A stretch of DNA of 63,383 nucleotides, counting the filler, from Deltaproteobacteria bacterium (lineage in GTDB: Bacteria; JACQOV01), in the NCBI GenBank assembly GCA_016202395.1. It is 4 parts of 4 records of this genome, joined end to end, with 100 filler letters (N's around TTAATTAATTAA, not from the genome) between each part and the next. Parts side by side here need not be neighbours in the genome. Positions count along the whole stretch, not along the records: positions 25,509 to 52,262 come from JACQOV010000055.1; 3 more parts are not named here. One strand, 5' to 3'. Made by a program: the position numbers and the translations under genes. The notes beneath the pieces are model-generated. The model was not told where the DNA came from and ran no database searches. It saw only the letters and a program-made list of their open reading frames with translations. This document shows positions 1 through 63,383 of the stretch, piece by piece (positions within the stretch are counted from its first letter, which is position 1; every line of letters begins with the position of its first letter).

Positions 1-18903: not shown

Positions 18904-20072
18904 CGTTTTTCCATTCTATTGATGAGTTGATTACGTAACTCCTTGGATCCCACGGCCGACTTTGACAGCGCTTCAAGCGCGGCGGAGAGATGTTTTCCGA
19001 TCGTCTCCACCGCAGTGACGAGAGCTTCATCATTCAAGCCAAATCCACTCCCCATATTCAATAAATGCTTGGGTTGCAGTTTAGCGATTTCAAGATTCCT
19101 GATTCCACTCACTGTGAGAGCAACAGATTGGTATTCCGGGCACACGGACGACGCGACCAGATCGTAAGCGGGCGTTAGACGGAGTCCATCACGGGTGTGA
19201 AACATGGCAACATTCTTGAAGTGCACATCGGTATTGCCCATAAGCAAACATGCCAAGATGCGCTGTAAAAGACGATCCGCCTCTGCCGGAATGCATCCCG
19301 GTGTATCGAGGATGAACTTTCCCATCTCTTCATAGGCGCCGTCATATTTATCGTTGTCTGAGCGCCGGCCTAAGAGCTGGTTAAATTCCTCAAAATGAAT
19401 GCGCTTAATCGACTTGCGGGTGACAGTACGATCAAAACGAGGGATGACGAGTGTCTGTTCCTTGATCGATGAAACGGTAGCAATCTCCATATCCACCACA
19501 TCGTCGTTAGGCAATAGTACGCGCATAGCCTGAGTGGTCAGATATTCCAACTCAATCAGGCCGGCCAAATTGCCGGAAGGCAGCTTAGCAATATGCGTGC
19601 TCAGCTCGTCAGGGCCCACCGGTCTATACTGCCTGCCATCCTTCACTACAAGCAACTTACGTTGCACACCGGACAAAGAGGCCCTTCCCGAAAGCGCTGC
19701 CAAGGTAGCGCCATCGGCATGATCCAGGGGCTTGTGCTTTCGCGGCTCCGGGTCGACGACCGAAATGGCTCCGGCAAGATCAAGCCCAAAGCCTAATAGC
19801 AACGCAAAGTGGTTGCTGGGGTCTACCCCTAAGACTTTTGCCTGAGCCTTTCTAAGCCACCCCTCGGCGACCAGATTATCGAAGAATGAATGAAGCCCAC
19901 GCTCGGAAATATGAGGCCCCGACTGCAGTGGCAAAGTATAGGCAATGGCCGGCTGCATGGCTTCGAGATAAGAGGGATCATAGCCAAATACAACTCTGCC
20001 ACTGGGCTCTTCCTGCAGCCTTCCAACGTATATATCTTTAAAGTAAATATTACCCCAAAGTGTCTCCGCCAT
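18828..20072 (-). CDS. hipA: HipA-family Ser/Thr kinase toxin
   Basis: N-terminal FFDNLVAEGW, SLSGVQRK, IAKLP, RFDR, IHFEEF, GNTDVHFKN, LTPAYD. Confidence 0.9.
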   Translation of the reverse strand: MAETLWGNIYFKDIYVGRLQEEPSGRVVFGYDPSYLEAMQPAIAYTLPLQSGPHISERGLHSFFDNLVAEGWLRKAQAKVLGVDPSNHFALLLGFGLDLAGAISVVDPEPRKHKPLDHADGATLAALSGRASLSGVQRKLLVVKDGRQYRPVGPDELSTHIAKLPSGNLAGLIELEYLTTQAMRVLLPNDDVVDMEIATVSSIKEQTLVIPRFDRTVTRKSIKRIHFEEFNQLLGRRSDNDKYDGAYEEMGKFILDTPGCIPAEADRLLQRILACLLMGNTDVHFKNVAMFHTRDGLRLTPAYDLVASSVCPEYQSVALTVSGIRNLEIAKLQPKHLLNMGSGFGLNDEALVTAVETIGKHLSAALEALSKSAVGSKELRNQLINRMEKRWNGRFKLTGQLLSKRQSKGAKAKD

Positions 20073-20130
20073 ATAAAGTATATTTTATGCAAATAGGGTG
20101 AAAATAGCAAGTGTATAAATAAGAGTAGAT

Positions 20131-21024
20131 TTATATGGAGGCGCCGCCAGCATCTACAAAAGCAATAAATTCCACGATCTGTGGGCGAAGCTCGTTGATA
20201 ACAGTTTGAAACGGCGGAAGATTCGGGACCAGCGGACCCAACCACGACTCCCACGTTTTTTCTACGTAGGCCAGCATCGTGTCCTGGAAAAAGTCCTCTG
20301 GCCCTTTAAAAGTTACGTTGCGGATGGCGCATTTGTCGCGGAGGAACGAGGAGAAATCGGAAAGTTCCAACTCGGTCTTGTATGTTCCCAGTACGCGCCA
20401 GAGATCGTAATAATCGCGGGCCCGTGAACGGCTCCAACCCCGACGCTCCAATTTTTCCATGTGTTGTAAAATAGCACGCAGTTTTTCAGCAATAATCTCT
20501 TCCAAGGCATAGACTTGGATGTGGGCATTAAACGGCTCGCCATATTCGTGGAGAATCTTTTTTTTGCGCGGGGGCATCAAGACCGTCTCATCTATGGCGG
20601 TTTCGATCATCACCCGCGTGTGGAGTTCCCGTTGCCAGGGAAAGCGGGCACGAATCGTGAAGGCCTCTTGCCCGCTCGGATGTGGATCCTTTGCAGTGTA
20701 GCGTTCGCAGACAATCTCCACCGGGGCATACTCCTCGAGCAATTGCTTGGCAGATGCACAGGCTTGTTCGACGGCGATCTTCATTGCCTCACCGGTGGGC
20801 ACACCCTCCAATCCGGAGAAATCGAGATCTTCCGAAAAGCGGTAATCACCGAAGTAGCATTTTTTGAGAGCCGTGCCACCTTTGAAGATCAACGTTTCTT
20901 TCAACGTACCCACTTCCATCAAACCCGCAAGAATCCAGGAGAGCAGATAATCCCGTTCCAGGACCTCCCACGGGAGCCCCCGTTGCTTTCGGGCTTCTTG
21001 CAAGCGTGTGCGTAATGGCTTCAT
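20131..21024 (-). CDS. AbiEii-family nucleotidyltransferase toxin (type IV TA)
   Basis: ERDY, FKGGTALKK, RFSEDLDF, AEKLRA, RARDYYD. Start taken at MKPL (21024), giving an ATGA overlap with the upstream gene. Confidence 0.9.
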   Translation of the reverse strand: MKPLRTRLQEARKQRGLPWEVLERDYLLSWILAGLMEVGTLKETLIFKGGTALKKCYFGDYRFSEDLDFSGLEGVPTGEAMKIAVEQACASAKQLLEEYAPVEIVCERYTAKDPHPSGQEAFTIRARFPWQRELHTRVMIETAIDETVLMPPRKKKILHEYGEPFNAHIQVYALEEIIAEKLRAILQHMEKLERRGWSRSRARDYYDLWRVLGTYKTELELSDFSSFLRDKCAIRNVTFKGPEDFFQDTMLAYVEKTWESWLGPLVPNLPPFQTVINELRPQIVEFIAFVDAGGASI

Positions 21025-21857
21025 CGTGTCATTCTTCCCGGCAAGTTCTGCTGGATCATCCACTGGCGATTGCAAGGTCCCTTGCGGGGACCCGTTGGAT
21101 CGAGCGTGCGATAATCCTTAACTCGAACCTCCCTAAGAGACTGCAGCCGGGTGATTTCAATCCCTCGTCGTTCTAAGATCCATCCAAGGCGCTTGGCGAT
21201 TACCGCATCCAACCTCAAAGCATATTCAATAATCCGATCTATATTCAAATGATTGCCATGCATTTCAAACGCATGCAGCACTTCTGCAAAGTCACCACAG
21301 TACTGCGGCATCCTAAGTCCATCAATGAGTGTTCTCTCTGGGTCCGTGATCGTAACACGGGTCTCTCCAATCCAAACCTTTTCGGTGCCAAAAAATCGCT
21401 CCGGCTTGACGCGAACAAATTGGTATGTGGTATGACTCATAGGGTAGCCGGACCGACCTGCTATCCGCTTCCCTCGCAGACGAGGAATCTCAGTGTCGGT
21501 GGTTGTCAACACAAAGACCGTGCGTGGCACTTGTTCTGTCAAGCCATGATGATGAAGTGCGGACCAATGCGAAATTGCAGCAGGGTTGACCAAAGCCATC
21601 GCGATCTCAAAGTCGTGGGCGGGGGTAACCCCTGGCACAGTGGAGGCAATAGCGTAGAGCCCCCGATGGAGCCGGACCACCCATCCCCCCTTGGCCAGAT
21701 GGTGGAGGGCTTCACTGACATAGCTGTTCGATAGCCCTACGGCCGGAGCTAGGGCACGTGCCCGATCCACTGTAAAAATAAGGTCGCCTTCACCTACGAG
21801 CTTGCGGATCAGCTCCAACCCCGATCCACTATGGATTGGATTTTCTGTGGTTACCAT
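21021..21857 (-). CDS. AbiEi-family antitoxin / transcriptional regulator (type IV TA)
   Basis: N-terminal wHTH with RLHRGLY, ISHWSALHHHGLTEQ, TDPERTLID; translationally coupled to AbiEii. Confidence 0.88.
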   Translation of the reverse strand: MVTTENPIHSGSGLELIRKLVGEGDLIFTVDRARALAPAVGLSNSYVSEALHHLAKGGWVVRLHRGLYAIASTVPGVTPAHDFEIAMALVNPAAISHWSALHHHGLTEQVPRTVFVLTTTDTEIPRLRGKRIAGRSGYPMSHTTYQFVRVKPERFFGTEKVWIGETRVTITDPERTLIDGLRMPQYCGDFAEVLHAFEMHGNHLNIDRIIEYALRLDAVIAKRLGWILERRGIEITRLQSLREVRVKDYRTLDPTGPRKGPCNRQWMIQQNLPGRMTR

Positions 21858-21872
21858 AGATAGATATATTAA

Positions 21873-21903
21873 GGCAATAATTTGATAATATCAAATTATT
21901 ACC
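21873..21903. promoter_or_regulatory. Palindromic operator upstream of abiEi
   Basis: AATAATTTGATA-A-TATCAAATTATT perfect 12-bp arms (21876-21900). AbiEi antitoxins autoregulate through inverted repeats. Confidence 0.65.
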
Positions 21904-22006
21904 ATAAATTATCTATTAACTATGAATCAAAAGCAAAAAATATGTTGCCCTATACGAAGGCAACAAATATATTGACATTGAGTTCAAAACTTGCCATTCT
22001 TAGAGC

Positions 22007-22702
22007 ATGGAGATCATCCCGAAAGCCGCAGCTCTAGTTTTAGATTGCATTCGTGGGCACACGGACCCTTTTTGTTTGGCGGGTGGAACAGGGCTTTCTC
22101 TGTTTTATCTCCAGCATCGTGTCAGTTTTGATCTGGATCTGTTTAACAATGGAGGTAACTTTTCTCGTTATCAAGAAATCCTGCGTGTATGGGAGCAAGG
22201 GGGGTTCACTGTAGAACCTCCTAGAGAAATTTCTGGAGGAGAGCATCCGGTCTTACGGAGCCGGCTTTGGAAAAAGGCAGAAGAGATTAAGGTGGACTGG
22301 ATTGACGATCCCGTTCCTTTAGCGTCACCGCCTAAAGATTTTGATGGAATTCGGGTCATGGGGATTGACGACATCTACTATCGGAAAATCCTGATTGGCG
22401 TCACAGAAGGTCAGACCCGTCGTTTCTTGCGTTTCGAGGCGCGAGATGTCCTCGATCTCTACGCTCTCTCTCACCAACATCAAAAACTTTCCCAACGACT
22501 CGTTCGAGGCGGATATAACTCACAAGCGGCGAGGAATCTCCACTGGTGGTTATCTCGGTTTCCCAAACGAGACATTCAAGAGGAGATCAAAATCACCCAA
22601 TATCAGTTGGAAACATCGAGCGAAGTGATCTTGGATCATCTGAAGGAGGAGATCGAAGAGGCCTTGAGCGCTCTTTTAAAAAGAGAGGGATTAAAGGGAT
22701 GA
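22007..22702 (+). CDS. AbiEii-like nucleotidyltransferase
   Basis: LAGGTGL, HRVSFDLDLF, K..., RDVLDLY; TTGACA-N17-CATTCT promoter just upstream (21972-22000). Confidence 0.8.
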   Translation: MEIIPKAAALVLDCIRGHTDPFCLAGGTGLSLFYLQHRVSFDLDLFNNGGNFSRYQEILRVWEQGGFTVEPPREISGGEHPVLRSRLWKKAEEIKVDWIDDPVPLASPPKDFDGIRVMGIDDIYYRKILIGVTEGQTRRFLRFEARDVLDLYALSHQHQKLSQRLVRGGYNSQAARNLHWWLSRFPKRDIQEEIKITQYQLETSSEVILDHLKEEIEEALSALLKREGLKG

Positions 22703-23235
22703 CACACCCCATTTGGCATGCTTCAGGATTAAGCCCCGCGGAGGTGAAAAAGATCCTTTCCGATCCAAAATATCCTCGTTTTGGAAAGCTTGCGGCCAGT
22801 CTTCTATCGGCCACTTTAGAGATAAAGGAATTATCTCGTTGGATCTCTCCCCGAATCTTAGCCGAAAATTACGATCGAAAGATCCGCAGACATCTTTCCC
22901 AAGGAAGGCTTCGTCATGATACCGATCTCATCGTCCGAGCGATCCAAAAGCAAATCCCTGGGGTCAAAGGCAGGAAGGATAGAGTTTCAGAAGTTCCTTC
23001 CCTGAGGGCTTATACGGATTCTCAGGTGATGGGGCAGCGGTTGCGTGGCTATCGACGTGATGTCGCAAAGCTGTCCGCCCAAAACCTTGCGAAACGGATG
23101 GGAGTATCGAGGCAAAGGGCCCTCGACATCGAAAAAGGGAGATCCTCGATGACACTGAACACCCTTTTTCGCTATATCGAAGCAGCAGGGGGATCCGTGA
23201 GTATCCAGCTTAATTCGAGATCCCTTTACGGATAG
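22699..23235 (+). CDS. Probable antitoxin with C-terminal XRE HTH
   Basis: ATGA-coupled to the upstream NTase; LSAQNLAKRMGVSRQRALDIEKG HTH. Confidence 0.7.
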   Translation: MTHPIWHASGLSPAEVKKILSDPKYPRFGKLAASLLSATLEIKELSRWISPRILAENYDRKIRRHLSQGRLRHDTDLIVRAIQKQIPGVKGRKDRVSEVPSLRAYTDSQVMGQRLRGYRRDVAKLSAQNLAKRMGVSRQRALDIEKGRSSMTLNTLFRYIEAAGGSVSIQLNSRSLYG

Positions 23236-24022
23236 AGACGACCTCCATCACAATGGAGGGGGCGCCGGGGGGCCCCACCGTCCCTTGATATTTTACAAAA
23301 CGATAGGGGGGCTCCTTAGAAAACCAGAAGTAAAAGTCATCTGTGAATGCGGAGGCCACCATTGAAACGAGACCATGGATCGGCATAACACTCTTGAGAT
23401 CCACCGACATCTTAAAACGATAACACTGAAAAGTCCCCGCAGGAACGGTGACAGCCTCGCTCCCAACCCTTTCAACATACATGCGAGAGGCCTGCTCTTC
23501 ACCAATATAAAAATAAAATTCCCTCTTTCCTGAAGACTGCGGCGCTGCTGCAAATCCACTGAGAGCAAAAGACAACGGAAGCCCGTACGTATTGGAAGGG
23601 AGTTTAGTGGCAGGATCCGCCATCGCAACATCGTATTGGAGGATCTCACTACCGCTGGGGCTGTACATCTTCCGAGAATAAGTTAAAGGGATTAAGCTCT
23701 CTCCTGCGCGATAAGTGGATTCAGCGATGATCTGGGTTCCGTCCTTTAGCACTGCCTCCTCGGAGGCATACAAAAGCCCCTCCCCTTCTTTCTCAAACCT
23801 TCGAATCACCTTTCTTCCATAGTACCCTTCCCACCGATCCCACTTGCTTTTTCGCTCCCCTTGCCCTGGCTCAATAATCCGCGTCCGATAAGTGATGATC
23901 GTCTCGGGGTCCTCTACCCAAGGAACCGGCAGAAACACCGATTCCGTCCACGCGGAAACACACAGACACAAAATAGAGACAAAATTAAAAGCTATTTTTT
24001 GCCATGCCTTCATCTTAATCAA
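23210..24022 (-). CDS. Exported protein, DUF3108-like
   Basis: Signal-like N-terminus; E.VTVPAGTF.C and FWFS..P...VK motifs. Confidence 0.6.
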   Translation of the reverse strand: MIKMKAWQKIAFNFVSILCLCVSAWTESVFLPVPWVEDPETIITYRTRIIEPGQGERKSKWDRWEGYYGRKVIRRFEKEGEGLLYASEEAVLKDGTQIIAESTYRAGESLIPLTYSRKMYSPSGSEILQYDVAMADPATKLPSNTYGLPLSFALSGFAAAPQSSGKREFYFYIGEEQASRMYVERVGSEAVTVPAGTFQCYRFKMSVDLKSVMPIHGLVSMVASAFTDDFYFWFSKEPPYRFVKYQGTVGPPGAPSIVMEVVSIRKGISN

Positions 24023-24869
24023 TAAACCAACCGAGGGTGGGAGTAACGGTCAACATAAGGCCGTTGAAATCTGCGTCCGGAGAGCTGACACCCTCTCCAA
24101 AGCTACCGTTGAGGTCTCCCATATTTGTCCAGAAGTAACTTGCCTCGAACTCCACACCAGCCCATCTATTAATTTTGTACAATACCCCCATGTGCGGCTG
24201 CAAAACAAAGAATCCACCCCGGATCTTCTCATCAAAATTCGTAGTCGAAGGCCCGTTAAGCTGTAGGTTGTAACCTCCACCTCCCATCAATCCACCCAAA
24301 GCCCACTCCGTCCTTCTCCACTGAAATACATAATCAAGGATTACTCCTCCATAGCCCATTCCGAATTTGAGTTGGGTCGTTGTGCCGCCTCTGGAGCCCT
24401 CCTCCGACTTTGGGAAGGCTCCATACCCTCCTCCCCCGATTCGGAAATGTCGATTCAAAGTGCCGTACCCTCTACCACCAATCGTAATGATATTGTCACT
24501 TAAAGTCGGTAAGCCAGCTGCCTGAGCCGCGTTATTTATTTCGTTGAAACTCGTGAAAAGATAACCTGTTGACGCACCTCCAGCCCCACCATAATTGCGG
24601 AATCCCCTCGCCAAATCATCTTCGGTTTTGTCCCAAGCCCTCTCCACTTTTTCCAAAATGATCTCGGTTCCTTCTCTAATAAATCGGTCCTCTTCTTCCT
24701 CAGAATCTTTCTCGGCCGGCTCACCCGTCTTGATTGGATCTAACTCTCTTTCATCATCGGTATCCTCTTGGGCGATAAAAAGATTTTGATCGTCTGCAAG
24801 TGTGAGAGCCGGTCCCCAAAGCATAAAGGCCAATATCGATAACAGGTAGAGGATATTTCTGAATAACAT
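24015..24869 (-). CDS. Putative outer-membrane beta-barrel protein
   Basis: Signal peptide ending LTLA, acidic linker, alternating Gly/aromatic strands, C-terminal TPTLGWFID; start chosen at MLFRN after a GAGG RBS. Confidence 0.65.
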   Translation of the reverse strand: MLFRNILYLLSILAFMLWGPALTLADDQNLFIAQEDTDDERELDPIKTGEPAEKDSEEEEDRFIREGTEIILEKVERAWDKTEDDLARGFRNYGGAGGASTGYLFTSFNEINNAAQAAGLPTLSDNIITIGGRGYGTLNRHFRIGGGGYGAFPKSEEGSRGGTTTQLKFGMGYGGVILDYVFQWRRTEWALGGLMGGGGYNLQLNGPSTTNFDEKIRGGFFVLQPHMGVLYKINRWAGVEFEASYFWTNMGDLNGSFGEGVSSPDADFNGLMLTVTPTLGWFID

Positions 24870-24908
24870 TTTTCCCACCTCTCTTCTTGAATAAAGCAAA
24901 TTGGGCGA

Positions 24909-25408
24909 TCAGTTCCCCAAATGGATCTCCTCAGGATCATAAGTTGTATAAAAACTCTCCATCTCTTCAATCACCCGACCCCTTAAATTCTCAGCCTCGA
25001 ACCAAACGCGATGCTTCTCACCTAGTGAAGCTGCCTCCACGTCGATGAATGTAAACCACCGATCGCGATACCACATAACCCCCGCAAAATCGTCGTGCCG
25101 AAAATACCAGTGGGCTCCATCTCCCAGATTGATCTGGATCGATCGGCTAATCTCTTTTGTGGAGGCCTCAGAGAGCTCCAGCCAAAAACGCTCCGTTTCT
25201 TCAGGGCTTTTAAACTGAAGAATACGAACAAATACTTTTCGGAAGGTGGTATGAAAATCCGCCTGCCAGGCTTTTTCTATCGTTAAAGGGAAATTCCCAA
25301 TCCCATCGATCGCAAGATTATGAATCTCACGAACCCCTCCTTTGACTAGATCCAATTCTTTGAGGCTCAGCTTCTTTAAACGTTTCTCATCCAGATCTCC
25401 CAAAGGGA
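24909..25408 (-). CDS. Hypothetical protein, 5'-truncated at contig edge
   Basis: Open frame of about 165 codons running to the gap; co-oriented with the two downstream genes. Confidence 0.55.
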
Positions 25409-25508
25409 NNNNNNNNNNNNNNNNNNNNNNNNNNNNNNNNNNNNNNNNNNNNTTAATTAATTAANNNNNNNNNNNNNNNNNNNNNNNNNNNNNNNNNNNN
25501 NNNNNNNN
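25409..25508. other. Artificial contig linker
   Basis: N44-TTAATTAATTAA-N44 with stops in all six frames; identical to the other two linkers. Confidence 0.97.
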
Positions 25509-25515
25509 CTGTCCA

Positions 25516-26673
25516 ATGGCACGAGCGGAGGTGAGCTATGTCCATTCGGATCATTTGGGTTCGACGAGTGTGGCGACGAACGAGGGTGGGAATGTTCAGC
25601 AAGCTTCAATCTATTCCCCTTACGGTGAAGTTCTCAAAGATCTCAAAGCCGGCGGCATCCAAGCCACGGCGCATCTCTACACCGGCCAAGAACTCGACCC
25701 CGAATCCGCTCTCTACAACTACGTCGCCCGGTGTTATGATTCTGTGCTTTCCCGCTTCACCAGCATCGATCCTGTACAAGGGAATCTCCCGTATGCCTAC
25801 GCCAATAACCGCCCGAATCTCTTTATTGATCCCGATGGGAAAGACCCTGGGCTTGACCTTTTACTGTTGGGAGCTGAAAGTGGCCCCCCTTCGTTCGAGA
25901 ACTTTTTTCTGAGAGATCACCTGGGTAATCTGGTTAGCACCCCAATGGCCTTTAGCCTGGAGGAGATAGGGAATTTTAGGCCACTCCATGCTGTTGATGC
26001 GGCAATAGTTGGTCAGAAACAGTTGATCGTCCGAAACGCCTTCTCGGGGCGAGACTTGCCTTCCGATGCATTGATTAGCCGTCATCTTGGGGGATTGACA
26101 ACAGGAGGGCAAGATACGATTGGGGTGGTCATGAATGCAAATGGGGAGTACGTTGTTTTTCAAGGGCAACATCGGCTGGTGGCCTTGCTGCGCGATGCTT
26201 ACACCGTCTATCCCGTCGAGGAGGGATTTCTCACACTAGAGCAGCAAATGTATCTCCAAGCTCGCAGAATCACGATACAGGTGTTCAAATTTGAGTTCGT
26301 GAGTGAGGGCAATGCCGCGCTAACAGCTGCCAGTGCGCATTTTCAACAGCGATGGGGACGTCCGTTTCCCAGGATGGTCGACGCTGCGATCCACGGAAAG
26401 GTTACCGTCGGGGGTTTTAAAGGGGCAGCGACCCGAGCGGCTGGTCCTATTAGCTCCGCCTTTGCTCTCTATTTTGCCTGGAAGGGGTATCAGGAGACCG
26501 CTGAAGCAACCCGTGGAAATCCTTCCTTAGGATTGTCTGGTGGTTTGTTAGGTGCCACCGGGATTCCCGCGTTTTTTGAGGCCGCTGGAGCCGATTTTTA
26601 CCAAATGATTGGAAGCCTCTGCGCGTTGGGTGGGGGATGCAATTCGACTGAAAGAGATCAACAAGCAGAGTAA
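25516..26673 (+). CDS. Rhs cartridge 1 (5'-truncated): end of signal peptide + Rhs core + ParB/Srx-like C-terminal domain
   Basis: Contig starts at CPMARA|EVSYVHSDHLGS (cf. SCPMAHA in cartridge 2); YTGQELD, ARCYD, DPDG at 25828-25839; C-terminus has GEYVVFQGQHRLVAL. Confidence 0.85.
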   Translation: MARAEVSYVHSDHLGSTSVATNEGGNVQQASIYSPYGEVLKDLKAGGIQATAHLYTGQELDPESALYNYVARCYDSVLSRFTSIDPVQGNLPYAYANNRPNLFIDPDGKDPGLDLLLLGAESGPPSFENFFLRDHLGNLVSTPMAFSLEEIGNFRPLHAVDAAIVGQKQLIVRNAFSGRDLPSDALISRHLGGLTTGGQDTIGVVMNANGEYVVFQGQHRLVALLRDAYTVYPVEEGFLTLEQQMYLQARRITIQVFKFEFVSEGNAALTAASAHFQQRWGRPFPRMVDAAIHGKVTVGGFKGAATRAAGPISSAFALYFAWKGYQETAEATRGNPSLGLSGGLLGATGIPAFFEAAGADFYQMIGSLCALGGGCNSTERDQQAE

Positions 26674-26675
26674 AC

Positions 26676-26696
26676 GGGGTCCGGCTTCGGTGATTC
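26676..26696 (+). repeat. 21-bp module-boundary motif, copy 1 of 7
   Basis: GGGGTCCGGCTTCGGTGATTC, 2 nt after the cartridge 1 stop. Other copies start at 27263, 28883, 30238, 32153, 32819 and 34042. Confidence 0.85.
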
Positions 26697-26720
26697 ACGA
26701 AAAATTTGGAAAGGGTAAGC

Positions 26721-26945
26721 TTAAACGCGTATCGCTTTTTCAATGGGGAGATTCTCAATGCTGATATTCGCAAGGTCTTCAAAACTGAGTCGCTTACTGA
26801 CATCTAAAATTTCAATGCCAACGGCATGTCGATTTTTATCGAGATCTACTGAAATTCCCTCCTCGAGGTCGATGTTATCGTCAACCTCGGCCTCACGAAG
26901 TTGGATGTATAAGGCGTCTGCTTCGTTATCGTATTCGATCTTCAT
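26721..26945 (-). CDS. DUF2283-family antitoxin
   Basis: MKIEYDxEADALYI...DLD...VGIEILD signature. Confidence 0.88.
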   Translation of the reverse strand: MKIEYDNEADALYIQLREAEVDDNIDLEEGISVDLDKNRHAVGIEILDVSKRLSFEDLANISIENLPIEKAIRV

Positions 26946-27226
26946 AATAACTTCACCTCCTTTGGAGGTCTCTTTTTCATGACAGCCGTAATGATAAAAA
27001 ACTCATCGTTCTCTTCAACATACGTTGTTTTTAAAAAGCCATCCGATGTCTTGAGCCACACACCCATTTTTCCTTCGGTCGATCTTTCCACAGCATCAGG
27101 GTTCCGAATAGATTCCTCTACCTTTTTGGGATCGATTTTTCTCCACCGCATTCGGTTCTTTGCATGCCTCGAGTATCGGATCCGATTCACTTTGCTAAAT
27201 ATAGCGTTTTCAAAGATATTAAACAA
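26942..27226 (-). CDS. DUF4258-family (RelE/BrnT-like) toxin; true start may be GTG at 27190
   Basis: YSRHAKNRMRWRKI...I.NPD...IITA; coupled to DUF2283. Confidence 0.8.
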   Translation of the reverse strand: MFNIFENAIFSKVNRIRYSRHAKNRMRWRKIDPKKVEESIRNPDAVERSTEGKMGVWLKTSDGFLKTTYVEENDEFFIITAVMKKRPPKEVKLL

Positions 27227-27262
27227 GCCGCCGGATTCTCACAGGTTTGATGAATTAGTCTT

Positions 27263-27319
27263 GGGGTCTGGCTTCGGTAATTCGGTATTGAGGGAGAGTG
27301 CATGAAACGATGGTTTGTG
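27263..27319 (+). repeat. 57-bp boundary motif + RBS + leader start, duplicated at 30238-30294
   Basis: GGGGTC(T/C)GGCTTCGGTAATTCGGTATTGAGGGAGAGTGCATGAAACGATGGTTTGTG; 56/57 identical. Confidence 0.9.
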
Positions 27320-27379
27320 AGCATAGGGTTTGTGGGGTTGATAGCATGGCAGGAGGCCTCGGCGGAGGTGAGCTATTTT
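27302..27379 (+). pseudogene. Truncated Rhs cartridge: complete signal peptide + AEVSYF only
   Basis: MKRWFVSIGFVGLIAWQEASA|EVSYF, then similarity stops and a DUF2283 gene follows on the opposite strand. Confidence 0.8.
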
Positions 27380-27398
27380 TACAGTGAAAAAATGCAAA

Positions 27399-27623
27399 CT
27401 ACCGTGCAGCTCGGATATCCGATTCTAGTTCATAACCCACCGGCAGGAGGTTCTGAAGATTCAAGTGTTCAGAGGCTCCTAGGATTTCAATCCCTACAAT
27501 CTGGTCGTTCTCACCCATGTCGAGCACCACGTCCTCTGAGACCCTCTTATTTATCACAGGCTGATCTCGATCATCTAGGCGAAGATAGAGCAAATCGGTC
27601 TTGGAGTTATAATGAATCTGCAT
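27399..27623 (-). CDS. DUF2283-family antitoxin
   Basis: MQIHYNSKTDLLYLRL...DMGE..IVGIEIL.AS signature. Confidence 0.85.
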   Translation of the reverse strand: MQIHYNSKTDLLYLRLDDRDQPVINKRVSEDVVLDMGENDQIVGIEILGASEHLNLQNLLPVGYELESDIRAAR

Positions 27624-27625
27624 TT

Positions 27626-27715
27626 TTAATCCTTGATAACATCGTGGATTTCATCCTCACTTGCCCCGCGTTCTTGCGCCCTTTTCAACGTGTGCGGATC
27701 GATTTGAACGTCCAT
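27626..27715 (-). pseudogene. Truncated DUF4258-like toxin (29 aa)
   Basis: Hand-translated MDVQIDPHTLKRAQERGASEDEIHDVIKD*, the H..R..ERG...EI..V N-terminus of the family, directly upstream of DUF2283. Confidence 0.7.
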
Positions 27716-27850
27716 TCAGGGTTTGGCTCCATTTCCGATCAAATCATGGTAAGTTCTACCCACAAGAGGCAATGTAGCAGAGGTGTCTCATGAAAACAAG
27801 GATTGATAACTGTGACAGAAGGGGTCAGTTTTAAGTTTTTAAGTAACGCC

Positions 27851-28900
27851 ATGAAGGTAAGGTTTGAAAAAATAGCGTTGTTATCTTTGGTCTGTGCCAT
27901 TTCCTGTCCAATGGCTCATGCCGAGATGAGCTATTTTCATGCGGATCACCTCGGTTCCACCGCCGTCGGAACAGATTCGTCTGGAGTGGTTCAGCAAGCC
28001 GAGTACTACACTCCGTTTGGAGAGATTTTAAGGGGAGAGGAAAGAGGTGAGGGGGCGACTCCCTATCTCTACACCGGTCAAGAAAAAGACTCTTCCACAG
28101 ACTTTTACTATTTTCAAGCTCGTTACTATGATCCCTTGCTGGCTCGTTTTGTCAGCGCTGATCCGTTAAAAGACGCAAAAAATCCGCAAGATTTTCATCT
28201 TTACGCCTATGCTTGGAACAATCCTTTAAAAGTAATCGACCCTTCAGGAGAGAGCGAGGAAGATCCATTGACCTTGCATCAGATCTTGAGGACCGAAATC
28301 ACTGTCGGTAAGTTTGACAAAAACCTTACTCTTATGCTGGATCCCGCGACAGAACCCCGAGAGCGTGATATTGCTCAGGGGCATGTTGATCACCTGTTGT
28401 CGGCGCGACATATTTATAGCTATGAGCCGGATCCCGTTGGAGTTACCAGCCAAATGCGTGAAAGAATCATTCAGGTTTCAGATCCGGACTTGCGCCGGGA
28501 TCTTCTTCGCAAGTTAGAGAGATCTTTAGGTGTTTACCTGGAGAGATTCACGACTCGTTACCTTAGGGTTACAGAAAAACGGGGAAGGGCAGAAGTAGGG
28601 TCGGTTGTGCTTGCAGCTTTGGTGGGAGCTTTGGTGAGTCGTCGGTTAGGACCTCCTGCCCCTCTTATCACAGAGGGCAATCTTGTTGCCTTTGTGAGGC
28701 ATTTTTATCGTTTTGGAGTTCCGGGGTTAGCTGCGGGGGGTGGAGCTGATGCGGGTTTGAGCAATAGAAAAGGGCTTTACGATTGGAAGATTGAGTATAA
28801 GAGAAGGATGTTTGGTTTGTTGGACGTTCGTCAGCAAGTAATTGAAGATCTTTACCGTGAGGAGGGGGTCCAGTATAGCAGTGGGATCCAGCTTCGGTAA
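27851..28900 (+). CDS. Rhs cartridge 2: signal peptide + Rhs core + unknown helical C-terminal domain
   Basis: MKVRFEKIALLSLVCAISCPMAHA|EMSYFHADHLGS; YTGQEKD; ARYYDP; NNPLKVIDPSG. The stop codon lies inside the boundary motif. Confidence 0.88.
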   Translation: MKVRFEKIALLSLVCAISCPMAHAEMSYFHADHLGSTAVGTDSSGVVQQAEYYTPFGEILRGEERGEGATPYLYTGQEKDSSTDFYYFQARYYDPLLARFVSADPLKDAKNPQDFHLYAYAWNNPLKVIDPSGESEEDPLTLHQILRTEITVGKFDKNLTLMLDPATEPRERDIAQGHVDHLLSARHIYSYEPDPVGVTSQMRERIIQVSDPDLRRDLLRKLERSLGVYLERFTTRYLRVTEKRGRAEVGSVVLAALVGALVSRRLGPPAPLITEGNLVAFVRHFYRFGVPGLAAGGGADAGLSNRKGLYDWKIEYKRRMFGLLDVRQQVIEDLYREEGVQYSSGIQLR

Positions 28901-28989
28901 TTCACGCGTCCTGGATTCCCGCTTGCGCGGGAATGACGGATAGATTGTCGCCACGTGGCGACAATGTATCTGGGGTCCCGTCGCGTGTT
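28883..28989 (+). repeat. Composite spacer: boundary motif + ATTCCC-N8-GGGAAT REP-like hairpin + perfect 22-bp palindrome
   Basis: GGGATCCAGCTTCGGTAATTC (28883-28903); ATTCCC-GCTTGCGC-GGGAATGACG (28915-28938); ATTGTCGCCACGTGGCGACAAT (28944-28965). Recurs at 32153-32256 and 34042-34122. Confidence 0.88.
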
Positions 28990-29012
28990 GACGAGTTGTT
29001 GGGTTTTTAATC

Positions 29013-30218
29013 ATGATGGAAAAATTTAAAAAGATAGCGTTAGGGTTTTTCGGAACTGTTTTGTGTGGACAGATGGCTCAGGCGGAGGTGAGCTATGTCC
29101 ATTCGGATCATTTGGGTTCGACGAGTGTGGCGACAAATTCAGCTGGCACGGTTCAGCAAGTGGCAATCTATTCCCCTTACGGTGCGATTTTAAGGGGAGA
29201 GGAAAGAGGTGAGGGGGCGACGGCCTATCTCTACACCGGCCAAGAACTCGACCGCGGATCGAATCTCTCCTACTACGGCGCCCGGTATTACGATCCGACG
29301 CTTTCCCGTTTCCTCAGCATTGACCTAGTTCAAGGGAACCTCCCCTACACCTATGTCAACAACAATCCAATTATTTTAATTGATCCCGACGGGAATATCC
29401 CTTTGATCCCTATTTTATTGGGTTTTGCTGTTGGTGGAATGATTGGTTTGAAATCGGATGGGGCGGACGATCCTCTCGAAGAGACGTATGATGCTAAGAG
29501 TGGAGGAGTTGGTGCAGTTGCAGGTGCAACGGGAGTCGCCGTTTTTTATACGGGAGCTCCTGCTGCACTTAGGCTTGCTGCGCGATATCCTATTCCAGCT
29601 GGGTTGCTGGGATGGGGTGGACGAGAAGCTCTGAATACCTATGAAAATGGTGGAGCTGGAGGATCAGCGTTGGCGAATGCAGCTTTTTTCGATGATCTTA
29701 TTGAATTGGTTGGACGGAATTCTTTTAGGGTTGAAGGCGCTGTGAGCGAAGGTTTAAGGGGTGGAATGTTCAGTCGAGCATCGCTGATTGGGATGGTACG
29801 GGCCGCTTTAGAGAGAAGCCCCATGTCTCGGGCTGCAGCTCAAGCTTTGATTCCAGCCATAAGAGGTCAGTTGCAGTGGATACATGGCACACGCCAAAGG
29901 GCTTTGCTAATGAATATGGGTGGTTTATTGAAACGAAACGCTCAACCTGCGTTTCGTAGAAATCCAGAACAGTTTAATGCTTTAAGGGATTCTTTCATTC
30001 AGCTTCGTCGAGGGGTTGGGGATGATGTGCCTCAGGTGACGGAAGATAATGTAGTGGAGTGGGTTTATTATGCTCTAAGCGAGGTGGAACATCTTGCAGG
30101 GCGAGAAGCTTTGACAAACTTGGGGCCGGTTGACAAGTATGTGGAGTTTGCTCAGCAATTGTCGAACGCAGTCTCTTTGCCGGAAGGTCTAACTTCCCTT
30201 CCCGGTGTTCTTCATTGA
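29013..30218 (+). CDS. Rhs cartridge 3: signal peptide + Rhs core + Gly-rich hydrophobic/helical C-terminal domain
   Basis: MMEKFKKIALGFFGTVLCGQMAQA|EVSYVHSDHLGS; GARYYDP; NNPIILIDPDG (DPDG 29382-29393). Confidence 0.88.
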   Translation: MMEKFKKIALGFFGTVLCGQMAQAEVSYVHSDHLGSTSVATNSAGTVQQVAIYSPYGAILRGEERGEGATAYLYTGQELDRGSNLSYYGARYYDPTLSRFLSIDLVQGNLPYTYVNNNPIILIDPDGNIPLIPILLGFAVGGMIGLKSDGADDPLEETYDAKSGGVGAVAGATGVAVFYTGAPAALRLAARYPIPAGLLGWGGREALNTYENGGAGGSALANAAFFDDLIELVGRNSFRVEGAVSEGLRGGMFSRASLIGMVRAALERSPMSRAAAQALIPAIRGQLQWIHGTRQRALLMNMGGLLKRNAQPAFRRNPEQFNALRDSFIQLRRGVGDDVPQVTEDNVVEWVYYALSEVEHLAGREALTNLGPVDKYVEFAQQLSNAVSLPEGLTSLPGVLH

Positions 30219-30276
30219 TGATCAAACAAAGGAGAATGGGGTCCGGCTTCGGTAATTCGGTATTGAGGGAGAGTGC

Positions 30277-30312
30277 ATGAAACGATGGTTTGTGGGCGCC
30301 GGGTTGGCTTGA
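30277..30312 (+). pseudogene. Remnant of a cartridge signal peptide (MKRWFVGAGLA*)
   Basis: Follows the duplicated 57-bp leader; its TGA stop lies in the -35 box of the downstream TA promoter. Confidence 0.7.
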
Positions 30313-30340
30313 CTTTATGACCAGACCAGACTAGACTAGA
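30309..30340 (+). promoter_or_regulatory. Sigma70-like promoter of the phd-vapC module with short tandem repeats
   Basis: TTGACT-N17-TAGACT overlapping CCAGA CCAGA CTAGA CTAGA. Confidence 0.6.
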
Positions 30341-30360
30341 AAATAGAGGACACAAGATTT

Positions 30361-30597
30361 ATGTACATTACAAACATCTCTGAGGCCAAGGCTCAGCTAT
30401 CGGCCCTGATCGAGAAGGTGTTGGCCGGCGCTGAAATCATCATTGGGAAGGCGGGCAAACCTGTGGCTAAGCTTATTCCCTATCGACGCAGTGAGGTTCC
30501 GCGCAGGCCAGGGGCTCTCAAAGGAAAGATTAAAATAGCCAAGGATTTTGACCTACTGCCTAAAGATATCGCTCTCTCTTTTGGGGCGGAAGAATGA
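30361..30597 (+). CDS. Phd/YefM-family antitoxin
   Basis: NISEAKAQLSALIE...GKPVAKL...R.PG.LKG signature. Confidence 0.92.
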   Translation: MYITNISEAKAQLSALIEKVLAGAEIIIGKAGKPVAKLIPYRRSEVPRRPGALKGKIKIAKDFDLLPKDIALSFGAEE

Positions 30598-30971
30598 ACC
30601 TCCTTTTGGATACGCATATTCTGTTGTGGTGGTTGGACGATCATCCAGGGTTGTCTGAGAGGGAACGGCGTGCAATCGGTGATGGAGAGAACAGCGTGTG
30701 GGTGAGCACTGCGGTAATTTGGGAGGTTCGTATAAAACAGGCCCTCGGCAAACTCACTCTTCCTTCCAGCTTTCGCACCGTGTTGGAGGAGGAACCGTTT
30801 TTGAGTCTCGATGTCACGTCGGAACATGCCCATGCAGTTTATGAACTCCCAATGCATCATCGGGATCCTTTTGACCGGATGCTCATTGCGCAGGCTCAGG
30901 TGGAGCGATTTACGCTCGTCACCCACGATCCTTTCTTCAAAAAATATGACATCGATGTTATGGAAGTTTAA
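30594..30971 (+). CDS. vapC: PIN-domain VapC toxin
   Basis: LLDTHILLW, WE, HRDPFDRMLIAQA, LVTHD. Confidence 0.93.
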   Translation: MNLLLDTHILLWWLDDHPGLSERERRAIGDGENSVWVSTAVIWEVRIKQALGKLTLPSSFRTVLEEEPFLSLDVTSEHAHAVYELPMHHRDPFDRMLIAQAQVERFTLVTHDPFFKKYDIDVMEV

Positions 30972-32147
30972 ATGAATCAAATGGGGCGATGGTTTGCACA
31001 AGGTGGATTGGTCTTCTTGCTCTTAGGGCAAGGAGTTTATGCCGAGGTGAGCTATTTTCATTCGGATCATTTGGGCTCAACGAGTGTGACGACGAATTCG
31101 GCGGGCGCGGTTCAGCAGATCGAGTACTACACTCCGTTTGGAGAGATTTTAAGGGGAGAGGAAAGAGGTGAGGAGGCGACTCCCTATCTCTACACCGGCC
31201 AAGAACTCGATTCTGAAAGCGCCCTTTATTATTTGGGAGCCCGTTATGTCGATACGCAGATGGGGCGATTTCTTTCTGCGGACCCGATTCAAAGGTTTTC
31301 TCCCTATGCTTATGTATTGAATAACCCGATTCGCCTTGTCGATCCGGATGGCAATGCAGCAGAAGAGTCCGGAATGGCTCCCACTCCAGAGCCCACTCCC
31401 GACCCAGTGCCCACTCCAAGCCCCTATCCAGGTTATCAAGAACCCACTGACAGAGAGGTAGCCGTAACAGGGTTACTTGTTGCTGCTCCTTTTGCTGCTG
31501 TAGGCGCAGTTTATACTTGGCCTTATATCGCGGCGGCTGGAGAATCTATTATGGGGGGTGTGATTGGGTATTTTCTTCGACATTCCGGTCCGTTGATTCT
31601 AGGAGGGGAAGTGGTGCGACGAGCAGCGGCTCGGTCTCCAATTCCCGATTTGGGTGTTCTTTCAAGTCGGGTGACCGCGCTTGAACAGCGAATGGCTGCC
31701 CTGCAAAGTGAGCTTGAAGCGGGCATACGCACTGCTCAACAATCTCAAGACGTGTTAGCTTTGATAGATCAGTTTACCGGTGTGCTTAGAGGCGTTACTT
31801 CTTTATTGAATAGCACCGTAGGGCAACGGGGTTTTGATTTCGGAGCGGTGGCCGAGCGTCTAGCCCGCAATCCGCGACTGTTCCAAGGCATTCAAGGTAT
31901 TTTGGGCAGTACCCCCATTAATCCGGCTGATCAGGCTATTATGGCTGTTAATGCTGCTCCAGAGGCAATAGCGCTCGGTCGTATTATCGAACGGCTTTCA
32001 GCGTATAGTCAATATAATATTCCTGGCATTATAGAAGCGGCTCGGACAAATCCACGTTTTCTAGAAGCTACTGTGCAACTTCTCGGTAAAGATGCACAGC
32101 TCGTTGCATCGGTTGAAAGGCTGATGCAGAAAGGCCCTCTTCATTAA
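30972..32147 (+). CDS. Rhs cartridge 4: signal peptide + Rhs core + Pro/Thr linker, TM segment and coiled-coil C-terminal domain
   Basis: MNQMGRWFAQGGLVFLLLGQGVYA|EVSYFHSDHLGS; GARYVD; NNPIRLVDPDG; PTPEPTPDPVPTPSP. Confidence 0.88.
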   Translation: MNQMGRWFAQGGLVFLLLGQGVYAEVSYFHSDHLGSTSVTTNSAGAVQQIEYYTPFGEILRGEERGEEATPYLYTGQELDSESALYYLGARYVDTQMGRFLSADPIQRFSPYAYVLNNPIRLVDPDGNAAEESGMAPTPEPTPDPVPTPSPYPGYQEPTDREVAVTGLLVAAPFAAVGAVYTWPYIAAAGESIMGGVIGYFLRHSGPLILGGEVVRRAAARSPIPDLGVLSSRVTALEQRMAALQSELEAGIRTAQQSQDVLALIDQFTGVLRGVTSLLNSTVGQRGFDFGAVAERLARNPRLFQGIQGILGSTPINPADQAIMAVNAAPEAIALGRIIERLSAYSQYNIPGIIEAARTNPRFLEATVQLLGKDAQLVASVERLMQKGPLH

Positions 32148-32152
32148 GAAAT

Positions 32153-32256
32153 GGAGTCCGGCTTCGGCAATTCAGGAGTCATCCCCGTTTGCACGGGAAT
32201 GACGGATAGATTGTTGCCACGTGGCGACAATGTAACTGGGGCCCCGTCGCGTGTTG
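32153..32256 (+). repeat. Composite spacer copy 2
   Basis: GGAGTCCGGCTTCGGCAATTC; GTCATCCCCGTTTGCACGGGAATGAC hairpin (32178-32203); ATTGTTGCCACGTGGCGACAAT (32210-32231, one mismatch). Confidence 0.88.
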
Positions 32257-32330
32257 GCAAGTGGTGTGAGGCTTGCCCTGTTGCATCTATTTTCATGATT
32301 TGGTAAGATTTATCTAGAGGAGGTAAGATT

Positions 32331-32561
32331 ATGGCAAGGGTAGAAGCATTCGCCACGAAAATTCCGGTCAATTTGAAGCAGGCTCTAGATCAAGTCTGTG
32401 AGAAGCTTGGCCTGCGCAAAAACTTTGTGGTGGAATCGGCGCTACGAGAAAAAATCGAGGATCTCCGAGACACCTACGATCTCGAACAAGCCATGGGTGA
32501 AGCCACAGGTTTTCACTCCTGGGAAAAGGTTAAGAAAGAACTGGGGCTCCCCAAAAAATGA
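32331..32561 (+). CDS. RHH/CopG-like antitoxin
   Basis: Short RHH-like N-terminus and SWEKVKKELG tail; TTGCAT-N17-TAAGAT promoter at 32281-32309; coupled to relE. Confidence 0.8.
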   Translation: MARVEAFATKIPVNLKQALDQVCEKLGLRKNFVVESALREKIEDLRDTYDLEQAMGEATGFHSWEKVKKELGLPKK

Positions 32562-32812
32562 GATATCCTGTTGAACTCGAAAATCGGGCCAGGCGAGAGT
32601 TCCTAGACCTCCCCGAAGAAGTGCAACGAAGGCTATCACAGGCTTTGGACGATCTGGAAGTCAATCCTCGTCCCCCAGGAGCCAAAAAACTTACGGGTAA
32701 AGAAGGGTACCGTATCCGCAAAGGGGATTACCGGATCCTCTACACCATTGACGACTCAGAGCGTCTTGTAAGAGTTTATAGGATTGGCCATCGCCGTGAG
32801 ATCTATCGTTAA
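32558..32812 (+). CDS. relE: RelE/ParE-family toxin
   Basis: NPRPPGAKKL, YRIRKGDYRILY, IGHRREIYR. Confidence 0.93.
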   Translation: MRYPVELENRARREFLDLPEEVQRRLSQALDDLEVNPRPPGAKKLTGKEGYRIRKGDYRILYTIDDSERLVRVYRIGHRREIYR

Positions 32813-32818
32813 AGAAAC

Positions 32819-32951
32819 GGGGTCAGACTTCGGTATGGGGTGTCATCCCCGCGAAAGCGGGAATCCCGTCATTCCCACGAAAGTGGGAATCCAGTACTGG
32901 ATCCCCGCTTCCGCGGGGATGACGGGTTCTCCCGTTTGCACGGGAATGACG
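32819..32951. repeat. Boundary motif followed by four CGTC-type REP-like units in head-to-head arrangement
   Basis: GGGGTCAGACTTCGGTA; TGTCATCCCCGCGAAAGCGGGAATCC; CGTCATTCCCACGAAAGTGGGAATCCAG; then two inverted units ending in ATGACG, centred on CCAGTACTGG. Confidence 0.88.
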
Positions 32952-32994
32952 GATGGGAGCCCTTTGCGGTCAACTTACAGATGAGGGTTGTTCA

Positions 32995-34029
32995 ATGATA
33001 CGATGGAGTTTCATTTTTGCGTTGTGTTTTGGCATGGCTCATGCCGAGGTGAGCTATTTTCACTCGGATCATTTGGGCTCAACGAGTGTGACGACGAATT
33101 CGGCGGGCGCGGTACAGCAGATCGAGTACTACACTCCGTTTGGAGAGATTTTAAGGGGAGAGGAAAGAGGTGAGGGGGCGACTCCCTATCTCTACACCGC
33201 CCAAGAACTCGACCGCGACTCTGAACTATTCTATTACAACGCCCGGTACTATGATCCTTCTTTAGCCCGTTTTTACTCTCGGGATCCTCTCTTTAAAACC
33301 AGCCCCCAAAAACTCAATCCCTATCTTTATGTGGGAGGCAATCCCTGTCGATTCACCGATCCTTCGGGAGAGGATTGGAGGGATGTTGTAAGCGGGGCTT
33401 GGGACGAGACGAAGTACATTCTCTCCGAAGGAACGATTTTACCCCGTGGGCCTGCCAAGGGGGTCGATGTCGAGGATTACGAGAGGGGTCGTTTAGCTGC
33501 CCGTGCAGCTATGGCTACGAAAGGGGTTGCTGAGATTACGGGTGGGATCGTTTTGATTGGAGGGGGAGTTGGTCTTGAGGTGGGATCGCTCGGCACGGGA
33601 ACTTTGGTTGCCACAGGCGCAGTCGTTGTTGGGAGTGTTTTGGTGAGGGATGGGGCTGCAAACATCGGTATAGCTGCAGTCGAGTCGATGAATTCTTACA
33701 TGAAATCCCACGAAGCTCCCGGACCTTCTGGAAAATCGGTTAGGGATGGGCACAGCTTGCAGTGGGAGACAGAAGGAAAGTTTCCTGAGGAGCTTGACTA
33801 CGAGGGTGAGAGAATTGGTCAAATGAGGGAAACAAGTTCCCGAGCGAGAAAAGAATTGGATCAGGCCCGTCGTTCCTTCGAGGCATATCCTGATGACAGC
33901 ACTTGGCAAGGACTCCAGAAATCGATACGTCGCGCAAGGGAGTTATCTCCTTCGTTGCGTGCGGGGCCTCGGGAGGCTCTAGAGACAGCGATTGGCGATG
34001 CGGAAATGGCATTGAGGGCGCAAGAATGA
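32995..34029 (+). CDS. Rhs cartridge 5: signal peptide + Rhs core + glycine-zipper-like segment and small C-terminal domain
   Basis: MIRWSFIFALCFGMAHA|EVSYFHSDHLGS (GAGGG RBS upstream); NARYYDP; GNPCRFTDPSG; GGIVLIGGGVGLEVGSLGTGTLVATGAVVVG. Confidence 0.88.
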   Translation: MIRWSFIFALCFGMAHAEVSYFHSDHLGSTSVTTNSAGAVQQIEYYTPFGEILRGEERGEGATPYLYTAQELDRDSELFYYNARYYDPSLARFYSRDPLFKTSPQKLNPYLYVGGNPCRFTDPSGEDWRDVVSGAWDETKYILSEGTILPRGPAKGVDVEDYERGRLAARAAMATKGVAEITGGIVLIGGGVGLEVGSLGTGTLVATGAVVVGSVLVRDGAANIGIAAVESMNSYMKSHEAPGPSGKSVRDGHSLQWETEGKFPEELDYEGERIGQMRETSSRARKELDQARRSFEAYPDDSTWQGLQKSIRRARELSPSLRAGPREALETAIGDAEMALRAQE

Positions 34030-34041
34030 GATGTAGGAAAG

Positions 34042-34122
34042 GGGGTTAGGCTTTGGTCATTCAAGAGTCATCCCCGCTTTCGCAGGAATGACGGATAGAT
34101 TGTCGCCACGTGGCGACAATCT
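34042..34122 (+). repeat. Composite spacer copy 3 (end of array)
   Basis: GGGGTTAGGCTTTGGTCATTC; GTCATCCCCGCTTTCGCAGGAATGAC; perfect 26-bp palindrome AGATTGTCGCCACGTGGCGACAATCT (34097-34122). Confidence 0.88.
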
Positions 34123-34130
34123 TCGGTATT

Positions 34131-35159
34131 TTAAGGGATGAGCAGAATCTTGCCGAACTGCTTTTTATCTTCCATGTATTTTTGGGCGGAGGCGGCCTCT
34201 TGGAGAGGGAAAATTTTATCGACCACGGCCCGCAACCGTTTCTCCTCAAAACGTTTTAGCACCTCCAACAGCTCCGATTTGGCCCCCATGTAAGAGCCCA
34301 GGATAGAAATCTTGCGCGAGAAAACCCATCGAATATCGAGGGTGGCCTCTGGGCCGGTGGTCGCTCCACAAGTAACCAATCGACCATTTTTCGCGAGTGA
34401 CCGAATACTTTTCTCCCACGTAGCAGGCCCCACATGTTCAAACACCACATCGACACCTCGCCCTCCGGTCCACGCTTTGGCCTCTTTTACAATATCATCG
34501 GTGTAGTGGTTGAGGGTTTCATCGGCCCCGAGCCCTCGACATTTTTGAAGTTTCTCTTCGCTTCCCGCTGTCGTTATCACTTGGGCTCCAAGAAGTTTGG
34601 CCAATTGGATCGCGGCGATCCCAACGCCGCTGCCTCCACCAATAATTAAAACCTTTTCAAACGGTTTGAGCTTGGCGCGCGTGACCAGCATGTGCCACGC
34701 CGTCAAAAAAACTAACGGCACCGAGGCAGCCTCTTCAAACGTGAGACCGGTCGGAATCGGCAGAGCGTTTACGGCGGGAACTTTCACGTATTCCGCATAA
34801 CCTCCATCGATCTGATAGCCAACCAGTTGATAGAGATCGCAAGAGTTATCAAGCCCTTGAAGACACATCTCGCATCGGCCACAGCTAATGCCGGGGGCCA
34901 CAAGAACCCGTTCCCCTTTTCGAAGATGCGCCACGGCCTCCCCTTTTTCAACAATCTCTCCGGCGGCATCATTCCCGCTAATATGGGGGAGAGGAATCTT
35001 CACAAACGGTAGACCTTGGCGCACCCAAATGTCCAGATGATTCAAAGCGCAAGCCTTCACACGGATCAGAACATCGTTCGGCCCGATCTTAGGCTCTGGA
35101 GCCTCTTCATATTTTAAGACTTCGGCTCCGCCATGTTGATGAAATCGCACCGCTTTCAT
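34131..35159 (-). CDS. Zinc-binding MDR alcohol dehydrogenase / quinone oxidoreductase
   Basis: MKAVRF, ALNHLD, CGRCEMC...C structural zinc site, GGGSGVG, FGKILL; start at 35159 overlaps the HEPN stop. Confidence 0.92.
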   Translation of the reverse strand: MKAVRFHQHGGAEVLKYEEAPEPKIGPNDVLIRVKACALNHLDIWVRQGLPFVKIPLPHISGNDAAGEIVEKGEAVAHLRKGERVLVAPGISCGRCEMCLQGLDNSCDLYQLVGYQIDGGYAEYVKVPAVNALPIPTGLTFEEAASVPLVFLTAWHMLVTRAKLKPFEKVLIIGGGSGVGIAAIQLAKLLGAQVITTAGSEEKLQKCRGLGADETLNHYTDDIVKEAKAWTGGRGVDVVFEHVGPATWEKSIRSLAKNGRLVTCGATTGPEATLDIRWVFSRKISILGSYMGAKSELLEVLKRFEEKRLRAVVDKIFPLQEAASAQKYMEDKKQFGKILLIP

Positions 35160-35500
35160 AATTTTGAAGGAGCGATCTTTTCTAGAATGGTAACGAGAGG
35201 TGGCACATCCTGAGTCACGATCTGCCATAGGATATCGAAGTCCACGGTATCGTAACCGTGGATGAGTCGATTTCGCAAACTCACAATCTCTGGCCATGGG
35301 ATTTGGGGGAAACGTTCTCGTTCCTCTTTTGGGACTCGACTAGCCGCTTCTCCTATAATTTCAAGTAATCGGACAAGTGAGAGATTAAGCTGCCGGTCGT
35401 CGTCAAGATCACGTCGACTTTTGCCTCGAATCATAGCGACAACTTCTCTAGCATGATCTAGCATATGATGAAAAGGCACTAAGGGATCACGTCGCGACAT
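35156..35500 (-). CDS. HEPN (DUF86) RNase toxin
   Basis: LEIIGEAA, IPW, RNRLIHGY (Rx4HxY). Confidence 0.92.
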   Translation of the reverse strand: MSRRDPLVPFHHMLDHAREVVAMIRGKSRRDLDDDRQLNLSLVRLLEIIGEAASRVPKEERERFPQIPWPEIVSLRNRLIHGYDTVDFDILWQIVTQDVPPLVTILEKIAPSKL

Positions 35501-35783
35501 ACTCTACCTCTGCTTCTTCAAGCACTTGGTTACGAAAATAAGGGCTCAGAGAATGAGATGTGTTTAGATCAACCCTTCGGCCAAGGATTTGTGAAAGTTC
35601 GTCTTCCATAGCAAAGAAAGCTAGCCCAGGGATGTGCCCGGGTTCAAATTCTACTAAAATATCCACATCACTTTTAGCAAAGAAATCGTTTCTTAACGCA
35701 GAACCAAAAATAGCCAATTTGCGGATGTGATGTTTACGACAAAAAGCGGCGATCTTTACTTTGTCAAAAATAACACGGGCCAT
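35487..35783 (-). CDS. MNT minimal nucleotidyltransferase antitoxin
   Basis: FGSALRND...SDVDILVEF, GRRVDL; inverted repeat TCCTCTAAAT...ATTTAGAGGA upstream (35809-35835). Confidence 0.92.
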   Translation of the reverse strand: MARVIFDKVKIAAFCRKHHIRKLAIFGSALRNDFFAKSDVDILVEFEPGHIPGLAFFAMEDELSQILGRRVDLNTSHSLSPYFRNQVLEEAEVEYVAT

Positions 35784-35901
35784 TCATTCTCCTTTTCCCA
35801 AAGAATTCTCCTCTAAATCTATGCTATTTAGAGGAAAAGTCAACCCTATCTCGCAACCACTTTCTAGATTTTTCAATCTGGCTTTGGTAGATTAAAGGTC
35901 C

Positions 35902-38406
35902 ATGAAAAAGCTGTTTTTGATTGATGGGAGTTCTTACCTGTATCGGGCTTTCTTCGCCATCCCTTCTCTTTCCAATTCCAAAGGGTTCCCGACGAATGCG
36001 GTCTACGGTTTTACAGCGATGCTGCTCAAAGTGGTTAAAGATTATCAGCCCGATTATCTTGCGGTTGTCTTCGATAGCCCTGGCAAAACCTTTCGGGATG
36101 AGCTTTTTAAAGAGTACAAGGCGCAGCGCCCCCCCATGCCCGATGCGATGGGGGCTCAGATCCCTAAGATTTTTGAGGTGATTGACGCGTATCGGATTCC
36201 GGTTCTTAAGAAGGAGGGATTTGAGGCCGATGACATTATCGGAACATTGGTGAGTCAGATGCCCAACGATTTTGAGGCCATCATCATTACCAGCGACAAA
36301 GACATGATGCAGTTGGTCTCGGATCGAGTGACCCTTCTCGACACGATGAAGAACAAACGGTGCGGGATTCCTGAGGTGCAAGAGCGATTCGGGGTGGAGC
36401 CCGAAAGGGTGATTGAGGTTTTGGGGTTGAGTGGGGATGCCACGGACAATGTTCCTGGCATTCCGGGAGTGGGGGAGAAAACGGCGGTCCAACTCATTCA
36501 GCAGTTTGGATCGTTAGAAAAGGTTTTAAAAGCAGCGAAAGAAATTTCAAAACCAAAACTCCGAGAGAATCTTCTTCAATTTGCGGATCAGGCTCGGTTG
36601 AGTCGCACACTCTGCACCATTGATCGCCAGGTTCCGTTAGAGATCCATTGGAAAGAGATCCAGCAACAGTCCCCCGATCGGGCGCGTTTGACAGAGCTCT
36701 TTCAGGAGTTGGAGTTCACGCGGTTCTTGAAGGAGCTTGAAACCGAGGTGCCTCCAGAGGAAGGAGATCCGGTTCAGAAGATCGCGACCGCGGAGGAGGC
36801 GCGCTTGTTAATCCCGAAGATGATAAAAGCAGGGGTAGTCGTTGTTGTTCCGATGACCCTGGAGGGGGTTGTTTTTTGCTCGGGGGAAAAGGAGTTGATC
36901 TTTTCTCCCATTTTTAGAGAGGTCTTCAAAGATCTATTCAAAGAGAAAAGGCTTGTTTTTTGGGCGCCCAACGCCAAAGAGCTGTATCATTTTTTCCATA
37001 GCCAGGGGGTTCCAACTCCTTTCATTGTTTTTGATCCGCTGATTGCTTCTTATCTTCTCAACGAATCGAAAAGCCTCAGTCCGGCGTCGGCTCAAGGAGA
37101 TCCGGTGGATCAGGCGGCAAAGGATGCTCGGGAAACGCTTCGTTTAGGGAGAGCGCTCCTTCCAAAACTGGAAGAGCAGGGGATGAGTTCTCTATTCCAT
37201 GAGATCGAGATGCCATTGGCTCATGTGCTTGCTAAGATGGAACTTCGAGGCGTGCAATTGGATCTAGCTCTCCTGGACCGAATTTCTGAAGAATGGAGCC
37301 ATCGGATTGAGGGATTGCAGAAAGAGATCTACGAGCTTGCCGGAGAAGAATTTAATATCGATTCGCCGAAACAGTTGCGCGTGATCTTGTTTGATCGACT
37401 CCAACTCCCCAAGGGAAAGAAGACAAAGACAGGGCATTCGACCGATGTGGAGGTTTTAACCAAGCTCTCGGAGGTTCATCCACTGCCGGCAAAGATTTTG
37501 GAGTATCGCTCTTTTGTGAAATTGAAAGGGACCTATGTCGATGCCTTGCGGGAGCGGGTTGATCCCAAAACTCATCGGGTTCACACCACTTTTCATCAAA
37601 CGGTGGCGGTCACGGGGAGGCTTTCCAGCTCAGATCCTAATCTGCAAAATATTCCCATTCGCACTCCGGAAGGGCGTCGGATCCGACAGGCCTTTGTGGC
37701 TGAAGAAGGATGCGAGCTCCTCGCTGCTGATTATTCTCAGATTGAGCTCCGGATCCTCGCTCATCTCTCGGAAGATCCGGCTTTAATCGAGGCTTTTGAA
37801 AACGATCAGGATATTCATACTCGAACCTCCTGTGAGCTGTTGGGTGTGACTCCAGACCTTGTTACCTCTGAGATGCGTCGACGAGCCAAGGTGATCAACT
37901 TTGGAATTATCTATGGGATGAGCCCTTTTGGTTTGTCCAAGGAACTTAAAATCGAGCCGTTGGAGGCTCAAGTTTTTATTGATAAATACTTTGAACGTTA
38001 TCCCAAGGTGAAAGGATTTATTCAGGGGTTGCTTAAACAAGCTCAGGAAAGGGGATGGGTAGAAACGATGCTGGGGCGCCGGCGCGCTCTTCCCGATTTA
38101 AAAAGCCCGGATTATAATTTAAGGTCCTTTGCGGAGCGTGGCGCTATCAACGCTCCGATCCAGGGCTCCGCTGCCGATTTGATTAAGCTGGCCATGATTC
38201 GGATTGATCGAGAGTTGGAGGAGGAGGGGCTAGGAACGAAGATGATTCTCCAAGTCCATGATGAGCTGGTTTTCGAGGTTCCGAAGAAGGAAAAGAAAAA
38301 GGTGGAAGAGCTGGTGCGTCGGCAGATGGAGACGGTTTGCTCTTTGAAGGCGCCGTTGAGGGTGTCGGTGGGGTGGGGGAAGAACTGGGATGAAGCACAT
38401 GGGTGA
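35902..38406 (+). CDS. polA: DNA polymerase I
   Basis: LIDGSSYLYRAFFA 5'-3' exonuclease, TGRLSSSDPNLQNIP, ADYSQIELR, AKVINFGIIYG, QVHDELV. Confidence 0.98.
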   Translation: MKKLFLIDGSSYLYRAFFAIPSLSNSKGFPTNAVYGFTAMLLKVVKDYQPDYLAVVFDSPGKTFRDELFKEYKAQRPPMPDAMGAQIPKIFEVIDAYRIPVLKKEGFEADDIIGTLVSQMPNDFEAIIITSDKDMMQLVSDRVTLLDTMKNKRCGIPEVQERFGVEPERVIEVLGLSGDATDNVPGIPGVGEKTAVQLIQQFGSLEKVLKAAKEISKPKLRENLLQFADQARLSRTLCTIDRQVPLEIHWKEIQQQSPDRARLTELFQELEFTRFLKELETEVPPEEGDPVQKIATAEEARLLIPKMIKAGVVVVVPMTLEGVVFCSGEKELIFSPIFREVFKDLFKEKRLVFWAPNAKELYHFFHSQGVPTPFIVFDPLIASYLLNESKSLSPASAQGDPVDQAAKDARETLRLGRALLPKLEEQGMSSLFHEIEMPLAHVLAKMELRGVQLDLALLDRISEEWSHRIEGLQKEIYELAGEEFNIDSPKQLRVILFDRLQLPKGKKTKTGHSTDVEVLTKLSEVHPLPAKILEYRSFVKLKGTYVDALRERVDPKTHRVHTTFHQTVAVTGRLSSSDPNLQNIPIRTPEGRRIRQAFVAEEGCELLAADYSQIELRILAHLSEDPALIEAFENDQDIHTRTSCELLGVTPDLVTSEMRRRAKVINFGIIYGMSPFGLSKELKIEPLEAQVFIDKYFERYPKVKGFIQGLLKQAQERGWVETMLGRRRALPDLKSPDYNLRSFAERGAINAPIQGSAADLIKLAMIRIDRELEEEGLGTKMILQVHDELVFEVPKKEKKKVEELVRRQMETVCSLKAPLRVSVGWGKNWDEAHG

Positions 38407-38407
38407 T

Positions 38408-38532
38408 GCAAACGCAATAAATGACGTTATACTGCGTTGCTCTCCCTCGGCACTCGCTCAGCGTACGCTATGAAGTACGCTTCGCTCGGCCTCGGTCGAG
38501 GCGCCTTGTCTAACGCCATTTCTTGCGTTTGC
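38408..38532. repeat. 125-bp palindromic intergenic element (ERIC/MITE-like)
   Basis: Arms GCAAACGCAATAAATGACGTTA / TAACGCCATTTCTTGCGTTTGC; central AGCGTAC-loop-GTACGCT hairpin. Confidence 0.7.
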
Positions 38533-38560
38533 GGGACTTTTTAAAGCAAAGGAGGAATCC

Positions 38561-39151
38561 ATGAAGCAGATTTTTAATTTGCTATTTATTTTTTCAGCTC
38601 TCTTAATTGGGATGGCGTTGGGAGTGGTGGAGAAAGAGAACATTATTGAAATTTTGGGGGGTTATTTTGGGAGTCCGAATACTTCTCAGGAAGGATCCTC
38701 TCCTACTTCGGGGGGGACGACTCCAACAACAACGACCACAACCGTGAACGATGGATCGGCGATTCAGTTGATTCGTGTGATTCGAGTGATTGATGGAGAT
38801 ACCGTTGAGCTCGAAGGAGGAGATCGGGTTCGTTACGTCGGTGTCGATACTCCTGAGAGGGGGGATCCCTTCTTTGACGAAGCGACGAATCGGAACCGAG
38901 AGCTTGTTGAAGGACAAATCATTGCTCTGAAGATTTGCGCGGGGGAACCCAAAGATCACTATGGCCGATGGCTCGGTTGGGTCTACAAGGGACCCAGCCT
39001 TGTGAATGCGGAGCTCATCCGTGAAGGACTAGGGTACCTGATGATTATTCCCCCTTGCGGCCTCGACAAAGTGAGCGACCTGACTCAAGCTCATCTCCAA
39101 GCCCAACAACAACACTTCGGCCTTTGGTCCAATCACGAGCAGTTGGAGTAG
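38561..39151 (+). CDS. Thermonuclease (SNase) family protein, membrane-anchored
   Basis: VIDGDT, VRYVGVDTPE, DHYGRWL, NAELIREG, GLW; N-terminal TM and Ser/Thr linker. Confidence 0.92.
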   Translation: MKQIFNLLFIFSALLIGMALGVVEKENIIEILGGYFGSPNTSQEGSSPTSGGTTPTTTTTTVNDGSAIQLIRVIRVIDGDTVELEGGDRVRYVGVDTPERGDPFFDEATNRNRELVEGQIIALKICAGEPKDHYGRWLGWVYKGPSLVNAELIREGLGYLMIIPPCGLDKVSDLTQAHLQAQQQHFGLWSNHEQLE

Positions 39152-42100
39152 CCGCAGTCGAAGCAAGTGGGTTCTTTGCAGCCGCTCACAAATTCCACGT
39201 TGGAGCTGTAGCACTTCGGGCAGTAATCTAGGGTCTCCGCCGCGCTTCTTTCTTCTGCTTTGGCCTCTGTTTCCGGGGTGGTTGTGGTGTGTCCGTTTCC
39301 AGAGGCAGTTTTGCCGTTGCCCGATGGCTGTGTCTTCCCATTGGGGGACTCCGCGGCCTTCTTGAGCTTGCCTGTTTTTTTAAGATGCTCCCTCAAAACC
39401 TGAGAGATCGCGTGAGGAATGGAATCGACCCGCGTGGGGCCAAAACCGTAGGGGCGATCCCCTTTAGCGGAGTTCAGGTGTTTCAAGATCCGCTCGGGGT
39501 CTCCGCCGGTTTCAAAGTACTTCGACAGCAAGATGCCGATGACGCTGGTCAAACAATTGACCTCCGTTCCGATCGGTGGAATGTTGGTAAAGATCCGATA
39601 AGGGCCATCTTTGGTGTAGATGATATTCACATGCAGTGTCCCATAGCCGGTCTTCTTCTCGTAATATTCCGAGGTCACTCCTTCACTGAAATTAGGCACC
39701 TGGGCCTTGGACTCCTTCTTTTCGGTCTTCGTCGCGTGAAGATTGAGCACTTGCTGCGCCTTGCTCCCATCGCGATAAATCGTAAGCCCTTTGCAGCCGA
39801 GCTCGTAAGCAAGCAGGTAGGCTCTGGCTAGATCCTCGCGCGGCGTTTCGTTGGGGCAATTAATGGTTTTTGACACCGCATTATCCGTATGTTTCTGAAA
39901 TGCCGCTTGCGCCCGAATGTGTTGCTCGAATGAAACCTCATGAGAAGTTGCAAAGAGTCGCTGGATCTTCTCGGGGATCTCCGCAATGCCACGGATCGAT
40001 TTGTGGTTCTTGTCAATCTTATCCCACAAAACCTCAGGGCGAAGACCGAAATGGTTATTCTCTTCAGCCACCCGTTTGAAAAGGGGATTGATCTCGACAA
40101 AAGTATCCTCCGGAGCCGGCGTTTTCCCTTGCTTAACGGCATCGATCCCTTTGGCATTGTATCGGGTGTAAGAGATCGCGAAGAACGGCTCAATGCCGCT
40201 CCCTTGCAAGCCGGCTGCGATCGCGATCGTCCCTGTGGGAGCGATGGTGGTTCGAGCGCAGTTTCGGGGGCGGCGCGCCTCTCCGCGGAAGTAGGGGCCG
40301 GTGGCATCATAGATGCTCTGTTTGAAATTAGGGAAAACACCCCGTTCTCGGGCGAGGGTTTCGGAAGCCTCTAAAGAAGAACGGTTCATAAACTCCATGA
40401 CCTCTTCCGCTTTGTGAATCGCCTCTTCGGAGTCGTAGGGGACACCGAGTTTCACCAATGTCTCGGCCCATCCCATCACACCGAGGCCAATCCGACGATT
40501 CCCTTTGGCGATCTCTTCAATCTCAGGGATAGGATAGTTGTTCACATCGATGACGTTATCGAGGAAATGGATGCATTCGTAGATCGTTTCTCGAAGGCGA
40601 GGATAATCCATCTCCGGATAGCCATTCTGGATCGTGATGAACTTGGCGAGATTAATGGAACCGAGGTTACAGGGCTCGTTGGGCAGCAATGGCTGTTCTC
40701 CGCACTGCGTCACAACTAGCCCAGCGGCGACGATCGAATGTGTTTCCGGCTCAGTTGTACAGTATACATCCGTCGTTCCAGCGGGCTCGATGATGCGGAC
40801 ACAGTCCGTGAAAGTATCCTGGTTTGAGCGTCGCTGCTTCGTGCTGAGCCAAGCGAGGGCCTTCTTCTGTTTGGAGGGGGTAAGGAAACCTATCTGATCT
40901 AGGAAGCGGTCGCGGCTCGCACCGTCGAGCACCAGCTCGTACTGAGCGGCGTACTTGTAGAGCTTCGGTTTCCTGTTTGAGTCCGGCATCATCTTCTCTC
41001 CCGCCTTGCGGCGCAGATAGAGCTTGGCCACGATCCCCTCGTTCAAGAGCAGGAGCTGCACCTGCTTCAAGAGCTGCTTGGAGCTGTTGGCCAGGCGGAC
41101 GGAACAGGAGGCCTTGTGCGCCGACACGTTCACTGTGCCATCGGCGGTGAACAGGGCCGAGAGAAAACCGAGCACGGCCTCCCGCGGCGCACTCCAGATC
41201 GCTTCAGGGACTTCCTTGAGAAGGCCGTCGGGTTCGTGCAGCCCGAGGCTCTTAAGGAAATAATAGGCCCCGGACTTGTAGTAGAGGGCCAGGCTCCCGT
41301 TGCGCTCGATCGCGGTCCCCTCCATGCCGAGCCATGCCTTCAGGAGCGCCTGGAACTTGGGGGCGAGGCACCGCTTCTCCTCGTCGCCAAACATGAGCCC
41401 CACGGTGTGATTGGGGACGCTCCGCCCCTCCGGAGTCTCGGAGCTCACCCAGCCATCCCCCACGGCCCAGCCGAGAAGCTCGCCGAGCTCACGGCTCCAT
41501 TTCTTCGGAGGGTTGGCCTCCCCGCGCTCGATCCTTGCACGGAGTTTGTCCTCGGGGAGGAACGGCGGCAGCGCATCGTTGCTGTTCCACGCTCCGGCGC
41601 CGGACTGGATCAGAATCTCGTCGTCTGGCCGAAGGTCCTTGAGCTCCACAGGGCCGGTTGGGGTGAAGAACTTGTGGTCCGCGGTCGCCGTCACCTCGAG
41701 GCCGTGCTCAGTCTCCAGACGGAACACCGGCCAGTCTTTACGGGTCTTGAAGACTGGGAGGGCCCGACGGAGCGTCACCCCTGTTTCCATTTGGTAGGCC
41801 AAGGCGGTGTTCCCGACCGCGTAGGTGGCTCGGGCGGTTAGGACACGGTTGTCCGTGGCAACCGAGATTTCCGTCTGCTCCTGGTACAGCTTATCGAAGG
41901 TGAGAAGGCCGCAGTCGGTGGCGAGCCGCACGTCCCCCGCAAAGCAGGGATTGGTGGCTTCGATTGGGCCGATCGCAGGAGTTGGATTAGATCCCGAGTC
42001 GTTGATCCGATCGAGAACGACATAACCCGGATCCCCAGATCTCCAAGCGCCATCAATAATAAGATTGAAAAGCTCGCGAGCCTTCATCTTTCCGGCCGGT

Positions 42101-43008
42101 TTCTGATTGCGTGGATTGATGAGATCGAATTCTCCATCTTCTTTAAGGGCATTGATAAATTTAGAATCAATTCCCACAGAAATATTAAAGTTCTCCAACA
42201 CGCCAGGGGTATTTTTCATCGTGACGAAGTCGACGATGTTGGGATGGGTGTACGGGAGGATCGCCATATTGGCGCCGCGTCGAGTCCCTCCTTGTTTCAC
42301 TTGCTCTGTGGCAATATCGAAAATTTTCATGAACGAGAGGGGGCCGGAGGCAATCCCTTTAGTGCTTTTTACTTCATCGTTTTGTGGACGGAGACGACCG
42401 AATGAAAAACCGGTTCCACCTCCGCTTTGATGAATCAAAGCCTGATTTTTCACCGATTCAAAGATCCCTTCCATGCTGTCGGGGACGGGAAGAACGTAGC
42501 AGGCCGAGAGTTGTTGAAGCTGTCGTCCCGCATTCATGAGCGTGGGAGAGTTTGGGAGAAAATAAAAGTTGGCAAGGAGACGGTAGAATCTTCGAGTAGC
42601 CTCTTCAACAATCTCTCTCCCCTCAGGATCGTTCTCGGCAATGTCGTAGAGATTTTTGAGAAAGCGACTAAAGTTCTCTGTTCGCTCCGAGGGGGTCTGA
42701 TCCTTTCGATGAAGAAGGAACGTCTCCACCACCCCCCCTTGAGGGTCCTCTTTAGTGACGATTTGGCAACGGATCCCCTCAAAAATTTTCTTGCGGGAGA
42801 TCTTCGAATGGTAAAGAAGATCTACCAGGGCGATGTTTCGAGCGACCCCCTCTAGCCACGCCTCTACACTGGGGGCATCTTTGAGATACTTGTCTTTAAT
42901 CACCTTGAGTTGATTCTCTGTGAGTTGGATCGGCGCCTGTGCTCCCTTGGGGATTGCGTTGGATGGGACTTCCAACGGCGCCTCTTTTAACAGCTCATCG
43001 TTTTGCAT
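39133..43008 (-). CDS. nrdJ: Class II (adenosylcobalamin-dependent) ribonucleotide reductase with intein
   Basis: PNSPTLMNAG, LSACYV, QGGTRRGANM, TNP|CGEQPL, CNLGSIN, TIAPTGT, YRDGS, TSCPD-like and CPKC/CFDC tail; start at MQND after a GAGG RBS. Confidence 0.95.
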   Translation of the reverse strand: MQNDELLKEAPLEVPSNAIPKGAQAPIQLTENQLKVIKDKYLKDAPSVEAWLEGVARNIALVDLLYHSKISRKKIFEGIRCQIVTKEDPQGGVVETFLLHRKDQTPSERTENFSRFLKNLYDIAENDPEGREIVEEATRRFYRLLANFYFLPNSPTLMNAGRQLQQLSACYVLPVPDSMEGIFESVKNQALIHQSGGGTGFSFGRLRPQNDEVKSTKGIASGPLSFMKIFDIATEQVKQGGTRRGANMAILPYTHPNIVDFVTMKNTPGVLENFNISVGIDSKFINALKEDGEFDLINPRNQKPAGKMKARELFNLIIDGAWRSGDPGYVVLDRINDSGSNPTPAIGPIEATNPCFAGDVRLATDCGLLTFDKLYQEQTEISVATDNRVLTARATYAVGNTALAYQMETGVTLRRALPVFKTRKDWPVFRLETEHGLEVTATADHKFFTPTGPVELKDLRPDDEILIQSGAGAWNSNDALPPFLPEDKLRARIERGEANPPKKWSRELGELLGWAVGDGWVSSETPEGRSVPNHTVGLMFGDEEKRCLAPKFQALLKAWLGMEGTAIERNGSLALYYKSGAYYFLKSLGLHEPDGLLKEVPEAIWSAPREAVLGFLSALFTADGTVNVSAHKASCSVRLANSSKQLLKQVQLLLLNEGIVAKLYLRRKAGEKMMPDSNRKPKLYKYAAQYELVLDGASRDRFLDQIGFLTPSKQKKALAWLSTKQRRSNQDTFTDCVRIIEPAGTTDVYCTTEPETHSIVAAGLVVTQCGEQPLLPNEPCNLGSINLAKFITIQNGYPEMDYPRLRETIYECIHFLDNVIDVNNYPIPEIEEIAKGNRRIGLGVMGWAETLVKLGVPYDSEEAIHKAEEVMEFMNRSSLEASETLARERGVFPNFKQSIYDATGPYFRGEARRPRNCARTTIAPTGTIAIAAGLQGSGIEPFFAISYTRYNAKGIDAVKQGKTPAPEDTFVEINPLFKRVAEENNHFGLRPEVLWDKIDKNHKSIRGIAEIPEKIQRLFATSHEVSFEQHIRAQAAFQKHTDNAVSKTINCPNETPREDLARAYLLAYELGCKGLTIYRDGSKAQQVLNLHATKTEKKESKAQVPNFSEGVTSEYYEKKTGYGTLHVNIIYTKDGPYRIFTNIPPIGTEVNCLTSVIGILLSKYFETGGDPERILKHLNSAKGDRPYGFGPTRVDSIPHAISQVLREHLKKTGKLKKAAESPNGKTQPSGNGKTASGNGHTTTTPETEAKAEERSAAETLDYCPKCYSSNVEFVSGCKEPTCFDCGYSNCS
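40705..41946 (-). mobile_element. 414-aa intein with LAGLIDADG homing endonuclease, in the NrdJ active-site motif
   Basis: N-terminal CFAGD, block B TADHKF, LLGWAVGDG and FLSALFTADG motifs, C-terminal VYC...HSIVAAGLVVTQ followed by Cys+1. Removing it restores ATNP-CGEQPL. Confidence 0.93.
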
Positions 43009-43111
43009 TGCGATTTCCTCCTTGACCATGTTTTTGAAAAAAGAACCCCCTTCGCGAGGCCCTACCACTTAATTCTCTGAACGAATCCAGAAGATGTAGC
43101 TGAAGACCGGA

Positions 43112-43159
43112 ACAGACTATCTAGTGGATGTTTTCAATATAAGCCCCCACATATTGGGT
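43112..43159. promoter_or_regulatory. Tandem NrdR boxes upstream of nrdJ
   Basis: ACAGACTATCTAGTGG and CCCCCACATATTGGGT, 32 bp apart, resembling the acaCwAtATaTwGtg consensus. Confidence 0.7.
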
Positions 43160-43240
43160 GTCAAGTGAATTTTGACGACACAGAGCGTCAATTCTTGAAA
43201 GTTGACAGGAGAGTGAAGATGGGCTTAGTATTCAAGCGCC

Positions 43241-43915
43241 ATGCCATTTTATTTTATCACGTTTTTGTTCATGGTCAGTCTCATTTTTCAGGGATTCGGT
43301 AACGATTTCCCTTCTTCTTTGGCGCAGGCGCCGGACAAAGCGGCAAGCTTTGTGATTGTTCCAGAAAAAAGTTGGATTCGATTCGATGCGAAGGCTCCCC
43401 TTCATAAATTCTCTGGAATCACGCACCAGGTTTCTGGCGAGATGAGTGGCATTCCAAGAACACTCCAAAAAACAGGAAAAGGAAAAGTGGTGTTGGAGGC
43501 CGTCACATTAGATACCGATATCGGAGCGCGCAACAAAAAAATGCGATCCCTTTTAGAGACCGACCGTTACCCGAAGATCCAGTTTACACTCGATTCCGTC
43601 GAGTCCATCGATGAGAAAGAGATTCAGCAAGGGAATCTCCGTTTAGTTGTTCGGGGTCAGTTAATCGTGCGCGGAGTGACACAAGAGATTCGATCTGAAA
43701 TCCACGTCGAGTTTAAAGAGGAGAGGCTCCACATTCATGGGAACTTCCCCACAAAAATGACCGATTTTGGCATCGATCCTCCCCGTATCTTGGGTGTGAG
43801 CGTACAGGACGAGGTCTCCGTTGTTTTCGATCTTTTAGCTCTTCCCGATGAGGCCACACGCCGAGCCTACGCGCCGTATTTTCCAAAAAAGTCCACCAGG
43901 GGTTCTGGATTCTAA
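43241..43915 (+). CDS. YceI-family lipid/polyisoprenoid-binding protein
   Basis: S.IRF, LDTDIGARN, LETDRYPKIQF, GQLIVRGVT, DFGIDPP; signal-like N-terminus. Confidence 0.88.
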   Translation: MPFYFITFLFMVSLIFQGFGNDFPSSLAQAPDKAASFVIVPEKSWIRFDAKAPLHKFSGITHQVSGEMSGIPRTLQKTGKGKVVLEAVTLDTDIGARNKKMRSLLETDRYPKIQFTLDSVESIDEKEIQQGNLRLVVRGQLIVRGVTQEIRSEIHVEFKEERLHIHGNFPTKMTDFGIDPPRILGVSVQDEVSVVFDLLALPDEATRRAYAPYFPKKSTRGSGF

Positions 43916-43917
43916 GA

Positions 43918-43943
43918 ATGAAGAGGCATATCCTTTAGGCTGC
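43918..43943 (+). repeat. 26-bp direct repeat upstream of a TA module (identical copy at 46110-46135)
   Basis: ATGAAGAGGCATATCCTTTAGGCTGC in both places. Confidence 0.9.
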
Positions 43944-43988
43944 TGCGGCTGTGTTGACATTTTGAGTAGGAATTCATACTATTTAAGT

Positions 43989-44222
43989 ATGAAAATGATT
44001 GTTTCTGAAAAAGGGCAGGTGACGATTCCAAAAGCTCTGAGAGATGGACTGGGGATTCACCCTGGACAAGTTCTTGATTTTTATGAGAAAAACGGACATC
44101 TAGTGGCAGCCAAATTAATGCCGGAAGGGAATCCCGTCGATTCTGTTTATGGGATTTTGGATCTTAAGAAGACGACCGATGATCTCATTCCTATTTTGCG
44201 GGGGGAGAAAGATGCCGTATGA
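43989..44222 (+). CDS. AbrB/MazE/SpoVT-family antitoxin
   Basis: VSEKGQVTIPKALRDGLGI.PG; TTGACA-N17-TACTAT promoter (43954-43982). Confidence 0.9.
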   Translation: MKMIVSEKGQVTIPKALRDGLGIHPGQVLDFYEKNGHLVAAKLMPEGNPVDSVYGILDLKKTTDDLIPILRGEKDAV

Positions 44223-44629
44223 TTACCGCCATTGATACCAGCGTATTGCTCGACGTTTTTGGCGCAGATCCTAGATTCGGAGTTTTATCGGGAGCCGCTC
44301 TTCGGCATTGTTTTCAACAAGGGGGGCTCCTTGCGTGTGAAGCTGTTTGGGCCGAGGTCGCCAGTTTTTTCCCATCTTCAGACTCCGTTCAGAAAGCGAT
44401 GAAACAGCTTGGGGTCCAGTTTAGTCCGATCGAGCTCGAGGCGACATTGACGGCTGGAGATAGTTGGAAAATCTATCGGTCGAAAGGTGGCAAGAGAACG
44501 CGCGTCGTTGCGGACTTTTTGATTGGTTCTCATGCTCTTCACCAGGCCGATCGATTGCTCACACGCGACCGAGGCTTTTACCGAACCTATTTCAAAGGAC
44601 TTAAGATTTTGGATCCGGCCGCAGAGTAG
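44219..44629 (+). CDS. vapC: PIN-domain VapC toxin
   Basis: AIDTSVLLD, AEV, ADFLIG.HA, LLTRD. Confidence 0.9.
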   Translation: MITAIDTSVLLDVFGADPRFGVLSGAALRHCFQQGGLLACEAVWAEVASFFPSSDSVQKAMKQLGVQFSPIELEATLTAGDSWKIYRSKGGKRTRVVADFLIGSHALHQADRLLTRDRGFYRTYFKGLKILDPAAE

Positions 44630-44664
44630 CGAAAGGGAATCTCAATCGCGACGCCCGCCTCGTC

Positions 44665-44691
44665 GGCTGAGAGAACATTACCAGATGCCGA
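44665..44691 (+). repeat. 27-bp direct repeat downstream of a TA module (copy at 46790-46816)
   Basis: GGCTGAGAGAACATTACCAG(A/C)TGCCGA, 26/27 identical; the second copy contains the stop codon of the 1026-aa fibre gene. Confidence 0.88.
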
Positions 44692-44764
44692 CGAGGTCGC
44701 CATAGTTTTTAACCTCGTCGCTTTGCCCGATCCCGCTACCCGCCAAAGCTATTCCGAGTATTTT

Positions 44765-46018
44765 TCACCTTAGCCCTCTGAGGAACTCGTGCGGAGTGAT
44801 GACGGCCACCTCTTTTCCCAACGCGGGTTTTAGCTGCAAAGATTGAGATTTCACGTCATAAAGAAAAAGTTGACCCTCTCTGATAAACAAAATGTCGATC
44901 TCTCGTTTCAAATTTGGAGAGTACCAATAGTAAAGAGGTTCTTGGCGCCTTGCAAAGTGATTCACCACCAAAGATTCAAAGATTTTCCCCCTGAATTCGG
45001 GATTCGAAAGGGTTTCGGACCACCATACAAAAGCATTTTGGATCCCTCGAAGGAATCCTCCCACCACGCCATAGAGTAAAGGGTCTACAAAATAGATTTT
45101 TTTGGCCTTTCGTGGGGCGCCCATCTCTTTATCGGGGTCATAGCAGTTCGACACATGGCATAGAAACGCCATCTCCAAGTGTTCTACGTAATCCAAGGCT
45201 GTTTCGTAACTTTTGATCGTTGATTTTTCGATTAAACGTTGCCAGGTGACTTGGCTGCTGAGAGTATCGAAAATTCTAAACAATAAGTGGATTAGTAGTT
45301 CTCGATTTAATTGGAATCGGTGTGCATCCCCAAAGATCCAATTGGCATAGGTTTCATAAGTGTCGTCCCTGACCTTTCCGTATTCATAAAAATCACGGAT
45401 AGCGTGAGGGAATCCGCCCACTTTCAGATAGAGGGCCAGCAGATCGTTGGGGGGATACTTTTTCAGAAATTCGATTTTTGAAAATTGGTCCCAAGAGGCA
45501 GGATAGATTTTGATCTCTTTTACGTTTCTGCCGGGGAATCGTTCACCACTTATTTTCAGGTCCCGTGAGTTCGAACCGGTAATCAAGGTGGTTGCATTCT
45601 GTAGTAATCCCGCGTTGATGAGCCACAGGAGGCTTCTTTGCCATTCGGGTATAAAAGTAACCTCGTCAAGACACAGGAGTAACGGTGTATTTTTTTTTGG
45701 AGCAACCCAAGAGGTAAGGAACTCTTGAAGTTCTTTGAAACTTTCGAAGGCTTCGCAAGAAAGGTACAGGCAATTTTCCGGAGCTATTTGTTGGGATTGG
45801 ATAGCCTCTAAAATCTTTTCTTTGAGGAGGGTCGTTTTCCCCACTTGTCGGGCTCCGCGAAGGATAAACCTTTGGCCCGGTTTAAGGTGTAGCTCTTTTT
45901 TGGTCGGGCTATCGATGTAATACGGTTTCCCAAGGAGTTGAGAAAGGCGAGGGTCCTGCCGGATCGCCTCGCGATCTTCCCACCAAGGATTGGTAATTTT
46001 AATGGAGTTTAGATTCAT
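44765..46018 (-). CDS. AAA+ ATPase, AAA_14 + DUF4143
   Basis: NPWW, GARQVGKTT, LDEV, ITGS, GGFP, KKIYFVDP, EID; inverted repeat TGTAAATAAC...GTTATTTACA over its promoter (46052-46085). Confidence 0.9.
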   Translation of the reverse strand: MNLNSIKITNPWWEDREAIRQDPRLSQLLGKPYYIDSPTKKELHLKPGQRFILRGARQVGKTTLLKEKILEAIQSQQIAPENCLYLSCEAFESFKELQEFLTSWVAPKKNTPLLLCLDEVTFIPEWQRSLLWLINAGLLQNATTLITGSNSRDLKISGERFPGRNVKEIKIYPASWDQFSKIEFLKKYPPNDLLALYLKVGGFPHAIRDFYEYGKVRDDTYETYANWIFGDAHRFQLNRELLIHLLFRIFDTLSSQVTWQRLIEKSTIKSYETALDYVEHLEMAFLCHVSNCYDPDKEMGAPRKAKKIYFVDPLLYGVVGGFLRGIQNAFVWWSETLSNPEFRGKIFESLVVNHFARRQEPLYYWYSPNLKREIDILFIREGQLFLYDVKSQSLQLKPALGKEVAVITPHEFLRGLR

Positions 46019-46180
46019 AACTTATTGATTTTAAATTTAAATTTCAGAGTTTGTAAATAACGCCATTATAATCGTGTTATTTACAGGTTGTCAAGGCCGA
46101 ATTGTAACGATGAAGAGGCATATCCTTTAGGCTGCCGCTTGACAGGGCCATTTTTTTATTATATTCTTAAATAAGAAATT

Positions 46181-46423
46181 ATGAAATCAATCTATTTAGA
46201 TAACAATATTCACAATAAACTCAAGCTATTAGCGACGCTCCATCATCGCTCACTAACAAGTTTGGTAGAGGAGTTAATTTCTAAAGGGATTGAAAATGAG
46301 ATAGAGGATCTTTCTCAAGAAGCTCTTCAAAAACTTGCCGCTATGGGTGGTGGATTTGATTTCCTCGAAAATCCTGAAGAGGATATCTATTCATCTGAAG
46401 ATGGGGAGTTGATTGAAGAATGA
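46181..46423 (+). CDS. Probable antitoxin (RHH-like N-terminus, acidic PEEDIY tail)
   Basis: Small gene coupled to mazF; TTGACA-N17-TATTCT promoter (46139-46167). Confidence 0.75.
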   Translation: MKSIYLDNNIHNKLKLLATLHHRSLTSLVEELISKGIENEIEDLSQEALQKLAAMGGGFDFLENPEEDIYSSEDGELIEE

Positions 46424-46779
46424 AACCCGAGCTTCAAAATGGCGACGTTGTTTTGGTTACTTTCCCTTTCACGGACCTTGCAGGAACTAAACTGCGTCCT
46501 GCGGTCATCATCTCTTCTGAGGAGGTTCATCAGAAAGAAGGGGACTATACGCTCCTTTTTATTTCGTCAGTGATCCCCGATTCTCCTGAAAAGTATGAAT
46601 TCATTTTTCCAGAATCCCACTCCGATTTTAGGAAAAGCGGATTAAAAAAAGAATCTGTTTTCAAGGCGAACAAGATCACAACCCTTCAAAAGCAATTGAT
46701 CCAAAGAAAGTTAGGGGTTTTGGGAGAGGAAGTGCGAGCGGAATTAAGGAAAATATTTCAGCACGCCTTGCGAATTTAG
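46420..46779 (+). CDS. mazF: PemK/MazF-family toxin
   Basis: GDVVLVTFPFTD..KLRPAVIIS, ISS, SGLKKES, KI.TL, KLG.L. Confidence 0.9.
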   Translation: MKPELQNGDVVLVTFPFTDLAGTKLRPAVIISSEEVHQKEGDYTLLFISSVIPDSPEKYEFIFPESHSDFRKSGLKKESVFKANKITTLQKQLIQRKLGVLGEEVRAELRKIFQHALRI

Positions 46780-46802
46780 TTTAAATCCAGGCTGAGAGAA
46801 CA

Positions 46803-49800
46803 TTACCAGCTGCCGATTAAACCAGAATCATCGCTTCCCTTGTACCGAAAAAATTCAAAATAAACATCGAAAGTCTTTCCCGAATTATCATTTCCCCAAA
46901 AAAGTCCAACATTCACTGGAGTGAATGGTTCAGCAGAACTATCCAAAAGAAAAAAACCGATACCATCAAGACTATATTCTCGAATGAGAGTTGTGCCTGT
47001 CCGTCTCATTCTTAAATAAACACTCGTAAAATATACTGGATTGTATAATTTCGGATATGTTGTCCCGGCGCCTGCGAGATAATCAGTGAGATTACCAGCC
47101 CAAATCATTATGGGGCCATTTGTATTTCGATAGCTAAAAGCCAAAGCAGCAATATCTGAGTTATTTGTTGTTCCTTGCATAGTCATTAAACCCATATTGA
47201 GATAATTTGTCTGGCTTCCTGTAATAGAAACTTTGGTAACAAGCGTAAAATCACCGAAACCATCAGGAAGTGCCTGATAAATACCAGCAGTTTCATAAGG
47301 ATTGTTTGTTGGAACATTAACTTTAAGTAAATGATTTGCTTCTGTGATTGTATAGGACGCGCTCCCCAAGTTCCATTCAGTCCACTTTGCATTCAAAGAG
47401 CTATCGTTGAATTCATCATCCAAAGCATTAGCGGTGGATGGAGGATTATTGGGATTGTACGCAGCCCCTTGGTTGCCGCTTTGACTGCCGATCCAGGATA
47501 AAGCTCCGGATCCATCGGATTGGAGAAAATCTCCCGCTGTTCCATCATTAGCGGGGAGTGTGTAGGTGGTGTCTGCTGTCATGGTGGCATGAGGATTAAT
47601 AGTAATGGTGTAGTCAGTAGCCCCTTGCTCCGAGTAGATCTTGAGTTGTCCATCAGTCCCACTAAGTCCTGTTTGAATCGCCGCGGGAAAAGGGGTATGG
47701 ACAATACTTCCCACAGCGCTTCCTGTTCCGATGTAAAGCCGATCATCATCCGTGTCCCAAGAGATCTGTCCTTCTGCTGTTGCGGCTGAAACATCTGTCG
47801 CCTGAGGAAGGCGAAGTCCTTCGCCGGTCCCAGAAGCATTAATGGAAGCCATGTTTATAAAATCGCTATCGGCCAAAGTGATTGTGGCGGCAAGCTCGTC
47901 TTGATTAATCACATTTGAGGCAATACTTAAAGCCCCCGCATTCGAGATCGTGGCATCGCCACTCAGAGCCACATAGGTGGGAACGCCTGTTCCATCGCCA
48001 ACAATGATCTGGGCAGAAGTTCCGGAAGCGAGTTTGCTTAAAGCAATGGCTGCCGTGGTATTGATGTTCGCGTTAACGATGGTGCCATTCGCAATATCAC
48101 CACTGGTGATGGTTGCGTCAAAGATTTTTGCGCCCGTAATAGCGCTGTCGGCGATATCGGCCGTGGCAATCGATGCATCGGTGATCTCGGCGCTCCCAAC
48201 CGCACTTGCGGTGGCCAGAGTCCCGAGTCCGTGACTGGCGATGCTGGTGACCGCTCCGCTTAATTTCGATGTGGCAATCGCGGCCGAGGCGCCGATATCG
48301 GCATTGGCAATCGTCCCATCGGCGATATCGTCCGTCGTGATGGTTCCATCGGAGATCTTAGCGCTCGTGACCGAGTTACTGGCGAGATCCCCCGCCGCGA
48401 TCGTTCCATCCAAGATTTTAGCGGAGGTAATGGCGCTGTCGGCGATATCTGCTGCGACAATCGTTCCATCGGTGATATCGGAGGAATCAATACTGGAGCT
48501 AAAGGAGATCACAGCGGAACCACTCCCGACATAGAGAATATCGTTGTCGGTGTCCCAAGAGATCTGGCCTTCTGCCGTGGCTGCGGAGACGTCGGTGGCC
48601 TGAGGGAGTTTTAATCCCTCCGAGGTAGAAGAGGCGTTGATGGCGGAGAGATCCAACAGATCCCCATCAGCAAAGGTTAAGGTGGCTGCGAGGTCGCTCG
48701 AGCTAATGGTATTATCATTAATTTTGGCTGTGGTCACGGAGCTATCGGCCAAATCAGCGGTCGCGATAGTGGCATCGGTGATTTTGGCGGAGGTGATTGC
48801 ATCGGAGGCAATTTTGGCAGTGGAAATAGCGCTATCCGCAAGATCGGCCGTGGCAATGGTTGCGTCAACGATCTTAGCTGTAGTGACCGAGCTATCCGCA
48901 ATTTCTGTGGTGGAGACACTCCCTTGAGACAATGTGATGATTCCACTGGCTCGGACATTGCCTGATCCATCGACATAGAAGACATCGGAGCCGGATTTTA
49001 CATCTCGGATGACAAAGATCTTGCCGCTGGAGCCGGTTTTATTGGAGTCGTACTTGATTCGCAGGGCGTTGCCTCCTCCCGTGAGATTACCCTGAGCATC
49101 AATGTCGAGAACCACACCCGACGTGACGGAAGAGGCATCGATTAAGATGCCTGTGCCGGTGGTGGTGGTTGGAGTGATTAAGACGTTTTTAGCAATATCG
49201 AGCCCCGTTTGAGGGGAGCTTGTTCCGATCCCCACGCGGTCGTTGGCAGAATCGATCACCAGTGTTCCGGAATCGACCGTGAGGTTTCCAGCGGAGACGG
49301 AGGAGGCAGAAATAATCCCTGCACTGGCTTCGATATCCCCTTCGGTGAGGATGAGATCTCCTGTGGAAAGGGTCAGGTTCCCGGTAGCGATCTCCAGGCC
49401 ATCGGTTCCTTCCACAATAGAGTCGCTGTCACTGCTTCCGCTTTCGTCACTACTGGAGGAGTTTGCCGAAACAACAGCAAAAGGGGCATAGACGAGAGGG
49501 GTTAAGGGATAGAGAGTTTCAAAAGAGCTATACCCATCCCCTCGGAAAGAGATTTCGAGGAACAAAGAATCGTCTCCAGAAAAGATCGAAGTGGTTAGAG
49601 GTTCGGTATCGCGGCCTAAGGTGATACAGAAGTCACCGTTGCTGGAGAAGCTCGGAGTCACCGAAGAAGAGGTCCACAGAGCGGTTCCGTTCTCTTCTAA
49701 AATCCGGAGGATAAATTGGCCTGATTTAAAAGGGCGACTTTGAGTGTCGGTCACGTTCCCACAGTAGAGCATCTCGAGAGGAGGGAGTGCAGAAGCGACC

Positions 49801-49883
49801 TGTGGGCCTAAGGCCAAGATCCCGAAATAAAGCCACAAGAGGCCTGGAGATATTATTTTTACAATGTTTATAAAGTAACTCAT
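46803..49883 (-). CDS. Large secreted fibre-like adhesin with repeat stalk and ConA-like lectin tip
   Basis: Signal peptide; N-terminal YCG...NGDF.I.LG...LFLEI...APFA anchor-like domain; RVGIGTSSP; many D-x-x-I-T-x-A-K-I decamers; tip DDEFNDSSLNAKW...VGLF...FEFFR. Confidence 0.7.
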   Translation of the reverse strand: MSYFINIVKIISPGLLWLYFGILALGPQVASALPPLEMLYCGNVTDTQSRPFKSGQFILRILEENGTALWTSSSVTPSFSSNGDFCITLGRDTEPLTTSIFSGDDSLFLEISFRGDGYSSFETLYPLTPLVYAPFAVVSANSSSSDESGSSDSDSIVEGTDGLEIATGNLTLSTGDLILTEGDIEASAGIISASSVSAGNLTVDSGTLVIDSANDRVGIGTSSPQTGLDIAKNVLITPTTTTGTGILIDASSVTSGVVLDIDAQGNLTGGGNALRIKYDSNKTGSSGKIFVIRDVKSGSDVFYVDGSGNVRASGIITLSQGSVSTTEIADSSVTTAKIVDATIATADLADSAISTAKIASDAITSAKITDATIATADLADSSVTTAKINDNTISSSDLAATLTFADGDLLDLSAINASSTSEGLKLPQATDVSAATAEGQISWDTDNDILYVGSGSAVISFSSSIDSSDITDGTIVAADIADSAITSAKILDGTIAAGDLASNSVTSAKISDGTITTDDIADGTIANADIGASAAIATSKLSGAVTSIASHGLGTLATASAVGSAEITDASIATADIADSAITGAKIFDATITSGDIANGTIVNANINTTAAIALSKLASGTSAQIIVGDGTGVPTYVALSGDATISNAGALSIASNVINQDELAATITLADSDFINMASINASGTGEGLRLPQATDVSAATAEGQISWDTDDDRLYIGTGSAVGSIVHTPFPAAIQTGLSGTDGQLKIYSEQGATDYTITINPHATMTADTTYTLPANDGTAGDFLQSDGSGALSWIGSQSGNQGAAYNPNNPPSTANALDDEFNDSSLNAKWTEWNLGSASYTITEANHLLKVNVPTNNPYETAGIYQALPDGFGDFTLVTKVSITGSQTNYLNMGLMTMQGTTNNSDIAALAFSYRNTNGPIMIWAGNLTDYLAGAGTTYPKLYNPVYFTSVYLRMRRTGTTLIREYSLDGIGFFLLDSSAEPFTPVNVGLFWGNDNSGKTFDVYFEFFRYKGSDDSGLIGSW

Positions 49884-49887
49884 AAAT

Positions 49888-52260
49888 TTATCCTGCGGTG
49901 TAAGTGCAGGTGATCAGTTTCCATTTAAACCCTCTTTCAAGGTCAACGGGCACCTCGTTCCAATCGACATTCATCATCGATTTGCAAACGGTGTAGTTTG
50001 CTAACACTTCTTCATCTTGCCTTTGGCCGTAACCGGCGCGCCCCGAGCTTGTAATGTAATCACCCACTTCGATGTTACCGTTGGTGTCGGTCACCAAAAT
50101 AAAACCGTTTCCCACGGCATGAACCAGGATCCAGGTTTCACCACCGAGTGTGAACGGCCCCGCGTAGACGCCTAAAACTCGTTTGTCTTGCGTTTGATCG
50201 GTGATATTCACTTCGTAGATCGGTTCTCCTTTTCCAAAGGGGCGATCATGAAGGGTTTTGTTGTTGCCTGTTGCGATTAAAACCTCGCCAAATTGAAACT
50301 TGCGATCAGAATTACTCCAACCCGCATGTCCCCCCGTAAAGGCGGTCAGGGTAACACTGCCGGAAGAGACGGTGATATTTCCCTGTTCGGTATCGTCTTG
50401 TTCAAACGATAGGATCGTGCCATCACTGGTGCCGGAGCGATCGAAAACCGCAACGATCCCCGCCGATTTGACAACATGAAGCCGCGCCTCGGGCGATGTT
50501 TCGCCAATCCCCACGTTTCCACTCGTATCGATGATCATCGCGGTTGCAAATGCGGCGTCGTCTTTCGAATAGTCGAACGTCAATCGAGCGCTCGGGGCTG
50601 TGAGGTGTTGCACCGTGGTATTGTAGATTTTGAAATCCATGTTTTGGGAATCGGTGCAGCTGTTCTGGGCGTTAGTATCACAGGAGGAACCGTGGAACCG
50701 GATCGTTGGGGAGTACTGTGCGAGGGATCCTGTTGCCGCGGCGGTGCTGTTGTGTAGGCTCAGAACATCGGTCACCGTTGTTTGGATATTGTCGGCTGTC
50801 AATCGCGCTTCGCCTCCTGCAGAGTAGATCGAATAGTCTGTCGTGCCGCCGACACTGCTGAAGTCTTCGATGTAAACTCCATAGGCGTTCGTGATCGTTG
50901 CGTTTCCAGCAATATTTCCGGCATAGATCGCGTATCCATTCGTGATGGTGACGTTAGAAGAGCTCCCATCGATCAGATCTCCATAAACGGCGTAGGCGTT
51001 TGTGACGTCTCCTGATTCGGTATCGTCGGCGCCGGAGCCTGCGGTGGCGTAGAGGCCGTAGAGATTGGAAACATCGGTTGCATCGTTGGTGGCATCGTGC
51101 AGCGCGGAACTCTGCATGGCCACGACATCCCCAGTGCTAGTTTGCTCCAGTCGATTAAATATTCCATAGTAGGTGGAGGATTGGCTGATGTCGGGATCGT
51201 GGAACAATTCCGCTGCGGCGCTCGGTTCGGTTCCGCCGATGCCAATAGCGCCGTCCAAGCGGACTCCACCTGCATCGACCCAGAGCGCGTGGGCATTGGA
51301 GATTGTTTGGTTGCTTCCTGCAGAGGGAGCGCCTGCAATGTATAGAGTTGCGGCATCGGTTGTCGTTACGCTGGTGTTGGTAGCGGCGAGTGTGGGGACG
51401 GCGATCGAATTAAAGACCATCCCTGTGGCCGTGCTGCTTGCAGCGGTGTTGTTATCGGTAAAGGTCGAGGTTGAAATGGAAAGATAAGGTCCCACCGAGG
51501 CGGAAGGGGTTCCCGATTTCGCTTTGGAGATGTCGAACATCCCCGCAGGGCTTGCGGTTCCAATGCCGAGCTCGTCATTCGTGTCGTCCCAGAAGAGGTT
51601 GGAGTTGTCTTGGGAGTAAACTCCGGAGGCTCCTGCGAAGACCACAGAGCCTTGTGTGAAAGTGGTTGCAGATCCTGTTCCTCCATTGCCAACTCCCAAA
51701 GTGCCGGTGACCTCGGCTCCTCCGAGATCGATCGCGGTGCCGAAGGGATTGCTCACTTGCGTCACTGCAGCTCCTGTTCCAACGTAGAGAAGATCGTTAT
51801 CGGTGTCCCAGGAGATTTGTCCTTCGGCGGTGGCCGAAGACACACTGGTGGCCTGAGGGAGTTTTAATCCCTCACCAGTCCCTGAAGCGTTTATGGAGGA
51901 AAGATCCACAAGATCTGCATCGGCGAAAGTGATTGTGGCGGCAAGCTCGTCTTGATTTACTACATTGGACGCAATGCTTAAAGCTCCAGCATTAGAGATC
52001 GTGGCATCGCCACTCAGAGCCACATAGGTGGGAACGCCGGTGGCATCGCCAACAATGATTTGGGCAGAAGTTCCAGAAGCCAGTTTGCTTAAAACAATGG
52101 TTGCCGTGGTGCTAATGTCGGCATTGGCAATGGTTCCGTCGGAGATTTTTGCTGTCGTAATGGCGCTGTCGGCGATATCGGCTGTGGCAATCGATGCATC
52201 GGTGATCTCGGCGCTCCCAACCGCACTTGCGGTGGCCAGAGTCCCGAGTCCGTGACTGGC
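49888..52260 (-). CDS. Paralogous fibre-like protein, 5'-truncated, with intramolecular-chaperone/peptidase G2-like C-terminal domain
   Basis: Frame stays open from the gap (ASHGLGTLATASAVG...); stalk shared with the 1026-aa protein; GNVGIG..SP; C-terminal FTGGH...VLGVY...AVGNG...NGNIEVGDYITSS...GYGQ. Confidence 0.7.
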   Translation of the reverse strand, partial: ASHGLGTLATASAVGSAEITDASIATADIADSAITTAKISDGTIANADISTTATIVLSKLASGTSAQIIVGDATGVPTYVALSGDATISNAGALSIASNVVNQDELAATITFADADLVDLSSINASGTGEGLKLPQATSVSSATAEGQISWDTDNDLLYVGTGAAVTQVSNPFGTAIDLGGAEVTGTLGVGNGGTGSATTFTQGSVVFAGASGVYSQDNSNLFWDDTNDELGIGTASPAGMFDISKAKSGTPSASVGPYLSISTSTFTDNNTAASSTATGMVFNSIAVPTLAATNTSVTTTDAATLYIAGAPSAGSNQTISNAHALWVDAGGVRLDGAIGIGGTEPSAAAELFHDPDISQSSTYYGIFNRLEQTSTGDVVAMQSSALHDATNDATDVSNLYGLYATAGSGADDTESGDVTNAYAVYGDLIDGSSSNVTITNGYAIYAGNIAGNATITNAYGVYIEDFSSVGGTTDYSIYSAGGEARLTADNIQTTVTDVLSLHNSTAAATGSLAQYSPTIRFHGSSCDTNAQNSCTDSQNMDFKIYNTTVQHLTAPSARLTFDYSKDDAAFATAMIIDTSGNVGIGETSPEARLHVVKSAGIVAVFDRSGTSDGTILSFEQDDTEQGNITVSSGSVTLTAFTGGHAGWSNSDRKFQFGEVLIATGNNKTLHDRPFGKGEPIYEVNITDQTQDKRVLGVYAGPFTLGGETWILVHAVGNGFILVTDTNGNIEVGDYITSSGRAGYGQRQDEEVLANYTVCKSMMNVDWNEVPVDLERGFKWKLITCTYTAG

Positions 52261-52262
52261 GA

Positions 52263-52362
52263 NNNNNNNNNNNNNNNNNNNNNNNNNNNNNNNNNNNNNN
52301 NNNNNNTTAATTAATTAANNNNNNNNNNNNNNNNNNNNNNNNNNNNNNNNNNNNNNNNNNNN
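52263..52362. other. Artificial contig linker
   Basis: N44-TTAATTAATTAA-N44. Confidence 0.97.
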
Positions 52363-52471
52363 AATCAGAAATCCCTCCCCTTATGATAAGGTGAGGTTAG
52401 GAGGGGTTAGAGAAATGAAGGATAAAAATGTGAATGTTTAAAAAAATTTTCTTTGTAATGTTGTCATCTTT

Positions 52472-53290
52472 GTGATTCCGTCTCTGCTCTGGGGGATCAC
52501 GGACGAGATGGGACGCGATGTTGCGGTCCCTTCAAAGATCGAGCGGATTGTCTCAATGGCTCCGAACATCACGGAGATCCTTTTTGCTTTGGGGGTTGGA
52601 GAAAAGGTCGTGGGGGTCACCGACTACTGTGATTATCCCGAAGCAGCGAGAAGAAAACCGAAGATCGGCGGTTTTATCAACCCTAATCTGGATGCCGTTG
52701 TCCATTTGGAGCCGGATCTTGTGATTGCAACCGCCGACGGGAACCCACCGGAGATGATCGGTAAGCTCCAACAGGTCCGGATCCCTGTTTTTGTTATCAA
52801 TCCTCGAAGTTTATGGGACGTCCTCTCGACGATTCGAAGATTGGGCGATCTCTTGGGAACGCCCATCCAAGCCTCCCAGCGGGTTCAAACTCTGGAGCAG
52901 CGAATCCAGGAGGTCGAAAAATCGGCGCAAGGAAAAGATCGAGTGAGGGCCTTTTTAATTTTAGCAAAAGATCCGTTGATCACCATCAACGATGAAACGG
53001 TTTTTGGCTCTTTGGTAATGGTTGCGGGGGGATTCAATGTGGCGGGGAATTCTCCCATTCGATACCCCCGCTATAGTTGGGAGGCCCTCCTTTTGGCCGA
53101 TCCAGAGGTTCTTGTTTTTGCCGATGAGGAACGCCCTAATCTTTCTTCCAAACGGTGGCGGAGGCTCTCGGCCGTTCAAAAAGGGGGAGTCTGTTTCATC
53201 CCTATCGATCTTTTAGAGCGACCGGGCCCGAGACTTGTTGAGGGGCTCGAACTTTTGACTCAATGTTTGCATAAGAAAGGAGGCTATTGA
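52472..53290 (+). CDS. btuF: Cobalamin / Fe-siderophore ABC substrate-binding protein, BtuF-like
   Basis: TDEMGR.V, RIVSMAPNITEILFALG, VGVTDYCDYP, DPEV, RPGPRL. Confidence 0.8.
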   Translation: MIPSLLWGITDEMGRDVAVPSKIERIVSMAPNITEILFALGVGEKVVGVTDYCDYPEAARRKPKIGGFINPNLDAVVHLEPDLVIATADGNPPEMIGKLQQVRIPVFVINPRSLWDVLSTIRRLGDLLGTPIQASQRVQTLEQRIQEVEKSAQGKDRVRAFLILAKDPLITINDETVFGSLVMVAGGFNVAGNSPIRYPRYSWEALLLADPEVLVFADEERPNLSSKRWRRLSAVQKGGVCFIPIDLLERPGPRLVEGLELLTQCLHKKGGY

Positions 53291-54336
53291 TGATTCGACG
53301 ACATCATTATTTAATGGTTCTTTTGGTAGCGACCTTCCTCTTTGGATGTGGGGATGAGGATCCTCCTCCTCAAGTAGCCGAAGATCCAGCAGCGACTCCG
53401 GCGGCTCCTGCGGAAACGGACAACCCGAAGGTCGCTGCTGTTCCGGAAGGCATTCCCGATCTTCTCAATAGAGAGGATATTTTGGACTCCCCAGGGGAGG
53501 GGGAGGTCTCTGTTTCTGATGTAAAAGATGTGATCGACTCTATTTCGGTCGTCAATTTTTCTCCATCGGTTCCACCACGAAACGGGAACGAAGGGGAAGA
53601 TCCAGAAGAGGCAGATCCAGAAGAGGATCCAGAAGAGGAACCGCGAGAGATTCCTATCACGCAATCGTTTGCTGTAGGGGTCGTTTCGTTTGTGCCAGGG
53701 AGCAACGCAGGTTTTGGTAGCGATGAATTCCCTGAAATTGTCTTAGGATCCCCGCAAGGAGGGGGCGATGGAGCGGGCTCCACGGACGTTCTTTCCTTGG
53801 GGGATGAAGGGGAGATTGTGTTGGATTTTGGCGATCAGGTGATCGTGGACAAAGAGGGAATCGATTTCACAGTCTTTGAAAATCCGTTCTTTGCAGGTGG
53901 AAATCCGGACTCCATCTTTGTTGAAGCTGGGATTGTTTCCGTGAGCCAGGATGGAGTGATTTGGTGTGCTTTCCCATTCGATCTGGATCCAACTCTTTCA
54001 ATTACTAATCCTGCGCGTTATCAAGGGTTTGCTGGAGTTCAACCGGTTTACGCGGATGAGAGCGGCGACCCTAATCCTTTTGATCCGTCGGTTTCCGGAG
54101 GGGATTCTTTTGATCTCGCTTCCATCGGCCTTTCCTGGGCCCGCTATCTTCGAATCACCGATCCAGGCTTTCAGAAGACTGCGGATGCGGATGGGGATCT
54201 GATTGAGGATGCGGGGGATCATGTGATGGGTCCGGGGCAAGGTGGATTCGATCTGGACGCGATCGCTGCGCTTTACGTGAGTCCATTGGCATTCTTCATC
54301 GGATCTGAAATCACGAAGTGCCCGGGGGACGATTAG
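53287..54336 (+). CDS. Acidic surface lipoprotein (SLG..GEI...DFxVFENPF family)
   Basis: Lipobox LFGC; LGSPQGGG..GSTDVLSLG, DFTVFENPF, VSVSQDG, GGDSFDL, GFDLDA. Confidence 0.7.
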   Translation: MMIRRHHYLMVLLVATFLFGCGDEDPPPQVAEDPAATPAAPAETDNPKVAAVPEGIPDLLNREDILDSPGEGEVSVSDVKDVIDSISVVNFSPSVPPRNGNEGEDPEEADPEEDPEEEPREIPITQSFAVGVVSFVPGSNAGFGSDEFPEIVLGSPQGGGDGAGSTDVLSLGDEGEIVLDFGDQVIVDKEGIDFTVFENPFFAGGNPDSIFVEAGIVSVSQDGVIWCAFPFDLDPTLSITNPARYQGFAGVQPVYADESGDPNPFDPSVSGGDSFDLASIGLSWARYLRITDPGFQKTADADGDLIEDAGDHVMGPGQGGFDLDAIAALYVSPLAFFIGSEITKCPGDD

Positions 54337-54401
54337 CCAATCCAAACGGTTCTCATGGATTGACGGTCGATGAGGACTTGCTATATCCTAAACCTACCTT
54401 T

Positions 54402-54474
54402 GGCCGGGTAGCTCAGTAGGTAGAGCGAGGGACTGAAAATCCCTGCGTGGGCGGTTCGATTCCGTCCCCGGCCA
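54402..54474 (+). tRNA. tRNA-Phe(GAA)
   Basis: GGCCGGG acceptor stem, TAGCTCAG D-arm, AGGGA-CTGAAAA-TCCCT anticodon arm (GAA at 54435-37), GGTTCGATTCC T-arm; CCA not encoded. Confidence 0.96.
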
Positions 54475-54497
54475 TTCCTTCTTAACGCCATCTCCTT

Positions 54498-55838
54498 ATG
54501 GACAAGCCTGTAGAAAATGAAAGTTTCTCCGATGAGATTTTAGATGCCGATTTCATGAGCTCCTTTCTTAGGAAAGGGATATGGATTCGATCGGCTTACT
54601 CTACGGTCATCTTAGGGATGATTGTGATTCTTCACTTCTTTTATGAATCTCTCCCTCTTTATCCTAATTTGGCGGTGCAGTTTTATTCGATCTTTATGGC
54701 GATCCCTCAAGCCTATCTGGCAAGGTTTAAAACTTTTTATCGCAAGCTTGCTTTTTATTTACTTTCTGAATCCGTCATTCTTCACACCCTTACGATGCAT
54801 TTTTTTGGAGGGATTGAGGCAATCGGTCTTGTCATGGTTTATCTTGTTTTAATCCAGTTTTCTGGAATCTTTTCTCGTCGTTGGCCATTTTTTATTGCCA
54901 ACTTTTCTTGGATTGTGGCTTCTCTCTCTTTTTGGTTGGCGCAATGGGGTGTCATCCAACGACATCACTTCCTTCTCAGCACGACTCACATTGACTCGAA
55001 GTTTATTATCTTAGTGACCATCTTAATGTTCTTCTTTTTTAATTTTGGGGCCCTCATGGCGAATATGATTCTTGATATTCTTAGGTTGCAGAACAAGTTG
55101 TTAAATCAATTTCAACAGAAAATGATTCAAGAAGAAAAAATGGCGGAATTAGGACGCTTATCGGCTGATGTCGCTCATGAGATTCGCAATCCCCTTTCCA
55201 TCATTCAAAATCAACTTCACACGCTTCCCTCCAATCCCTCGACCTCCGTGGTGTTGGAAAGAATTTTTAAACAGATTGAACGGATCAAGAATTTTGTGAA
55301 GCGATTGTTAATTTACAGCCGGGCGCACAAGCTCTCTTTGGAACGAGTCCCATTGGATGGGGTGATTGTCTCTGCATTGGAATATGCCTTGGAGAGCGCT
55401 CAAGCGGAACAGAGGATTCAAGTGGAGAGGAGATTCTCCAAGTTGCCCCCTATTGTCGGAGACGCAAACCTGCTTCAACAATGTTTTGTCAATCTTTTCA
55501 CCAATGCCATTGAAGCGATCCGTGGAGAGGGGAAGATTACTGTAGAAACGGGGAAGGAAAAGGAAGAGGTGTGCGTTAAGATTCAGGACACGGGACGGGG
55601 GATTCCCGAGGGAGATTTGGAGAGGATTTTCGAGCCTTTTTATTCGGCCAAAGCGGACGCCGTAGAAGGGGGGACAGGCCTTGGATTAGCCATTGTAAAG
55701 GAAGTCATCCATCATCACGGCGGGGCAGTTTCTGTCAAAAGTCAATGGGGTCAAGGAACGACTTTTACAATCCGGCTTCCTATGGGCACGGGATCTCTTT
55801 CCGGCCACAATCCGGCCAGTTACCGGCCAGGGGATTAG
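54498..55838 (+). CDS. Membrane-bound sensor histidine kinase
   Basis: Several TM helices; AHEIRNPL H-box, NAIEA, DTGRG, FEPF, GTGLGL. Confidence 0.93.
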   Translation: MDKPVENESFSDEILDADFMSSFLRKGIWIRSAYSTVILGMIVILHFFYESLPLYPNLAVQFYSIFMAIPQAYLARFKTFYRKLAFYLLSESVILHTLTMHFFGGIEAIGLVMVYLVLIQFSGIFSRRWPFFIANFSWIVASLSFWLAQWGVIQRHHFLLSTTHIDSKFIILVTILMFFFFNFGALMANMILDILRLQNKLLNQFQQKMIQEEKMAELGRLSADVAHEIRNPLSIIQNQLHTLPSNPSTSVVLERIFKQIERIKNFVKRLLIYSRAHKLSLERVPLDGVIVSALEYALESAQAEQRIQVERRFSKLPPIVGDANLLQQCFVNLFTNAIEAIRGEGKITVETGKEKEEVCVKIQDTGRGIPEGDLERIFEPFYSAKADAVEGGTGLGLAIVKEVIHHHGGAVSVKSQWGQGTTFTIRLPMGTGSLSGHNPASYRPGD

Positions 55839-55840
55839 GG

Positions 55841-56025
55841 CCTAGGAGCCTGTCGGAGTAATCGACGAAAGCGAAAATTTCAATGGCGCTGTCTGACAAG
55901 GAAGATGAGCAAAACAACCGGAAACGTAGCTGTAGCTACGTTGAGGATGTTTTGCGAAATCTGACGCCGTCAGACAGATGCCAGTGAAATTTGCAGCCGG
56001 AGCATTACTCCGACAGGCTCCTAGG
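55841..56025. mobile_element. MITE-like element with perfect 22-bp terminal inverted repeats
   Basis: CCTAGGAGCCTGTCGGAGTAAT ... ATTACTCCGACAGGCTCCTAGG; internal nested hairpins; no coding capacity. Confidence 0.8.
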
Positions 56026-57057
56026 GCTTGGGAGAAGATAACGGGTCGCCTTCCCCTTTCCTTGGCGGGTCACCACCTTCACTTTTACCAGCTCTTCAAG
56101 ATCTCGGCGAGCGGTCCGTTCCGGGGTTTTGGTCATGTTCTGAAAATCGATGCGAGATAGGGATGAATTTTGATGAAGATATCGGAGCGCTTCCCATTGT
56201 CGAGGATTGAGGAATGTCTGCCCCGCTCTTTCTCGCAGTTTTTTATCTAAACTCACCATCAGAATCTTTTCTTTCAACTTCGTAAGCTCATTGGCTAAAG
56301 CCGCAGCCCAGAACTCCAGAAAAGGGGTGACCTCCCGCTGGCGATCACTCTCTTTCAAGGCTTTGTAATACTCTTCGGGATGTTCATCCGCGTAATTTTC
56401 GATCGAAAAAATCCGGCGAATGTCGTATCCCCTTTGATAGAGGACCAGCACAGCTAGAAGACGGGCGGAGCGGCCGTTTCCGTCGACAAAAGGATGGATT
56501 CGAACTAACTCATAATGGGCAATCCCACTTTCGATGACGGGTGAAATTTTTGGGGAGGATTCCAGCCAACGGGAAAATTCTTGCATGAGAGAGGCGACTT
56601 GATGTGGACCTGGCGGGCGAAACACAACCTCTTGGGTTCGCACGTTTTTTACCACCACGGGAATCTTCCGATATTTTCCGGCCTCTTTCGGGCTGACCTT
56701 TTCCAAGAGCATGGCGTGAAGTTTAAGGATCACCTCTTCGGTGATCGCAAGATCTTTTCGTTGGTAGATAGAGCCGATGTAGTCGAGCGCTTTAGAATAG
56801 TTCTTTGCTTCCAGGATGTCCCGCCTCCAGGCCTGCACCTTTTTCCCTTCGAGCACTTGTTTAACCTGATTCTCTTCGAGTCGATTTCCCTCCAATCGGA
56901 TGGAGGCGTGGACCGAGCGGATCTTGGCCTCGTTTCGAAGACGGGTCTCGAAGGCGGGGAGGATCGCGGCGTTTTCGATGATCGCTTTGACCTCTGCAAT
57001 CCGCTCTAAGCTATGAGCGATGGTATCGGTAATGAGATAATCGGGTTGCAATGTCAT
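56005..57057 (-). CDS. Fic-domain protein with C-terminal wHTH
   Basis: SIRLEGN, HPFVDGNGRSAR, TARRDL; the stop codon lies inside the MITE arm. Confidence 0.92.
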   Translation of the reverse strand: MTLQPDYLITDTIAHSLERIAEVKAIIENAAILPAFETRLRNEAKIRSVHASIRLEGNRLEENQVKQVLEGKKVQAWRRDILEAKNYSKALDYIGSIYQRKDLAITEEVILKLHAMLLEKVSPKEAGKYRKIPVVVKNVRTQEVVFRPPGPHQVASLMQEFSRWLESSPKISPVIESGIAHYELVRIHPFVDGNGRSARLLAVLVLYQRGYDIRRIFSIENYADEHPEEYYKALKESDRQREVTPFLEFWAAALANELTKLKEKILMVSLDKKLRERAGQTFLNPRQWEALRYLHQNSSLSRIDFQNMTKTPERTARRDLEELVKVKVVTRQGKGKATRYLLPSPRSLSE

Positions 57058-57060
57058 GCT

Positions 57061-57870
57061 TCAAAATATCTCAACTTTTAAATAACGCTTGGGGTTCTCT
57101 TTAATATCTTGAATCAATGCCTTCAATTCATCGGTGGTTTGAATCAGCTTCTCATAGAGCTCTTTATCGTTGATGACGCTTCCCATCGTTCCTTCTCCTC
57201 GATCGATTTTTTCAAGGATCGTGTGGAGTTGAATAGAGATCTCCGAAATTTTCTCCCCCTCGATCGATCCCAGGAAGGTGTTGAGTCTTCCTGTGGCCTC
57301 TTGGAGGTTTTGATATAGTTGATCGTCATGGACCAAACGTCCCAAGGTTCCGGTAGAGCTGTTGAGCTTGGCGGCCACCTGTCGGATCGATCCCACGGCG
57401 CTCTCCAGCCCTGTCACAATGGAGGTGGCGCTCGTCATTAAATCGGTCAGATCGGTTTTTGTGGGGGTGGCAGGGATCTCGCTCCCATTTTTGAGGGGAG
57501 CGGCGGGGAGGGAGCCGAGCGAGATCTCGATGATCTTATCCCCTAGGAGCCCTTTGCTGGTGATCTTGGCTTGAGAATTCTCTCGGATCTTCTCTTGAAC
57601 CTTTCGTTGGATCTTCATGTCAATCCGCACGAGATCTTCCTCAAACCGGATTCGGGTCACCTCTCCCACCTCAATTCCGGCGAGCCAGACGGGGGCTCCA
57701 TCCACCAGCCCCCCGGCGCTCGTGAAATAGGTGTGCAGGGGATAGTGGAGGACTAAAAATCCCGATCGCTTCCCGATCAGGAGAACGCCGAAGACCAGGA
57801 GAGCAAAACCAGCTAGGGTAAAGATCCCCACCCGAAGTTCCGACCAGCTCATCCCTTTTTTACGTTGCAT
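57061..57870 (-). CDS. mlaD: MCE/MlaD-family protein
   Basis: ELRVGIF TM, GL..GAPV.LAGI.VG.V, GLLGDK, helical tail ending NPKRY. Confidence 0.9.
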   Translation of the reverse strand: MQRKKGMSWSELRVGIFTLAGFALLVFGVLLIGKRSGFLVLHYPLHTYFTSAGGLVDGAPVWLAGIEVGEVTRIRFEEDLVRIDMKIQRKVQEKIRENSQAKITSKGLLGDKIIEISLGSLPAAPLKNGSEIPATPTKTDLTDLMTSATSIVTGLESAVGSIRQVAAKLNSSTGTLGRLVHDDQLYQNLQEATGRLNTFLGSIEGEKISEISIQLHTILEKIDRGEGTMGSVINDKELYEKLIQTTDELKALIQDIKENPKRYLKVEIF

Positions 57871-57894
57871 AATGCCTCCAATTTTAACGCTTCA

Positions 57895-58641
57895 TCACTC
57901 TAAAAACTGCTGAACATAGGAGTCTTTGGACTCTAGCAGTTCTTCTTTAGTTCCGTCGAAGATAATTTTTCCATCCTTAATCATGGAAAGCTTTCGGGCC
58001 ACTTTGAAAGCATACTTCAGATCGTGTGTCACTACAATCGAGGTCACTCCCCATCGTCGATTGAGTTCCAAAATGTGATCGGTGACTTGGTGCGCGGTAA
58101 TGGGGTCGAGGCCGGTTGTCGGTTCATCGAAAAGGATGAGATGAGGGTTGGTGGCAAGGGCGCGAGCAATGGCCACCCGTTTTTTCATCCCTCCGGAGAG
58201 CTCGGCAGGATACATGTCGAGGGTTTCCTCCAGATTCACAAAACTCAACTTTTCTAAAACCCGCTCTTCAATCTCCTCTTCGCTCAGCCCCCCCTCTTCG
58301 TAAAAACGATATCCCACATTCTCGCGAACGGTGAGCGAGTCGAACAGGGCCGCGGATTGGAAGACCATCCCGATGTCTCTGCGAACCTTTTGAAGCTCTT
58401 TCTCGCTCATCGGCACCACATCGTTTCCATCCACGCGAATAACCCCTTTTTGAGGTTTGATCAACCCTAGGATGAGACGAAGGATGGTGCTTTTCCCAGA
58501 GCCGCTCCCCCCCAGAATCACTCGAATCCCTCCTCGAGCGATGTGGAGATCGATCCCCGCCAACACCGGTTCGTCCTCATCAAAGGCGTGGTGCAGCCCC
58601 TCGATCTGCACCATGAATTCCGAAGCCTCTTGTTGCGTCAT
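57895..58641 (-). CDS. mlaF: MlaF-like ABC ATPase
   Basis: GGSGSGKST, FQSAALFDS, LSGGMKKRVAIAR, DEPTTGLDP; start at MTQQ with ATGA overlap. Confidence 0.92.
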   Translation of the reverse strand: MTQQEASEFMVQIEGLHHAFDEDEPVLAGIDLHIARGGIRVILGGSGSGKSTILRLILGLIKPQKGVIRVDGNDVVPMSEKELQKVRRDIGMVFQSAALFDSLTVRENVGYRFYEEGGLSEEEIEERVLEKLSFVNLEETLDMYPAELSGGMKKRVAIARALATNPHLILFDEPTTGLDPITAHQVTDHILELNRRWGVTSIVVTHDLKYAFKVARKLSMIKDGKIIFDGTKEELLESKDSYVQQFLE

Positions 58642-59402
58642 AAAATAGCGAAGTAAAATTTGGTAATCAAAAAGTCGGCCAAAATAATTCCTAGCGAAGC
58701 GATTACCACTGACTCTGTTGCCGCTTTTCCCACTCCCACGGTTCCTCCTCGTGTTCCTAAGCCCATGTAGCATCCAACCGTTGAGATAATGAGGCCAAAG
58801 AAGAGAGGCTTGGTGAGGCCTGGGAAGACATCGGTTTCATCCAACGATTCCAACACCGAGGTCCAATAAAGATTTCCGCTAAAATCGAGGACAGAGGAGC
58901 AGATGACGTAGCTTCCGAAGACCCCAATAAAATCGGCAAAGACGGTGAGGACCGGCATCATGATCAAACCGGCGATCATGCGAGGCGTAACCAACTTTCG
59001 AACCGGATCGGTTCCCATCGCTCGAAGGGCATCGGTCTGCTCCCCCACCTTCATTGCCCCGATCTCTGCCGCGATTCCAGAACCCATTCGACCTGCGACG
59101 ATCAAGGCTGAGAGAACCGGCCCCAGTTCCCGCACGATGGAGACCGAAACCGCTCGTCCCACCAGACTTTTGATCCCGAACCGCTCCAACGTGACCGCCA
59201 TTTGTAGAGCCATGACCATCCCAGTGAAAAGCCCCGTGAATCCCACAATCAGAAAAGAGCCGATCCCGAATCGATCCATCTGATCGATGGTGTCTCTCCA
59301 GTAGATGGGCCTTTGAAAGATACCGCGCAGGCCATGGTAAGCAAGAAGGCTAAACTCTTGGACCGATTTGATGAGTCGAAAGATCAGTTTGAGAGAATTC
59401 AC
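58638..59402 (-). CDS. mlaE: MlaE-family ABC permease
   Basis: VRELGPVL, GR.GS..AAEIG.MKV.EQ.DAL, GG..GVG.A.T..VV. Confidence 0.93.
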   Translation of the reverse strand: MNSLKLIFRLIKSVQEFSLLAYHGLRGIFQRPIYWRDTIDQMDRFGIGSFLIVGFTGLFTGMVMALQMAVTLERFGIKSLVGRAVSVSIVRELGPVLSALIVAGRMGSGIAAEIGAMKVGEQTDALRAMGTDPVRKLVTPRMIAGLIMMPVLTVFADFIGVFGSYVICSSVLDFSGNLYWTSVLESLDETDVFPGLTKPLFFGLIISTVGCYMGLGTRGGTVGVGKAATESVVIASLGIILADFLITKFYFAIL

Positions 59403-59450
59403 CGTGCGAAAATATTAGCACAATCGGCAAGTTGGGTAAACCACACCCAA

Positions 59451-59474
59451 GGGAGGATTCTCGAGAATCCTCCC
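59451..59474. terminator. Perfect 24-bp palindrome, possible terminator
   Basis: GGGAGGATTCTCGAGAATCCTCCC, 14 nt downstream of the minus-strand stop at 59488; only a short U tract. Confidence 0.45.
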
Positions 59475-59487
59475 GCTGGGATTGAAA

Positions 59488-60690
59488 CTAGTTGCTGGTG
59501 GTGCGGCGGTAGACGCTTCCGGTTCCATGGTCTAGGATAGCGACGTATTTGCCGGTGGGATCCGAAGAGATCCCCCCCATATCGACAAGGTCGAGCCCTT
59601 CCATCCAAACGTCGCCATCCGTTTTGATAATCCTGTAATCACCGAGCGGCACAAAGTCGTTCACTAGAAGGCTGCCGTCCAGATTGAGGCCCACCGCAGA
59701 AGGCGTATGGGCGTCCCCCTGCAGAACCGTTTGGACGGAACCCTCTTGCAGGACCTCCATTAAAGTAGGAGTTCCATCGGTTGTGAGAAAGACTCGGCCG
59801 GTTCGGTCGACGGTGAGGTCCATCGGAGTGAAAGGGAGGTCTTCTACGAGGGTTCGTGTGACCCCACTCGGATCGATCCCATAGATCTTCCCATAGATCC
59901 GTTTATTCGTGGCCGCGAAGATAATCTCGTTGGAAGGGGTGACGCCAATTCCGTTCACAGTTATAGAATCATCGTCAGACAGACAGATAACATCACTGAT
60001 CGTGAGATCATCATCCTCAGCGATGGAGGCCTTTTTAATGCAATTGTAAGCGCTAATCAACAGATTTCCCTCTATGTCAAAATCGAGATTATCCACTCCA
60101 CGTAAAGACAGGAGGAAAGTTGTTTTTGCGCCGTTGTTTTCGATTCGAAGCAGGTCTTGATATCCTGTCACCCCACTCGAAACGCTCACCCAGACATTTC
60201 CTGTGGCAGGATCGACAGCCACTGCGGTTGGAGAATCCAAGTCGATGGCAAATGGGAAGTAGCCACCCGCCTGAAGGAGATCAATCAAGGCTCCAGCAAG
60301 ATCTCCTGCCACTTCTTCGATGGAGGGAGATTCTTCAGGTTCTTCGCCGGGTTCCACAACGATCACGAGGTCTTCTAATCGTTTTTGAATAGCGTCGCGA
60401 ACCTCATCTGGGATCTGGATTCCATCATCACCCGTCCCCTCCTCTGGAACCTGGATGAGATCGTCTAGGAGATCTTGAATGACATCGGAGACTTCATCGG
60501 GGATCTGAACTCCGCCTTCGTCACTGTCGTCGCCGTCATCGAGTAGGTCGGTAACATCGTCAATGGTGTTTTCAAGGGTGTCTAGGATTTCATCAATGTG
60601 CTCTATGACGGAGCCATCCTCTTCGTCGCCGTCATCGAGTAGGTCGGTAACATCGTCAATGGTGTTTTCAAGGGTGTCTAGGATTTCATC
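59488..60690 (-). CDS. Beta-propeller (NHL/SMP-30-like) protein with acidic tandem repeats, 5'-truncated
   Basis: Frame open from the gap: DEILDTLENTIDDVTDLLDDGD repeat (96-bp period), then PTAVAVDP, PMDLTVD, PSAVGL blade motifs. Confidence 0.7.
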   Translation of the reverse strand, partial: DEILDTLENTIDDVTDLLDDGDEEDGSVIEHIDEILDTLENTIDDVTDLLDDGDDSDEGGVQIPDEVSDVIQDLLDDLIQVPEEGTGDDGIQIPDEVRDAIQKRLEDLVIVVEPGEEPEESPSIEEVAGDLAGALIDLLQAGGYFPFAIDLDSPTAVAVDPATGNVWVSVSSGVTGYQDLLRIENNGAKTTFLLSLRGVDNLDFDIEGNLLISAYNCIKKASIAEDDDLTISDVICLSDDDSITVNGIGVTPSNEIIFAATNKRIYGKIYGIDPSGVTRTLVEDLPFTPMDLTVDRTGRVFLTTDGTPTLMEVLQEGSVQTVLQGDAHTPSAVGLNLDGSLLVNDFVPLGDYRIIKTDGDVWMEGLDLVDMGGISSDPTGKYVAILDHGTGSVYRRTTSN

Positions 60691-60790
60691 NNNNNNNNNN
60701 NNNNNNNNNNNNNNNNNNNNNNNNNNNNNNNNNNTTAATTAATTAANNNNNNNNNNNNNNNNNNNNNNNNNNNNNNNNNNNNNNNNNNNN
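60691..60790. other. Artificial contig linker
   Basis: N44-TTAATTAATTAA-N44. Confidence 0.97.
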
Positions 60791-61351
60791 TATTACAACA
60801 AGCCAACCCAAGAAGGGCTCTGCCAGTATTTTCGGGAGGTGGCTCAATCGACGAGTTTACCTTTAATTATCTACAATATTCCAGGGCGCACGGGAGTGAA
60901 TGTGTTGCCGGAGACGGTGGCCCGATTGCGGGAGATCAAAAATGTTGTCGGGATCAAAGAGGCCAGTGGATCGCTCCAACAAGCCTCTGAGGTTTTGCAT
61001 CGCTGTGGAAACGATTTTATCCTTTTGTCGGGGGATGATGGGATTACACTTCCGATGATGGCGATTGGGGGACGAGGGAGCATCTCCGTTGTCTCCAATA
61101 TTTTGCCGAAAAGAGTGGCTCAGATGGTTAAAGCGGCTTTAGAAAATCGTTGGGAAGAGGCTCAAAAGATTCATTACGAATTGCTTCCGTGGAGTATCCA
61201 TCTCTTTGCCGAAACGAATCCCATTCCTGTAAAAGCCGCATTGGCTATGATGGGGAAGATCGGCGAAGAGATCCGCTCCCCGCTGACTTCAGCAACGCCA
61301 GCCACACGCGAGAAACTTCGACCTTTGCTTCAACAGTTTGGATTATTGTAA
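60791..61351 (+). CDS. dapA: 4-hydroxy-tetrahydrodipicolinate synthase, 5'-truncated
   Basis: YYNKPTQEG, YNIPGRTG, GIKEASG, SGDD, ETNPIPVK. Confidence 0.96.
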   Translation, partial: YYNKPTQEGLCQYFREVAQSTSLPLIIYNIPGRTGVNVLPETVARLREIKNVVGIKEASGSLQQASEVLHRCGNDFILLSGDDGITLPMMAIGGRGSISVVSNILPKRVAQMVKAALENRWEEAQKIHYELLPWSIHLFAETNPIPVKAALAMMGKIGEEIRSPLTSATPATREKLRPLLQQFGLL

Positions 61352-61361
61352 GGAGGGATTC

Positions 61362-62180
61362 ATGATACGCGCAATTGTTTCGGGGGCGGTGGGGCAGATG
61401 GGGAGTCGCATTATTGACATTATCTCTAAGACCTCGGGCGTGGAATTAGTGGGGGCCTTGGAGAGGAAGGGGCATCCTGCGATCGGGTTGGATATTGGGG
61501 CGATCCATGGGGTTCGGAATCATTCGGTGATTATCTCGGATGATTTGGAGAAATTGATTCCCAATGCCGATGTGTTGATCGAGTTTACACAGCCTGAGGC
61601 GACCCTTCAACATCTGGAGGTCGTGGCTCGCCAGGGGGTAGCGATGGTGGTGGGAACCACCGGTTTTTCGGAGGAGGAAAAGAAAAAGGCCCTCTCTTTG
61701 GCGCAAAAGATCCCTTGTGTGATGGCTCCCAACATGAGTGTGGGGGTGAACCTCCTTTATTGGGTTTTGGATTACGTGGCTCGGGTGATGGGGGAGGACT
61801 ATGATGTGGAGATCGTCGAGATTCATCACAATCGAAAGAAGGATGCCCCGAGTGGCACGGCGCTGCGGATGGCCGAGGTGATTGCCAACGCTCGTGGACA
61901 AAAACTCGATCAGGTGGCGGTCTACTCACGCAATGGTTATGTGGGAGAGCGAGAGAAGGGGGAGATTGGGGTTCAATCGGTTCGGTTGGGAGATTCCATC
62001 GGGGAGCATTTTGTCTTTTTTGGTGGGGTAGGAGAGCGATTGGAGTTCAGTCATCGGGTTTCCAATCGAGACAACTTTGCCAAAGGGGCGGTGCGGGCGG
62101 CGCAATGGATTGTCGGGAAGAAGAAAGGGCTTTACGATATGTTGGATGTGCTGGGTATTTCCAAAGGAACATCCAAGTGA
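61362..62180 (+). CDS. dapB: 4-hydroxy-tetrahydrodipicolinate reductase
   Basis: GAVGQMG, VVGTTG, APNMSVG, EIHHNRKKDAPSGTA, FAKGA. Confidence 0.97.
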   Translation: MIRAIVSGAVGQMGSRIIDIISKTSGVELVGALERKGHPAIGLDIGAIHGVRNHSVIISDDLEKLIPNADVLIEFTQPEATLQHLEVVARQGVAMVVGTTGFSEEEKKKALSLAQKIPCVMAPNMSVGVNLLYWVLDYVARVMGEDYDVEIVEIHHNRKKDAPSGTALRMAEVIANARGQKLDQVAVYSRNGYVGEREKGEIGVQSVRLGDSIGEHFVFFGGVGERLEFSHRVSNRDNFAKGAVRAAQWIVGKKKGLYDMLDVLGISKGTSK

Positions 62181-63358
62181 ATCCTGGTTTTAAAAAAATG
62201 TGGGCCAATCGGATTCAGAACCTTCCGCCATATCTTTTTGCCGAGATCGATCGGCAGAAACAGGAACTTCTCCAAAAAGGGGTTGACGTGATCGACCTGG
62301 GGGTTGGAGATCCCGATCGTCCCACACCCGCTTTTATTATTGAGGCCTTGCAACGGGCTGCCGAAGATCCCAAAAACCACATCTACCCGAGCTACTCGGG
62401 GATGAATTCGTTTCGAGAGGTGGCCGCTCAGTGGTGCCAAAGGCGATTTGGGGTGAAGTTGGACTCCGAACGGGAGGTGATTACTCTCATCGGTTCAAAG
62501 GAGGGGATTGCCCATTTTCCATTGGGTTTCATCAATCCAGGGGATCTCGTTTTGGTCCCGGATCCCGCTTATCCCGTCTACTCCGTGGCAACACAATTCG
62601 CGGGGGGGCGCGTTTATGCGATGCCGCTTAAGAAAGAGAACGGATTTCTCCCTGATTTAGAACAGATTCCCAAAAAAGTTGCCGATGAAGCAAAACTCCT
62701 TTTCCTCAATTATCCGAACAATCCCACCTCTGCGGTGGCAAATCGAGAGTATTTTGAGGAGGTGGTCGATTTTGCCAAGCGGCATCAGATTATCGTTTGC
62801 CATGACGCCGCTTATTCGGAAATTTATTTTGATGGGGAGCGTCCTCCCAGTTTCCTGGAGATCCCGGGCGCCAAAGAGGTTGGAATTGAGTTTCACTCTC
62901 TTTCGAAAACATTCAATATGACCGGTTGGCGGATTGGCTTTGCCACGGGTCATCCCGATCTAATTGCTGCCTTGGGAAAGATCAAAACCAACATCGATTC
63001 GGGGGTGTTCCAGGCCGTGCAATGGGCTGGGATTGCGGCGTTGCAAAGCGACGGTCGTTGTGTGGAGGGGATGCGAGGGCTTTATCAAAAAAGACGCGAT
63101 GTGCTTGCAGGTGAGCTTCAGCGTTTAGGGCTTGACGTTTATTGGCCCAAAGCCAGTTTTTATCTGTGGATAGGGGTTCCGAAGAAGTTTGACTCTATGA
63201 GTTTTGCTGCGCTGTTACTTAAAGAAGCCTCGATCGTGGCCACTCCGGGGATCGGTTTTGGTCCCTCCGGAGAAGGTTACATCCGAATGACTTTTACTTG
63301 TGAGGTGGATCGACTCCAAGAAGCAGTCGACCGCATTCAACGATTAGGGCACCTCTAA
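62177..63358 (+). CDS. dapL: LL-diaminopimelate aminotransferase (class I/II PLP enzyme)
   Basis: LPPYLFA, IGSKEGIAH, NYPNNPT, DAAY, SLSKTFNMTGWRIG; directly after dapB. Confidence 0.85.
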   Translation: MNPGFKKMWANRIQNLPPYLFAEIDRQKQELLQKGVDVIDLGVGDPDRPTPAFIIEALQRAAEDPKNHIYPSYSGMNSFREVAAQWCQRRFGVKLDSEREVITLIGSKEGIAHFPLGFINPGDLVLVPDPAYPVYSVATQFAGGRVYAMPLKKENGFLPDLEQIPKKVADEAKLLFLNYPNNPTSAVANREYFEEVVDFAKRHQIIVCHDAAYSEIYFDGERPPSFLEIPGAKEVGIEFHSLSKTFNMTGWRIGFATGHPDLIAALGKIKTNIDSGVFQAVQWAGIAALQSDGRCVEGMRGLYQKRRDVLAGELQRLGLDVYWPKASFYLWIGVPKKFDSMSFAALLLKEASIVATPGIGFGPSGEGYIRMTFTCEVDRLQEAVDRIQRLGHL

Positions 63359-63383
63359 AAACTATGTTCGTGACGAAAAATCA

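Follow-up and report, generated by a model that had tools for sequence, protein, structure and literature searches.

Do short Rhs-like genes that stand in an array, each behind its own divergent leader, encode exported proteins under selection, or are they silent recombination donors? The question is raised by positions 25509-34029 of the window, that is, the whole 63,383-nucleotide stretch analysed here, which is made up of four contigs of Deltaproteobacteria bacterium (GCA_016202395.1) joined by N44-TTAATTAATTAA-N44 spacers. The host of the array is an uncultured groundwater bacterium known as a metagenome bin. One spacer occupies 25409-25508, so that 25509 is the true start of the array contig. 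The array comprises five intact genes (R1, with its 5' end cut, and R3-R6) plus two decayed copies, all on the + strand. The unit plan is a Sec-type leader ending in A/V-x-A, the motif E[VM]SY-x-H-x-DHLGS, an Rhs-associated core of ~100 aa and an unrelated tail of 216-277 aa. R1 (25509-26673; ORF 25516-26673) stays open up to the first base of the contig, with the leader end ...CPMARA (25510-25527) running directly into EVSY, a core at 25528-25839 and a tail at 25840-26670. The corresponding parts are leader MKVRF...MAHA (27851-27922), EMSY, core 27923-28249 and tail 28250-28897 in R3 (27851-28900); leader MMEKF...MAQA (29013-29084), EVSY, core 29085-29393 and tail 29394-30215 in R4 (29013-30218); leader MNQMGRW...VYA (30972-31043), EVSY, core 31044-31352 and tail 31353-32144 in R5 (30972-32147); and leader MIRW...MAHA (32995-33045), EVSY, core 33046-33369 and tail 33370-34026 in R6 (32995-34029). 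R2 is a remnant (27302-27388) with an intact leader, MKRWFVSIGFVGLIAWQEASA (MKRW...ASA), and EVSYFYSE, after which homology is lost; its remaining ORF (to 27793) runs antisense to a DUF2283 gene at 27399-27623. A leader stump, MKRWFVGAGLA-stop (30277-30312), is a copy of the R2 5' end (93% DNA identity, repeat family D7). ORFs and leaders are thus as a preliminary description of an array of mini-Rhs genes, each with its own leader, had written them, and the A-x-A or V-x-A ending right before E[VM]SY was seen at the R1 leader end and in R2-R6. Every intact unit with its 5' end on the contig has its own ATG and signal-peptide-like leader, unlike orphan rhs-CT modules.

We asked how far the leaders behave as signal peptides, using a crude test (basic n-region, hydrophobic h-region, small residues at -3/-1, length 15-35). 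All five complete leaders (R2-R6) passed. The background was 14 of 98 window ORFs of at least 100 aa, R4 and R5 included, and most of the other passing ORFs look like genuine exported proteins. When the residue order of the leaders was shuffled, 23-42% of 2000 trials still gave a pass, which puts much of the leader signal down to composition. In an alignment of 42 minis, 37 rows have A at position -1 and the remaining 5 have G or S, and the cut fell 7 residues ahead of the D of DHLGS in 33, figures that are partly circular because the rows were chosen with the same crude test.

Relatives were sought by a profile search over 1.84 billion representatives, of which the best 150 matches were listed; 146 proteins were examined (140 of those 150 plus 6 from another search). 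Sixty-one were short, with at most 450 aa and the core motif among their first 60 residues, and by the crude test 41 had a leader directly before the core. No leader was recognisable in the remaining 20, of which some are probably gene calls cut short and others have additional RHS-repeat sequence in its place. The layout of leader, core and variable tail is a real family. A scan of genome contigs yielded no minis and two ~2900-aa TcB/TcC-like proteins; of two metagenome scans for related loci, one was empty and the other gave one Bacteroidota-like Rhs locus of another type. In the main texts of the open-access literature, no paper with such an arrangement turned up. The leader classes are met again in other metagenomes, joined to unrelated tails. 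Within a class, identity was 62-100% for the leader, 46-72% for the core and 14-25% for the tail, so that leader conservation equals or exceeds that of the core while the tails are unrelated; R6 and its relative P0034 share 17/17 leader residues, 59% of the core and 19% of the tail. Because the same leader classes recur elsewhere with unrelated tails, silent, decaying donors are hard to reconcile with the data. The preliminary claim that these are expressed, exported proteins under selection is only partly upheld: the leaders have signal character, a fixed cleavage position and conservation well beyond the array, expression is only presumed, and two of the seven leader-bearing units (R2 and the stump) are decayed.

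The conserved head of the mature mini is only ~100 aa, consisting of the last YD repeat and the Rhs-associated core. TIGR03696 (Rhs_assc_core, cut-off 32.5 bits) matched R1 (E 8e-17), R3 (2.7e-23), R4 (1.3e-19), R5 (6e-22) and R6 (1.1e-21), with no match in R2. Only positions 1132/1156-1260 of the 1261 in the RHS_core model are covered; the minis have no long YD/RHS repeat run and no significant Pfam RHS-family match, the single weak one being PF03527 on R1 (E 0.089, below cut-off). Across the alignment of 42 minis four residues never vary, namely R91, D94 and the aspartates of the two DPxG motifs, D104 and D124. In R4 the first motif has DL in place of DP. The two Asp motifs lie 15 residues apart, versus 17 in P. 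laumondii Rhs1, whose plug is an aspartyl-protease domain with a catalytic Asp in the second motif (PMC8636562). We take the mini core to be a putative C-terminal plug, an aspartyl-protease domain carrying both Asp motifs. An AF2 model of R5 (mean pLDDT 62.7) shows a beta core for which Foldseek ranked Rhs, TcC and teneurin chains highest in the PDB, with no match reaching E 1e-3 (best 5.6e-3).

A 3053-aa fused Rhs (1742-10903, + strand), on another contig of the window, contains shell, TM hairpin, core and tail in one chain. Its hairpin (residues ~2529-2597, nt 9326-9532) reads TM1-WRWK-TM2, the second helix ending SVQA before AP, and is placed exactly between the last shell strand ('..MVVASLQD') and the DHLGS-type strand; the core (residues 2628-2759, nt 9623-10018) and the tail (10019-10900) follow. 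A script found no hydrophobic stretch at this split point in any of 63 canonical long relatives. By eye, one other protein, P0090, has a hairpin, plus a lipobox. The mini leaders sit at the TM2 position of the hairpin, with the last shell strand on one side and the DHLGS strand on the other, a correspondence new to this analysis, and have the R-W-rich n-region in common with it. The preliminary description had itself raised the alternative that the leaders are remnants of the TM hairpin of a longer gene; this is half true, in that their position is that of the second hairpin helix. The leaders probably derive from, or are ancestral to, an internal signal sequence. From their location at the TM2 position of a longer Rhs it follows that the minis would be split-Rhs halves, not free-standing mini toxins.

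The same observations could be read in another way, with the units as orphan modules that were displaced from a full-length rhs gene of the hairpin type upstream of the contig start, mainly recombination donors whose leaders are the retained second helix. The TM2 position and shared n-region, the cut of the array at the contig end, the DNA identity of 62-87% between cores of array units and the two decayed units all agree with this, and a leader better conserved than the core would also suit a recombination handle. However, ATG, basic n-region and A-x-A site are kept in every intact unit, 41 relatives show the same plan in complete ORFs, and orphan modules, as described in PMC4436062, are without trafficking modules and followed by immunity genes. 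The R5 core is also only 29% identical to that of the 3053-aa Rhs, the hairpin-type gene of the window; homologous exchange with this gene is unlikely because the cores are too far apart. We consider the orphan-module reading quite improbable.

The proposed complementary half is a signal-peptide RHS-repeat protein of 1750 aa without core (10972-16224, + strand), likewise on another contig of the window than the array. By BLASTP, used for this comparison as MAFFT misaligned the tails, it is collinear with a canonical Rhs until ~30 residues before the DHLGS motif of the latter. It stops at the split point (...HVFMGG..RRIATIDNEDGS) and continues into SSGCSS, a TM helix and RRRRRYQS (tag 16042-16221); this tag, which may resemble MYXO-CTERM-type tags, gave only a sub-threshold Loki-CTERM match in NCBIfam (17.1 vs 19.9 bits). 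Its orthologues P0175 and P0177 likewise stop there, with a G-C motif, TM helix and RRRR and no core, and P0177 shares its source locus-tag prefix with the mini P0009. A complex of shell residues 851-1700 and R5 residues 25-130 was modelled with scores of 0.88, 0.88 and 0.87 (best control 0.00); of 80 solved complexes 58 attained the mark, as did 2 of 110 mismatched pairs. At least 88% of contacts were common to the runs, with partner pLDDT of at least 82, and shell residues 1684-1690 paired with mini residues 25-33. The model suggests compatibility of shell and mini rather than binding, and the pass may stem from what the model has learned of solved Rhs cocoons made of a single chain. As shell and array belong to separate contigs of one metagenome bin, their linkage, and even their co-residence in one cell, is only presumed.

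We conclude, with a probability of about 0.55, that the minis are Sec-exported, self-cleaving plug-plus-cargo cartridges, probably partners of a plug-less shell. The leader, a putative Sec type-I signal peptide, would quite probably take the mini across the inner membrane and be cut between A-x-A and E. With slightly less than an even chance, the ~100-aa plug would then dock strand-to-strand into the separately exported shell, rebuilding a whole Rhs with exchangeable cargo, as the fission/fusion pattern and the complex model suggest; the shell would be held by its C-terminal TM plus the Arg-rich tag. Against docking counts that a separately exported tail would have to find its way into the shell. 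From the invariant residues, the odds are about even that the tail is freed by self-cleavage of the plug behind the second DPxG motif. The array would be a store of alternative cartridges, with the conserved leader-plus-core 5' module letting recombination swap tails.

The tails are extremely diverse, with 98 BLAST clusters among 122. Array tails matched no Pfam family even at E 10 and no toxin family; those of R1, R3 and R4 had no sequence match in the PDB, and that of R1 no relative among 5.8 billion proteins in a near-length search. ESM Atlas returned nothing for the R5 tail and, for R1, ParB_N/ParBc_2 at a score under 0.8, which is a lead only. A GxHR-like motif seen by eye in tail sequence is a candidate. 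A single-sequence AF2 model of the R1 tail was unusable (pLDDT 35.5), and the R5 tail was mostly helical in its model. Immediately downstream of R1 and R3-R6 no cognate immunity-like ORF was found, the gaps of 47-183 bp being without ORF; what adjoins the minis instead is a toxin-antitoxin pair, the next mini or an alcohol dehydrogenase gene. This is unexpected of an antibacterial toxin that a producer exports into its own periplasm, and it counts against the cartridge reading as well as against the minis being autonomous Sec-exported polymorphic toxins, in which the plug would serve only as a peptidase that releases itself, the tail would be the effector and no shell would take part. Signal peptide, invariant Asp motifs and hypervariable tails would fit such toxins, and minis far outnumber recognisable plug-less shells among the matches listed. 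However, R5 alone is modelled only moderately (pLDDT 55-90 over residues 25-110, <50 around the cleavage motif) compared with its values in the shell, and exact complementarity at the split point would be a coincidence. This alternative is unlikely.

R3, R4 and R5 have KD-hydrophobic windows after the DPxG motif, the R4 tail opening with a hydrophobic Gly-rich segment, and such TM-like segments at the start of several tails could arrest export in the membrane of the producer itself, which counts against the cartridge reading. These segments would also fit minis that are inner-membrane-anchored non-toxins, the leader exporting the plug, the hydrophobic segments anchoring it and the helical remainder being structural or signalling; mostly helical tails without toxin-family match and the missing immunity genes point the same way. 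Extreme tail diversity on a constant head is, however, a hallmark of conflict systems, and the R1 tail has no such window at that threshold, which makes this explanation very improbable.

Between the units lie a putative toxin-antitoxin pair of DUF2283 (26721-26945) and DUF4258 (26942-27226) on the - strand, VapB (30361-30597) with VapC PIN (30594-30971) downstream of the leader stump, and, on the + strand, a 76-aa ORF without Pfam match, possibly an antitoxin (32331-32561), with a ParE-family toxin gene (32558-32812). Inter-cassette repeats (26676-34154, + strand) comprise a GGGGTCCGGCTTCGGTAATTC-type 21-mer after each unit (26676, 27263, 28883, 30238 and 32153; weaker copies at 32815 and 34038) and REP-like palindromic units (CCCGC..GCGGGAATGACGG) at 28918, 32184, 32840-32952 and 34073, with unitig depth in the thousands. 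In a check by eye for integron attC sites, the GTTRRRY word occurred only in the 21-mer copy at 34038, and the available part of the array contig holds no integron integrase. Promoter and terminator scans gave chance-level results. Shine-Dalgarno motifs precede R2, the stump and R6, not R3-R5, a pattern that is uninformative because only 12 of 30 other window genes show one.

Positions 27851-34029 are present in four DNA runs, all of one groundwater study; no RNA run was listed as containing them. Short unitigs of those DNA runs gave no extension upstream of 25509. Unitig depth was 2-4 times as great over core segments as over the unique tails, and, as the array runs off the contig, further cartridges beyond its end are plausible, although the extra depth may equally come from other strains. 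One joint that goes back from 27903 to 25509 hints that the missing R1 leader resembles that of R3; many other unitig joints fall in the REP element and represent community-wide repeats.

Rhs toxins are understood as single chains folded around their own toxin and riding T6SS, T7SS or Tc machinery, and TcC contains several hundred residues of repeats. The minis resemble enterobacterial Rhs and orphan rhs-CT in the RHS-associated core with DPxG...DPxG, the hypervariable tail and tandem alternative cartridges sharing core sequence. Unlike Rhs toxins they keep only the last repeat and no shell, unlike the orphan modules of the source text they have their own start codon and predicted signal peptide, and unlike both they have no immunity gene after them and no PAAR or VgrG context in the window. 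The Y. entomophaga Tc toxin has a two-polypeptide TcB-TcC cocoon with alternative TcC cargo genes at other loci (PMC11067744). The container proposed here would similarly be completed by a second, exchangeable chain bringing plug/protease and cargo, but that chain would be the plug alone and both chains have predicted Sec signals, in contrast to the cytoplasmic assembly of TcB-TcC. Signal-peptide Rhs/WapA-type toxins (PMC12704120) and Neisseria MafB (PMC4436062, PMC4287609) are Sec signal-peptide toxins with a conserved head, variable tail and cassette arrays, a plan that the minis would share; yet WapA has a full repeat shell in one chain, the MafB head is DUF1020 rather than an Rhs plug, and both have immunity genes, of which none was found for the minis. 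Several mini tails resemble Tse5, an Rhs toxin whose C-terminal domain inserts into membranes and forms pores (PMC10684867, PMC9637101), in having hydrophobic Gly-rich segments right after the cleavage motif, but Tse5 is a single-chain T6SS effector, and no sequence or fold match to the minis was found.

If the reading as cartridges is right, a widespread plug-plus-cargo class with Sec signals would be a new delivery logic for polymorphic toxins, to which the matching plug-less shell and the fused form with a hairpin at the exact split point would likewise add. Tentatively, we picture an Rhs machine of two pieces that meet outside the cytoplasm, either in the periplasm or at the cell surface, where any cartridge could close the same tag-anchored shell. 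The hairpin of the fused form would then combine a stop-transfer sequence with an internal signal peptide behind it, giving the same two pieces from one chain, and the missing immunity genes would mean that the cargo is harmless until loaded, or aimed at non-kin. This raises a folding question, that of cocoon loading in trans after Sec export. The tails would constitute a pool of ~100 unrelated, unannotated domains without immunity partners, and a source of new activities.

The mini-Rhs genes R1–R6, which when intact have a leader, an Rhs core and a variable tail, all lie on the plus strand at the extreme start of the second contig (25509–52262). They come from a groundwater metagenome, and the nearest relatives of this uncultured bacterium are labelled "Deltaproteobacteria bacterium" at source. 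The window consists of four contigs with N44-TTAATTAATTAA-N44 spacers at 25409–25508, 52263–52362 and 60691–60790; it is not one molecule, so gene adjacency across the spacers is uninformative. R1 (25516–26673; leader end ...CPMARA) has a frame open to the first base of its contig, in agreement with the preliminary description, which had the array running off the contig. It is followed by the decayed unit R2 (from 27302), R3 (27851–28900), R4 (29013–30218), a leader stump of 11 codons (from 30277), R5 (30972–32147) and R6 (32995–34029). A 21-nt repeat stands 3′ of every array unit, and among the array ORFs examined no immunity-sized ORF was found 3′ of R1 or R3–R6. Toxin-antitoxin genes of the DUF2283/DUF4258, VapB/VapC and ParE types lie between the units. 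The two decayed units have 69 nt in common at 93% identity (27262–27330 and 30237–30305). This stretch takes in a Shine-Dalgarno motif as well as the 21-mer repeat and the leader's initial ~10 codons; beyond it the units split, one into a DUF2283 gene on the minus strand and the other into vapBC. The sequence suggests that toxin-antitoxin genes took the place of two cartridge bodies at nearly the same position.

REP-like palindromic units (CCCGC..GCGGGAATGACGG plus TTGTCGCCACGTGGCGACAA) occur at 28915–28999, 32181–32265, 32840–32954 and 34070–34154, and within the window are confined to the array. Their unitig depth reaches hundreds to thousands in the source metagenomes, which marks them as a community-wide repeat. 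They translate to '..IPA.AGMT..'-type peptides, and a sub-threshold Rfam match to DUF3577 RNA (31.2 vs 42.6 bits) covers 32825–32923 in the REP region. The ~10 kb around the array hold four toxin-antitoxin-like pairs (DUF2283/DUF4258, VapBC, a ParE pair and, just past the array at 35156–35783 on the minus strand, a HepT/MNT nucleotidyltransferase pair), as well as a lone second DUF2283 gene at 27399–27623. At 39133–43068 (minus strand) an intein carrying a LAGLIDADG endonuclease domain interrupts a ribonucleotide reductase large subunit gene (Pfam matches Ribonuc_red_lgC, Intein_splicing and LAGLIDADG_3).

The mini leaders read as previously written, each ending A-x-A or V-x-A right before E[VM]SY-x-H-x-DHLGS. 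Signal character was scored with a crude script (basic n-region, uncharged hydrophobic h-region, small residues at –3 and –1), which all five complete leaders passed. The script also passed 14 of the 98 window ORFs of at least 100 aa, most of which resemble genuine exported proteins, and 23–42% of leaders with shuffled residue order; much of what it detects is therefore composition, and the crude test is weak on its own. A leader-plus-core profile run against 1.84 billion representative proteins gave 289,053 matches at E 1e-3 or better, with the best 150 listed. We examined 146 relatives, namely 140 of these best 150 of 289,053 and 6 others, and 61 of the 146 were at most 450 aa long with the core motif within the first 60 residues. 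The script was passed by 41 of the 61, bearing out the earlier claim that signal character is conserved. The 20 failing sequences begin at or near the core (e.g. P0006 and P0035, the latter the database call of R1; probably truncated gene calls), carry additional RHS-repeat sequence of the '..IFAGxQRIA..' type, or have hydrophilic N-termini.

Four window minis, 36 of the 41 passers (five short or doubtful ones left out) and the relatives P0007 and P0009 were aligned (42 rows). At –1, 37 rows have A, four have G and one has S; at –3, 33/42 have A or V; and in 33/42 the predicted cut precedes the D of DHLGS by 7 residues. The cleavage position thus appears conserved, as had been proposed. These figures characterise the class and do not prove it, and they are partly circular, since rows were picked with the same crude test. 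We consider comparison between samples the stronger evidence that the leaders are signal peptides. The same leader classes reappear in other samples joined to different tails: leader, core and tail identities are 100%, 59% and 19% for R6 and P0034, 83%, 60% and 18% for R4 and P0007, and 79%, 62% and 22% for R5 and P0002. Conserved as well as the catalytic head while the tails are unrelated, the leader is marked as belonging to a polymorphic protein's constant region, and it lacks the look of upstream DNA that is drifting.

The head following the leader matches TIGR03696 (RHS repeat-associated core; NCBIfam, E 8e-17 to 2.7e-23) in R1 and R3–R6. The full RHS_core model is matched over no more than its last ~105–130 positions, and public annotation calls the minis 'RHS repeat-associated core domain-containing protein'. 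The predicted mature mini would therefore comprise the last YD repeat, a ~100-aa core and 216–277 unrelated residues. The core ends DPxG-(15 residues)-DPxG; both motif aspartates, D104 and D124, are invariant in the 42 aligned minis, as are R91, D94, P55, G57 and others. In Photorhabdus laumondii Rhs1 the C-terminal plug (residues 1263–1357) is an aspartyl-protease domain; cleavage comes after two DPLGL motifs spaced 17 residues apart, the second of which supplies the catalytic Asp (PMC8636562). We predict that the mini head is likewise an Rhs plug/protease. An AF2 model of R5 (mean pLDDT 62.7) has a leader helix, a beta head (pLDDT 55–90 at residues 25–110, <50 at 111–128) and a helical tail. 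Its top Foldseek PDB matches are Rhs, TcB-TcC, SGS1 and teneurin chains (~80–125 columns, 22–35% identity), none at E 1e-3 (best 5.6e-3); the modelled tail had no Foldseek PDB match.

Cut after DPxG, 122 tails fell into 98 separate BLAST clusters. The mini tails gave no Pfam match even at E 10, and the R1 tail had no relative in a near-length search of 5.8 billion proteins. Hydrophobic windows of TM-helix length (KD >1.4 over 19 residues) are present in the tails of R3, R4 and R5, that of R4 beginning right at the DPxG motif, and by eye in many relatives and the 3053-aa fused form. These windows are what a set of membrane-anchored non-toxins might display; set beside the diversity of the tails, we regard that reading as very improbable.

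The minis appear complementary to a second gene. The shell (P0032; 10972–16224, first contig; 1750 aa) combines an N-terminal signal peptide with RHS repeats and lacks an Rhs core. Its C-terminus reads ..HVFMGG..RRIATIDNEDGS, followed by SSGCSS, a TM helix and finally RRRRRYQS-stop; the shell's nearest relatives P0175 and P0177 have the same ending (G-C-G/S-G-E-A, TM helix, RRRR), and another relative, P0176, is without the TM helix. P0177 and the mini P0009 have a common source locus-tag prefix. The C-terminal tag matches Loki-CTERM at sub-threshold level only. Directly 3′ of the shell gene, a 706-aa ORF (16312–18432, plus strand) starts with a leader of the lipoprotein type (..APSGC). Its match to VolA/Pla-1 phospholipase is weak (E 1.1e-19, far under the family cut-off), and the product may be cargo that is exported on its own and lacks an Rhs plug.

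The fused form (1742–10903, first contig; 3053 aa) has a signal-peptide-like N-terminus, an SpvB match below threshold and a core at residues 2680–2759. Its last shell strand, ..RYFGIPGTSMVVASLQD, is directly followed by GPIACG, a TM helix (GLLAVLFYLFLFIGL), WRWK-IRFHPG, a second hydrophobic helix ending SVQA before AP, a 30-residue linker, the DHLGS-type strand RFFMNDYRGNLAV, the core, DPSG and a 294-aa tail. Distant relatives of this gene type in other MAGs (~2900 aa; L001 2471–11248 and L002 2444–11164; 46% identity in the core) have a TcB-like N-terminus, a canonical core and no hairpin. Canonical long relatives read ..IFAGxQRIA(8–10 residues)YYHxDHLGS, and the script found a hydrophobic stretch at the shell/core joint in 0/63. 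By eye, the long Rhs P0090 (2079 aa, another sample) has a TM hairpin right before the core, its second helix ending in a lipobox (LTGC before E), making it an independent case of a putative internal signal sequence at this joint. The shell is collinear with canonical P0150 by BLASTP to ~30 residues ahead of the latter's DHLGS. It stops after the 'RIA' strand, the minis begin, past the predicted cleavage site, at the next strand, and the fused form has its hairpin inserted exactly there; from these endings, starts and collinearity, the three line up at one joint.

The second helix of the fused form resembles the mini leaders (R/W-rich n-region, A-x-A end), and by position the leaders are equivalent to it. 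This is the part that stands of the refuting scenario raised beforehand, that the leaders are remnants of a longer gene's hairpin; yet they are complete N-terminal signals conserved across many samples. The same positional match would favour the minis being orphan modules displaced from a hairpin-type gene further upstream, serving mainly as recombination donors, and core DNA identity among the units is 62–87%. The fused-form core is only 29% identical to that of R5, which excludes the window's own fused gene as recombination partner, and we think this origin improbable.

Shell residues 851–1700 (25-row alignment) were modelled with R5 residues 25–130 (42-row alignment). The complex scored 0.88, 0.88 and 0.87, against 0.00 for the best of three controls, with at least 88% of contacts common between runs and partner pLDDT of at least 82. 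The score mark is reached by 58/80 solved complexes and 2/110 mismatched pairs, counts that are only rough here because the alignments were made in this analysis. The first strand of R5 (25–33) lies against the last strand of the shell (1684–1690), and the rest of the head touches the barrel interior (shell 1180–1621). Structures of single-chain Rhs cocoons with the same plug are already solved, and the predictor may have passed this pair by reproducing them. The model shows a plug-shaped hole in the shell that a mini can fill, as compatibility in a model rather than binding in the cell. Minis acting as free, self-releasing secreted toxins with no shell involved would also suit the leaders and invariant DPxG motifs; given the complementary joint and this fit, we hold that to be unlikely.

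The individual parts, namely Rhs cores, Sec signals, cassette arrays and the two-chain cocoons of Tc toxins, are already known; their combination here differs from each known case compared. Tc toxins likewise form a two-chain cocoon, but TcC supplies much of the shell whereas the minis would supply the plug only. MafB has a head of another kind, and WapA is described as keeping the shell within one chain. Orphan rhs-CT modules are described without trafficking modules and with immunity genes (PMC4436062), whereas the minis have their own predicted Sec leader and no adjoining immunity-sized ORF. In the main text of open-access literature we found no description of plug-only Rhs proteins with a signal peptide, of tagged shells lacking the plug, or of fused forms with a hairpin.

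Sequence analysis establishes the layout, the invariant residues of the predicted protease, the hypervariable tails, the complementary split point and the hairpin-bearing fused form. In the mechanism we propose, a mini would be exported by Sec and its leader cleaved; the plug would dock outside the cytoplasm into the tagged, plug-less shell; and the mini would cleave itself after the second DPxG motif. The array would then supply alternative cartridges, and the leader-plus-core module would be the handle for recombination.

Follow-up and report, generated by a model that had tools for sequence, protein, structure and literature searches.

TIRtrons consist of a RAYT-like gene, named TIRYT, flanked by TIRs that share the sequence GGGGWSAS; in the available text of their description, these TIRs also make up moderately abundant families of solo, dimeric (paired) or grouped repeats (PMC3733652). 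Further features found there are a Y1/HUH gene with a DnaA-C-like HTH, inverted repeats of ~30 nt that start with GGGGWSAS and form no hairpins, and a 3′ repeat that overlaps the gene end. In the available text of a second paper, the TIR consensus is GGGG[AT][CG]A[CG], and 20 of 26 TIRYTs belong to subclass 2.1 of TnpA_REP, with Bac_DnaA_C/HTH C-terminal domains (PMC6006769). The REP/REPIN-RAYT systems (E. coli TnpA_REP 4ER8, Pseudomonas REPINs) rely on an enzyme of the same superfamily as TIRYT. Orphan Rhs/CDI toxin-tip arrays are built of tandem units whose 5′ part, encoding the core, is conserved and whose C-terminal tips are unrelated, and they recombine via conserved core sequence. Finally, integron arrays carry a same-orientation attC site, with the core GTTRRRY, behind each ORF and include scattered TA cassettes.

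Each of these systems resembles in part an array of Rhs-tip genes found in an uncultured groundwater bacterium (draft genome of 1.9 Mb, assembly 89% complete). The motif repeated along this array is the outer part of a TIRtron TIR, an already-known type of mobile repeat. Its solo and mostly relic copies have probably been carried along with the cartridge blocks by homologous recombination.

Results

The analysed window is a pseudomolecule of 63,383 nucleotides whose contigs are joined by N44-TTAATTAATTAA-N44 linkers. The array starts right at a contig end (window position 25509 is base 1 of contig C30), and cartridge 1 is therefore cut. Its features, with the repeat family of the motif named D, are as follows.

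25516..26673, plus strand: Rhs-tip cartridge 1, truncated at the contig start; the Rhs_assc_core domain (TIGR03696) precedes a C-terminal part that varies
26676..26696, plus strand: family-D TIR copy 1 (truncated), 2 nt past the cartridge 1 stop
26721..27226, minus strand: antisense DUF2283 and DUF4258 pair (putative toxin-antitoxin, TA), between TIR copies 1 and 2
27263..27289, plus strand: family-D TIR copy 2 (full 27-nt, both 8-mers), followed by an RBS, an ATG and a cartridge-leader remnant
27399..27623, minus strand: second antisense DUF2283 gene, in place of a cartridge body; the cartridge leader persists at 27302-27379
27803..28900, plus strand: Rhs-tip cartridge 2, ORF as listed; likely start ATG 27851
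27821..27848, plus strand: solo sister-family-B TIR, 2 nt ahead of the likely cartridge 2 ATG (27851)
28883..28903, plus strand: family-D TIR copy 3 (truncated), holding the TAA stop of cartridge 2; REP2 palindrome next
29013..30218, plus strand: Rhs-tip cartridge 3, ORF
30238..30264, plus strand: family-D TIR copy 4 (full 27-nt), first 21 nt without mismatch; truncated cartridge start next
30361..30971, plus strand: Phd/YefM antitoxin and PIN toxin pair
30972..32147, plus strand: Rhs-tip cartridge 4, ORF
32153..32173, plus strand: family-D TIR copy 5 (truncated), 5 nt past the cartridge 4 stop
32331..32812, plus strand: RelB-like antitoxin and ParE toxin pair, between TIR copies 5 and 6
32819..32835, plus strand: family-D TIR copy 6 (first 17 nt only), 6 nt past the ParE stop
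32841..32954, no strand: REP2 palindrome cluster (ATYCCC-N-GGGRAT type); single units also at ~28915-28941, 32181-32207 and 34070-34096
32953..34029, plus strand: Rhs-tip cartridge 5, ORF
34042..34062, plus strand: family-D TIR copy 7 (most diverged), 12 nt past the cartridge 5 stop; array end

All five cartridges match TIGR03696 (61-82 bits, cut-off 32.5). Their C-terminal parts gave no match in a Pfam search and cannot be aligned among themselves.

Scanning the window with the consensus (up to 3 mismatches) recovered the copies at 26676, 27263, 28883, 30238 and 32153, all on the plus strand. These five matches compare with 0.02 expected, and none of 100 shuffles used as background reached five. 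The copies at 32819 and 34042 were contributed by repeat family D5, and all seven stand in register with 66-100% identity to the reference over 29 nt, which bears out the seven same-strand copies listed by the sequence-only reading. Its placement of the motif near the 3′ end of the cartridges also stands, since a copy lies 0-19 nt after every Rhs-tip gene: 2, 19, 5 and 12 nt after the ORF ends 26673, 30218, 32147 and 34029, respectively, and overlapping the end at 28900, where the motif does supply the stop codon of cartridge 2 (TAA at 28898-28900 inside copy 28883). Two TA modules are bordered as had been proposed, namely DUF2283/DUF4258 (26676/27263) and RelB/ParE (32153/32819). The partial GGGGTCAG noticed at 27821 does exist, as a member of another repeat family, B, with 26 nt matching the repeat that flanks the transposase gene on contig C57.

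The canonical repeat reads GGGGTCAG-GC-TTCGGTAA-TTCGGTAT-TGAC and is thus built of an 8-nt head and two family-specific tandem 8-mers. Its head satisfies GGGGWSAS; among the seven window copies, only 32819 fits this consensus strictly and the remaining ones carry the diverged heads GGGGTCCG, GGGGTCTG, GGGATCCA, GGAGTCCG and GGGGTTAG. The second half of the canonical repeat, with the second 8-mer, is missing in five of the seven. The most diverged copies are 32819, where the first 17 nt are preserved with 1-2 changes, and 34042, with 4 changes per 21 nt.

Absence of the motif outside the array, another observation of the sequence-only reading, holds within the window but not genome-wide: 21 copies (up to 2 mismatches) are spread over seven contigs of the 1.9-Mb draft, compared with one in the reversed-sequence control. 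The motif is mostly tied to Rhs-tip arrays but is not array-specific. Indeed, 16 of the 21 copies lie within or next to such arrays (10 directly follow an Rhs-tip stop and another 6 are within 1.5 kb of an Rhs-tip ORF), against a background of 4.9% of genome bases in Rhs ORFs. On contig C89, direct copies bracket an AAA_14/DUF4143 gene.

An association with a Y1/RAYT transposase emerged from a metagenome scan with the exact 21-mer, which returned 119 stretches; 79 loci were retrieved from these and examined. A TIRYT homologue is located within 120 nt of a motif copy in 29 of the 79, and 11 loci are complete elements of ~1039 bp with inverted copies 1038-1064 nt apart. Ten of these 11 encode a protein of 321-335 aa (the D-type enzyme has 324 aa), and in nine the right TIR encodes the final codons (KYRITEA-stop). 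The ~30-nt D end is nearly invariant across several unrelated MAGs and many metagenome contigs. In a related MAG, degenerate TIRYT genes have the D-like repeat GGGGTCAGGCTTCGTTA... at their bounds.

Two intact TIRYT paralogues of 322-323 aa, 51% identical, are present in the genome itself. Both match NF047646 REP_Tyr_transpos at 83.5 bits (cut-off 80), as well as Y1_Tnp and Bac_DnaA_C, and the closest solved chains are TnpA_REP 4ER8 (a weak match) and DnaA. Their translations contain HFH and RYIHLNP, which we take to be the HUH motif and the region of the catalytic tyrosine. The inverted repeats that bound each paralogue combine the shared GGGGTCAG head with tandem 8-mers specific to that paralogue, and make up families B and C. 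The gene on C57 is flanked by the family B repeat, to which the solo copy at 27821 belongs, and family B also forms six inverted doublets with 70-78 nt spacing. Together with the published GGGGWSAS and the 29 metagenome loci, these paralogues confirm that GGGGTCAG-like ends go with HUH/REP-associated tyrosine transposases. No D-type TIRYT was detected by tblastn in the 89%-complete assembly, where the only matches were the two paralogues at 40-41% identity; a cognate D enzyme may exist outside it, since the assembly is incomplete.

Comparison of the repeat surroundings revealed a common edge. Homology blocks open at the motif's outer G or up to 7 nt ahead of it and extend downstream into the next cartridge, while the upstream flanks are unrelated. 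Block 27262-27379 matches C95, block 32820-33154 matches C104, and block 32812-33206, which starts 7 nt upstream of copy 32819, is 80% identical to C5:1123-1545 over 424 nt. Cartridges 4 and 5 share core segments of up to 97.7% identity.

Discussion

The four TIRtron features are all present for family D in the metagenome loci and for the sister families in this genome. Two differences concern the D family in the present genome: its copies are mostly truncated with no cognate gene in the assembly, and they are nearly confined, in a single orientation, to arrays of Rhs-tip and TA genes. Neither the build of a head plus tandem 8-mers nor the link with toxin arrays is mentioned in the available text of PMC3733652 and PMC6006769.

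As in REP/REPIN-RAYT systems, a single-copy TIRYT gene lies between copies of a dispersed repeat specific to it, and the inverted doublets of family B are REPIN-like. TIRYT differs from RAYT in being twice as long with an extra HTH domain, and the repeat copies number in the tens here compared with hundreds for REP/REPIN. A classical REP/REPIN was rejected for D: its unit has neither a GTAG tag nor a palindromic hairpin, and folding of the solo unit does not surpass that of shuffled sequences (z -0.3 and -0.9). The only hairpin former is a back-to-back repeat pair on C57 (-35.4 kcal/mol, z -12.5). With regard to orphan Rhs/CDI arrays, the shared layout of tandem units is accompanied by three differences: each unit of the present array carries a start codon and a signal-peptide-like leader of its own, there is no room for a separate immunity ORF between stop and motif, and the downstream edge of the variable part is a transposon-end repeat.

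In the favoured explanation, the motif is the outer 21-27 nt of the TIR of a TIRtron, a ~1 kb element whose TIRYT gene, of TnpA_REP subclass 2.1, encodes a single-strand-DNA transposase of the RAYT-like Y1/HUH type that ends in a DnaA-domain-IV-like HTH. The D family persists in this genome as solo copies only, mostly truncated or diverged, with no cognate gene assembled. What the repeat is, which enzyme accompanies it in other DNA, that sister systems exist in this genome and where the homology edges fall are all shown by the data. As no biochemistry is reported for any TIRYT in the available text of the two papers (PMC3733652, PMC6006769), we infer the respective roles of its domains: the Y1 domain may work at the conserved GGGGTCAG head and the HTH may recognise the family-specific tandem 8-mers. 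TIRYT activity, whether past or in trans, would have seeded the copies, which would later have multiplied with the cartridge blocks; most of them are now presumably relics. They mark module boundaries because each heads a conserved block that precedes a cartridge, in the apparent order TIR, RBS, signal-peptide leader and Rhs core, with REP2 palindromes following the TIR in some cases. Such blocks may be copied or converted between cartridges via ordinary homologous recombination, and the intervening segments (C-terminal tips, TA pairs) would get replaced.

Several observations fit less well with relic copies. Several independent comparisons place the sharp edge exactly at a transposon-type end. 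Active end-specific joining would leave such an edge too, and passive duplication gives no reason for one at the outer G. Besides, cartridge 2 running into the motif for its stop looks like a junction at the repeat edge. Within-genome duplication also leaves unaccounted for the TA modules that are bracketed, in unrelated organisms, by direct copies of the same near-invariant repeat: ychF-D-(ORF, antitoxin, PIN)-D in loci L024/L106 and DUF4258/DUF2283 in L085, with a pair of Rhs-like ORFs in L076.

These same observations speak for an active HUH-driven cassette system, a reading that we consider unlikely. Here TIRYT, either an unassembled cognate or the paralogues in trans, would nick the outer edge of direct copies; the TIR plus its downstream module, up to the next copy, would leave as a circle and re-insert at another copy, and arrays of Rhs tips and TA pairs would in this way be assembled and reshuffled. 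Rep proteins and relaxases act thus between two direct nick sites. The single orientation of all seven copies, the homology edges at the outer G with their downstream extension, the stop codon within the motif and the intact paralogues in the genome are consistent with such a system, as are the direct copies that bracket DUF2283/DUF4258, RelB/ParE and the AAA_14/DUF4143 gene on C89. TA-type Pfam families lie within 900 nt of a copy in 10 of 50 TIRYT-less metagenome loci, 'TA' being the label of the present analysis. Against it, the public runs, with short contigs that break at repeats and joint sides of 20-28 nt inside repeats, yielded no variant, circle or empty site; the second 8-mer is absent from five of the seven copies and the 89%-complete assembly holds no cognate enzyme. 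Moreover, repeat-adjacent TA proteins of different organisms are 27-41% identical, so that no recent co-transfer is seen, and the position after an ORF end on the same strand is only mildly enriched (22 of 57 metagenome solo copies versus 248 of 1000 random positions). The cassette-shuffling site for recombination or cleavage proposed by the sequence-only reading is kept as a hypothesis, because the motif is not array-specific, has no cognate enzyme in the assembly and is half-missing in five of seven copies, the homology runs into the downstream unit, and the short public contigs gave no direct sign of module gain or loss with breakpoints in the motif. A broader version is likewise unlikely: TIRYT repeats would be nick/rejoin sites that define mobilisable units of repeat plus downstream module, and direct arrays would be the HUH counterpart of an integron, gathering and reshuffling polymorphic-toxin tips and TA pairs across unrelated groundwater and sediment bacteria, with the GGGGTCAG head as cleavage site and the tandem 8-mers as an address for the DnaA-like HTH.

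A cis-acting expression signal kept by selection, whether a terminator, a 3′-UTR stabiliser, a promoter/operator or a translational-coupling element, is very improbable. The constant placement between stop and RBS and the agreement in orientation with the genes would suit it, and in complete TIRtrons a TAnnnT hexamer that precedes the TIRYT start follows the inner repeat end TTGAC at a distance of 17 nt. In the array, the gap from repeat to ATG is only 9 nt, which leaves no space for a -10 box. In addition, the solo repeat has no structure beyond that of shuffles and no T-run, none of 10 promoter-like and 15 terminator-like array sites coincides with a copy (neither class being above shuffles), an Rfam search returned no family at threshold, and copies of this repeat border transposase genes in other DNA.

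Despite the same-orientation site after each ORF and the TA cassettes in the array, an integron-like attC recombined by a tyrosine recombinase can be practically dismissed, as the sequence-only reading had done: the 21-30 nt site is unfolded, with neither an imperfect palindrome (same z values) nor the GTTRRRY core, homology is continuous with the downstream unit rather than with an upstream cassette of ORF plus site, and the only two Phage_integrase-family genes of the genome are on other contigs (C62 and C63), beside no array, the head of the present array being missing at the contig end.

To conclude, since receiving their name in 2013, TIRYT/TIRtron elements have been little studied. The D family offers a clean study case, with an element of ~1039 bp, a near-invariant 30-nt end of a simple and testable build (a shared 8-nt head and two family-specific 8-mers) and a recurring neighbourhood of TA and Rhs modules between direct copies. 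Should the enzyme act on such copies, this would be a new way of assembling competition and addiction genes into arrays. Otherwise, the array would be a site where transposon-end relics gather and are copied along with cartridges, which matters for the annotation of 'module boundary' motifs.

Results

A 21-bp repeat follows the Rhs-tip genes of the array

Searching the window with the consensus 21-mer and up to three mismatches returned five matches, all on the + strand, at 26676, 27263, 28883, 30238 and 32153, where 0.02 were expected and none of 100 shuffles reached five. The copies at 32819 and 34042 are two more diverged members, and repeat grouping places all seven in one family, in register, here named family D. 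Measured on the sequence and the ORF list, the distances from the stops of four Rhs-tip ORFs to the copy that follows are 2, 19, 5 and 12 nt, and the TAA ending ORF 27803-28900 (cartridge 2) falls within the copy at 28883. The observation of the sequence-only reading, i.e. seven copies in one orientation, present near the 3' end of every cartridge, with one of them supplying the stop codon of cartridge 2, is thus real. In five of the seven, the match to the canonical repeat ends at about 21 nt, where REP2 units (see below) or other sequence take over; both 8-mers of the family tail are kept only at 27263 and 30238. The solo repeat folds no more stably than shuffles (z -0.3 and -0.9), and a back-to-back inverted pair on contig C57 folds at -35.4 kcal/mol (z -12.5). 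A small upstream ORF, considered since an ATG immediately precedes the motif in some copies, was dropped because several copies lack it.

Contigs are joined in the window by linkers N44-TTAATTAATTAA-N44 (25409-25508, 52263-52362 and 60691-60790), so neighbours across them are not physically linked. The first base of the array is also that of contig C30 (window 25509), so cartridge 1 is cut and the upstream end of the array is missing. The RHS repeat-associated core domain TIGR03696 was found in all five cartridges (61-82 bits, cut-off 32.5), each of which starts with a hydrophobic, leader-like N-terminus; their C-terminal parts gave no Pfam match, and the window leaves no room for a separate immunity ORF between a tip stop and the next unit.

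Modules found between the cartridges
Antisense DUF2283/DUF4258 pair
Second antisense DUF2283 gene
Phd/PIN pair
RelB/ParE pair

The two antisense DUF2283 modules are not duplicates of one cassette, since they share no DNA similarity and their proteins are 35% identical. Across the draft genome (1.9 Mb, 108 contigs, 89% complete), 62 Rhs-type loci account for 4.9% of all bases. Three genes are full-length (2485-3192 aa), and the remaining loci are mostly tips of roughly 330-460 aa, a few being shorter or cut at a contig end. Most loci are short genes made of a leader, the end of the Rhs core and a variable tip, set in long tandem arrays such as those at 16801-27101 and 42468-51020 of contig C28.

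Family D is one of several repeat families with a common head

A genome count allowing up to two mismatches to the 17-nt head, with A or C at position 7, yielded 21 family D copies on 7 contigs versus one in the reversed-sequence control, which together with the shuffles rules out chance or low complexity. Ten directly follow the stop of a same-strand Rhs-tip ORF; six others are found at most 1.5 kb from one, two of these six directly behind PIN toxin genes on C65. The other five comprise the back-to-back inverted pair and a single copy on C57, and two copies on C89 on one side of an antisense AAA_14/DUF4143 gene, whose other side carries a third copy with three mismatches, outside the 21. Orientation is nearly uniform within each contig. 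Family D is concentrated in Rhs/TA arrays; the earlier impression that it is absent outside the array under study is right for the window but does not hold for the genome.

Listing the GGGGTC-headed words of the genome uncovered several families with this head and different tails. All those seen are built of a head, 2 nt and two similar 8-mers.

Repeat families sharing the head
Family B: GGGGTCAG TTTTAAGT TTTTAAGT; 19 copies, including six inverted doublets 70-78 nt apart
Family C: GGGGTCAG AC CTAACTAT CTAACTAT; 9 copies, seven on the Rhs-rich contig C28 and four directly after Rhs-tip stops
Family D: GGGGTCMG GC TTCGGTAW TTCGGTAT; 21 copies

The partial GGGGTCAG reported at 27821 is present, but it is a solo family B copy rather than a member of family D. 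Family B doublets occur on C2, C11, C24, C36, C71 and C93, and a further pair flanks an intact transposase gene (locus L008, C57:8205-9260); the family resembles a REPIN population and, unlike families C and D, is mostly located away from Rhs genes. Another GGGGTC-headed repeat, family E (GGGGTCMAGTCGYKTGTTGAC), occupies 28972-28992 and 32238-32258 and about 12 sites genome-wide; it ends in TTGAC, which yields a promoter-like match at 28988-29017 upstream of cartridge 3.

Other repeats accompany the array. REP2 palindromes (ATYCCC-N-GGGRAT type) lie at 28915-28941, 32181-32207, 32841-32954 and 34070-34096 and also genome-wide (146 matches versus 15 in the reversed control); public contigs stack on these units with summed depths ranging from hundreds up to about 13,000, which makes the unit very abundant in that groundwater community, well outside the present genome. 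A 22-nt palindrome, perfect or nearly so, ATTGTCGCCACGTGGCGACAAT (28944-28965, 32210-32231, 34099-34120 and C108:1248), follows REP2 units only in the array and at one other site, and its last array copy, together with a T-run, scores as terminator-like at the end of the array. Rfam gave nothing above threshold, the sole match being a sub-threshold DUF3577 RNA motif (31.2 bits, gathering 42.6) at 32825-32923 inside the REP2 cluster. A longer repeat, GGGGTCAAAAATCTTGCGAGTGAAGCGAG..., is found within a few hundred bases of the ends of about 15 contigs (e.g. C20:88, C21:156, C32:10, C45:115 and C49:31) and probably represents the terminus of a multi-copy element that interrupts the assembly.

The repeat is a TIRtron end

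A Pfam Y1_Tnp search of the genome retrieved two genes above cut-off, on C28 and C57. Both are intact (322-323 aa, mutually 51% identical), score 83.5 bits against a cut-off of 80 for the NCBIfam REP-associated tyrosine transposase, and carry a C-terminal Bac_DnaA_C HTH domain; their nearest solved chains, DnaA domain IV and E. coli TnpA_REP 4ER8, are weak matches. Inverted repeats flank the C28 gene (family C) and the C57 gene (family B), and the downstream repeat overlaps the last codons of each. Such an organization was described by Di Nocera et al. (2013, PMC3733652), who reported RAYT-like genes flanked by long TIRs instead of REP hairpins, many TIRs sharing GGGGWSAS; the units were named TIRtrons and the enzymes TIRYTs, and moderately abundant TIR families occur as solo, dimeric or grouped copies. 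In the classification of Quentin et al. (2018, PMC6006769), TnpA_REP subclass 2.1 contains 20 of 26 TIRYTs, its members have Bac_DnaA_C or other HTH C-terminal domains, and the TIR consensus is GGGG[AT][CG]A[CG]. GGGGTCAG matches both published consensus forms.

Elements bounded by family D itself were found in other DNA. A species-genome scan for exact matches to the 21-mer, in which one position could be A or C and another A or T, identified four loci in three MAG records; in one of these genomes, a D-like repeat, GGGGTCAGGCTTCGTTA..., bounds degenerate TIRYT genes, and other full-length TIRYT genes of the three MAGs are bordered by inverted repeats that have GGGGTCAG as head and tandem sub-repeats of their own. 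A metagenome scan matched 119 stretches, from which 79 loci were fetched; being near-exact matches by design, they are uninformative on diverged copies. A TIRYT homologue lies within 120 nt of the copy in 29 of the 79, in agreement with the proposed link between GGGGTCAG-like ends and HUH/REP-associated tyrosine transposases. Eleven loci hold complete elements whose inverted copies are spaced 1038-1064 nt, of which ten encode a protein of 321-335 aa and nine have a right TIR that encodes the last residues and the stop; the canonical family D end is GGGGTCAGGCTTCGGTAATTCGGTATTGAC. Cognate elements of family D thus exist in other DNA, and sister systems with intact enzymes in this genome. Tblastn of the 89%-complete assembly with a D-type enzyme found only the two paralogues on C28 and C57, at 40-41% identity, which makes family D an orphan in this assembly.

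In complete TIRtrons (L095, L073, L104, L110 and others), the inner TTGAC of the left repeat lies 17 nt 5' of a TGaTAnnnT-like hexamer preceding the TIRYT start, a spacing by which the repeat may provide the -35 element of the promoter that drives the enzyme gene. Metagenome locus L120 has inverted D copies at a distance of 2.7 kb (817-3540); two small ORFs, a DUF3467 gene and a complete TIRtron belonging to another repeat family lie between them, and the whole may be a cargo-bearing composite unit.

Edges of homology fall at the outer end of the repeat

In a BLASTN comparison of the array with the genome, similarity between units starts 0-7 nt before the outer G of the motif and extends downstream.

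Similar segments of the array
27262-27379: matches two places on C95 and 30237-30305
32812-33206: matches C5:1123-1545, 80% over 424 nt
32820-33154: matches C104
28887-28999, 32145-32265 and 34034-34120: match one another

In the alignments, the sequence 5' of the motif is unrelated (a toxin-tip end in one case, the end of a ParE gene in another) and conservation begins at GGGG. The conserved block thus opens with the repeat (TIR), followed in some cases by REP2 palindromes and then by RBS, leader and Rhs core; from the core to the next repeat, the sequence is variable. Cartridges 4 and 5 share core segments with 97.7% identity over 172 nt, an indication that the conserved parts still undergo recombination or conversion with one another. 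Directly after two full-length D copies, 27302-27379 and 30278-30310 are remnants of cartridge starts (MKRWFV... leader) whose remainder is replaced by an antisense DUF2283 gene or by a Phd/PIN pair, so some module breakpoints fall inside the leader or core, not at the motif.

Discussion

The most plausible account of these data, which we hold to be fairly probable, is that the copies of this TIRtron end were seeded by TIRYT action, were then multiplied along with cartridge blocks, and are now in majority relics. Every family seen combines a head, 2 nt and two similar 8-mers; in this account, the Y1/HUH domain would act at the shared head and the HTH would read the two family-specific 8-mers.

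The main competing explanation, which appears rather doubtful, regards the copies as live sites: two direct copies would be nicked at their outer edge by an HUH enzyme, which could free a unit of repeat plus module able to re-insert at another copy. The sharp homology edges and the cartridge 2 stop codon within the repeat would fit this scheme, as would direct copies bracketing modules in unrelated organisms. Indeed, the order in L024 and L106 is ychF-D-[ORF, antitoxin, PIN]-D and then an antisense DUF2283/DUF4258 pair, L085 holds a DUF4258/DUF2283 pair between two copies, copies separate Rhs-like ORFs in L076, and families that we labelled TA-type adjoin the copy in 10 of 50 TIRYT-less metagenome loci. 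However, when TA proteins encoded next to the repeat are compared across organisms, their identity is only 27-41%, for which reason the idea of one TA cassette moving along with the repeat from organism to organism was rejected, and metagenome solo copies are only mildly enriched just past ORF ends (22/57 versus 248/1000 random positions). The truncated copies and the lack of a cognate enzyme in the 89%-complete assembly also speak against live sites, and neither variant nor circle was seen in public runs, all from one study, whose short contigs break at repeats.

In these four groundwater runs, 47-91% of sampled words are present and the array appears as short Logan contigs ending at repeats. 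Joints such as 26699 to 32842 or 30258 to 32842 rest on sides that measure 20-28 nt and fall within repeated sequence; they are indistinguishable from other genomic copies and hence show neither module gain nor loss. Public contigs spanning 25819-27299, 29227-30274 and 31144-32213 with zero differences reproduce those assembly junctions and may come from the source sample itself. Among 40 other genomes, all kin at domain level only, none contained the 17-mer with up to one mismatch.

A role as an expression signal, which the position of the copies after stops could evoke, is unlikely given that the repeat has neither structure nor T-run, coincides with no promoter-like or terminator-like site, and matches no Rfam family above threshold. 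As the sequence-only reading had already stated, the repeat is not an integron attC; that reading fails on structure, enzyme and direction of homology.

To conclude, the motif represents a probably new repeat family, orphaned here, of a known but barely studied kind, as judged against the published TIR consensus. Compared with the published TIRtron descriptions, its head-plus-tandem-8-mer build may be novel, and so may the match between homology edges and the repeat's outer end, and the concentration of family D copies, in one orientation, at every Rhs-tip/TA module junction.
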